NCBI RefSeq assembly: GCF_007559025.1
Contig: NZ_CP041765.1
Span: forward strand, 212,679 to 244,678
From: Tomitella fengzijianii
GTDB lineage: Bacteria; Actinomycetota; Actinomycetes; Mycobacteriales; Mycobacteriaceae
Direction: 5' to 3'
DNA: 32,000 bases
Shown: positions 1 to 32,000 of the stretch, piece after piece
Layout: every line of letters starts with the position of its first letter
How positions within the stretch are numbered: position 1 is the first letter of the stretch
Made by a program: the position numbers and the translations under genes
The notes under the pieces: model-generated
Databases searched by the model: none
What the model was told of the DNA's origin: nothing
Seen by the model: only the letters and a program-made list of their open reading frames with translations

Positions 1-626
1 AGCCCGTCGAGCTCCTTGCTCGCCCGCTTGTAGGCGGCCTGCCGCTCCTGGGCGGTGGCGCCGTCGTCGAAGGCGAGCCGCAGCAGGTGCTGGGCCCGGG
101 TGAGGCGCTCCTGTTCGCGGGGGTCGAAGCCGCCGTGGCGGCGGCGCTTCGCCTCCGTCTCGGCCACATCGAAGGCGATCGCGTAGGCGTGCACCGCGTC
201 GCGGTACTCGGCCTGCGCGTCGAGGTCGTCGAGCAGCGCGTCGGGGTCGTCGGGCTTGAGCAGGTCCGCCCGGCGCTTGGTCTTGTGGAACTCGACGGTG
301 AGCGGCTCGCGCAGGTCGATCATCATCGGATAGTCGAGCAGAGTGACCAGGTCGGTCTCGTAGGCGAACCAGCGCGCATCGGTCTGCCGGTGCTCGTCGA
401 GGGCGCCGGCGATGTCGCGCTTCTGCGCCTCGCGGTCCTTGTGCTGCCGGGCGTTGGCCTGGGCGACGGCCACCTTGGTCTCCTGCTTGATGCGGAAGCG
501 CTCCTGGCGCCGCTCCGCGCGGCGCTGGTTGGCGGCGCTGATGCCCTTGGCGACCCCACCGATGCTGCCGCCGAAGACGAAAACCAGCCACCAGTAGTTC
601 CCGGCGAATTCGAGCAGTGCGTCCAC
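1..626 (-). CDS. hypothetical membrane-anchored protein (partial; 3' end runs off the left edge)
   Basis: Absent from the ORF track because there is no stop inside the window. My translation of the minus strand from GTG (624-626) is uninterrupted to position 1: VDALLEFAGNYWWLVFVFGGSIGGVAKG...KRASKELDG. It has one N-terminal hydrophobic helix, then a long charged/helical region, with strong G/C at codon position 3. An upstream in-frame GTG start is possible. Confidence 0.55.
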   Translation of the reverse strand, partial: MDALLEFAGNYWWLVFVFGGSIGGVAKGISAANQRRAERRQERFRIKQETKVAVAQANARQHKDREAQKRDIAGALDEHRQTDARWFAYETDLVTLLDYPMMIDLREPLTVEFHKTKRRADLLKPDDPDALLDDLDAQAEYRDAVHAYAIAFDVAETEAKRRRHGGFDPREQERLTRAQHLLRLAFDDGATAQERQAAYKRASKELDG

Positions 627-749
627 GTCCCCATCCTGCCAGCCGGTGGCGCGGCGCACAGCGCGGGCAGGCCGCGCGCCGCCCGTCGACCAAGCGGATC
701 CTGCACATTCCGCCCCGGGATCCGGCAGAAAATGCTTGCTCGGTCAGGG

Positions 750-2705
750 TCAGGCCTCCGCCAGCCGCGGGATGATCCCGCCCGCCAGCACGTCGGCCAC
801 TTGGCGTTCGCTGAGGCGGTGCCGCGCGGTGAACGCGGCGTCCTTGGTGGCGTTGCGCACGGTCACGGCGTCGCCGTCCGCGATGGCCGAGCGCAGGCCC
901 TCGAACTCGAGCACGTCTCCGGCCCCGATCGCGTCGTAGTCGGCCGGATCGTCGAACTCGAGCGCCAGGACCCCGAAGTTGGCGAGGTTCTGCCAGTGGA
1001 TGCGGGCGTACGACTTGGCGATCACCGCCCGCAGCCCCAGGTAGCGCGGCGCGATGGCGGCATGCTCGCGTGAGGAGCCCTGCCCGTAATTCTCGCCGCC
1101 GACGATCACGTGCGCCCCGCCGGAGTCGCGCTGCTCGAGCGCCCGCTGCGGGTAGGTCTCGTCGATCTGGGTGAAGCTGAACTCGGCGAGCTTGGGGATG
1201 TTGGACCGGAACGGCAGGGCGCGGGCGCCGGCGGGCGAGATCTCGTCGGTGGAGATGTCGTCGCCGGTGACCAGAAGGACGGGGGCCGACAGCGCGTCGG
1301 GCAGCGGGTCGAGCTCCGGAAGGCGCGAGATATTGGGCCCCTTGACCGGCGTGACCTCGCGCGCTGCGGCAGGCTCCAGCGGCGGCACCAGCATCGCGGT
1401 GTTCACGGACGAATTCTCCGGCAGCCGCAGCTCGGGGTAGGCCTGCCCCTCCTTCTCCGCCCAGTCGCGCGGGTCGATGATTTCGCCGACGAGCGCCGAC
1501 GCGGCGGCGGTCTCCGGCGAGCACAGCCACACCGCGTCCTCCTTGGTGCCCGAGCGCCCGGGGAAGTTGCGGGGCATGGTGCGTAGCGAGTTGCGGCCGG
1601 TGGCCGGTGCCTGGCCCATGCCGATGCACCCCATGCACCCGGCCTGGTGGATGCGGGCGCCGGCGACGACGAGCTGCGTGGCCGCGCCCATCGTCATCAG
1701 GTCGGAGAGGATTTGCCGCGACGTGGGGTTGACGTCGAAGCTGACCTCCGGCGAGGTCTGCCGTCCCTCGACCATGGCCGCGGCGATGGCGAAGTCGCGC
1801 AGCCCGGGGTTGGCGCTGGAGCCGATGACCACCTGCGCGATGTCGGTGCCCGCGACCTCGCGGACGGGGACGACGTTGCCGGGCGACGACGGCTTCGCGA
1901 TCAGCGGCTCGATCTGCGAGAGGTCGATGAACTCGTCGGCGTCGTAGCCCGCGCCGTCATCCGCGAGGAGTTCCACGAAGTCGTCCTCACGCTGCTCGCC
2001 GCGCAGGAACGCGCGCACCGCCTCGTCGGCGGGGAACACGGTGGTGGTGGCGCCGAGTTCGGCGCCCATGTTGGCGATGACGTGCCGGTCCATCGCGGTG
2101 AGGTTCGCCAGCCCGGGACCGTGATACTCGATGATCCGGCCCACGCCGCCCTTCACCCCGTGGCGGCGCAGCATCTCCAGGATCACGTCCTTGGCCGAAC
2201 ACCACTCGGGCAGTGCGCCTTCCAGGCGAACACCCCAGATCTCCGGCATCCTGATGTTGAGCGGTCTGCCCGCGATGGCCAGCGCCACCTCCAGGCCGCC
2301 CACGCCGATGGCCAGCATGCCCAGCGAGCCGGCCGCCGGGGTGTGCGAATCGGACCCGACCATCGTCTTGCCGGGGATGCCGAAGCGCTGCATGTGCGTC
2401 GGGTGCGAGACGCCGTTGCCGGCCTTGGAGAACCACAGGCCGTACCGCTCGCACGCGGTGCGCAGGTACTCGTGGTCCTCGGCGTTCTTCTGGTCGGTCT
2501 GCAGCAGGTTGTGGTCCACGTACTGGACGCTGACCTCCGTCTGCGCGCGTTCCAGGCCGAGCGCCTCGAGCTCCTGCATGACGAGGGTGCCCGTGGCGTC
2601 CTGGGTGAGGGTCTGATCGATGCGGATCCCGATCTCCTCGCCCGGTGACATCTCACCCGACTCCAGGTGGGCGGCGATCAGCTTGCGCGCAACGTTCTCC
2701 GGCAT
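750..2705 (-). CDS. aconitase-family protein (fused ~650-aa 'putative aconitate hydratase' type)
   Basis: 651-aa ORF with IDQTLTQDATG, GSDSHTPAAG, the Fe-S ligand segment AGCMGCIGMG, and the C-terminal swivel-domain motif GQGSSREHAA. It is much shorter than the ~900-aa AcnA. Confidence 0.85.
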   Translation of the reverse strand: MPENVARKLIAAHLESGEMSPGEEIGIRIDQTLTQDATGTLVMQELEALGLERAQTEVSVQYVDHNLLQTDQKNAEDHEYLRTACERYGLWFSKAGNGVSHPTHMQRFGIPGKTMVGSDSHTPAAGSLGMLAIGVGGLEVALAIAGRPLNIRMPEIWGVRLEGALPEWCSAKDVILEMLRRHGVKGGVGRIIEYHGPGLANLTAMDRHVIANMGAELGATTTVFPADEAVRAFLRGEQREDDFVELLADDGAGYDADEFIDLSQIEPLIAKPSSPGNVVPVREVAGTDIAQVVIGSSANPGLRDFAIAAAMVEGRQTSPEVSFDVNPTSRQILSDLMTMGAATQLVVAGARIHQAGCMGCIGMGQAPATGRNSLRTMPRNFPGRSGTKEDAVWLCSPETAAASALVGEIIDPRDWAEKEGQAYPELRLPENSSVNTAMLVPPLEPAAAREVTPVKGPNISRLPELDPLPDALSAPVLLVTGDDISTDEISPAGARALPFRSNIPKLAEFSFTQIDETYPQRALEQRDSGGAHVIVGGENYGQGSSREHAAIAPRYLGLRAVIAKSYARIHWQNLANFGVLALEFDDPADYDAIGAGDVLEFEGLRSAIADGDAVTVRNATKDAAFTARHRLSERQVADVLAGGIIPRLAEA

Positions 2706-2840
2706 GTGAGTGGTTCATCTCCTCGACTGCGGTGGCCGGTTCTCCAGCGCGGCCACTGGCTTTCGATTCCCGGGCCCCCTCGCCGGCACTGCCGCCCGCC
2801 CCTCCGGGCCGGGCCATCACGGGCAGCGCCGGGCGCGGGA

Positions 2841-3395
2841 CTAGCCGACGCCGGCGTCGATGGTGCCCTCGAACGGGAACGGGGTTCCCGCGGGAGCGCA
2901 ACCGTCGAATGCGCCGGTGGGCATGGGCAGGGAGACGCCGGCCATGTCGCCCTCGTCGTCCGCGCCCTGGTGCACCGAGACCTGCACCGCGAGCGCGTTC
3001 TCCAGCGAGCCCGGCAACTGCGTGCCCATGATGCCGCTGATCGGATACAGCAGCGACGCGTCGGCGCCGTCGACGGCGATGCACGTCACGGGTCCGGTCA
3101 CCGTGATCGGCGTGGAGCTCGACCCCAGCTGGACAGTGGCCTTGTAGGTGCCGGTGGTGGTCCCGTCCGCGGACCTCGCGCCCTGGGCGTCGATCTTCAG
3201 CAGGTCGACGCCGGGCGCCAGCTGCAGATCGCCGTCGATGTTCAGGTGCGCGGGCATGGGCGGATCGGCCGCCGTTTCCGCGGCCGCGGCCGACACCGCC
3301 CCCACGGTGAGCCCGGCGGCCAGCAGTCCGGCTGCGGAACAGCGCATCACCGTGCGTGCAGGGCTGTGCGCCATCGGGCCGTTGTTCTGTGACAT
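2841..3395 (-). CDS. hypothetical secreted protein
   Basis: 184-aa ORF with high GC3. The N-terminus has basic residues followed by the hydrophobic stretch AAGLLAAGLTVGAVSAAAA, which looks like a signal peptide. I recognise no family. Confidence 0.6.
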   Translation of the reverse strand: MSQNNGPMAHSPARTVMRCSAAGLLAAGLTVGAVSAAAAETAADPPMPAHLNIDGDLQLAPGVDLLKIDAQGARSADGTTTGTYKATVQLGSSSTPITVTGPVTCIAVDGADASLLYPISGIMGTQLPGSLENALAVQVSVHQGADDEGDMAGVSLPMPTGAFDGCAPAGTPFPFEGTIDAGVG

Positions 3396-3549
3396 GAGGT
3401 GGACCTCCTCGTCGGTCGAACGCTCACGCGCGACGCCGGTGCGCCGCGCGCAGGGGCCGTTCCGTGGCCGGGTCCCCGACCGATGTGCCCTGCGGACGGC
3501 CGGTCCCTGCTTCGACCGGGCCCCGCATCCGCGGAGACCGGTGCCCGCG

Positions 3550-4626
3550 TCACGCGGTAGGCACCGCGAAACGGAGCACGGCCGCTATACCCCGGCGGCC
3601 GTCTGCGTAATCACCCTCCGGAAGATCCGCCAGCTTCACCTCGGCCCCGCAGGCGGAGGACGCCGCGAGCGCGTCGCCCGTGGGCCCGTCCGCGGCCTCG
3701 TGTCCCAGCACCACCGTGCTGACGGCCCCTTGCCTGGCGGCGTCGGCGACGGCACCCGGCCCGCGCACGGTCAGCCCCTGGCTCCTGGCGAGTTCGAACG
3801 CGTCGGTATCCGCGTCCAGCCGGCGGCTGCGCAGCGCCTCGGCGATCTCGTCGATCTGCTCGGCGAGCGCGGCCTCCGCAGCGTCGTCCTGGACGCCGCC
3901 CCGGTCGGCGTCGACGCTGATCCGCGCCAGATGCTCGGGCAGTTCGGCGCGGACCGCTGTGCGCCCCTGCACCGTGCCGGCGAGCACCAGCGCGTCCGGC
4001 CGGAAACGCCCGGCGGCCACGGCCAGGTGCTCCGCGACGTCCGCGGCGTTCTGGTGCACTACCTCGTCGGCCCGGCGCTGATTGTGCTTGTGCGAGAGGT
4101 ACCCCCGGCGTGCCTTGTGCACGCGCCCGCCGCCGGACCCCTCCACCGTGCTGCCGGCGGCGGAGAACTGTTGCTCCGCGGCGGGTTCGGTGCCGTCGGT
4201 GACGAGCTCGCCGAGGATCTCCTGGCGGACGCGGGCGCCCTGCTGGTCGGTGACCGCCACGAGCACCCGCACCGCCGTGAGCGCCTCGCGCACGTAACGG
4301 TCCAGCTGCGGGGCGTCCGACCAGTATCCGGCGTCGCCGCTGCCGAGCGACGCGTCCCAGTGCTCGTCCAGCAGCACGCCGTCGTCGCAGGCGACGAGGA
4401 CGCGGCCATCGGCCTGGATCTCGCCGACGGGGTCCTGGCGGAGCGCCGAATCCAGGGCGGCCAGGGCGGGCAGCGTCGCGCCGTCGGCCTCGAGGCGCTC
4501 GCGCACGGCCTGCCAGCGCAGCCGCGACTGGGTCCCGGCGTCCTCGCCGGGCGGGCGGTTCTCCAAGTACACCGTGGCCATCGGGCCCGGGTGCTCGAGT
4601 AAGGGGCGGAGGCGTGTGAGCTCCAC
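3550..4626 (-). CDS. Rv2629-like baeRF2 / Vms1-like (archaeo-eukaryotic release-factor fold) domain protein
   Basis: 358-aa ORF. The N-terminal pattern LRPLLEHPGPMATVYLENRP...RLRWQAVRERLEADGA and the central basic segment GGGRVHKARRGYLSHKHNQRRADEVVHQNAADVAEHL match my recollection of actinobacterial eRF1-like (Rv2629/baeRF2) proteins. The coding call is strong; the family call rests on memory only. Confidence 0.6.
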   Translation of the reverse strand: MELTRLRPLLEHPGPMATVYLENRPPGEDAGTQSRLRWQAVRERLEADGATLPALAALDSALRQDPVGEIQADGRVLVACDDGVLLDEHWDASLGSGDAGYWSDAPQLDRYVREALTAVRVLVAVTDQQGARVRQEILGELVTDGTEPAAEQQFSAAGSTVEGSGGGRVHKARRGYLSHKHNQRRADEVVHQNAADVAEHLAVAAGRFRPDALVLAGTVQGRTAVRAELPEHLARISVDADRGGVQDDAAEAALAEQIDEIAEALRSRRLDADTDAFELARSQGLTVRGPGAVADAARQGAVSTVVLGHEAADGPTGDALAASSACGAEVKLADLPEGDYADGRRGIAAVLRFAVPTA

Positions 4627-4766
4627 TGGCGATCACCTCTTCCTGCCAGTGCGCCGCCGTCGAGGCTGGTCCGCATCGCCGACGGCCCGGGTGCTTTCCA
4701 TCCGTAGTCACGACGGTACGCGGAGTGCGCCGCGCGAGCCTCCCCCCGCGGTGGAACCCGGGCCGG

Positions 4767-5663
4767 CTACAGCAGCCCGGCGGCCGTGAGCCCCGCGCGC
4801 AGGGCCTCCACGTCGGCGGCGGGCGCGGACCGCAGCGGCATGCGCAGCGCGTCCGACTCGATCACGCCGAGCATCTTCATCGCCGCCTTGGCCTGGATGG
4901 CGCCCTGGGAGACGTGCATGATCGCGTCCACCGCGGGGATCAGCCGACGGTGGATCCGCTGGGCGCGAGGCAGATCGCCGCCGTCGACGGCGGCGATCAT
5001 CTCGGCGTACAGGTCCCCGGCGACGTGCCCGACGACGGAGACGATGCCGGTGGCGCCCTGGGCGAGGTGCGGCAGGTTGACGATGTCGTCGCCCGAGTAC
5101 CAGAGCAGGTCGGTCTGGGACATCAGCCTGCTGGCCTCGAAGAAGTCGCCCTTCGCGTCCTTCACGGCCCGGACGTGGTCGATCTCCGCCGCGCGCCGGA
5201 TGGTGTCGGTGGTCAGCGCGGTGCCGGTGCGCCCGGGGATGTCGTAGAGCATCACCGGCGTGCCGTCCCCGGCCTCCGCGACCAGCCGGAAGTGTTCGAG
5301 GATGCAGTCCTGCGGCGGCTTGTTGTAGTAGGGGGTGACCACGAGGAGCGCGTCGGCGCCGCGGGCGACCATCTCCCGGGCCGCGCGCGCGGAGTGCTCG
5401 GTGTCGTTGGTGCCGCAGCCGGCCATCACCGCGACCCGGTCTCCCACGGCCTCCACGACCGCCTGCACCGAGTCGTAATCCTCGTCGTCGGTGGTGGTGG
5501 GGGACTCGCCCGTGGTGCCGTTGACCAGCAGGCCGTCGTGCCCGTGGTCCGCCAGGTGCACGGCGAGGCGCTGCAGCCCGTCGAAGTCGATCGAGCCGTC
5601 CGAGTGCATGGGGGTCACCATCGCCGTGATGACCCGCCCGAAGGGGGTGTCCACCATGGCCAC
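4767..5663 (-). CDS. dapA: 4-hydroxy-tetrahydrodipicolinate synthase (DapA/DHDPS family)
   Basis: 298-aa ORF with GTTGESPT, YYNKPPQ, LYDIPGRTG and AVKDAKGD (Schiff-base lysine context), typical of actinobacterial DapA. Confidence 0.85.
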   Translation of the reverse strand: MAMVDTPFGRVITAMVTPMHSDGSIDFDGLQRLAVHLADHGHDGLLVNGTTGESPTTTDDEDYDSVQAVVEAVGDRVAVMAGCGTNDTEHSARAAREMVARGADALLVVTPYYNKPPQDCILEHFRLVAEAGDGTPVMLYDIPGRTGTALTTDTIRRAAEIDHVRAVKDAKGDFFEASRLMSQTDLLWYSGDDIVNLPHLAQGATGIVSVVGHVAGDLYAEMIAAVDGGDLPRAQRIHRRLIPAVDAIMHVSQGAIQAKAAMKMLGVIESDALRMPLRSAPAADVEALRAGLTAAGLL

Positions 5664-5866
5664 GAGATTACCTCCGAGCGGACGGTGCGGCGGCGTGCGC
5701 GGTGCCGACCGCCGTCGTGCCGTGTCCGGCCGAGCCCGCCGGCCGCCGTCTCATGTCCGTGCGCACGTGTCCGAAGTGTCCAGCAGTCCGGTACGAGATC
5801 TCCGGTTTGTACATGTCGCGTGGATCACGTCCGTCCTTACGCTCGGGGCATTCGACGAGGAGGTTG

Positions 5867-7234
5867 ATGATGACCGCGGTAATCGCTGACGAACTGACCG
5901 GTGGACCCACGCTTCCGCAGAGGAGGCGGCTGCTCACCGAGGTGCCCGGCCCGCGCTCGCGCGCGCTGGCGGCCCGGCGTGATGCGGCGGTCCCGGCCGG
6001 CCTCGGCAGCGCGCACGGCGTGTACACGGCGGCGGCCGGTGGCGGCGTGCTGGTGGACGTGGACGGCAACTCGTTCCTCGACTTCGCCAGCGGCATCGCG
6101 GTGACCACCGTCGGCAACGCCGCGCCCCGGGTGGTCGACGGGATCCGCGCGCAGGCGGGGATGTTCACCCACACGTGCATGCTGGCCACGCCGTACGAGA
6201 ACTACGTGGAGGTCTGCGAGCGTCTCAACGAGCTCACCCCGGGCGACCACGACAAGCGCACCGCGCTGTTCAACACCGGCAGCGAGGCCGTGGAGAACGC
6301 GGTCAAGTACGCGCGCGCCGCGACGGGGCGGCAGTCCGTCGTCGTCTTCGACCACGCCTTCCACGGCCGCACGCTGCTGACGATGGGCATGACGGCGAAG
6401 AACATGCCGTACAAGTCGACGTTCGGCCCGTTCGCGCCCGAGGTCCACCGGGTGCCCATGGCCTACCCGTACCGCTGGCCGAGCGGCCCCGACAACGCCG
6501 CCGACGAGGCCTTCGCGCAGTTCGCGATGGTCATCGACGCGCAGCTCGGCGCCGACGAGGTGGCCGCCGTCGTGGTCGAGCCGATCCAGGGCGAGGGCGG
6601 GTTCATCGTTCCCGCGCCCGGGTTCCTGGCCCGGGTCGCCGCATTCTGCCGCGACCGCGGCATCGTGTTCGTCGCCGACGAGGTGCAGTCCGGCATCGCG
6701 CGCACCGGCGACTGGTTCGCCAGCGAGCACGAGGGCCTCGTGCCGGACCTGGTGGTGTCCGCGAAGGGCCTCGCGGGCGGAATGCCTCTCGCGGCGGTGA
6801 CGGGGCGTGCGGAGATCATGGACGCGGCGCATCAGGGGGGCATCGGCGGCACGTACAGCGGCAACCCGCTCGCGTGCGCGGCCGCGCTCGGCGTCTTCGA
6901 CACGATCGAGGCGGACAGGCTGCTGGCGCGCGCCCGCGAGATCGGCGACACGTTCGTCGGCGAGCTGCGCATGATCGCCGCGGACTCGGGGCGCATCGGC
7001 GACATTCGCGGCCGCGGCGCGATGATCGCCGCCGAGTTCGTCTCCGACGCGGACAAGACGCCCGACAAGGCGGCGGTGGCGGAGGTCGTCCGCGTGTGCC
7101 GTGACCAAGGCGTGCTGCTGCTGACGGCGGGGACCTACGGCAATGTGCTGCGCTTCCTGCCGCCGCTGACCATGTCCGACGAGCAGCTGGCCGACGGGCT
7201 CGGCGTGCTGCGCGACGCGATCGCCGCACTCTGA
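5867..7234 (+). CDS. gabT: 4-aminobutyrate aminotransferase (class-III PLP aminotransferase)
   Basis: Collinear with mycobacterial GabT as I recall it: QRRRLLTEVPGPRS, GIAVTTVGN, EPIQGEGGF, ADEVQSG, SAKGLAGGMPL. The start was trimmed from the track's 5702 to ATG 5867 (or ATG 5870), just downstream of the RBS GAGGAGG at 5856-5862. Confidence 0.9.
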   Translation: MMTAVIADELTGGPTLPQRRRLLTEVPGPRSRALAARRDAAVPAGLGSAHGVYTAAAGGGVLVDVDGNSFLDFASGIAVTTVGNAAPRVVDGIRAQAGMFTHTCMLATPYENYVEVCERLNELTPGDHDKRTALFNTGSEAVENAVKYARAATGRQSVVVFDHAFHGRTLLTMGMTAKNMPYKSTFGPFAPEVHRVPMAYPYRWPSGPDNAADEAFAQFAMVIDAQLGADEVAAVVVEPIQGEGGFIVPAPGFLARVAAFCRDRGIVFVADEVQSGIARTGDWFASEHEGLVPDLVVSAKGLAGGMPLAAVTGRAEIMDAAHQGGIGGTYSGNPLACAAALGVFDTIEADRLLARAREIGDTFVGELRMIAADSGRIGDIRGRGAMIAAEFVSDADKTPDKAAVAEVVRVCRDQGVLLLTAGTYGNVLRFLPPLTMSDEQLADGLGVLRDAIAAL

Positions 7235-7275
7235 ACCCGCCTTCCCGAACCCTGCGACAGCCCGAGGAGACCCGA

Positions 7276-8757
7276 ATGCCCACGCACACCACCGGAGGGC
7301 CGGCCGGGCCCGTGGACCTGCACAGCCGGATCGGCGACGCATGGATCGCGGGCGGCGGCGGCGCGCTGGAATCGGACAATCCGGCGCGGCCCGGCGAGAC
7401 CGTCGCCCGCGGGCGCACCGTCACCGCCGCCGAACTGGACGCCGCGGTGGACGCGGCGGCTGCGGCGTTCCCCGGCTGGTCGGCGTGCACCCTGCACGAG
7501 CGCGGCGGGATCCTCGCCCGGGCGGCGGCGATCATCGACGCGCGCGCCGACGAGTGGGGGACGGAGCTCAGCCGCGAAGAGGGCAAAACCCTGGCGGAGG
7601 GGCGCGGCGAGGTGGCGCGCGCCGCCCAGATCCTGCGCTACTACGCGGGCGCGGCGGACCGTGAATCCGGGACCGTGCACCCGTCGCCGCGCGCCGGCGA
7701 GCAGATCCTGGTGACGCGCCGGCCGGTGGGCGTAGTCGCGGCCGTGACGCCGTTCAACTTCCCGATCGCCATCCCTGCCTGGAAGATCGCGCCCGCACTC
7801 GTCTACGGCAACACCGTGGTGTGGAAGCCGGCCGAGACCGTGCCGCTGCTGGCCCTCCGCCTGATGGAGGCGCTGGTGCAGGCGGGGCTGCCCGCCGGGG
7901 TGCTCAACCTCGTGTTCGCGGCCGGCGACCTCGGTGCGCGGCTGGTGGGCCATGAACGCGTCGACGCTGTCACGTTCACCGGATCCACCGCGGTGGGCAG
8001 GGAGATCGCGGCCGGAGCGGCGCGGCGCGGCGTGCCGGTCCAGGCGGAGATGGGCGGCAAGAACGCGGCGGTGGTGCTCGCCGACGCCGACGTCGGCCTG
8101 GCGGTGCAGCAGATCATGGCCGGCGCATTCCGGTCGTCCGGTCAGAAGTGCACGGCCACATCGCGGCTGGTGCTCGATCACGCGGTGGCGGACGCGGTGC
8201 TGGACGGGTTGGCGCGCGAGGTGAAGAGCCTGCGCGTGGGCGACCCGCTGGACCCCGAGGTGCACGTGGGGCCGCTGATCACGGCGGCGGCGCGCGAGCG
8301 GGTCGATCGCGGGGCGGCCGCGGCGGTCGACGCCGGCGCGCGTGTGGTGGTGCGCGGGGAGACCCCGGGCGCCGTCGGCGATTCCGCGGCCGGCAATTTC
8401 GCGCCGCCGACGGTCCTCGAACTGGATTCGACGGATGCCCCGGTGTGGCGTGAGGAGCTGTTCGGCCCGGTCCTCGCCGCTGTGCGCGTCGACGGCGCCG
8501 CCGCGGCGTTCTCCGCCGCGAACGACGGCGAGTACGGGCTGTCGGCGGCGGTGTTCACCCGCGACATCGGCTCCGCGCTCGGTGCGGTGGACGACCTGTC
8601 CGTCGGTGTGCTGCACATCAATTCGGAGTCGGCGGGCGCCGACCCGCACGTGCCCTTCGGAGGCGCGAAGGCCAGCGGTTACGGACCCCGTGAGCAGGGT
8701 GAGGCCGCCCGCGACTTCTTCACCACGGCTACGACGGTCTACCTGCGCGGGGCCTGA
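7276..8757 (+). CDS. NAD(P)+ aldehyde dehydrogenase, probable succinate-semialdehyde dehydrogenase by context
   Basis: 493-aa ORF with the ALDH motifs VTPFNFP, WKPAE, FTGST, EMGGKN (catalytic Glu) and GQKCTATSR (catalytic Cys). RBS GAGGAG lies 8 nt upstream. It follows gabT by 41 bp. Substrate is inferred from context only. Confidence 0.85.
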   Translation: MPTHTTGGPAGPVDLHSRIGDAWIAGGGGALESDNPARPGETVARGRTVTAAELDAAVDAAAAAFPGWSACTLHERGGILARAAAIIDARADEWGTELSREEGKTLAEGRGEVARAAQILRYYAGAADRESGTVHPSPRAGEQILVTRRPVGVVAAVTPFNFPIAIPAWKIAPALVYGNTVVWKPAETVPLLALRLMEALVQAGLPAGVLNLVFAAGDLGARLVGHERVDAVTFTGSTAVGREIAAGAARRGVPVQAEMGGKNAAVVLADADVGLAVQQIMAGAFRSSGQKCTATSRLVLDHAVADAVLDGLAREVKSLRVGDPLDPEVHVGPLITAAARERVDRGAAAAVDAGARVVVRGETPGAVGDSAAGNFAPPTVLELDSTDAPVWREELFGPVLAAVRVDGAAAAFSAANDGEYGLSAAVFTRDIGSALGAVDDLSVGVLHINSESAGADPHVPFGGAKASGYGPREQGEAARDFFTTATTVYLRGA

Positions 8758-8799
8758 TCGTGCGCGTGCCAGACCTCTGATCCATCCGGCCGCGCACGC

Positions 8800-10356
8800 T
8801 CACGTGTCCGGCAGCAGCTCGCGCGCACGCAGCGCCAGCCACAGCTCGGCGCGCGCGTGCGCGGACTCGAGGTCGACGTCCAGGATCTCGGCGATCCGGT
8901 TGATGCGGTTGCGCAGGGTGTGCCGGTGCACTCCCAGGGCGGACGCGGCCGGCTCCCACTGGCCGTTGCTCCGCAGGTACGCGTCGAGCGACGCCGCCAG
9001 GTCGCCGCGCCCGTCGCGGTCGTGCTCGTCGAGCGGGCCCAACACGTCGGCGGCCGCCGCGCGCAGCACGTCGTTCGGCTGCGCGCTGATGAGCAGGGTG
9101 AACGCCCCGAGCGCGGCGAAGTGCACCGGCCGGTGCCCGCGGTTGCCGCTGACGCGGGCGGCCGCCGCGGCCTGACGCAGGGCTGCGCGCGCCTGCGCCG
9201 GCGGGGCCGGCGCGCTGATTCCCGCGCCGATCGGGCGCCCCAGCCGGGTCTGCAGGTGGCGTTGGAGGCGCGCCGGCAGCCCGTCCGTGAGGTCGGCGTC
9301 CGCCGGGTCCGCCCCGGTGATGACGACGAGATCGCCGGTCCGGTCGGGCCGCTCCGTGACGAGATGGCCCGATTCGGCCTCGTGCAACACGTCGGAGACC
9401 TGCGCGAGCGCGGGGACCAGTTCGCCGGTGCCGGTGAGGACCACGACGGTCACGTCACGGTCAGGGTCCACCCCGAAGTAGCGGATGAGCGCGGGGTCGA
9501 CGTCGCTGCCTGCATCGAGGACCATCCGGGCCGTCGCTCCACGCAGCCGTTCCTCCGCGTCACGCAGGTGCAGGGGCTTGGCCAGTTCCAGGGCGATCAG
9601 CGACGCCGCATGCCCGAGCAACAACCGGGCCTGCTGGTCCAGCGGGCGGCGGGACAGGGCGGCCAGCCGCCCCAGTCGGTCGCCGGCGACGCTCAAGCGC
9701 TGGATCGTGACGTGCCCGTCGTCGTCGGCGAACGCGCCGTCGCCGGGCGCGCGCCGTGACCGCGCACCCGACTCGCGTGCCGCCAGCTTCTGCGCGAGCA
9801 GCGCGTGCCGCGGACCGCCCGCCGCGAGCACCCCGCCGGTGCGCCCGATCGCGCACACGGACGCGCCGATCCGGCGGGCCAGGCTCTCCACCAGGCCGGG
9901 TATGCCGCCGCGGAGCGCCTCCCGGGCCAGGCGACCCTGCGCGTCGACCACCGACTGGACTGTCCGCACCTGATCCGCAGTGATCTCGTCGACGACAACC
10001 CGGGAGATGGCGATGAACGGGGTTTCGGGCGCCACCCGCACCAACGGAAGACCCAGCTCCTCGGCCGCCCGGCGCACGGCGCCGGGCACCTCCGGGTACC
10101 GCATGGCGGTGTCGAAGGCCAGCGCCGCGCATCCTGCGCGGGCGATCCCGCGCACGTAGCGGTACTGCACGTCGGGGTCGTCGTCCAAATGGGAGCCGGT
10201 GGTCATGACCAGCTCTCCGCCGGACAGCCACGGCGTGGGGTCGGGGAGGTCGATCGCGTGCGCCCAGCCGATGACCCTGTCGGCCGACTCCGCGCCCGCG
10301 ATCAGCTGCAGGCCCAGCCCCTCCTGCGCCACGAGCCGGCGGACCGTCATCGCCAT
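8800..10356 (-). CDS. PucR-family transcriptional regulator (GabR-like by context)
   Basis: The C-terminal PucR HTH reads ALGVHRHTLRNRINRIAEILDVDLESAHARAELWLALRA. The N-terminus resembles the purine-catabolism-regulator-like domain (MAMTVRRLVAQEGLGLQLIAG). The start was trimmed to ATG 10356; the upstream part of the track ORF is Arg/Pro-rich and overlaps the permease promoter region. Confidence 0.85.
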   Translation of the reverse strand: MAMTVRRLVAQEGLGLQLIAGAESADRVIGWAHAIDLPDPTPWLSGGELVMTTGSHLDDDPDVQYRYVRGIARAGCAALAFDTAMRYPEVPGAVRRAAEELGLPLVRVAPETPFIAISRVVVDEITADQVRTVQSVVDAQGRLAREALRGGIPGLVESLARRIGASVCAIGRTGGVLAAGGPRHALLAQKLAARESGARSRRAPGDGAFADDDGHVTIQRLSVAGDRLGRLAALSRRPLDQQARLLLGHAASLIALELAKPLHLRDAEERLRGATARMVLDAGSDVDPALIRYFGVDPDRDVTVVVLTGTGELVPALAQVSDVLHEAESGHLVTERPDRTGDLVVITGADPADADLTDGLPARLQRHLQTRLGRPIGAGISAPAPPAQARAALRQAAAAARVSGNRGHRPVHFAALGAFTLLISAQPNDVLRAAAADVLGPLDEHDRDGRGDLAASLDAYLRSNGQWEPAASALGVHRHTLRNRINRIAEILDVDLESAHARAELWLALRARELLPDT

Positions 10357-10474
10357 GGCGCGGCCCCGCCTTCGCCGCCGCGTACAGCGCCGGCCGGGAA
10401 ATTGTCCAGAACGGACATGGGGTGCATCACAGTATGATCGTAACGTCGCCTCAGTCACCGATCGAGGAGGCGAA

Positions 10475-11965
10475 ATGCCTGGAGAACACGACCAGTTGCA
10501 GGCCGGCCTGAAAAAGCGGCACCTGACGATGCTCTCGTTGGGCGGGGTGATCGGCGCCGGCTTCTTCGTCGGGATCAGTGCCATCATCAATCAGGCGGGC
10601 CCGGCCGCTGCGCTCACCTGCGCGATCACCGGCGTCATCGTGTTCGTCGTCATGCGGATGCTCGGGGAGATGGCGGTGGCCAAGCCGTGCACCGGCTCGT
10701 TCACCGAATACGCACGCATGGCCTTCGGCCCGTGGGCGGGCTTCGCCACCGGGTGGCTGTACTGGTACTTCTGGGTGATGGTCGTCGGGATCGAGGCGGT
10801 CATCGGCGGCTCGCTCCTGGCCCGCTGGTTCCCCGACGTGCCGATGTGGATCATGTCCGCGGGGCTCCTGCTGATCATGACCCTGGTCAACCTGGCCTCG
10901 GTCGGCAACTTCGGCGAGGCGGAGTACTGGTTCGCCGGCATCAAGGTGACGGTGATCCTCGCGTTCATCGTCGTCGCCTCGCTGTTCGTGTTCGGCCTGT
11001 GGCCGGGGACGCACGCCGACTTCTCCAACCTCATCGACCACGGCGGCTTCATGCCCAACGGTTTCGGGCCGGTGCTCGTCGGCGTCGTCGCCGTGATCTT
11101 CTCCATGACCGGCGCCGAGCTCGTGACGATCGCGGCCGCCGAGTCGCCGGAGCCCGGCGAGTCGATCCGGCGCGCGACGAACACCGTGGTGTTCCGGGTC
11201 CTCGCGTTCTTCGTCATCTCCACCCTGCTGCTGGTGACGATGGTGCCGTGGGACGCGTTCACGGTGGGGGAGTCGCCGTTCATCGATGCGCTGTCGCGTC
11301 TGGGCGTGGGCGCCGGCGCCGACATCCTCAACCTCGTCGTGCTGGTGGCGGTGCTGTCGTGCCTCAACTCGGGTCTCTACACCGCCTCACGCATGCTCTT
11401 CACGCTGTCGCGCCACCAGAACGCGCCCGGCTGGATGGTGCGCACCAACAGCCGCGGCGTGCCGGTCAAGGGCGTCCTCGCGTGCACTGTCATCGGCTAC
11501 GGCTGCATCGCCGCCGGTTACATCTGGCCGGACACGATCTTCATGTTCCTGGTGAACTCGTCGGGTGCCGTGTGTCTGTTCGTGTACGTGTTCATCTGCG
11601 CCTCCGAGATCCGGCTGCGCCGGCGGTGGGAGCGGACCTCGCCGGAGATCCTCGAGTTCCGGGTCTGGCTGTTCCCTGTGGTGCCGATCCTGGTGACGCT
11701 GGTGATCCTGTCGGTGCTGGTCGGCATGGCGTTCGTGTCCGACATGCGCGCGCAATTGATGCAGAGCCTCATCGCGTTCGCCGTGATCCTCGGCGCGTAC
11801 CTGGTCAAGCGGACGCTGGGGCGCAGGCGGGGCAGGACCGCCGAGGCGGGCGACGCGTCGCCGGTCGAGCAATCGAGGCCGGTGGAACCCGGCTCGGTCG
11901 CCGAGGCGGATTCGGCTGAACAGCCGGAGTCTTCCGGCACGGCGGCGGTGACCGCCGCGCGGTAG
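10475..11965 (+). CDS. APC-superfamily amino-acid permease (GabP-like by context)
   Basis: About 12 hydrophobic segments; N-terminal LKKRHLTMLSLGGVIGAGFFVG is the signature of AAT-family permeases. ATG 10475 is preceded by RBS GAGGAGG (10464-10470). It is divergent from the PucR gene. Confidence 0.9.
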   Translation: MPGEHDQLQAGLKKRHLTMLSLGGVIGAGFFVGISAIINQAGPAAALTCAITGVIVFVVMRMLGEMAVAKPCTGSFTEYARMAFGPWAGFATGWLYWYFWVMVVGIEAVIGGSLLARWFPDVPMWIMSAGLLLIMTLVNLASVGNFGEAEYWFAGIKVTVILAFIVVASLFVFGLWPGTHADFSNLIDHGGFMPNGFGPVLVGVVAVIFSMTGAELVTIAAAESPEPGESIRRATNTVVFRVLAFFVISTLLLVTMVPWDAFTVGESPFIDALSRLGVGAGADILNLVVLVAVLSCLNSGLYTASRMLFTLSRHQNAPGWMVRTNSRGVPVKGVLACTVIGYGCIAAGYIWPDTIFMFLVNSSGAVCLFVYVFICASEIRLRRRWERTSPEILEFRVWLFPVVPILVTLVILSVLVGMAFVSDMRAQLMQSLIAFAVILGAYLVKRTLGRRRGRTAEAGDASPVEQSRPVEPGSVAEADSAEQPESSGTAAVTAAR

Positions 11966-11992
11966 CGCGTGCCGCCGTGCCGTCTTGGCGGT

Positions 11993-12853
11993 TCATTGCC
12001 GGGCCCGCGCGAGGATTTCCGTCGCCAGCCGCGCCGGCGCCTCCTCGGGAATCCAGTGGCCGATGCCCTCCAGCGGCACGAACAGGTAGTCGGCGGTCAC
12101 GTACTCGCCGCACGCCTCCGCGCCCGTGCGCCCCAGCGCCACATCGTCGGTGCCCCACACGTACGTGGTGGGCACGTCGACCGGCGGCAGCTGCGACATC
12201 TCCGGGGTCATGGCGCGGTACCAGTTCAGGGCGGCGACGATGCCCTCGGGCGTGCCGAGCCGGCGCAGGTGCGCGTCGATCAGGTCGCGGGGTACCGCGT
12301 CGCCGAACACGTCGCGGAAGCGCCGGGCGTCGTCGGCCAGCAGCGCCTCCTCCGCCCGGCCTTCTTCCCGGAACACCTGCATGTATTGCGACTTGCGGCG
12401 CTGGTCCGGGTCGTTCTTCAGCGCGCTGCGGAACGCCGCAAGGTGCGGGACCGAGACGGCGATGAGCGTGGCGACCCGCCCGGGGTGCCGCGCAGCGAGG
12501 GTCCACGCCACCGAGGCGCCCCAGTCGTGCCCGACGACGTGCGCGCGGCCGGCCCCGAGGCGGTCGAGGATCCCCAGCGCGTCGGCGACGAGGCGGTCGA
12601 TGCGGTAGTCCTCCACCGAAGAGGGGCGCGCGCCGGGGGAGTACCCGCGCTGGTCCGGTGCGATGACGCGCAGTCCCGCGGCGGTGAGAAGGGGTGCGAC
12701 CGCCCGCCACTCGTCGTACGACTCCGGGAACCCGTGCAGCAGCAGCACCGGCTCGCCGTCCTCGGGCCCGGCCACGGCGACGTCGAAGGTGTGCTCGCCG
12801 ACGGGGATCCGCCGGATGTCGGTGAACGGGGCGGGGGTGTGCGTGTCAGTCAT
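11993..12853 (-). CDS. alpha/beta hydrolase (epoxide-hydrolase/dehalogenase-like, Asp nucleophile)
   Basis: Motifs HGFPES and the nucleophile elbow GHDWG, plus a C-terminal GIGHW His motif. The start was trimmed to ATG 12853 (MTDTHTPAPF). This is the intact copy of the gene whose 5' part is duplicated at 15015-15386. Confidence 0.85.
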   Translation of the reverse strand: MTDTHTPAPFTDIRRIPVGEHTFDVAVAGPEDGEPVLLLHGFPESYDEWRAVAPLLTAAGLRVIAPDQRGYSPGARPSSVEDYRIDRLVADALGILDRLGAGRAHVVGHDWGASVAWTLAARHPGRVATLIAVSVPHLAAFRSALKNDPDQRRKSQYMQVFREEGRAEEALLADDARRFRDVFGDAVPRDLIDAHLRRLGTPEGIVAALNWYRAMTPEMSQLPPVDVPTTYVWGTDDVALGRTGAEACGEYVTADYLFVPLEGIGHWIPEEAPARLATEILARARQ

Positions 12854-12871
12854 GCCCGGGATTGTGCCTGC
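12482..12871. repeat. direct repeat R1a (hydrolase 5' coding region plus 18 bp upstream)
   Basis: Ungapped hand alignment with 15015-15404 at constant offset 2533. I counted about 31 mismatches in 390 positions. Confidence 0.9.
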
Positions 12872-12902
12872 AGCCCGGCGGCCCCGCCCCATGTTTCGTG
12901 CG

Positions 12903-13244
12903 TCAGCCGATCCACGCGTCGTCGAAGAGCATGATCTCGTCGAAGGTGACCTTGACGCCGTGGACGTCGCTGCGCCACACGTCGAGGTTCGGGGACGCCC
13001 CCCAAGGCTGCCACGGCAGTGTCTCGTTCATCCGCTGCTGGATCCGGGTGAGCACGTCTTTCTTGGCGGCGTCGTCGGCGGCGGCGCCGTCCGCCCGGAT
13101 GCCTGCCCGTGGTGTCTCCCGGCCGGAGAACGCATGCTTGAGGCGGCGCCACAGGTAGACGACTCGCCTGCCTCTGCCGAGAGCGGCACGTACGGTCGAA
13201 CGGGTACGGGCGGGTGCCGGTCGTGCCGGCGCAAGATATGCCAT
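12903..13244 (-). CDS. small chimeric ORF: 54-aa Arg-rich N-terminal module shared with the vanY-like gene, fused to an unrelated 59-aa C-terminus
   Basis: 113 codons, MAYLAPARPAPARTRS...ADGA then AADDAAKKDVLTRIQQRMNETLPWQPWGASPNLDVWRSDVHGVKVTFDEIMLFDDAWIG. The C-terminal part has host-like high GC3. The N-terminal 185 bp is 183/185 identical to 15902-16086. No recognised family; expression is uncertain. Confidence 0.4.
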   Translation of the reverse strand: MAYLAPARPAPARTRSTVRAALGRGRRVVYLWRRLKHAFSGRETPRAGIRADGAAADDAAKKDVLTRIQQRMNETLPWQPWGASPNLDVWRSDVHGVKVTFDEIMLFDDAWIG

Positions 13245-13266
13245 GCCGCCACTCAAGGCGAAGTGG
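13082..13266. repeat. direct repeat R2a (185-bp 5' module)
   Basis: Line-by-line comparison with 15902-16086 at offset 2820 shows only two differences (13137 c/t, 13164 t/g). Both fall on third codon positions and are synonymous in the MAYLAP frame. Confidence 0.95.
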
Positions 13267-13287
13267 TTCCAGAGCCACTGCCACGCG

Positions 13288-13306
13288 CTGTAGTAATCCG
13301 CTACAG
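13288..13306. promoter_or_regulatory. inverted repeat CTGTAG-n7-CTACAG, candidate antitoxin operator overlapping a TANNNT -10 (TACAGT, 13302-13307)
   Basis: Perfect 6-bp arms seen directly. It ends 7 nt before the antitoxin ATG, so the -10 position would give a leaderless or near-leaderless transcript. Any function is inferred. Confidence 0.4.
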
Positions 13307-13313
13307 TAGGGGT

Positions 13314-13670
13314 ATGAAGACGATGCCGACTCGCATTGACGATGCGCTGTTCACTGCGGCGAAACAGGCCGGCCAGCTGCACAGCCGCAGCGCCGCCCAG
13401 CAGATCACCCACTGGGCGTACCTCGGCCGCGCGCTGGAAGTAGAGGGATCGACGAGTACCCGCACGATCGAGCAAGTCCTCACTGGCGAGAAGTCCTACG
13501 ACGACCTCGACCCCCCGAGCCAGGCGGCGGTGCGCGCCGTGTGGGATGAGCGGATCACCGATCGCATCGCTCGCCTCAACCTGGCGGACGAGTTCACCGC
13601 ACACGGCGAAACCTGGTCCGAGGCCGACGCTGACGGCACTGTCGTCGAGCGCACCACCAGCAGCACGTGA
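13314..13670 (+). CDS. ParD-like type II antitoxin
   Basis: 118 aa, MKTMPTRIDDALFTAAKQAGQLHSRSAAQQITHWAYLGRALE...SYDDL...VRAVWDE. This matches the ParD-like antitoxin family pattern I recall (RHH-like N-terminus). Its stop overlaps the next gene's start (GTGA). Confidence 0.7.
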   Translation: MKTMPTRIDDALFTAAKQAGQLHSRSAAQQITHWAYLGRALEVEGSTSTRTIEQVLTGEKSYDDLDPPSQAAVRAVWDERITDRIARLNLADEFTAHGETWSEADADGTVVERTTSST

Positions 13671-14236
13671 GCACCCCCGTCCTGCATCTGCTGGCAGGAC
13701 CGAACGGGGCGGGAAAGTCGACGTTCGTCGAGCGTGTGCTGCAGCTTGCGACGCACCTGCCGTTCATCAACGCCGATCACATTGCTGCAGCCCGCTGGCC
13801 CGGCGACGAGGAAGCGCACGCATACGACGCATCGCAGGCGGCTGCCACAGAACGCGCCGCACTGCTCGCCGCACGGCAGTCGTTCATCAGCGAGACGGTG
13901 TTCAGCCACGACAGCAAGGTTGCCCTCGTCGAGAACGCCACGGCCCACGGCTATGTGGTGGACCTGCACGTGATCGTCGTCCCCGTCGAGCTCACGGTTG
14001 CGCGTGTCGCCGAGCGGGTTCGCCGCGGCGGGCATTCCGTGCCCGACCGGAAGATTCGGGAACGCTACCAGCGGTTGTGGCCGTTGGTCGCTGCCGCCCG
14101 GACGACGGCTGAGCGCACCACGCTGTACGACAACAGCACGGCGCACGACCCGTTTCGCGTGTTCGCCACCTACCGCTGCGGCGAGCTTGATGGGAGCGGG
14201 GTGTGGCCGGCGTGGGCGCCCCCCGAGCTGCGGTGA
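13667..14236 (+). CDS. zeta-toxin-family P-loop kinase (COG4185-like), putative toxin
   Basis: 189 aa with Walker A GPNGAGKST, the INADHIA Asp segment, SETVFSH, and the highly typical RVRRGGHSVPDRKIRERYQRLW block. It shares a 4-nt overlap with the antitoxin gene. Confidence 0.75.
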   Translation: MSTPVLHLLAGPNGAGKSTFVERVLQLATHLPFINADHIAAARWPGDEEAHAYDASQAAATERAALLAARQSFISETVFSHDSKVALVENATAHGYVVDLHVIVVPVELTVARVAERVRRGGHSVPDRKIRERYQRLWPLVAAARTTAERTTLYDNSTAHDPFRVFATYRCGELDGSGVWPAWAPPELR

Positions 14237-14344
14237 GTACCACTGTGCCAGGCGCGGGACACACTGCCCGGGGTGATGGCGCTCGTTGATTCTCCCCAGT
14301 AACGCTCACTGAAATTCCCCACCGGTGTGGCTCCGCCAACGAGG

Positions 14345-14405
14345 GCGGGTCTCCCCGGATGCTGGTGGTCTCTGACCACGCACCAGTACTCCGAAGGAGA
14401 CCCGC
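14345..14405. other. nested hairpin (10-bp outer stem GCGGGTCTCC/GGAGACCCGC enclosing GTGGTC-tct-GACCAC)
   Basis: Outer arms lie at 14345-14354 and 14396-14405; the inner hairpin is 14365-14370/14374-14379. It is about 110 nt downstream of the toxin stop. It could be an intrinsic terminator or a structured RNA or site; there is no U-tract. Confidence 0.3.
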
Positions 14406-14710
14406 TTTCTCATGCTGGAATGGGAGGAAGACGGGGATGCACACGCACTACGCAATCGTGGCTGGACGATCTCCGCGATCGCCCCCGGTGGCGGCGGCGG
14501 TTCGTCGCTCGTGCCCTCCGGCGGCACCGGCCCCACCGTGAGCGATGCGGCCCCGTCGGTGACGATCGCCTATTCCACTGCACCCGAGCCCGGGTGCACG
14601 GGTTCGCTGTGCAGCCTCTTCGGCAGCCTCACCAGATCCCGCTCTGGTGCCGGAAGCTGATCAGCCGCAGGTGAGTCCGGCGGGCGCGACCGGCGTGTGC
14701 GCCCGCCCCA

Positions 14711-15015
14711 GCCTCACTCCTCGACCAGCGCGAACACCCGCGCCGGGCTGCCGGTGCCGCCGACGATGGGCAGGGGCGCCACCACGAGCACCGCGCCGGA
14801 GGCGGGCAGCTGCGCCAGGTTCTGCAGCGAGGTGACCCCGTACTTGTCGTGCCCCAGCAGGTGGTGGTGGGCGGGGAACGGCGGCTGGAATTCGGCCGCT
14901 CCGTCGCCAGCCACTCGGCCGCTTCGGCGGTGAGTCCGGGTGTGTGCGAGCCGTTCTCGTCGGCGTTGAGGAACGCCTCCTGATCGTCCGAGTACTTCCC
15001 CCACCCGGTGCGGAG
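14711..15015. repeat. direct repeat R3a (cyclase 3' fragment)
   Basis: Aligns with 20820-21176 at offset 6109, then 6161 after a 52-bp deletion at 14894/14895. About 8 substitutions by hand count. Confidence 0.9.
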
Positions 15016-15386
15016 GGGTGTCGCGCGGCGAGGGTCCAGGCCACGGACGCGCCCCAGTCGTGCCCGACAACGTGCGCGCGCCCGGCCCCGAAGTGGTCGA
15101 GGATCCCCGCGGCGTCGGCCACGAGTCGGTCGATGCGGTAGTCCTCCACCGCTGGAGGGCGCGCGCCGGGGGAGTACCCGCGCTGGTCGGGCGCGATGAC
15201 GCGCAGCCCCGCGGCCGCGAGCAGAGGTGCCACCGCCCGCCACTCGTCGTACGACTCCGGGAACCCGTGCAGCAGCAGCACCGTCTCGCCGTCCTCGGGG
15301 CCGGCCACGGCGACGTCGAAGGCGTGCTCGCCGACGGGGATCCGGCGGATGTCGGTGAACGGGGCGGGGGTGTGCGTGTAACTTAT
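14714..15386 (-). pseudogene. chimeric pseudogene: alpha/beta-hydrolase N-terminal 124 codons fused out of frame to the cyclase C-terminal fragment
   Basis: The hydrolase-derived part (15015-15386) has its start codon changed from ATG to ATA (plus-strand tat at 15384-15386 versus cat at 12851-12853). The junction falls after the ...AARHP codons at 15015. The cyclase-derived part (14714-15014) is out of frame and carries a 52-bp deletion. Confidence 0.9.
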
Positions 15387-15404
15387 GCCCGGGATTGTGC
15401 CTGC
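15015..15404. repeat. direct repeat R1b (hydrolase 5' fragment)
   Basis: Partner of 12482-12871; see R1a. Confidence 0.9.
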
Positions 15405-15467
15405 GCTGGTCCGGCGGCGCGTGTGATCCGGGCGGATCCTCGGCCGGGCGCGTGCCGTGAGCGCCGG

Positions 15468-16064
15468 TCAATGCTGCATTCTCGGGTCGTGCGTGGGGTC
15501 GGCGTACATCGGAGGACGACCGTGGACGATGGCCTCCGGGCGCAGTTCGTAGTGCCAGGGCTCATTGGCGTAGACCTGGCACAGCCCGTACCTGGCGCCG
15601 TGTTCGGACAACCACGCCGTGGCTTCGGCGGGCCCGAGGTCGACGGCGTCCCCCGATACGTGTGCAGACGTTCCGGGGGTGGCCACCAGCCGGGCGGCCT
15701 TCCGTTCCGAGCCGTGCGTCCAGACCGCCTCGAGAAGCAGCCGCTCCTGGTATTGCGGGGAACGCCAGCCGCTGTTGACGACGAACCCGACCCCATCGAC
15801 CGCGGCATCGGAGGCGGCATCGCGGAGGGCGCCGAGAAGAGCAGCATCCAGGTTGGTCACGGCCGGAAACCCGTCGTCGAAGACCGTCACGTTCGCGGGG
15901 ACGGCGCCGTCCGCCCGGATGCCTGCCCGTGGTGTCTCCCGGCCGGAGAACGCATGTTTGAGGCGGCGCCACAGGTAGACGACGCGCCTGCCTCTGCCGA
16001 GAGCGGCACGTACGGTCGAACGGGTACGGGCGGGTGCCGGTCGTGCCGGCGCAAGATATGCCAT
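15468..16064 (-). CDS. vanY: VanY-like M15B D-Ala-D-Ala carboxypeptidase (no hydrophobic anchor)
   Basis: 198 aa. The catalytic domain carries VNSGWRSPQYQ, the zinc-site motif TSAHVSGDAVD, and NEPWHYE. The start is ATG 16064; the rest of the track ORF (to 16514) is antisense to vanR. The N-terminal 54 aa is the shared R2 module. Confidence 0.8.
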   Translation of the reverse strand: MAYLAPARPAPARTRSTVRAALGRGRRVVYLWRRLKHAFSGRETPRAGIRADGAVPANVTVFDDGFPAVTNLDAALLGALRDAASDAAVDGVGFVVNSGWRSPQYQERLLLEAVWTHGSERKAARLVATPGTSAHVSGDAVDLGPAEATAWLSEHGARYGLCQVYANEPWHYELRPEAIVHGRPPMYADPTHDPRMQH

Positions 16065-16086
16065 GCCGCCACTCAAGGCGAAGTGG
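15902..16086. repeat. direct repeat R2b (185-bp 5' module)
   Basis: Partner of 13082-13266 (183/185 identical). Confidence 0.95.
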
Positions 16087-16087
16087 C

Positions 16088-16130
16088 GTTGCCAGCCCGT
16101 ATTCGCTTTTCGATATGTCGGCGATATCCA
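16088..16130. promoter_or_regulatory. conserved van promoter element, copy B (vanY/vanR divergent region), with direct repeat CGATAT-n5-CGATAT
   Basis: GTTGCCAGCCCGTATTCGCTTTTCGATATGTCGGCGATATCCA aligns ungapped with 20710-20752. The hexamers at 16111-16116 and 16122-16127 are 11 bp apart. A TANNNT motif (TACCCT, 16139-16144) sits 7 nt before the vanR ATG. Confidence 0.5.
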
Positions 16131-16151
16131 CGGTTCCGTACCCTGGGGGCC

Positions 16152-16829
16152 ATGCGCGTTCTGCTCGTCGAGGATGAGCCCTTCATGGCGGAGGCCGTCC
16201 GTGATGGGCTGCGACTGGAAGCGATCGCCGCAGACATCGCCGGTGACGGCGACACTGCCCTGGAGTTGCTGGGCGTCAACGACTACGACATCGCCGTGCT
16301 CGACCGGGACATCCCGGGTCCATCCGGTGACGCGATCGCCCAGCACATCGTGGCCTCCGGCAGCAGTATGCCGATCATCATGCTCACCGCCGCCGACCGG
16401 CTGGACGACAAGGCTTCGGGGTTCGAGCTCGGCGCCGACGACTACCTGACGAAACCCTTCGAACTCAGAGAGCTCGTGCTCAGGCTCAGGGCGCTCGACC
16501 GCAGACGTGCCCACAACAGGCCGCCCGTGCGTGAGATCGCGGGCCTGCGCCTGGATCCGTTCCGCCGCGAGGTCTACCGTGACGGCCGGTACGTCGCGCT
16601 CACCCGCAAACAGTTCGCCGTGCTCGAAGTCCTCGTCGCCGCCGAAGGCGGGGTGATCAGCGCCGAAGAGCTACTCGAGAAGGGATGGGATGAGAACGCC
16701 GACCCCTTCACGAACGCGGTGCGAATCACAGTCTCAGCGCTCCGTAAACGGCTTGGCGAGCCCTGGCTGATCGCCACCGTCGCCGGCGTGGGGTATCGCA
16801 TCGACACGGCCACCACCAGCGATCGGTAG
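16152..16829 (+). CDS. vanR: OmpR-family response regulator VanR
   Basis: 225 aa beginning MRVLLVEDEP, with receiver Asp in AVLDRDIPG and a winged-helix C-terminus (LTRKQFAVLEVL...VGYRI). It lies next to VanS and the vanHAX genes. Only the last 225 codons of track ORF 15018-16829 are used. Confidence 0.9.
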   Translation: MRVLLVEDEPFMAEAVRDGLRLEAIAADIAGDGDTALELLGVNDYDIAVLDRDIPGPSGDAIAQHIVASGSSMPIIMLTAADRLDDKASGFELGADDYLTKPFELRELVLRLRALDRRRAHNRPPVREIAGLRLDPFRREVYRDGRYVALTRKQFAVLEVLVAAEGGVISAEELLEKGWDENADPFTNAVRITVSALRKRLGEPWLIATVAGVGYRIDTATTSDR

Positions 16830-16838
16830 GGCGCGGCG

Positions 16839-17930
16839 GTGGTCAGAGCACGCGGTTTGAGTGTGCGCCTCAAACTCACCCTCAGCTACGCCGGGTTCCT
16901 CATGCTCGCCGGCGTCCTGCTGCTCGGAGCGGTGTTCGTGTTCCTCCTGAAGTACCAGGAGATCGGCATTTCGAGATCCGGCGTGGTGATTTCACCGCCT
17001 GGCACCGTCCTGATCCGCGCCTTCGCGCCGACCGCGGGAATCGTGCTGGCGTGTTTGCTGGTGTTCGGCCTGGTGGGAGGCTGGCTGCTGGCCGGACGGA
17101 TGCTCTCGCCGCTGAACCGCATCACCGCCGCCACACGTACGGCCGCGACCGGGTCGCTCGCCCACCGGATCCGGCTCCCGGGGCGCCGTGATGAGTTCCG
17201 TGAACTCGCCGACGCCTTCGACGCCATGCTTGCCCGGCTCGAAGCGCAGGTGGCCGAGCAGCAGCGCTTCGCGGCCAATGCCTCGCATGAATTGCGCACC
17301 CCGCTCGCGGTCACGCAGACGCTTCTCGATGTGGCGCGCAACGATCCGGATCGCGACAGCGGCCGGCTGATCGAGCGCCTCCGCGCCGTCAATGCCAGGG
17401 CGATCGACCTCACCGAGGCATTGCTGCTCCTGAGCCGCACGGACCAGCGGTCCTTCGTCCGGGAAACCGTCGATCTGTCCCTTGTCGCGGAGGAAGCCGC
17501 CGAGACGCTTCTCCCGCTCGCAGAGAAGCGTGACGTCACCGTCGAAACCTCCGGCGACGTGGCTCTCGCGTCCGGCTCGCCGGCGCTCTTGCTGCAGATG
17601 GTCACCAACCTGGTGCACAACGCGATCGTCCACAATCTCCCTCAGAGTGGAACTGTCCGCGTCACAACCAGCGTTCACCCCGGCAGCGTCGTGCTTGCCG
17701 TCGAGAACACCGGCGACAAACTCACCCCGCAGATCGTGGCCACGCTCGCCGAGCCGTTCCAGCGCGGCAGCAGCCGCATCCGCGACGACCACGCAGGTAT
17801 CGGCCTTGGCCTGGCCATCGTGAAGAGCATCGTGCAAGCGCACGACGGAACTCTCACCCTGGCGCCTCGAACCGCGGGCGGGCTCTGCGCCACAGTGCGA
17901 CTACCCGACCCGCGATACACCGGAAGCTGA
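16839..17930 (+). CDS. vanS: sensor histidine kinase VanS
   Basis: Two N-terminal TM helices flank a ~27-aa loop, followed by a HAMP-like linker, H-box ASHELRTPL, N-box LVHNAIVHN, and G-boxes ENTG and GIGLGLAIV. The GTG start is 10 nt after the vanR stop. Confidence 0.9.
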   Translation: MVRARGLSVRLKLTLSYAGFLMLAGVLLLGAVFVFLLKYQEIGISRSGVVISPPGTVLIRAFAPTAGIVLACLLVFGLVGGWLLAGRMLSPLNRITAATRTAATGSLAHRIRLPGRRDEFRELADAFDAMLARLEAQVAEQQRFAANASHELRTPLAVTQTLLDVARNDPDRDSGRLIERLRAVNARAIDLTEALLLLSRTDQRSFVRETVDLSLVAEEAAETLLPLAEKRDVTVETSGDVALASGSPALLLQMVTNLVHNAIVHNLPQSGTVRVTTSVHPGSVVLAVENTGDKLTPQIVATLAEPFQRGSSRIRDDHAGIGLGLAIVKSIVQAHDGTLTLAPRTAGGLCATVRLPDPRYTGS

Positions 17931-17991
17931 CGATCCGAGGAGCCTCCGGCTCGGCCCGCGTCGACCACCGCCGAGGTCCAGGAGACTCCGG

Positions 17992-18600
17992 TCATGTGAT
18001 GGGGAAGTCGAAGTAGGCATCCGGATGCGGCTCGTTTCTCAGGGTGTAGTGCCACCATTCGCAGTCGTAGCGGTCGAATCCGCAGCCTTCCATGATGGAA
18101 CGGAGATGCTCGCGATGAGCGGTCTCGGCTCGCGTGATCTCCCGGGCTCGATGCCGTGAAATCGGGTCCATGAGGTCGTGGCCGCCGCCCATGGAAACCA
18201 GCTCGCCGGTGTCGAGGTGATAGAGCGTCAGGTCCACGGTGCTGCCCCTGCTGTGGCCCGACCTGGTGGCCACATATCCGTGCTCGATCATCTCCGCCCG
18301 GTCGATGTGCGGGTAGTGGCGCAGTTTGGTCCGGCCGTCTTCCGGCTGCTCGGACCAGCGGATGAAGCAGTCGACCGCGCGCTGGGGGCGATATCCGTCC
18401 CACAGAAGCAGCCCGAAGCCACGCGCGGCCGCGTTCTCGTTTGCCTGCTCCAGAGCCGTGCACAGGGCCCGGGTGCCGACAATGCGATTCGCAAGATAAC
18501 CGTCTACTGGCTTGCCGGTGAAGTTGTCCCACGTCGCGTACTTGGCATCCCAGCGTATTCCGGGCACCAGCGCGTCGATGTAGAGGAAGTCGTCGTTCAT
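17992..18600 (-). CDS. vanX: D-Ala-D-Ala dipeptidase VanX (M15D)
   Basis: 202 aa with motifs YATWDNFTG, LLWDGYRP, SGHSRGSTVDLTL and CEWWHYT. Its ATG overlaps the ligase stop (ATGA). Confidence 0.95.
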   Translation of the reverse strand: MNDDFLYIDALVPGIRWDAKYATWDNFTGKPVDGYLANRIVGTRALCTALEQANENAAARGFGLLLWDGYRPQRAVDCFIRWSEQPEDGRTKLRHYPHIDRAEMIEHGYVATRSGHSRGSTVDLTLYHLDTGELVSMGGGHDLMDPISRHRAREITRAETAHREHLRSIMEGCGFDRYDCEWWHYTLRNEPHPDAYFDFPIT

Positions 18601-19637
18601 CGTCGACCGCCGTCCAAAGCCGCGGAGATGAGACTGTCTATGAGAGCGGACGGCGGGACTCCTGCGGCGGCCATCATCCGCGGGTACCGGCTGTAAGAAG
18701 TCATGCCGGGCATCGTGTTGACCTCGTTGAGCACCACTTGCCCGTCATCGGTGAGGAACATGTCGACACGGGCGAGCCCCCGGCAACCGAGAGCCCGATA
18801 GATGGCCTTGGCGGCATCTTGCACGCGTTGGCGCGACTCGTCGGAGATGTCGGCGGGAACGATGAAGGTCGAGTTCTCCGATCCCGTCTCCGGGGAGCTC
18901 TCTTGGTGGATTCTGAAGAATCCGTGCGTGAGGTCGACGCGGTCCACCTCGCCCGTGATCACGCTGAACCGGTCTCCGAGGACTGCGCAGCCGATCTCGT
19001 CGCCGGCCACGGCCTCCTCGACCAGGACTCTCGAGTCATACTGGCGCGCTGCGCGCAGCGCGATCGGAAGGTCTTCCGCCCGAGTGACTTTGCTGACCCC
19101 GAAAGAGGAACCGGAGCGGGCGGGCTTCACGAAGACGGGATAGCGGATACAGCCGGATTCGACCTTGTCGTCCGCCGTGACGACCCGGAAGCGAGGGGTG
19201 GCGATCCCCGCGCTTGTGGCGACGGTGTAGGCCAGCGACTTGTCCATGCACACGGCCGAGCTCTGGATGTCGCAGCCGACATAGGGGATGCCGGAGAGTT
19301 CCAACAGGCCTTGGATCGCGCCGTCCTCACCGAGTTTGCCGTGGAGCAGAGGGAAGACGAGGTCGAGATGCAGCGCCTCGTAGCCGTTCCGCCCCATCAC
19401 GAGCAGGCCGTGCACGCTTCGGTCGGGCGACAACATCGCGCGGCGGGTGCTGCCCTCCTCCCAGCCCGCCACAGGGCCGTCGCAAAGTCTCCACTCGCCG
19501 CCTGTCGTGATGCCGATCCAGAACGGTTCATAGCGTGCAAGGTCGAGGTTGCGGGCGATCTCGCGCGCTGACTTGACGGAGACCGCATGCTCTTCGGATA
19601 CGCCGCCGAAGAGAATTCCTACCCTCAGTCTCCTCAT
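18597..19637 (-). CDS. vanA: D-alanine--D-lactate ligase (VanA-type; allele type not determinable here)
   Basis: 346 aa, collinear with enterococcal VanA as I recall it: ILFGGVSEEHAVSVKSA, LHGKLGEDGAIQGLLELSGIPYVGCDIQSSAVCMDKSL, YPVFVKPARSGSSFGV, FFRIHQE..PE.GSEN, LGCRGLARVDMFL, NEVNTMPGMTSYSRYPRMMAAAG. The start was trimmed to ATG 19637, which overlaps the vanH stop (ATGA). Confidence 0.95.
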   Translation of the reverse strand: MRRLRVGILFGGVSEEHAVSVKSAREIARNLDLARYEPFWIGITTGGEWRLCDGPVAGWEEGSTRRAMLSPDRSVHGLLVMGRNGYEALHLDLVFPLLHGKLGEDGAIQGLLELSGIPYVGCDIQSSAVCMDKSLAYTVATSAGIATPRFRVVTADDKVESGCIRYPVFVKPARSGSSFGVSKVTRAEDLPIALRAARQYDSRVLVEEAVAGDEIGCAVLGDRFSVITGEVDRVDLTHGFFRIHQESSPETGSENSTFIVPADISDESRQRVQDAAKAIYRALGCRGLARVDMFLTDDGQVVLNEVNTMPGMTSYSRYPRMMAAAGVPPSALIDSLISAALDGGRR

Positions 19638-20686
19638 GGTGTCTTCTCGCTTTCGAATTCCACGCAGTTGGTGAGGCTGTTCTCGATCGTGTCTTTCAGC
19701 GCGTGATCGGTGTAATAGGCGCAGTGCGGGCTGATCAGCACATTCGGCAGAAGTTGAAGCCGCAGCAACGCGTCGTTCTCGATCGGCTTGTTTCGGCGAT
19801 CGGCGTAGAAGATCCCTTCTTCGCCTTCGAGGACGTCCAGAGCTGCGCCGCCCAACTTGCCGCTCTCCAGCGCGTGGAGGAGGGCTTCGGTGTCGAGCAG
19901 GCACCCGCGGCCGGTGTTGATGATGTATGCGCCGGGCTTCATCAGCTCGATGCGTCGACGATCGAGTAGATGGTGTGTTTCCGCGGTGAGCGGGGTGTGG
20001 AGGGTGACGATGTCGCTTTGCGCGATCAACTCGTCCAGTGGTACGTAGTCGACGTCGGGGTGACGCTGGCAGTCGTGGGCCAGTAGGCTGCTGCCGAAGC
20101 CTTGCAGTCGGTCGATGACCGCTGTGCCGATACGGCCTGTTCCGATCACCCCGACGGTCAGATCGCGTAGCTCCTTACCGCGGGTCGCGCCCAGCCGGTA
20201 GTCATGAACATCCGCGCGACGGATGCTGGATTTCGCGTGGCGCACGGTCATCAGCGTCACCATCAACGTGAAGTCGGCCACGCTGTCCGGCGAGTAGGCG
20301 ACGTTGCCGACCGAGATGCCGAGGCGCCGGGCGTGTGCCACGTCGAGGTGGTTGTAGCCGATGCTCCTGGTGGATATGTATTCCACACCGGCTCCGCTCA
20401 GCGCCAGGAGCGTGGCATCGGTGATCCGGTTCTTGTGGTTCACGCTGATGCATCGGCTGCCACGCGCCAGCGCAGCGTTGGCCTCACAGGCTGGTGCCTC
20501 GGTCACGGTCAGCGACACTCCGAGACGGTCCCCCGCGTCTCGGAACAAGACGGCTTCCTCGTCGCCGCACCCGAAGACTGTGACCTCGGTCGTCGCAAAT
20601 GCCGACGGGCGTCGCTCGGCCATGCCTCGGACTCGACGGCCCGTCATCGCGCTGCTGTGGACCAGATCCGGTTCGGTATTGGGCAT
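19634..20686 (-). CDS. vanH: D-lactate dehydrogenase VanH (D-isomer 2-hydroxyacid dehydrogenase)
   Basis: Collinear with VanH: ITVFGCG, YISTRSIGYNH, VAYSPDSVADFT, GVIGTGRIG, DIVTLHTPL, INTGRG, GKLGGAALDVLEGEE, SPHCAYYT. The start is uncertain. ATG 20686 was chosen because it aligns with the vanY-like ATG in the conserved upstream element. Alternatives are 20698 (TTG), 20647 and 20623. Confidence 0.9.
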   Translation of the reverse strand: MPNTEPDLVHSSAMTGRRVRGMAERRPSAFATTEVTVFGCGDEEAVLFRDAGDRLGVSLTVTEAPACEANAALARGSRCISVNHKNRITDATLLALSGAGVEYISTRSIGYNHLDVAHARRLGISVGNVAYSPDSVADFTLMVTLMTVRHAKSSIRRADVHDYRLGATRGKELRDLTVGVIGTGRIGTAVIDRLQGFGSSLLAHDCQRHPDVDYVPLDELIAQSDIVTLHTPLTAETHHLLDRRRIELMKPGAYIINTGRGCLLDTEALLHALESGKLGGAALDVLEGEEGIFYADRRNKPIENDALLRLQLLPNVLISPHCAYYTDHALKDTIENSLTNCVEFESEKTP

Positions 20687-20709
20687 GGCCCAAGTCAAGG
20701 CGACGATGT

Positions 20710-20752
20710 GTTGCCAGACCGTATGCGATTTTCAATACACGGACGATATGCC
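20710..20752. promoter_or_regulatory. conserved van promoter element, copy A (upstream of vanH)
   Basis: GTTGCCAGACCGTATGCGATTTTCAATACACGGACGATATGCC. The core 27 nt differs from copy B at 4 positions. On the vanH strand it contains TACGGT (TANNNT; plus-strand coordinates 20718-20723) and hexamers CAATAC/CGATAT spaced 11 bp apart. Confidence 0.5.
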
Positions 20753-20819
20753 GCTGAGTCGTGTCAACGCGGCGGCCTCGTCGAGGCTTGCCGTGCAGGG
20801 CATCCGATCTGCGTCGGCC

Positions 20820-21176
20820 GCCTCACTCCTCGACCAGCGCGAACACCCGCGCCGGGCTGCCGGTGCCGCCGACGATGGGCAGGGGCGCCACCACGAGCAC
20901 CGCGCCGGTGGCGGGCAGCTGCGCCAGGTTCTGCAGCGAGGTGACCCCGTACTTGTCGTGCCCCAGCAGGTGGTGGTGGGCGGGGAACGGCGGCTGGAAC
21001 TCGGCGGCCTTGCCCGCGTCGATGCCCACGGTGTCCACGCCGATGCCGGAGATCGGCCGCTCGGTAGCCAGCCACTCGGCCGCCTCGGCGGTGAGTCCGG
21101 GTGTGTGCGAGCCGTTCTCGTCGGCGTTGAGGAACGCCTCCTGATCATCCGAGTACTTCTCCCAGCCGGTGCGGAG
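20820..21176. repeat. direct repeat R3b (3' end of the intact cyclase gene)
   Basis: Partner of 14711-15015. Homology starts only 3 bp beyond the cyclase stop codon. Confidence 0.9.
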
Positions 21177-21590
21177 CAGCAGCCACCCGTTCTCCGGCAG
21201 CCGCCCGTGCTCGGCCTCCCAGGCTTCGATGCGCGGCACGTCGATGAGGAAGTCCGGGTCGTTCTCCACCTCCGCGCGCACGTCGAGCACCACCGCCGGG
21301 CCGACGAGCCTGGGCAGTCCGATGCCGGCGACGTCCTTGCCCTCGCGCCCGGTGATCCAGTGCACGGGTGCGTCGATATGCGTGCCGATGTGCTCGCCGG
21401 TGCGGATGTTGTGGTGCTTCCAGAAGGGGCCGGGCTCGTTGTAGGCGCTGACCTCTTCGAGGCTGAAGTCGATGAGGTTGGAGAACGGCTCGGGCAGCCG
21501 CAGCGTCGGCGTGCCGGCCGACAGCGTGTTGGTCAGGTCGATCATCCTGATCGCCCCGCGGTCGAGGGCGGAAAGCAGTTCGGTGAGCAT
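20823..21590 (-). CDS. cyclase-family hydrolase (kynurenine formamidase / isatin hydrolase family)
   Basis: 255 aa with the metal-binding motif HIGTHIDAPVHW (HxGTHxDxPxH). ATG 21590 is preceded by GAAGGGA. The track ORF extending to 22484 overlaps the ThDP gene in another frame and was trimmed. Confidence 0.85.
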   Translation of the reverse strand: MLTELLSALDRGAIRMIDLTNTLSAGTPTLRLPEPFSNLIDFSLEEVSAYNEPGPFWKHHNIRTGEHIGTHIDAPVHWITGREGKDVAGIGLPRLVGPAVVLDVRAEVENDPDFLIDVPRIEAWEAEHGRLPENGWLLLRTGWEKYSDDQEAFLNADENGSHTPGLTAEAAEWLATERPISGIGVDTVGIDAGKAAEFQPPFPAHHHLLGHDKYGVTSLQNLAQLPATGAVLVVAPLPIVGGTGSPARVFALVEE

Positions 21591-21649
21591 GGTCTGTCCC
21601 TTCGTTGCGATGATGGTCCGTGCCGACGGCGCCGCTGCCGGAGACCCCG

Positions 21650-23296
21650 CTACCCCTCGGCCTTGAACGCGTCGGCGAGCCACCAGGACGGCGCCGAGTC
21701 CGCCACTTTGATGTCCACCAGCAGCGGCGTGTCCCGCGGGCCGGACAGCCATGCGGCGACCGCGTCCAGGTCGCCTTCCTCGCGCACGGTGGCACCGGTG
21801 AACCCGTACCCGCGCCCGACCGCCGCGAAGTCGACGTCGGGGAAGGTGACGAAGCCGTCGTCGCCGTCGGTGCGGCCGAAGTGGTGCACCTCCGCGCCGT
21901 AGGCGGAGTCGTTGTAGACGAGCACCACCATGGGCAGGCCCAGCCGCACCACGGTCTCCAGCTCGGTGGCGCCCATCAGCAGGCCGCCGTCGCCGCAGGC
22001 GGCCACCGTCAGCCTGTCGGGGCGGGCGACGGCATGCCCGATCGCGGAGGCCAGGCCGAGGCCGACGCATTGGAAGGCCTGGCTGAAGCACAGCGAGCGG
22101 GCGTCGGAGATGGTGAGGAACATGCTCGGGTAGCCGAGGAAGTTGCCCGAGTCGACGGCGACGTTCTTGTCGTCGCCGAGCATCCCGTCGAGGGCGATGG
22201 TCGCCGTGCGCGGGTCGATGCGTCCGGGGTTCGCCGACGGCCGGAACGGGACGTCCGGCCACCGGGCGCCGTCGGCGATGCGCTTGCGGTTGGTGCCGGT
22301 GCGCCGCTTGCCGGAGAGCTCCTCCATCTCCGGGATGTGCGCGGCGATGGCGTCGGCGGTGGCGGCCGCGTCGCCGGCGATCTCCAGCTGCACGGGGCGC
22401 TGCAGGCCGAGCCGCGCGGGGGCGTCGTCCACCTGGACCAGCGTGGCCTTCTGCGGCAGCAGGTCGCCGTTGCTGGTGGTCCACCGGCCCAGGCCGCAGC
22501 CGAATGCGACGATCACATCGGAATCGAGGACCAGCTCGGCGGTGAGCGGGCTGGCCAGGTCGCCCATCACGTCCAGGTTGTACGGGTCGCCGTGGAAAAG
22601 GCCCCGGGCGACGGCCGAGGTCGCCGTCAGCCCGCCGGCGAGCCGGGCCAGGTTCAGCAGCTCGTCGCGTGCGTGCCGCGCCCCGCGCCCGCCGATGATC
22701 AGGGGCGCCCGGGCATCCAGCAGCAGCTGTGCGGCGGCCTCGACGTCCGCCGGATCCGGGAGCAGCGGGCGTGCGGCCTGCAGCGGCGGCACCGGGCCGT
22801 CCTCGGGGGACTCCATCGTCTGCACGTCCACCGGGAAGTTGAGCACCACCGGTGTGCGGTCGGCGAGGGCGGTGCGCACCGCCATCCGGACGTCCGCGGT
22901 GGCGGTGTCGCGGGCCACGCGCACCGAGGCGGCACCGACGGCGCGGGCGAGTCCCTCCTGGTCCACGCGGAAGTTGGACAGCCGGTCGCCCGTCGGCGCC
23001 TCCCCGGCGAGCACGATCAGGGGCGTGCCGCTCTTGGCCGCCTCCGTCAGGCCGGTGATCAGGTTGGTCAGCCCGCCGCCCTGGTGCACGGACACCACGG
23101 GCAGCGTGTCGGCCATGCGCGAGTACGCGTCGGCCATCGACACGGCGCCGCCCTCGTGGCGGGCGGAGACGTACGCGGCGCCGCGGTCGATGAGCGCGCG
23201 CGTCACGTGGTAGTTGCCGCTGCCGGCGACGCCGAACACCTGGGTGACCCCGAGGGCGTGGAGCGTCTCGGCGACCCGTTCGTAAACCTTCATCAC
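21650..23296 (-). CDS. thiamine-diphosphate-dependent enzyme (acetolactate synthase / benzoylformate decarboxylase family)
   Basis: 548 aa. The N-terminal Pyr domain reads VFGVAGSGNY...ARHEGGA. The ThDP-binding motif is GDGGLLMGATELETVVRLGLPMVVLVYNDSAYG. Substrate unknown. Confidence 0.85.
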   Translation of the reverse strand: MMKVYERVAETLHALGVTQVFGVAGSGNYHVTRALIDRGAAYVSARHEGGAVSMADAYSRMADTLPVVSVHQGGGLTNLITGLTEAAKSGTPLIVLAGEAPTGDRLSNFRVDQEGLARAVGAASVRVARDTATADVRMAVRTALADRTPVVLNFPVDVQTMESPEDGPVPPLQAARPLLPDPADVEAAAQLLLDARAPLIIGGRGARHARDELLNLARLAGGLTATSAVARGLFHGDPYNLDVMGDLASPLTAELVLDSDVIVAFGCGLGRWTTSNGDLLPQKATLVQVDDAPARLGLQRPVQLEIAGDAAATADAIAAHIPEMEELSGKRRTGTNRKRIADGARWPDVPFRPSANPGRIDPRTATIALDGMLGDDKNVAVDSGNFLGYPSMFLTISDARSLCFSQAFQCVGLGLASAIGHAVARPDRLTVAACGDGGLLMGATELETVVRLGLPMVVLVYNDSAYGAEVHHFGRTDGDDGFVTFPDVDFAAVGRGYGFTGATVREEGDLDAVAAWLSGPRDTPLLVDIKVADSAPSWWLADAFKAEG

Positions 23297-23399
23297 TCGT
23301 ACCCCATCCGCTTATTTCACAGTCTTTTCGTCGTCGGTGCGCAGGCTTCGCCGCTTTCGGCGGTGACCGCCTTCACCGCTGCCGCCGCGTCCCGGCGGG

Positions 23400-25043
23400 T
23401 CATCGGCGCTTGCGCAGCGCCGATGCCCTTTCCCGTATCCGGTCCGCCGGGGAGCCGCGCAGCAGGCGTTGCGCCACGATGTGCCCGGAACCGCCGCCGA
23501 GGCCCGGCCCGGGGTGGGTGAACGCCCCGATGTGGAACAGGCCGTCCACCTCCGTGCGGTGCCCGATCCCGGATCCGGGGCGCCACAGCAGGTTCTGATC
23601 GAGCTCGACGGCCCCGCCGTACGGGTCGCCGTCCACCGCGTTGCGGTTGGCGGCCGTGAGGTCCGGCGGCGAGTACACCGCGGAGCCGAGAATCCGACCG
23701 CGGATGCCAGGCGCGTGCTCCTCCAGCCGCTGCAGCACGCGGTCCACGTAGGCGCCGACGACCTGCGGGGTCCATTCGCCGCGGGTATCGATCTCGCCGG
23801 CGGCGTCCGCCCGGGGCCGGAAGGGGACCTCCTGCAGCTGAATCCAGAGCGTAGCGCCGCCCTGCGGCGCCCGCACGGGGTCGAGGACGCATTGCTGGCC
23901 GACGACGAGGGTCGGCGCCGCGGGGAGCAGCCCGGCCTCGGCCTGGGCGCAGGCGATGCCGGTGGAGTCCGACCCGTTGCCGACGTGGACCAGTGGCACG
24001 TCGGCGAGTCTGCGGTCCGTCCACGCGGGCGGCGAGTCGAGGGCGAGGTGGATCTGCATGGCGGCGCGCCCCGGGCGGTAGCGGGCCAGGGCCGCGGCGC
24101 CGGGCTTCCCCACCGCGGAGGCGGGCAGCAGCTCCTCGTACAGCGCGCGCGTCGACGTCGACGCGAGCACCGCGCGGCGCGCGCGGAGGGTCCGGCCGCC
24201 GACGACGACGGCGTCGGCGCGTCCGCCCGACACGCTGATCCGTTCCGCACGCTGTCCGAGGATCAGGTCGACGCCGCGCTCGGCCAGCAGCCCCTCGAAG
24301 GCCCGGACGAAGTGCGCGGCGCCGCCGGCGACGACGGGCAGCCCGAAGCCGTGCATCGACGCCGCCATCACCGGCAGCATGATCCCGCCGGACGCGTGGT
24401 CGGGCCCCAGCCCCGCGTGCAGCAGCCACGGCGTCCACAGCTGGTCCACCTCCCCGCCGGCGAAGTGTTCGCGGGTGAAGGCCCGGCCGCTCTGCGCCCC
24501 GGCGCGCGCCAGTTCGCGCAGCCCGTCGCCGCGCAGCCGGCGCCAGGCCGCGCCCGCGAGGCCGAGGAGCTCGCGGGTGCCCGTCTCCGTGCCGAGCGCG
24601 CCGAACACCGTCGGGCCCCACGCGTCCATCCGCGCGAGCATCGCCCGGTAGGCGTCGCGGTCCTCCGGCCGCTCGAGCGCGTCGGCGGTGGCGGCGGGGT
24701 CGCGCCAGGCGATGGCGGTGCCGCGTTCGGAGACCGCCGCGGTGACGGCGCCGTCGGTGTTGCGGTACTCGAGCCCGTGCCGGTGCAGGTCCGCGGCCAG
24801 CTCCGCATAGCCGCCGCCGCTGACGAACAGCGGGTGCCAGGAAGAGAAGGCGTCGTGGGTGTAGCCGGGCAGGGTCAGTTCGCCGGAGGCGATGAAGCCG
24901 CCGACGGCGTCGTGCTCGTCGACGAGGGCGACGCGCAGGCCCGCGCCGGCCAGTTCGGCGGCCGCGACCATGCCGTTGATCCCGGCGCCGATGACGACCG
25001 CGTCGTAGTCGTCGGTCCCGGTGCGGAGCGGCGTGACGGTCAC
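23400..25043 (-). CDS. CrtI/phytoene-desaturase-family FAD-dependent oxidoreductase
   Basis: Dinucleotide fold DAVVIGAGINGMVAAAELAGAG, ~547 aa, with a C-terminal FHIGAFTHPGPGLGGGSG segment typical of the family. The start is set at GTG 25043, giving a GTGA overlap with the upstream FMO stop; the track's 25118 start would overlap FMO by 79 nt. Confidence 0.8.
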   Translation of the reverse strand: MTVTPLRTGTDDYDAVVIGAGINGMVAAAELAGAGLRVALVDEHDAVGGFIASGELTLPGYTHDAFSSWHPLFVSGGGYAELAADLHRHGLEYRNTDGAVTAAVSERGTAIAWRDPAATADALERPEDRDAYRAMLARMDAWGPTVFGALGTETGTRELLGLAGAAWRRLRGDGLRELARAGAQSGRAFTREHFAGGEVDQLWTPWLLHAGLGPDHASGGIMLPVMAASMHGFGLPVVAGGAAHFVRAFEGLLAERGVDLILGQRAERISVSGGRADAVVVGGRTLRARRAVLASTSTRALYEELLPASAVGKPGAAALARYRPGRAAMQIHLALDSPPAWTDRRLADVPLVHVGNGSDSTGIACAQAEAGLLPAAPTLVVGQQCVLDPVRAPQGGATLWIQLQEVPFRPRADAAGEIDTRGEWTPQVVGAYVDRVLQRLEEHAPGIRGRILGSAVYSPPDLTAANRNAVDGDPYGGAVELDQNLLWRPGSGIGHRTEVDGLFHIGAFTHPGPGLGGGSGHIVAQRLLRGSPADRIRERASALRKRR

Positions 25044-26524
25044 GCCGCCGCCTGGAGCGTCTTCGCGAGCCGGGGCGTGATGTGCCGGTAGTCCTGCGGG
25101 CTGAACGGCAGCAGCCACTGCTTGATCTTGGTGGCGCGGGAGACGTCCATGCCCACGTCGGAGAGCACCTCGTCGATGTTGTGCACCGAGAACGGGATCA
25201 GGTTGGTCCCGTGGGCGTGCTTGCCGCGGGTGCGCTCGCGCATCCAGGCGAGGCGTTGCCGGGTCTCGTCGAGCATCTCCTCACGCGAAGGCGCCCGGTG
25301 GTTGCCGCCCAGCAGGGAGCCGATCCAGATGGCCGACACCTCCGCGGACAAGGGGGAGAGGAACGACGAGTTGTACCCGGCGAACGAGAGGTCGTCGACG
25401 TGGATGGGGTGGATCTGCCGGTACAGCAGGAAGTCGCCGTTCTCGTCGACGAGCCGCTCCATCACCGACGGCGGCAGGAACGGGATCTCCTGCGTCCAGC
25501 CGGTGGCGGCGAGGACGATGTCGGCGTGGATCACCTCGCCGTTCGCGAGTTCGGCGTGCGGCGCCCCGTCCTTCTCGAGGAAGCGGACGATGCGGGTGTC
25601 GCGCTGGACGGCGATCCGCCCCTCGGACACGGCCTCGAAGAACCCCTCGGTGGCGAGGGAGACCGTGGACCGTGCGATGTCGGCGAAGGTGCCCGGCGGC
25701 AACAGCCCCAGCGCCTTGAGCCGCAGCTGGCCGCTGGTGATCTTCTCCACGCCACCGAGCATGCCATTGGCGACCGCGGATCCGCGCGCGTGCAGGAAAC
25801 GCTCGACACCCTTGAGCCGGCGGTACGGGAACAGGCTCTCGCCGAGCCGCGTGAGCAGCAGATACTTGTAGTTGATGATCCCCTTGACGTGCCGGGGCAT
25901 CTTCCACAGCAGGTTGCGGGCGACCACCGTCGTCGAGCGGGCGACGGCCGCGGTCTCGACGGCGATGTCGCACGCCGACTTGCCGTAGCCCACGATCACC
26001 GCGTGCTTGCCGCGCACCTGGTCGAGGCTGTGCAGCTCGTTGGCCGGGATCAGCTGCCCGCCGGCCTTTTCCAGGTCGTCGATCCCCTCGTAGGCGGGGA
26101 TGAACGGCCGCGAGAAGATGCCGCTTGCCACCACCAGATGGTCGTAATGCGTGGTGTCCTCGGCGCCGTCGGCGGCGCGAGCTGTGACGTCCCAACCGCC
26201 GCCGACGGTCGGCAGCGCAGACGTGACCTCCGTGGCCAGCCGGAGGACCGCGGACAGGTCGAACTTTGCGGTGTAGTCCTCGAGGTACTCCTGGACCTGC
26301 GCGCTGGTGGGCCACTGCGGGAAGCTGCGCGGCATGGCCATGTCCGACAGCGAGTAGCTGCCCTTGTTGTTCTGGGTGCGCAGCCCGGGGTAGCGCCGGG
26401 TGGCGCTCCACACGCCGCCCACGTCGGGCGCCTTCTCGTACACCGTGACCTGGTGCCCCAGCGCCCGGAGGACCCGCGCCGAGGCCAGGCCCGCGAATCC
26501 CGCGCCGATGATGCCGATGTTCAT
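25040..26524 (-). CDS. flavin-containing monooxygenase-type NAD(P)/FAD oxidoreductase
   Basis: 494 aa. The first dinucleotide motif is IGIIGAGFAGLA...GGVW; the second is AVIVGYGKSACD. Overall layout is FMO-like. Confidence 0.8.
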   Translation of the reverse strand: MNIGIIGAGFAGLASARVLRALGHQVTVYEKAPDVGGVWSATRRYPGLRTQNNKGSYSLSDMAMPRSFPQWPTSAQVQEYLEDYTAKFDLSAVLRLATEVTSALPTVGGGWDVTARAADGAEDTTHYDHLVVASGIFSRPFIPAYEGIDDLEKAGGQLIPANELHSLDQVRGKHAVIVGYGKSACDIAVETAAVARSTTVVARNLLWKMPRHVKGIINYKYLLLTRLGESLFPYRRLKGVERFLHARGSAVANGMLGGVEKITSGQLRLKALGLLPPGTFADIARSTVSLATEGFFEAVSEGRIAVQRDTRIVRFLEKDGAPHAELANGEVIHADIVLAATGWTQEIPFLPPSVMERLVDENGDFLLYRQIHPIHVDDLSFAGYNSSFLSPLSAEVSAIWIGSLLGGNHRAPSREEMLDETRQRLAWMRERTRGKHAHGTNLIPFSVHNIDEVLSDVGMDVSRATKIKQWLLPFSPQDYRHITPRLAKTLQAAA

Positions 26525-26540
26525 GCTCGTATCCCTCCGG

Positions 26541-27329
26541 TCACTCGGAAAGCTTCGGAATGGCGGGGACGGCCTGCTCCGGTCCCATCGCCGAGTAGCC
26601 GCCGTCGGCCGCCCAGTCGGCGCCGGTGACGACGGACGCGGCGTCGGAAGCCAGGAATGCGACGACCTCGCCGACCTCGCGGCCGTCGCCCACGCGGCGG
26701 GTCAGGTGGAACGGCGCGGCCACGCGGTCGGTCTTCGCCCTGTCGCCGCCGGAGAGGTCGTCCATGATCTTCGACCAGGTCCAGCCGGGGCTGACCGAAT
26801 TGACGCGGATGCCGTCGACCGCGAAGTCCATCGCCATCGACCTGGTCAACTGGACGATGGCCGCCTTGCTCGCCGGATACAGCCAGCGCCCGGTCTGCGC
26901 CGCCGTGCTGGAGATGGACGAGAAGTTGACGACGGCTCCGCGTCCGCTCGCCGACAGGTACGGATACGCGGCGTGGACGAGTTCGACCATGCTCACGACG
27001 TTGACGTCCAGCGCGGTCAGCCAGTCCTTGCGCCGGCTGTCGAACCCCTCGTCGAGGTAGGTGGCCGCAAGGTTGACGACGATGTCGATGCCGCCGTGCC
27101 TGTCGACGGTCTCCTGGACCAGCCGGGCCAGGTCGGCGTCGTCGGTGATGTCGGTGCGCACGAAGTCGACGTGCGCGCCCAGCCGTGCGGAGGCGGCCCG
27201 GCCGCCCTCCTCGTCGATGTCGGCGATGACGACGTTCGCGCCGGCCTCCGCCAGCGACTCGACGACTCCCTGCGCGAGCAGGGTGGCGCCGCCGGAGACG
27301 ATGGCGGTGCGTCCGGTCAGATCCGGCAT
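26541..27329 (-). CDS. short-chain dehydrogenase/reductase (SDR)
   Basis: 262 aa with the cofactor motif AIVSGGATLLAQG, NLAA, and the catalytic S...YPASK. ATG 27329 has AAAGGA 8 nt upstream. It lies 17 bp upstream of the FMO gene. Confidence 0.85.
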   Translation of the reverse strand: MPDLTGRTAIVSGGATLLAQGVVESLAEAGANVVIADIDEEGGRAASARLGAHVDFVRTDITDDADLARLVQETVDRHGGIDIVVNLAATYLDEGFDSRRKDWLTALDVNVVSMVELVHAAYPYLSASGRGAVVNFSSISSTAAQTGRWLYPASKAAIVQLTRSMAMDFAVDGIRVNSVSPGWTWSKIMDDLSGGDRAKTDRVAAPFHLTRRVGDGREVGEVVAFLASDAASVVTGADWAADGGYSAMGPEQAVPAIPKLSE

Positions 27330-27500
27330 GTCCGCATCCTTTCTCTCACGGGCAGAAGTTGCGTGCATCACAGAAGGTAGGCACATGTGATGCACGCCGC
27401 TATCCGATTCGCGCGACGATGATCCGGAATGCGCGGACCGTCGAGAATGCGGCGCGGGGCTGCCAGGGGACGAGCGCGGGCCGGCGGGGGAATACCGCCG

Positions 27501-28463
27501 TCAGCCGGCGAGGGTCTGCGACGGCAGCTCGCCGTAGGTGCTCCGGTAGTGCTGCGCGAACCGGCCCAGGTGGAACAGGCCCCACCGGGCCGCGGTGTCG
27601 GTGACGGAGGTCGACGACGGCGTTCCGGCCTGCAGCTCCCGGCGCACGCGGTCGAGGCGGATACGGCGCAGCTCCTGCATGGGAGGGACGCCGAGCTCGC
27701 GCCGGAAAGCATCCTGCAACGACCGCGCGGACACGCCGGCCGCGGCGGCGAGTTCCTGCAGCCGCCACGGGCGGGCCGCGTCGTCGGCCATGAGGCCGAG
27801 GGCGACGCGCACGGCCCTGCTTCCCGCGATCCGATCGGGCGTGTCGGCATCGTCGGGTGCGCTGCTCGCCTGCGCATCGAGCAGGCCGGAGATCAGCGTC
27901 CGCGCGAAGTGCGTGGCGGTGTGCTGCGAACCGAGGATGTTGCCGCCGGTATCGGCCTCGTCGACGGCCAGCCGGACCATCCGCAGCCAGGACCGCACGG
28001 CGGGCGCCTGCAGGTAGAGCATGGGCTGGAACACCGGCTCCGCGCCGTCGGGGCTCAACGCGGCCACGGCGTCGCTGCGCAGGTACACCAGCAGCTGTTC
28101 GCAGTCGGCGGACCAGACCATGTCCACCGGTTCGCTGGGCGAGCCCACCGACGCGTGGTCGGTGTCCGAGGCGACGACGTGGTCGCCCACCCGCACGCGC
28201 GCCGCGCCCGCGAGCGGAATCTGGACGAGGTAGAAGTCGTCGAAGGTGCCGGGGTTGATGCGGACCTCCGCGCCGTAGCGCAGGTAGTTCAGCTTGAGGT
28301 CGCCGCCGAACTGCACGCTGTTGTAGAGCATGTCCAGCGTGGCGTCACGCCGTGTGGGGGTGAGGACATGCGGGCAGAACTCGCCGGCGACGCGTTCACG
28401 TGCTTCATCGACGTCCGTCGTCGCCAGGAGCCGGTGCCGTGTGAGGATCGCCGATGCCATCAT
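27501..28463 (-). CDS. AraC-family transcriptional regulator
   Basis: C-terminal double HTH (WRLQELAAAAGVSARSLQDAFRRELG...RIRLDRVRREL...VTDTAARWGLFHLGRFAQHYRSTYGELPS). The N-terminus is an AraC-binding-like domain. The start was trimmed to ATG 28463 or 28460. Confidence 0.85.
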   Translation of the reverse strand: MMASAILTRHRLLATTDVDEARERVAGEFCPHVLTPTRRDATLDMLYNSVQFGGDLKLNYLRYGAEVRINPGTFDDFYLVQIPLAGAARVRVGDHVVASDTDHASVGSPSEPVDMVWSADCEQLLVYLRSDAVAALSPDGAEPVFQPMLYLQAPAVRSWLRMVRLAVDEADTGGNILGSQHTATHFARTLISGLLDAQASSAPDDADTPDRIAGSRAVRVALGLMADDAARPWRLQELAAAAGVSARSLQDAFRRELGVPPMQELRRIRLDRVRRELQAGTPSSTSVTDTAARWGLFHLGRFAQHYRSTYGELPSQTLAG

Positions 28464-28580
28464 CCCGTGCCGAAATCCGCCTGCCGTCCCGCAGTCCTGT
28501 CGTCCATTCGGATCAGGGCCGCGGATTGACTTCGATGCTACCGCGTGCATACCCGGAGCGCGGGTTTCACGCCCGCCGGT

Positions 28581-30953
28581 TCACGGCCGCCACCTGCGGT
28601 GGCGGGTGCCCGCGTCGCCTTCGCGGATCAGTTCGAGGCGCGGCCGGTCGCGGTCGGCGCGCCCGGCCGGCGGCCTGCGGCTGCCCGCCTTGAACGGATC
28701 CACCCATTCGGCGCCCGGCCCCGCGTAGTCCTGCTCGGCGGCGGCGTGCAGCGTCCAGTGCGGGTCGTACAGGTGCGGGCGGCCGATCGCGACGATGTCC
28801 GCGCGGCCGGCGAGGAGCACGGAGTTGACGTCGTCCCACGAGCTGATGGCGCCGACCGCGACGATCGCGGTCCCGTGCTTGCGCCCGACGACGTTGCGGA
28901 TGTGGTCGGCGAACGGCGTCTGGTAGCTGCGCCCGAAGGCGGGCTCCTCGGTGCTGACGACCTGCCCCGTGGAGACGTTGATCATCTCGACCCCGTGGTG
29001 TGCGAGAGCCTCGGAGACGGCCACCGCCTCGTCGATCCCGTTGCCGCCCTCGGCCCAGTCGGTGGCCGAGATGCGGGCGGACAGGGGTTTGCCCGCGGGC
29101 CAGGCCGCGCGCACCGCGTCGACGACGCGCAACGGGAAGCGCAGCCGGTTCTCCAGGGCGCCGCCGTAGGAGTCGGTGCGCTGGTTCGTCAGCGGCGACA
29201 GGAACGACGAGAGCAGGTAGCCGTGCGCCAGGTGGAGCTCCAGCAGGTCGAATCCGGCGCGGTCCGCGGCCTGCGCCGCCGCGGCGAACTCGTCGACGAC
29301 CCGCTGCATGTCCGCTTCATCCATCTCCCGGGGCGTCTGGTTGGCCCCGGCGTACGGCAGCGGCGACGGGGCGATGACCTCCCAGTTGCCCTCCGGCAGC
29401 GGCTGGTCGATGCCCTCCCACATCAGCTTCGTCGAGCCCTTGCGGCCGGAATGCCCGATCTGCGCGCCGATCTTCGCGGCGGACTCGGCGTGCACGAAGT
29501 CGACGATGCGCTTCCATTCGCGCTCCTGATCGGCGGTGTAGAGGCCGGTGCACCCGGGGGTGATGCGCCCCTGCGCGGACGTGCAGATCATCTCGGTCAT
29601 CACGAGCCCCGGCCCGCCCATCGCCTTGCTGCCCAGGTGCGCCAGGTGGAAATCGTTGGGCACGCCGTCGTGGGCCTTGTACATGTCCATCGAGGACACC
29701 GAGACCCTGTTGCGCAACTCCAGGCCGCCCAGCCGGTACGGCTGGAACATCGGCGGCGCCTGCCGCACCGCGTCGCAGTGGCCGGCGCGGTGCTGGTCGG
29801 CGGCGTACCAGGCGTCGAGGTCCTCGACGAACTCCGCGTCGCGCAGGCGCAGGTTGTCGTGGGTGATCCGGCGGCTGCGGGTGAGGATGTTGAAGGCGAA
29901 CTGCGTCGGATCCTGGTGGGTGTAGTCGGCGATGTTCTCGAACCACTCCAGGCTGGCCTGCGCGGCGCGCTGCGTCGACTCGACGACGGGGCGCCGCTCG
30001 TCCTCGTAGTAGCACAGTGCGTCGTCGAGGTCGTCGTGCTCACTCAGGCAGGCGGCCAGTGCCAGCGCGTCCTCCATTGCCAGCTTGGTCCCGGATCCGA
30101 TGGAGAAGTGCGCCGTGTGTGCGGCGTCGCCGAGCAGCACGATGTTGCCGTGCCTCCACGTGCGGTTGCGCACGGTGGTGAAGCTGGTCCACTTGGAGTT
30201 GTTGGTCAGCACCTTGTGGCCCTCGAGGACGTCGCTGAACAGCTCGGTGACGTATTCGACGGAGGCCAGGTCGCTCTCCCCGGGGCGCAGGCCGGTGGCG
30301 GCGACGTCCCCGAAGCCCGCGCGCCGCCAGACCTCGTCGTGCATCTCGATGATGAACGTGGAGCCGTCGGCGCCGTACGGGTAGCCGTGGATCTGCATGA
30401 CGCCGTGCGGAGTCTCGCGGATGTAGAACTTGAACGCCTCGAAGACGCGGTCGGTGCCGAGCCACATGTACTTGCAGTCGCGCGCGTCCAGCTCGGTGCC
30501 GAACTCGCCGGCGTAGCGCCCGCGCACGGCCGAGTTGAGGCCGTCGGAGGCGATGACCAGGTCGTAGCCGGCGCTCAGCTCGTCGACGTCCGGCGCCTCG
30601 GTCCGGTAGCGCACGTCCACGCCCAGGTCGGCGCACCGCCGCTGGAGGATCCGGATGAGCTCCTTGCGGCTCATCGCCGCGAAGCCCTGCCCGCCCGAGG
30701 TGAAGGTCGCGTCCCGGAAGTGGACGTCGATGTCGTCCCACTGCGCGAACTGCTCCGACATCCGCCGGTAGATCTCCGGGTCCGCGTCCTCGATCCCGCC
30801 GAGCGTCTCGTCGCTGAACACGACGCCGAACCCGAAGGTGTCGTCCGGGGCGTTGCGCTCCCAGACGGTGATCTCGTGATGCGGGTTCAACTGCCTGACC
30901 AGTGCTGCGAAGTACAGCCCGCCGGGTCCTCCGCCTGCGATCGCGATCCGCAT
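28581..30953 (-). CDS. bifunctional aryl-CoA monooxygenase/reductase (2-aminobenzoyl-CoA monooxygenase-reductase / salicylyl-CoA 5-hydroxylase family)
   Basis: 790 aa. The N-terminal FAD aromatic hydroxylase has MRIAIAGGGPGG, ASDGLNSAVR and LLGDAAHTAHFSIGSGTKLAMEDA. It is fused to an Old-Yellow-Enzyme-like FMN domain (HLAHGYLLSSFLSPLTNQRTDSYGG). ATG 30953 follows RBS GAGGGAGG. The track ORF to 31427 was trimmed. Confidence 0.85.
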   Translation of the reverse strand: MRIAIAGGGPGGLYFAALVRQLNPHHEITVWERNAPDDTFGFGVVFSDETLGGIEDADPEIYRRMSEQFAQWDDIDVHFRDATFTSGGQGFAAMSRKELIRILQRRCADLGVDVRYRTEAPDVDELSAGYDLVIASDGLNSAVRGRYAGEFGTELDARDCKYMWLGTDRVFEAFKFYIRETPHGVMQIHGYPYGADGSTFIIEMHDEVWRRAGFGDVAATGLRPGESDLASVEYVTELFSDVLEGHKVLTNNSKWTSFTTVRNRTWRHGNIVLLGDAAHTAHFSIGSGTKLAMEDALALAACLSEHDDLDDALCYYEDERRPVVESTQRAAQASLEWFENIADYTHQDPTQFAFNILTRSRRITHDNLRLRDAEFVEDLDAWYAADQHRAGHCDAVRQAPPMFQPYRLGGLELRNRVSVSSMDMYKAHDGVPNDFHLAHLGSKAMGGPGLVMTEMICTSAQGRITPGCTGLYTADQEREWKRIVDFVHAESAAKIGAQIGHSGRKGSTKLMWEGIDQPLPEGNWEVIAPSPLPYAGANQTPREMDEADMQRVVDEFAAAAQAADRAGFDLLELHLAHGYLLSSFLSPLTNQRTDSYGGALENRLRFPLRVVDAVRAAWPAGKPLSARISATDWAEGGNGIDEAVAVSEALAHHGVEMINVSTGQVVSTEEPAFGRSYQTPFADHIRNVVGRKHGTAIVAVGAISSWDDVNSVLLAGRADIVAIGRPHLYDPHWTLHAAAEQDYAGPGAEWVDPFKAGSRRPPAGRADRDRPRLELIREGDAGTRHRRWRP

Positions 30954-31000
30954 CGGTCCGCCTCCCTCGTGTCGAATGGGGCTAATATATATCGTAATTG

Positions 31001-31012
31001 TGACGTACGTCA
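31001..31012. promoter_or_regulatory. perfect 12-bp palindrome TGACGTACGTCA in an AT-rich divergent promoter region (candidate operator)
   Basis: Seen directly. Coordinates were checked against the reading frame of track ORF 28545-31016. It lies 48 nt upstream of the hydroxylase ATG. Confidence 0.4.
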
Positions 31013-31185
31013 ATGAAACGATGCATGGATGGCCGGGCGCGGCAGAGTGCGCGCCTCCTTCGCGCTGGCGCGCCGGCGCGGGGTTGACCGTGCGGAAGGC
31101 GGTCGGTGCGATATCTAGTTCCGTTGACGAACGACGAGAAAACGATATAACGTGAGAGTATCGTCGGCATGGGAAGGACGTCCTC

Positions 31186-32000
31186 ATGAACCAGTTCGCC
31201 CTCACCGAGGAGCAGAACGCCCTCGTGGACCGCGTGCGCCGCATCGCGGAGGAGGAGCTCGCCGCGCTGTCGGAGTCGGGCACGCCCGGGCGGATCAACC
31301 GCCCGCTGATCAAGGCGCTGGGCGCCCACGGCCTGCTGTCCACCCTCTTCGGCGGCGAGGACGCCGGACGCAAGGCGGCCGCCATGGACCTGTGCCTGCT
31401 GCGCGAGACGCTGGCCGCGGTGAACACCGAGGCGGAGACCGCGCTGGCGCTGCAGGGGCTCGGCAGCTACCCGTTCCTCCTGTTCGGCAGCGACGACGTC
31501 GTCGCCCGGTGGCGCCCGCAGGTGGCCGCCGGCGACGCCGTCGCCGCGTTCGCGCTGTCCGAGGCCGGCGCCGGGTCGGACGCCGGTGCGCTGGAGCTGC
31601 GCGCCGAGCCGGACGGCGACGGCTGGACCCTGCACGGCGAGAAGTGCTGGATCTCGAACGGCCCGGAGGCCGACGTCTACTCGGTCTTCGCACGCACCAC
31701 GGAAGGCGCACGCGCACGCGGCATCACGGCCTTCGTGGTCCCCGGCGACAGCCCGGGGCTCAGCGGGGAGAGCCTCGACATGATCTCGCCGCACCCGATC
31801 GGCCGCGTCGTCTTCGACGGCGTCCGCGTCGGCCAGGCGGACGTGCTGGGCGAGGTGGATCGCGGCTTCACCGTCGCGATGCGCACGCTCGACCTGTTCC
31901 GGCCGAGCGTCGGCGCGTTCGCCCTCGGCATGGCGCAGGCCGCGCTCGACGAGGCCGTCGCGCACACCACCACGCGCTCGGCGTTCGGCGGGGTGCTGGC
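31186..32000 (+). CDS. acyl-CoA dehydrogenase (partial; 3' end runs off the right edge)
   Basis: Absent from the track because there is no stop in the window. My translation reads MNQFALTEEQNALVDRVRRIAEEEL...FALSEAGAGSDAGALELRAEPDGDGWTLHGEKCWISNGPEADVYSVFART...GFTVAMRTLDLFRPSVGAFALGMAQAALDEAV, the typical ACAD pattern. RBS GAAGGA lies 7 nt upstream. Confidence 0.85.
   Translation, partial: MNQFALTEEQNALVDRVRRIAEEELAALSESGTPGRINRPLIKALGAHGLLSTLFGGEDAGRKAAAMDLCLLRETLAAVNTEAETALALQGLGSYPFLLFGSDDVVARWRPQVAAGDAVAAFALSEAGAGSDAGALELRAEPDGDGWTLHGEKCWISNGPEADVYSVFARTTEGARARGITAFVVPGDSPGLSGESLDMISPHPIGRVVFDGVRVGQADVLGEVDRGFTVAMRTLDLFRPSVGAFALGMAQAALDEAVAHTTTRSAFGGVL

Follow-up and report, generated by a model that had tools for sequence, protein, structure and literature searches.

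A VanO-related cluster in the cyclase-hydrolase spacer of Tomitella fengzijianii, probably acquired by duplicative integration from a related chromosome

A predicted glycopeptide resistance (van) cluster of Tomitella fengzijianii, a bat-gut actinomycete, lies at a locus with the topology of a tandem duplication, within the 32-kb stretch of chromosome analyzed here (the window). The arrangement is probably best explained by duplicative integration: a related Tomitella would have donated a segment in which a VanO-type cluster already occupied the same slot, the short spacer between a cyclase-family gene and an alpha/beta-hydrolase gene. The pieces in the repeat pairs seem to have come in from a related lineage and not to have been copied in place, and the locus would be a clear, if unexceptional, record of gene import at a recombination hotspot between two housekeeping genes. 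Features are listed in Table 1.

Table 1. Features of the cyclase-hydrolase locus (window positions)
Feature	Position	Strand	Basis or remark
alpha/beta-hydrolase, full length, 286 aa	11993..12853	-	Pfam Abhydrolase_1 6e-31
ABC-transporter substrate-binding protein (SBP) 3' remnant, last 59 codons	12903..13075	-	tblastn
R2, copy of vanY 5' end (22 nt upstream + first 54 codons)	13076..13266	-	4 mismatches to 15896-16086
Type II toxin-antitoxin (TA) pair, intact (predicted)	13314..14236	+	Pfam
ParD-like antitoxin	13314-13670	+	Pfam ParD_like 48 bits (cut-off 23)
Zeta-toxin/AAA_33 kinase	13667-14236	+	Zeta_toxin 45.5 bits (cut-off 22.3), AAA_33 49.7 (cut-off 27)
IS21-family left-end remnant (terminal repeats + first 24 istA codons)	14272..14484	+	truncated at 14484
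Cyclase-hydrolase intergenic hairpin, ancestral, terminator-like	14670..14713	-	homology to DNA past T. gaofuii cyclase stop
Cyclase 3' fragment, pseudogene (last 117 codons minus 52-bp deletion)	14711..15015	-	alignment
Hydrolase 5' fragment, pseudogene (18 nt upstream + 124 codons)	15015..15404	-	alignment
van genes vanY, vanR, vanS, vanX, vanA (O-type), vanH	15468-20623		
vanY-like M15 D,D-carboxypeptidase, 198 aa	15468..16064	-	Pfam VanY 6e-12
vanR	16152-16829	+	best NCBIfam match VanR-O 455 bits (cut-off 505)
vanS	16839-17930	+	best NCBIfam match VanS-O 498 bits (cut-off 720)
vanX	17992-18600	-	NCBIfam VanX equivalog 389 bits (cut-off 320)
vanA/O-type D-Ala-D-Lac ligase	18597-19637	-	NCBIfam D_ala_D_lac equivalog 584 bits (cut-off 550)
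vanH	19634-20623 or -20686	-	NCBIfam VanH_gen 496 bits (cut-off 540)
Cyclase-family gene, full length, 255 aa	20823..21590	-	Pfam Cyclase 1.4e-41

Self-BLAST of the whole window returned exactly three non-trivial self-matches, and a separate repeat search was concordant. The hydrolase-5' repeat (12482-12882 versus 15015-15418; 90.6% identity, 35 mismatches and one 3-bp gap, E 3e-159) comprises in its first copy the 5' 372 nt of the hydrolase and 18-29 nt upstream. The cyclase-3' repeat (14711-15015 versus 20820-21176; 8 mismatches and one 52-bp gap, E 6e-117) comprises in its second copy the 3' 357 nt of the full cyclase. The R2 repeat spans 191 bp (13076-13266 versus 15896-16086; 4 mismatches, E 2e-90), its second copy, R2', being carried by vanY. 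The longest perfect runs were 90, 89, and 62 nt for the cyclase, 102 nt for R2, and 52 nt for the hydrolase, and divergence among repeat pairs was spread widely (8.6%, 5.6%, 0.6%, and 2%). In base-level alignments the cyclase and hydrolase fragments meet at 15015, joined through 1 nt of microhomology (a G common to both).

All three repeats had been reported in a first-pass annotation of this DNA, which proposed a dot-plot where self-BLAST was used here. Its ungapped 390-bp hydrolase match with about 31 mismatches proved real (33 were counted over those 390 bp), its cyclase match with about 8 substitutions and one 52-bp deletion was exact, and its R2 block, given as 185 bp, was found at 191 bp. 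The abutment of the two partial copies at 15015, the bracketing of the TA and van modules by direct repeats, and the gene identities (by Pfam and NCBIfam) were likewise borne out. The order it described also held: full hydrolase, X (the TA module), cyclase-3' fragment, hydrolase-5' fragment, X' (the van module), full cyclase. This is a head-to-tail topology with one breakpoint per gene and a single novel junction, at 15015, joining unit end to unit start.

The two hydrolase copies are not each other's closest relatives. The resident protein is identical to T. fengzijianii QDQ96182.1, and its orthologs adjoin DHDPS in T. gaofuii, T. cavernea, and L082. The fragment has lost its start (ATG>ATA) and retains an intact 124-codon frame with zero internal stops or indels; the cyclase-hydrolase fusion is a pseudogene, given this lost start, an out-of-frame fusion, and the frameshift that the 52-bp deletion causes in the cyclase part. 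Fragment and resident differ with dS 0.244 and dN/dS 0.19 (0.14 without the first three codons), as compared with dS 0.27-0.33 and dN/dS 0.19-0.27 among true orthologs. Under neutral drift of one copy, the probability of ≤ 12 nonsynonymous changes among the 33 would be 0.003 at omega 0.6 and 1e-5 at omega 1, and neutral decay of one copy is rejected on these codon comparisons. At 23 of the 33 differing sites the fragment's state is found in orthologs of other species. Quartet sites were divided 8 (resident with T. gaofuii, fragment with T. cavernea) to 4 (resident with fragment) to 0 (third split), and the outgroup L082 agrees with the fragment at six of the eight. The fragment appears to have diverged from the resident as an ortholog would, with a synonymous distance close to that between species and with purifying selection acting. 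The samples behind these repeat-pair statistics are small (33 hydrolase differences and 8 cyclase differences).

The full cyclase is 97.6% identical (amino acids) to its T. gaofuii ortholog. The 8 sites at which the cyclase fragment differs from 20820-21176 comprise 6 synonymous and 2 nonsynonymous changes (dN/dS 0.11), only one of them in the stop-proximal 180 bp, and its 52-bp deletion is bordered by two GCCGA repeats. The lower dS of the cyclase pair (0.08, versus 0.24 for the hydrolase pair; Fisher P = 0.02) weighs against a single integration, and needs unequal conservation of the two genes, a crossover located there, or later gene conversion. From the first base past TGAGG onward, the DNA that follows one cyclase copy differs from that which follows the other. 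The fragment retains the ancestral hairpin (predicted dG -26.5 kcal/mol), a region that has the 15-mer CGGGCGCACACGCCG in common with DNA after the T. gaofuii cyclase stop; in the full cyclase vanH DNA stands there instead, the vanH upstream DNA beginning 2-5 nt past the stop. The two cyclase copies therefore never had one downstream context in common.

The ancestral adjacency of hydrolase and cyclase predicted by the first-pass annotation is present in the sister species T. gaofuii, where the slot of JACHUW01 is empty (cyclase TGA, 23 nt, hydrolase ATG). In T. gaofuii CP059900 the slot is occupied by unrelated cargo of 1,536 bp with a direct repeat of 14-15 nt on either side, and the left neighbor differs in T. 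cavernea and L082. Judged by these genomes, the short spacer is a recombination hotspot in Tomitella with different accessory DNA per genome. A 6.3-kb permease-cassette insertion directly 3' of the full hydrolase (window 5680-11998) is specific to this lineage and absent from three relatives. The flanking genes carry mosaic phylogenetic signals among T. fengzijianii, T. gaofuii, and T. cavernea; they do not settle the order of these species, so either copy of each pair may be native. A donor arrangement of cyclase, van genes, and hydrolase was not found in another genome among 185,579 species representatives (cyclase query), among 5.8 billion proteins, or in JGI metagenomes. This counts against duplicative integration; absence from databases does not disprove a donor.

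In the van module, vanH, vanA, and vanX form one operon (17992..20686, minus strand) accompanied by vanR and vanS, with complete Pfam domains, which is the composition of a D-Ala-D-Lac cluster. The vanRS genes are predicted to be a two-component regulator pair of VanO type. The ligase matched VanO best (643 bits) and fell under the cut-off of 750, as VanR-O and VanS-O fell below theirs; by these profile scores the cluster is a relative of VanO and not VanO itself, and its glycopeptide resistance is predicted. The vanY protein scored 71.7 bits against NCBIfam VanY-N, under the cut-off of 250. Its start was placed at the ATG at 16064, where the promoter block ends, giving 198 aa versus 140 aa in RefSeq; the motif ADGAVP, upstream of the 140-aa start, is conserved in metagenome homologs. 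The closest vanHAX elsewhere is 86% identical in nucleotides and 80% in amino acids. The cluster has been listed previously for Tomitella sp. HY188 (PMC8698665).

Module X consists of patched-together gene remnants and is no replaced copy of X'. The SBP remnant matches the C-terminal ends of annotated SBP genes carried by Rhodococcus plasmids (tblastn, 40-46% amino acid identity, E down to 4e-10) and is fused in frame with R2 into a 113-aa chimeric ORF. The IS21 remnant matches the element end and istA start of IS21-family elements on 35 Rhodococcus plasmids at about 85% nucleotide identity, and the open reading frame at 14412-14660 ('orf82') consists of istA codons continuing into other DNA. 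Between these remnants lies the predicted toxin and antitoxin pair, two small adjacent genes overlapping at 13667-13670 and both above family thresholds, with a putative palindromic operator at about 13291-13309. The GC content is 0.68 in X and 0.66 in the van module, with flanks of 0.72-0.74; by this and the distance of the nearest vanHAX elsewhere, both cargo modules look foreign.

The proposed integration would have proceeded as follows. A related Tomitella chromosome would have carried vanHAX, vanRS, and vanY between its own cyclase and hydrolase, and the recipient slot would have held other cargo, namely the ABC-transporter remnant, the ParD/zeta TA pair, and the IS21 remnant. Integration would have required two joins. 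One would be a homologous crossover within the cyclase 3' region or upstream of it; the other, illegitimate, would connect the donor hydrolase at codon 124, through 1 nt of microhomology, with the cyclase at a point 357 nt short of its stop. This could have occurred by homology-facilitated illegitimate recombination (HFIR) of linear DNA or by Campbell-type single-crossover insertion of a circularized fragment, with the same product. Either route would duplicate part of the anchor gene and leave a stub of the donor's far-side gene, mimicking a tandem duplication; slight decay (the ATG>ATA change and the 52-bp slippage deletion) would have followed. The illegitimate joint with its 1-nt overlap beside 305 bp of cyclase homology, and the ortholog-like allele differences in the inserted block, are as expected of such an event. 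The sequence comparisons show the layout, the empty T. gaofuii site, a heterologous origin for the repeat pairs, and the composite makeup of X; which module came second and how the DNA entered are inferred. A single integration leaves R2 unexplained. The most natural reading would be that R2 is left over from an earlier van copy that stood in this slot, its near identity to vanY reflecting a spread of the van cluster among Tomitella lineages long after those lineages had diverged.

The first-pass annotation had instead proposed that a tandem duplication, breaking within the hydrolase and within the cyclase, took place in this lineage and was followed by divergence and later replacement of the cargo in each copy. 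Its topology and ancestral adjacency stood: a duplication predicts exactly the head-to-tail order and the single novel joint at 15015, the required adjacency exists, and R2 supplies at least one internal piece common to both halves. A single in-situ duplication diverging in place did not stand. A truncated gene cannot remain under purifying selection, yet dN/dS is 0.19 for the hydrolase pair (dS 0.244, P = 0.003) and 0.11 for the cyclase pair; 124 hydrolase codons lack any frame-breaking change; and the fragment shares other-species states at 23/33 sites and groups with T. cavernea by 8 quartet sites to 4. Halves of the same age with colinear content would be expected, yet divergence is uneven among the repeat pairs and X and X' have only R2 in common. 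Replacement of their contents after duplication is likewise not supported, given the patchwork in X and the cyclase ends that differ downstream from the first base after TGAGG. A duplication of this kind is judged quite improbable.

Less easily set aside, though still doubtful, is an in-situ duplication whose full-length flanking genes were later overwritten by homologous recombination with relatives' DNA, so that the fragments would be the old native alleles. The same topology would result, the mosaic signals in the flanking genes are compatible with overwriting, and the 6.3-kb permease insertion, whose arrival beside the hydrolase could itself have been one overwriting event, shows that this flank has recombined. 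Separate allelic replacements would, however, be required on both sides, each ending within a repeat, together with cargo and hairpin replacement in one copy and the gain of R2, many more events than a single integration, and the hairpin beside the cyclase fragment with vanH beside the full cyclase would be left unexplained. An assembly artefact, either a faulty join or a chimeric assembly of two strains grown together that have different cargo in the slot, is extremely improbable. Short-read assembly is known to be at risk from repeats of 190-400 bp at 91-99% identity, but these are different enough to resolve, and the joint at 15015 has no homology able to mislead an assembler and itself shows decay (ATG>ATA and the 52-bp deletion). 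Moreover, draft contig VMEF01000006.1 matches the window without a difference over 20,861 nt, and the hydrolase, VanY, cyclase, and VanA proteins also occur on a 3,948,637-bp T. fengzijianii record.

The van and TA modules are bracketed by direct repeats whose length and similarity would suffice for RecA recombination, and deletion and amplification products are therefore predicted, a prediction from the repeats that is sound. Recombination between the 305-bp cyclase repeats would excise a 6.1-kb van circle and restore an intact cyclase beside the original hairpin, and unequal exchange would amplify the van unit. It is further conceivable, if unlikely, that the spacer and its G+C-rich hairpin serve as a recombinase-independent docking site that stacks cargo, with the van unit cycling between integrated and excised states and re-inserting by homology in any Tomitella that has the cyclase gene in common; were this true, a resistance cassette would be mobilized only by host recombination and borrowed flanks. 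Under duplicative integration, an environmental actinomycete can gain a complete glycopeptide resistance operon without a dedicated mobile element, as part of a chromosomal piece that comes from a relative and enters at a common hotspot, and the integration itself makes the direct repeats that render the operon excisable or amplifiable. This bears on the real mobility of "chromosomal" van clusters in Mycobacteriales. It also calls for caution in annotation: import, not duplication, can yield a tandem-duplication topology, and the two can be told apart by fragment dN/dS, states common to orthologs, and empty-site comparison.

The van genes resemble the VanO cluster of Rhodococcus equi and other Mycobacteriales in their best matches (VanO, VanR-O, and VanS-O), in vanHAX being convergent with vanRS, and in a ligase 79% identical (amino acids) to that of Rhodococcus VanO. 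They differ in the extra divergent vanY, in their place in a Tomitella chromosomal slot, and in VanO-specific scores below cut-offs. HFIR, which combines one homologous and one illegitimate end with microhomology of typically 3-10 nt, and single-crossover integration have been described in S. pneumoniae, Acinetobacter, P. stutzeri, and E. coli conjugation, and in E. coli a single crossover with a circular molecule leaves 109-950 bp of the anchor locus in two copies (PMC3240628). Common to these systems and the Tomitella locus are a homologous anchor with an illegitimate joint, partial duplication of the anchor (305-357 bp here), and foreign DNA between the repeats. The Tomitella event differs in being deduced from a natural genome, in an insert of 6 kb versus about 1 kb, and in a donor that would be a related chromosome, hence the stub of the far-side gene carried along. 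The 1 nt of microhomology at its joint, less than is typical of HFIR, weighs against the integration model. Sequential displacement that leaves 3' stubs, attributed to HFIR, is known from orphan T6SS immunity genes of Vibrio cholerae and orphan 3' ends of Rhs/CDI genes (PMC5361080). As in those arrays, modules would have entered at a conserved flank and pushed older cargo downstream, with 3' stubs of the displaced gene left between modules; here, by contrast, the cargo is a resistance operon and a TA pair rather than toxin/immunity genes, there are two modules only, and stubs of both flanking genes are present. Streptomyces amplifiable units of DNA (type II AUDs) are units between direct repeats of a few hundred bp that undergo RecA-dependent deletion or tandem amplification. 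The Tomitella locus is likewise a direct-repeat-bracketed unit in an actinomycete chromosome for which such deletion and amplification are predicted; it differs in being known from sequence alone and in its repeats, which are imperfect (91-99%) and consist of gene fragments that integration would have made.

Self-BLAST returned three significant internal matches in the 32-kb window, and a repeat search was concordant. The hydrolase-5' repeat was 90.6% identical (35 mismatches and one 3-bp gap), the cyclase-3' repeat differed by 8 mismatches and one 52-bp gap, and the R2 repeat carried 4 mismatches in 191 bp. The longest perfect runs were 90, 89 and 62 nt in the cyclase repeats and 52 nt in the hydrolase repeats. 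Base-level alignments placed the joint between the two fragments at 15015, where one G is common to both, and the 52-bp deletion of the cyclase fragment between two GCCGA repeats; the coordinates and counts of the first-pass annotation were therefore correct. The repeat positions and the joint also bear out the order that it had described, with an intact hydrolase and an intact cyclase on either side of abutting partial copies. In the resulting pseudogene, ATA stands at the hydrolase start, the two parts are fused out of frame, and the cyclase part is frameshifted by the deletion; the hydrolase fragment holds no stops or indels over 124 codons. The draft contig VMEF01000006.1 matched the window at 100% over 20,861 nt, and the hydrolase, VanY, cyclase and ligase proteins were identical to T. 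fengzijianii entries, which come from this contig and from a 3.95-Mb record. No tRNA genes were present in the 32-kb window, and a tRNA-linked island was rejected on that basis.

Genes, repeats and pieces of X, the toxin-antitoxin (TA) side of the locus (window coordinates)
Feature	Position	Strand
Amino-acid permease	ends 11965	+
Alpha/beta hydrolase	11993-12853	-
113-aa chimeric ORF	12903-13244	-
ParD-like antitoxin	13314-13670	+
Zeta/AAA_33 toxin	13667-14236	+
Cyclase-3'/hydrolase-5' pseudogene	14711-15404	-
vanY	15468-16064	-
vanR	16152-16829	+
vanS	16839-17930	+
vanX	17992-18600	-
Ligase	18597-19637	-
vanH	19634-20623	-
Cyclase	20823-21590	-
TPP enzyme	21650-23296	-
Hydrolase-5' repeat	12482-12882 / 15015-15418	
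Cyclase-3' repeat	14711-15015 / 20820-21176	
R2 repeat	13076-13266 / 15896-16086	
X: last 59 codons of ABC-transporter substrate-binding (SBP) gene		
X: R2 (vanY 5' end)	13076-13266	
X: TA pair, intact		
X: IS21-family left end and first 24 istA codons	14272-14484	
X: DNA without assignment (~200 bp)		
X: ancestral hairpin		

The same annotation had explained this order by a tandem duplication in place, with later divergence and replacement of the contents of X and of X', the van side. Hydrolase sequences were compared over 385 aligned nt among the resident (intact) gene, the fragment, T. cavernea and T. gaofuii. The fragment and the resident gene differed at 33 sites. T. cavernea showed 36 differences from the fragment and 44 from the resident gene, and T. 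gaofuii showed 51 and 43, respectively. Of the 33 sites that separate the fragment from the resident gene, 23 had a fragment state that was present in another species. Eight quartet-informative sites grouped the resident gene with T. gaofuii and the fragment with T. cavernea (an outgroup agreed with the fragment at six of these), four grouped the resident gene with the fragment, and none gave the third split. By the Nei-Gojobori method the resident gene and fragment were separated by a dS of 0.244 and a dN of 0.046 (omega 0.19), and true orthologs by an omega of 0.19-0.27 and a dS of 0.27-0.33; under neutral drift of one copy (overall omega ~0.6), the probability of 12 or fewer nonsynonymous changes among 33 was 0.003. 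The cyclase pair showed 6 synonymous and 2 nonsynonymous differences (omega 0.11). Purifying selection is impossible on truncated genes, and each repeat pair therefore represents alleles of two lineages. The cyclase copies also differ in their 3' contexts: the stop of the fragment is followed by a hairpin (predicted dG -26.5) homologous to T. gaofuii sequence and sharing with it the 15-mer CGGGCGCACACGCCG, and in the full cyclase the DNA upstream of vanH begins after TGAGG. The ortholog-like omega, the shared states, the eight against four quartet sites and these contexts argue against a diverged duplication with replaced contents, which should, we think probably, give way to a duplicative import at a hotspot. 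The cyclase pair has diverged less than the hydrolase pair (P = 0.02); the phylogeny of the flanking genes was unresolved or mosaic and did not single out the native copy of either pair.

Comparison of related genomes recovered the hydrolase-cyclase neighbourhood that had been postulated. T. gaofuii JACHUW01 has an empty site with the two genes adjacent (cyclase TGA-GGGGGGCGGGCACAATCCCGGGC-ATG hydrolase), T. gaofuii CP059900 has the order TPP, cyclase, 1,536 bp of unrelated ORFs, hydrolase and DHDPS, and T. cavernea and contig L082 carry a CoA-transferase where the cyclase would be. Given these contents, empty or other cargo, the neighbourhood is real and the spacer is a slot whose cargo varies. 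These T. gaofuii and T. cavernea genomes were reached solely via protein-cluster members and not by the cyclase genome scan, in which none of the 80 relatives retrieved had the hydrolase within 10 kb.

Further features of the slot were observed in these comparisons. Two T. gaofuii strains with 97% identical flanks, L086 (CP059900; 8447-9982) and L093 (6768-6792), differ by the 1,536-bp cargo, on either side of which lies a 14-15-nt direct repeat, GGGCGC[C/A]CACGCCG. The 15-mer of this repeat also lies 3' of the cyclase fragment (~14690-14704); either an att-like core or a hairpin-targeted break site could explain the repeat. A MAG contig (CAZDSL010000359.1) from a relative 90% identical in nucleotides across the TPP-cyclase region stops 185 bp past the cyclase stop, with 3' sequence resembling neither window copy, which fits a variable slot and an assembly break-point in that genome as well. 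A 6.3-kb block (5680-11998) exactly fills the interval from the hydrolase stop to DHDPS, encodes the amino-acid permease, a PucR-family regulator, an aldehyde dehydrogenase and a class-III aminotransferase, and is absent from both T. gaofuii strains, T. cavernea and contig L082, where the hydrolase-DHDPS gap is ~10 bp; it is a second lineage-specific insertion beside the same hydrolase. Conservation upstream of the hydrolase in all species is limited to the ~16-18 nt that directly precede the ATG (GGCACAATCCCGGGC) (window 12854-12871 and 15387-15404; L086, L087 and L082). No Shine-Dalgarno sequence precedes this ATG across the compared species, and CACAAT, 7 nt upstream of it, looks like the -10 box of a leaderless transcript.

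X' comprises a VanO-like cluster. The ligase scored 584 bits, above the generic D-Ala-D-Lac equivalog cut-off of 550, and its best match was VanO (643 bits, under that model's cut-off of 750); VanX was above its equivalog cut-off, and the regulators best matched VanR-O and VanS-O, both under the model cut-offs. The GC content of X' was 0.66 versus 0.72 in the flanks, and the closest vanHAX elsewhere was 86% identical in nucleotides and 80% in amino acids. A published survey of van genes in actinobacteria has already listed the Tomitella sp. HY188 cluster (PMC8698665).

The vanY product is annotated as 198 aa in GenBank versus 140 aa in RefSeq. Soil-metagenome VanY homologs keep ADGAVP ahead of the 140-aa start, where they often lack a start codon, and this favours the longer form; the N-terminus of the 198-aa form shows no obvious membrane helix, in contrast to some homologs. 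An ungapped 66-nt block (ATATCG..ATACGGnCTGGCAAC..TCGCCTTGA..CATG; alignment score 64 versus a shuffle maximum of 34) lies upstream of both vanH (20684-20749) and vanY (16062-16127), is a candidate VanR-dependent promoter, and contains the start of R2. It ends at ATG in both places, which suggests that vanH may start 21 codons before its annotated position, at 20686. R2 as a non-coding vanY leader, implied by the 140-aa call, was rejected on the ADGAVP conservation and on the end of this shared block at the ATG.

X is a patchwork of pieces, and at least four illegitimate junctions therefore lie within it. The IS21-family remnant shares ~85% identity with elements of 35 Rhodococcus plasmids, a sign of past exchange with mobile DNA of the Rhodococcus type; a plasmid search surfaced the IS21 and SBP remnants and no counterpart of X or X' as a whole module. 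'orf82' and the 113-aa ORF were rejected as real genes, both being fusions of remnants. R2 and vanY have diverged by ~1-2% versus 8.6% for the hydrolase pair, and a single event does not account for R2; it fits a relic of an earlier van-cluster copy, the cluster having presumably spread among Tomitella recently.

The deletions foreseen in the first-pass annotation hold as predicted geometry. Exchange between the cyclase repeats would drop 6.1 kb including the van cluster, and a crossover in the stop-proximal block would restore an intact cyclase beside its hairpin. Recombination of the hydrolase repeats would drop 2,533 bp including X, and the hydrolase left behind would begin with the defective ATA; exchange between the R2 copies would drop 2,820 bp, in which the TA pair and the greater part of vanY lie.

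In the simplest account, a chromosomal segment from a Tomitella relative would have entered the T. fengzijianii genome; in that relative, the cyclase stop and the hydrolase leader would already have flanked the van cluster. The segment would have integrated by one homologous exchange in the cyclase, the second end being an illegitimate joint of donor hydrolase codon 124 to the cyclase; linear-DNA homology-facilitated illegitimate recombination or single-crossover insertion of a circularised fragment would give the same product. No donor genome was found by the cyclase genome scan, VanA protein search or VanY metagenome scan: the nearest VanA homologs were at most 80% identical in amino acids (the two best on short contigs without Tomitella flanks), the best VanY identity was at most 79%, and contigs with an 80%-identical hydrolase spanned 1.8-2.8 kb and had no annotated van gene. 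Single-crossover insertion has been documented to leave 109-950 bp of the anchor locus in duplicate (PMC3240628). The T. fengzijianii structure is a well-documented case of an already known kind of event. For T6SS arrays, in which modules are stacked with 3' stubs, the same explanation has been given (PMC5361080).

Follow-up and report, generated by a model that had tools for sequence, protein, structure and literature searches.

Organization of the van locus

The window analysed here, a stretch of 32,000 nt of the Tomitella fengzijianii chromosome, carries at 15468-20749 an apparently intact glycopeptide (vancomycin) resistance cluster of six genes (Table 1). The organism, also listed as Tomitella sp. 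HY188, is a bat-faeces actinomycete of the Mycobacteriales. The genes are arranged as vanY-like (-), vanR-vanS (+), and vanX, D-Ala-D-Lac ligase and vanH (-). Six adjacent genes had been described in an earlier note on this DNA, and all six reading frames are found on the strands given there. Likewise, the two operons are convergent, as had been claimed, because vanS ends at 17930 (+) and vanX at 17992 (-), with a gap of 61 nt between them. The translational coupling of vanH, ligase and vanX through ATGA overlaps at 19634-19637 and 18597-18600 is present on the minus strand, and the reported absence of vanJ, vanK and vanZ holds for all coding-looking reading frames of the window, in which no member of the VanJ, VanK or VanZ families occurs. 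The right end, placed by the earlier note at 20752, coincides with where a conserved promoter module (20695-20749) stops.

Table 1. Features of the van island and its left flank (window coordinates).
Feature	Positions	Strand	Description
Second, dead vanY 5' end	13072..13266	-	54 codons plus 22 nt upstream; lacks VanR boxes
Dead cyclase 3' fragment	14711..15015	-	Copy of 20820-21176 with a ~50-nt deletion; joined at 15015 to the hydrolase fragment
Dead alpha/beta-hydrolase 5' fragment	15015..15404	-	Copies 12482-12871 at 92% identity; marks the left edge of the van island
vanY-like	15468..16064	-	Encodes an M15B D,D-carboxypeptidase of 198 aa (start ATG 16064)
Promoter module 5' of vanY	16073..16127	-	Putative VanR boxes (direct repeats) followed by CTGGCAAC and then TCGCCTTGA
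TACCCT	16139..16144	+	TANNNT-type -10-like hexamer, 7 nt 5' of the vanR ATG, read from the sequence
vanR	16152..16829	+	OmpR-family response regulator; 225 aa
vanS	16839..17930	+	Histidine kinase; 363 aa; two TM segments, HAMP, H-box SHELRTPL
vanX	17992..18600	-	D-Ala-D-Ala dipeptidase; 202 aa
D-alanine--(R)-lactate ligase	18597..19637	-	346 aa; VanO-like lineage
vanH	19634..20686	-	Probable D-lactate dehydrogenase; 350 aa from the likely start ATG 20686
Promoter module 5' of vanH	20695..20749	-	One of two window matches to the 55-nt pattern

This exact cluster is already known. The supplement of a genomic survey (Andreo-Vidal et al., 2021; PMC8698665) contains sequences named "Tt_sp_HY188" that match all six proteins in every residue, and the cluster has therefore already been catalogued; RefSeq/NCBI, in turn, annotates the ligase as D-alanine--(R)-lactate ligase of Tomitella fengzijianii (100% identical). 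No experimental work and no phenotype, transcript or precursor data for the organism or the cluster were found in the literature searched. The locus represents one more environmental vanHAX reservoir, in a member of the Mycobacteriales from bat faeces, that the 2021 survey and RefSeq had put on record. The additions made here are modest, namely a corrected vanH start, a shared promoter module, an anchor-less VanY and a recombination-scarred context, and none of them changes the understanding of glycopeptide resistance.

The vanHAX enzymes

The ligase passes the NCBIfam equivalog for D-Ala-(R)-lactate ligases (NF000206, 584 bits vs a cut-off of 550), and its best specific match is the VanO model NF000374 (643.5 bits, below the cut-off of 750). 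Other models score it lower: 558 bits for VanA-Sc, 497 for VanA (cut-off 775), 375 for VanG and at most 346 for the D-Ala-D-Ala ligases. Its best matches in the PDB are the VanA structures 3SE7 and 1E4E. In agreement with the collinearity with VanA noted earlier, omega-loop included, the alignment to 1E4E is free of gaps over residues 1-343 and the FFRIHQE...GSEN segment is present; residue 244 (VanA numbering), within FFRIHQE, is His. This His occupies in VanA the position of a Tyr in Ddl enzymes. In a phylogeny, which the earlier note had called for, the VanO-like clade of actinomycetes includes the ligase as a long branch. Identity to its nearest relatives is 76-80%, and to the NCBI-labelled Rhodococcus VanO proteins 78-79%.

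VanX passes NF033115 (389 bits vs a cut-off of 320), and it can be aligned to E. faecium VanX (1R44) without gaps, which shows R71, H116, D123, E181 and H184 in place within the zinc motifs previously assigned to it, SGHSRGSTVD and EWWHY. For VanH, the top NCBIfam matches are all VanH models (E ~1e-149), each below its curated cut-off (generic VanH, 495 vs 540), and full-length identity to the VanH of relatives is 65-74%. The start of vanH is most likely ATG 20686, rather than TTG 20698, the first possible start of the reading frame, or the published 20623. In Rhodococcus, Saccharopolyspora, Actinomadura and Gordonia, VanH has 349-350 aa and aligns with the resulting 350-aa protein from residue 1 through 349, and the vanH ATG sits 8 nt past the promoter module in six of the six genera compared.

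VanR, VanS and the VanY-like protein

The best NCBIfam match of VanR is VanR-O (457 bits, below the cut-off of 505), an assignment with which the OmpR-type VanR of the earlier note agrees, and the protein shares 87-91% identity with VanR from five VanO-like clusters. VanS matches best VanS-O (498 bits, below the cut-off of 720) and is 69-71% identical to its relatives; the two-TM topology with a short loop proposed for it is borne out by hydrophobic segments at about residues 11-44 and 55-90. The hexamer TACCCT has TANNNT counterparts at an equal distance from vanR in Rhodococcus (TAACAT) and Gordonia (TACCAT), and its position suggests that the vanR transcript may be leaderless. The vanR transcript of S. 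coelicolor is documented as leaderless (PMC3160421, Table 1).

The identification of the VanY-like protein as an M15B peptidase is supported by Pfam VanY (PF02557, 48.2 bits vs a cut-off of 25) and by its SxHxxGxAxD and ExxH motifs, whose residues H135, D142, E168 and H171 do not vary in alignment A1. RefSeq currently calls the protein as 140 aa, from GTG 15890. From ATG 16064, which lies 8 nt past the conserved promoter module, as do the corresponding starts in Amycolatopsis (L089) and in a metagenome (L088), the protein begins with 22 aa that have homology to the N-terminal tail of VanY relatives, and an Arg-rich stretch then replaces the TM helix. At the anchor position the relatives have the hydrophobic stretch ILAALVVVSAALVGVLG vs GRGRRVVYLWRRLKH in Tomitella, and no 19-aa window of the VanY-like protein has a Kyte-Doolittle value >1.6. 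Codon statistics of this N-terminal region resemble those of non-coding DNA. The VanY-like protein has lost the N-terminal membrane anchor that is usual in most actinomycete VanY.

Promoter modules shared by vanH and vanY

The 55-nt module has exactly two matches in the 32 kb, each 8 nt before a start codon, vs a chance expectation of 0 (100 shuffles). The vanY copy lies inside the 87-nt divergent intergenic region between vanY and vanR, and the two copies align position for position. Upstream of vanY, the module is also found in Amycolatopsis and in the metagenome; upstream of vanH, it is kept in Rhodococcus, Gordonia, Saccharopolyspora, Nocardia and Actinomadura. The vanH and vanK promoters of S. 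coelicolor have been demonstrated experimentally to be leaderless (PMC3160421), and the GCCTTGACT-N6-ATG geometry of the Tomitella vanH module is that of these two promoters. Specifically, GCCTTGA(N)T stands 6 nt before the ATG of both vanH (20686) and vanY (16064), as compared with Table 1 of the same study (PMC3160421). This shared, conserved module predicts leaderless, VanR-dependent transcripts of vanH and vanY.

Relationship to described van clusters

The earlier note held that the named van type could not be decided from sequence alone. It can: on sequence grounds the cluster is VanO-like, yet no VanO-specific cut-off is reached, and orf2 and murG are absent. The likeness to the actinomycete and Rhodococcus vanO layout had been seen correctly, as the Rhodococcus loci labelled VanO by NCBI have vanH-vanO-vanX(-orf2-murG) convergent with vanS-vanR. 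Full-length identity between the Tomitella proteins and those of five VanO-like clusters, likewise convergent, is 65-91%.

As PMC8698665 describes it, the Rhodococcus equi vanO operon of Gudeta et al. (2014) includes orf2 and a murG-like gene. In comparison with the Rhodococcus vanO loci (L001 and L002), the translational coupling of vanH, ligase and vanX, their convergence with vanS-vanR and the vanH promoter module are the same; a second, inverted module adjoins vanR there too, and the best NCBIfam models of the Tomitella proteins are VanO, VanR-O and VanS-O. Identity is 91% for VanR, 81% for VanX, 78% for the ligase, 71% for VanH and 70% for VanS. Unlike these loci, where orf2 and murG follow vanX, Tomitella has only 61 nt between vanX and vanS, carries a vanY-like gene divergent from vanR, misses every curated VanO-specific cut-off, and its ligase forms a long separate branch of the tree. 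Amycolatopsis thermalba shares the order vanHAX / vanSR / vanY, the orientations, with vanY divergent from vanR, and the promoter module of vanY; it differs in having murG and a VanY (63-64% identical) that retains a hydrophobic N-terminal segment.

Streptomyces coelicolor vanRSJKHAX is an inducible, VanRS-controlled vanHAX system, as the Tomitella cluster would also be by homology, and the GCCTTGA(N)T-N6-ATG of its leaderless vanH and vanK promoters is common to Tomitella vanH and vanY. In contrast, Tomitella lacks vanJ and vanK, VanR and VanS belong to the VanO type instead of the S. coelicolor type, and the VanA-Sc model scores its ligase lower than the VanO model does (558 vs 643). The enterococcal VanA cluster of Tn1546 has the same five core functions plus VanY, its ligase and VanX being collinear with those of Tomitella (1E4E and 1R44), but its genes are co-directional (vanRSHAXYZ) and reside on a transposon. 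Tomitella lacks vanZ. DNA identity between Tomitella and the enterococcal clusters is only ~64%, and the VanA model remains at 497 bits vs its cut-off of 775.

Proposed function and alternative readings

The locus is very probably a horizontally acquired, VanO-like, VanRS-controlled cluster for D-Ala-D-Lac cell-wall remodelling on the Tomitella fengzijianii chromosome. The identity of the genes, the intact catalytic residues, the operon layout, the shared conserved promoter modules and the foreign base composition are observed; induction, binding by VanR, leaderless transcription and a resistance phenotype would follow by homology. Points that speak against this reading are the missed VanH, VanR, VanS and VanO-specific cut-offs of NCBIfam, the lost anchor and non-coding-like N-terminal codon usage of VanY, and the recombination scars of the locus, which would be compatible with decay. 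Under the proposed scheme, the membrane kinase VanS would sense a glycopeptide and phosphorylate VanR, and VanR-P would bind the direct repeats in the two near-identical promoter modules and turn on leaderless transcription of vanH-ligase-vanX and of vanY. VanR-P would probably also activate vanRS itself through the divergent region that they share. VanH would then convert pyruvate to D-lactate, the ligase would make D-Ala-D-Lac, VanX would destroy D-Ala-D-Ala, and the anchor-less, presumably cytoplasmic VanY would cleave the terminal D-Ala off any pentapeptide precursors that remain. Provided that MurF of this organism accepts D-Ala-D-Lac, the expected outcome would be peptidoglycan precursors that end in D-Lac and bind vancomycin poorly.

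The cluster might instead be a silent or decaying relic, acquired once, trapped in a rearranging region and no longer conferring resistance, as the dead gene pieces nearby (a truncated second vanY 5' end and fragments of the cyclase gene, the hydrolase gene and an IS21 element), the missing membrane anchor of VanY and the lack of a reported phenotype in the literature searched could indicate. However, all six reading frames are open with intact catalytic residues, both promoter modules are close to the cross-genus consensus and translational coupling has been kept, which makes this reading quite unlikely. Membership of a self-resistance set in a glycopeptide antibiotic producer is highly improbable: although van genes of the same lineage are found in producers, and the closest short, anchor-less VanY in the survey supplement belongs to the GPA gene cluster CA878 (PMC8698665), genes for NRPS, P450 or glycosyltransferases are absent from the 32-kb window, the flanking genes serve ordinary metabolism, and the survey itself marks the genes of the cluster as not BGC-encoded ('ncs'; PMC8698665).

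General family resemblance alone would also fit a housekeeping D-Ala-D-Ala ligase with unrelated neighbours. This reading has next to no probability and is refuted at the sequence level by the model scores (584-643 bits for the D-Ala-D-Lac models vs <=346 for the D-Ala-D-Ala models), by His244 at the Tyr position of Ddl, and by the translational coupling of the ligase to vanH and vanX.

Genomic context

The VanO-like cluster stands out in composition, with a GC3 of 0.80-0.84 in the van genes vs 0.93-0.96 in the flanking genes, and a GC content of 65.9% in the island vs ~72% in the flanks. The latter hold a permease, a hydrolase, a cyclase, a TPP enzyme and oxidoreductases. The start codon of the hydrolase fragment at the left border is mutated from ATG to ATA. 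The dead vanY 5' end matches 15893-16086 at 97% identity, and joined to it are the final 59 codons of a gene for an ABC-transporter substrate-binding protein (12903-13079); the C-terminus of P0242 (315 aa) is 92% identical to this fragment. Additionally, the tandem structure around the island holds a ParD/zeta toxin-antitoxin pair and an IS21 fragment. This recombination-scarred context documents the acquisition of the cluster by horizontal transfer.

The same pair of homologies, hydrolase-5' and cyclase-3', delimits two tandem units, 12482-15015 and 15015-21176; one bears the van cluster and the other the dead vanY 5' end, the ParD/zeta pair and the IS21 fragment. It is conceivable, if rather doubtful, that they record an island exchange between strain variants, through homologous recombination, that froze at an intermediate stage; if so, they would show van clusters moving, or being replaced, in the Mycobacteriales without a dedicated transposon.

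Identity and prior record of the van genes

The six van genes lie on the strands to which the earlier note had assigned them, as confirmed in the ORF list, and the ATGA stop/start overlaps that it had reported at 19634-19637 and 18597-18600 are both present on the minus strand. The vanS gene ends at 17930 (plus strand) and vanX at 17992 (minus strand), with 61 nt between them; therefore, the vanHAX operon (vanH, the ligase gene and vanX) is convergent with vanRS, as had been proposed. The collinearity of the ligase with VanA is borne out by alignment with the structures 3SE7 and 1E4E, in which residue 244 of the ligase is His, and the FFRIHQE...GSEN segment described for it is present. On sequence grounds, a housekeeping D-Ala-D-Ala ligase is excluded. 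The alignment of VanX to 1R44 is free of gaps and retains R71, H116, D123, E181 and H184; the previously noted SGHSRGSTVD and EWWHY motifs are also present. In agreement with the two-TM topology suggested for VanS, two hydrophobic segments flank a short loop in this protein. The reported lack of vanJ, vanK and vanZ also held, as a Pfam scan of all ORFs with coding-like codon statistics in the window identified no member of the VanJ, VanK (Fem) or VanZ families. Family assignments and feature coordinates are collected in the table.

Features of the van island and its left neighbor, and family assignments of the Van proteins
Feature	Position	Strand	Description
van island	15405-20819		Between dead alpha/beta-hydrolase 5' fragment and stop codon of cyclase-family gene
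Second unit	12482-15015		Directly left of the island; borders are the intact hydrolase gene and a dead cyclase 3' fragment
ParD-like antitoxin (118 aa) and zeta-toxin/AAA_33 kinase (189 aa)	13314-14236	+	4-nt overlap
IS21-family element, left-end fragment	14274-14484	+	Truncated; in second unit
Ligase			Passes NCBIfam D-alanine--(R)-lactate ligase equivalog (584 bits, cut-off 550); D-Ala-D-Ala ligase models at most 346
VanX			Passes NCBIfam equivalog (389 bits, cut-off 320)
VanR			Top NCBIfam match VanR-O (457 bits, below cut-off 505)
VanS			Top NCBIfam match VanS-O (498 bits, below cut-off 720)
VanH			Top NCBIfam matches all VanH models (~495 bits, below generic cut-off 540)
VanY-like			Passes Pfam VanY

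The finding of the earlier note is thus real and was correctly interpreted, and the cluster is an ordinary one that is already public. The NCBI protein "D-alanine--(R)-lactate ligase [Tomitella fengzijianii]", encoded on a 3.95-Mb contig, has exactly the sequence of the ligase in the window (100% identity). A separate look-up of contigs by exact ligase sequence gave no match. A survey lists NZ_CP041765 (Tomitella sp. HY188) with vanHAXRS plus vanY and gives "VanYncs-HAXRS_Tt_sp_HY188" as a naming example (Andreo-Vidal et al., 2021; PMC8698665), and all six translations from the window are identical to the sequences in its supplement. Therefore, the cluster had been both annotated and catalogued. 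A literature search found no paper on a glycopeptide phenotype for Tomitella.

Relationship to VanO-type clusters

The ligase homology search and tree for which the earlier note had called place the protein in a VanO-like clade, short of VanO itself: the top-scoring specific ligase model in NCBIfam is that for VanO, with 643.5 bits against a cut-off of 750, and VanI, VanA-Sc, VanA-Ao2, VanD, VanM, VanB, VanA and VanF follow in that order. In a search of 5.8 billion proteins, the nearest other ligases, from Rhodococcus (where NCBI names them VanO), Saccharopolyspora, Actinomadura, Nocardia and Gordonia, are at most 80% identical. In a neighbor-joining tree, the Tomitella ligase forms a long branch within the VanO-like clade, with a metagenomic sequence as its sister. 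A plasmid search found no near-identical cluster, the best match being 75% identical.

The features of the vanO operon were taken from PMC8698665 and two Rhodococcus loci (L001 and L002). Identities between a Rhodococcus VanO locus and Tomitella are 91% for VanR, 81% for VanX, 78% for the ligase, 71% for VanH and 70% for VanS. In Rhodococcus, vanH-vanO-vanX-orf2-murG is convergent with vanS-vanR, whereas Tomitella lacks orf2 and murG and has a vanY divergent from vanR; the Gordonia locus lacks orf2, and those of Saccharopolyspora and Actinomadura lack murG. Amycolatopsis thermalba shares the vanHAX, vanSR, vanY order of Tomitella but additionally has murG. The Tomitella cluster descends from the VanO-like lineage and, by homology, is predicted to function like it, below the cut-offs specific to VanO.

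A promoter module shared by vanH and vanY

Comparison of upstream regions uncovered a 55-nt module, ATATCG-N6-TATNG-AAAA-N2-GNATAC-GGN-CTGGCAAC-N6-TCGCCTTGA, which matches the 32-kb window exactly twice, at 20695-20749 and 16073-16127 (both minus strand), where chance would yield none. Each copy ends 8 nt 5' of an ATG, at 20686 for vanH and 16064 for vanY. In Rhodococcus, Gordonia, Saccharopolyspora, Nocardia and Actinomadura, the conserved vanH module stands at the same distance from the annotated start; the vanY module is likewise conserved in Amycolatopsis and in a vanRS|vanY triad of metagenomic origin. This spacing points to 20686 and 16064 as the start codons. For vanH, the most likely product is the resulting 350-aa protein, which aligns from residue 1 with the VanH proteins of relatives (349-350 aa); the published 329-aa form and the maximal ORF of 354 aa are less likely. 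The vanY start predicted at 16064 agrees with residues 1-22 of the product, which are homologous to the N-termini of other VanY proteins. CATATCG repeats at 11-bp spacing are an obvious candidate for the VanR site, because OmpR-family regulators bind direct repeats spaced in this manner.

The terminal part of the module, GCCTTGA(C/G)T-N6-ATG, equals in sequence and geometry the promoters of S. coelicolor vanH and vanK, two genes listed as leaderless on experimental evidence (PMC3160421, Table 1). The same source documents S. coelicolor vanR as leaderless; in Tomitella, a TANNNT hexamer (TACCCT, 16139-16144) lies 7 nt before the vanR ATG, and vanR of Rhodococcus and Gordonia has such a hexamer at the matching position. 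An exact-string literature search with the module sequence found no paper, and the module may still have been described. Over 12400-21700, a generic sigma-70 scan returned no promoter-like sites, and terminator-like sites did not exceed their number in shuffled sequence. A riboswitch suspected in the 191-nt repeat D2 was dismissed, as an Rfam scan of the whole window at gathering thresholds found nothing and D2 is the vanY 5' end.

The Rhodococcus VanO locus L001 has a second, inverted copy of the module at 13170-13240, adjoining vanR, with no vanY after it and no ATG at the expected +8 position. This copy may be a relic of a lost vanY or may have a role in vanR autoregulation.

State of the cluster and the unanchored VanY

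The locus is best explained, with high confidence, as a horizontally acquired VanO-like D-Ala-D-Lac cluster that is intact and inducible; the main rival, a cluster that is silent or decaying, is improbable. Alongside the complete motifs of the ligase and VanX stands a VanY that has lost its anchor. VanY proteins of relatives consist of a short basic N-tail, a hydrophobic helix, a linker and the catalytic domain, whereas Tomitella VanY has kept the N-tail and a catalytic domain in which every motif residue is present, but has an Arg-rich stretch in place of the helix, leaving no hydrophobic window. Codon statistics over this stretch are non-coding-like. A frameshift was rejected as the reason, since translation in all three frames yields no hydrophobic helix, and the loss therefore looks like deletion plus divergence. 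The current RefSeq call is a 140-aa catalytic domain with an internal GTG start; from either start, the product should be cytoplasmic.

Origin of the island and its tandem unit

GC3 is 0.80-0.84 in the van genes against 0.93-0.96 in flanking genes, and overall GC is 65.9% in the island against ~72% in the flanks, which indicates horizontal acquisition on compositional grounds. The island belongs to one of two tandem units, 12482-15015 with a toxin-antitoxin pair and 15015-21176 with the van cluster, a cyclase fragment meeting a hydrolase fragment at the 15015 junction. The units have three homology blocks in common: the hydrolase 5' end (92% identical), the vanY 5' end (97%) and the cyclase 3' end (95-99%, interrupted by an indel of ~50 nt). 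Identity is unevenly spread over the blocks, from 92% to 99% (Fisher p = 0.0002). Both a tandem duplication followed by divergent decay and the integration of a homologous fragment that came from another strain in circularised form would fit this structure. Genome contigs searched with the cyclase protein for an empty site gave no Tomitella genome among the matches, the sole close match being a 3-kb MAG contig (L004). This contig (3127 nt), from an uncultured member of the Mycobacteriaceae, is 92-93% identical to 20818-23344 (cyclase and TPP-enzyme genes), and the terminal 166 nt, which lie downstream of its cyclase gene, have no match in either unit; it probably represents a third state of the locus in a related organism.

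In the second unit, the vanY 5' copy is fused to the final 59 codons of a gene for an ABC-transporter substrate-binding protein. The resulting 113-aa ORF (12903-13244, minus strand) is on record as predicted protein P0241, a chimera of the first 54 vanY codons and the last 59 of a family-5 substrate-binding protein gene; P0242, a 315-aa relative, is 92% identical over the 59 ABC-derived residues. Control of the ParD/zeta pair by VanR through this second D2 copy was rejected, because only the final 22 nt upstream of the vanY ATG are part of D2, and the repeat boxes are not. An inverted repeat, CTGTAG-N7-CTACAG, lies just 5' of the pair, which looks foreign, like the van genes, given the GC3 of 0.83 of the toxin gene. 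The IS21 fragment, comprising the region upstream of istA and its first ~70 nt, shares 85% identity with copies of IS21 from Rhodococcus plasmids. At 15380-15404 (minus strand), the duplicated hydrolase fragment carries ATA at the position of the start ATG (12853) of the intact copy, which places the intact hydrolase gene at 11993-12853, a longer span than that of the ORF with a GTG start in the mechanical list. Distant from the van cluster and unrelated to it, an ORF at 3550-4626 (minus strand) matches bacterial archaeo-eukaryotic release-factor-like domains (baeRF family 2, 87 bits).
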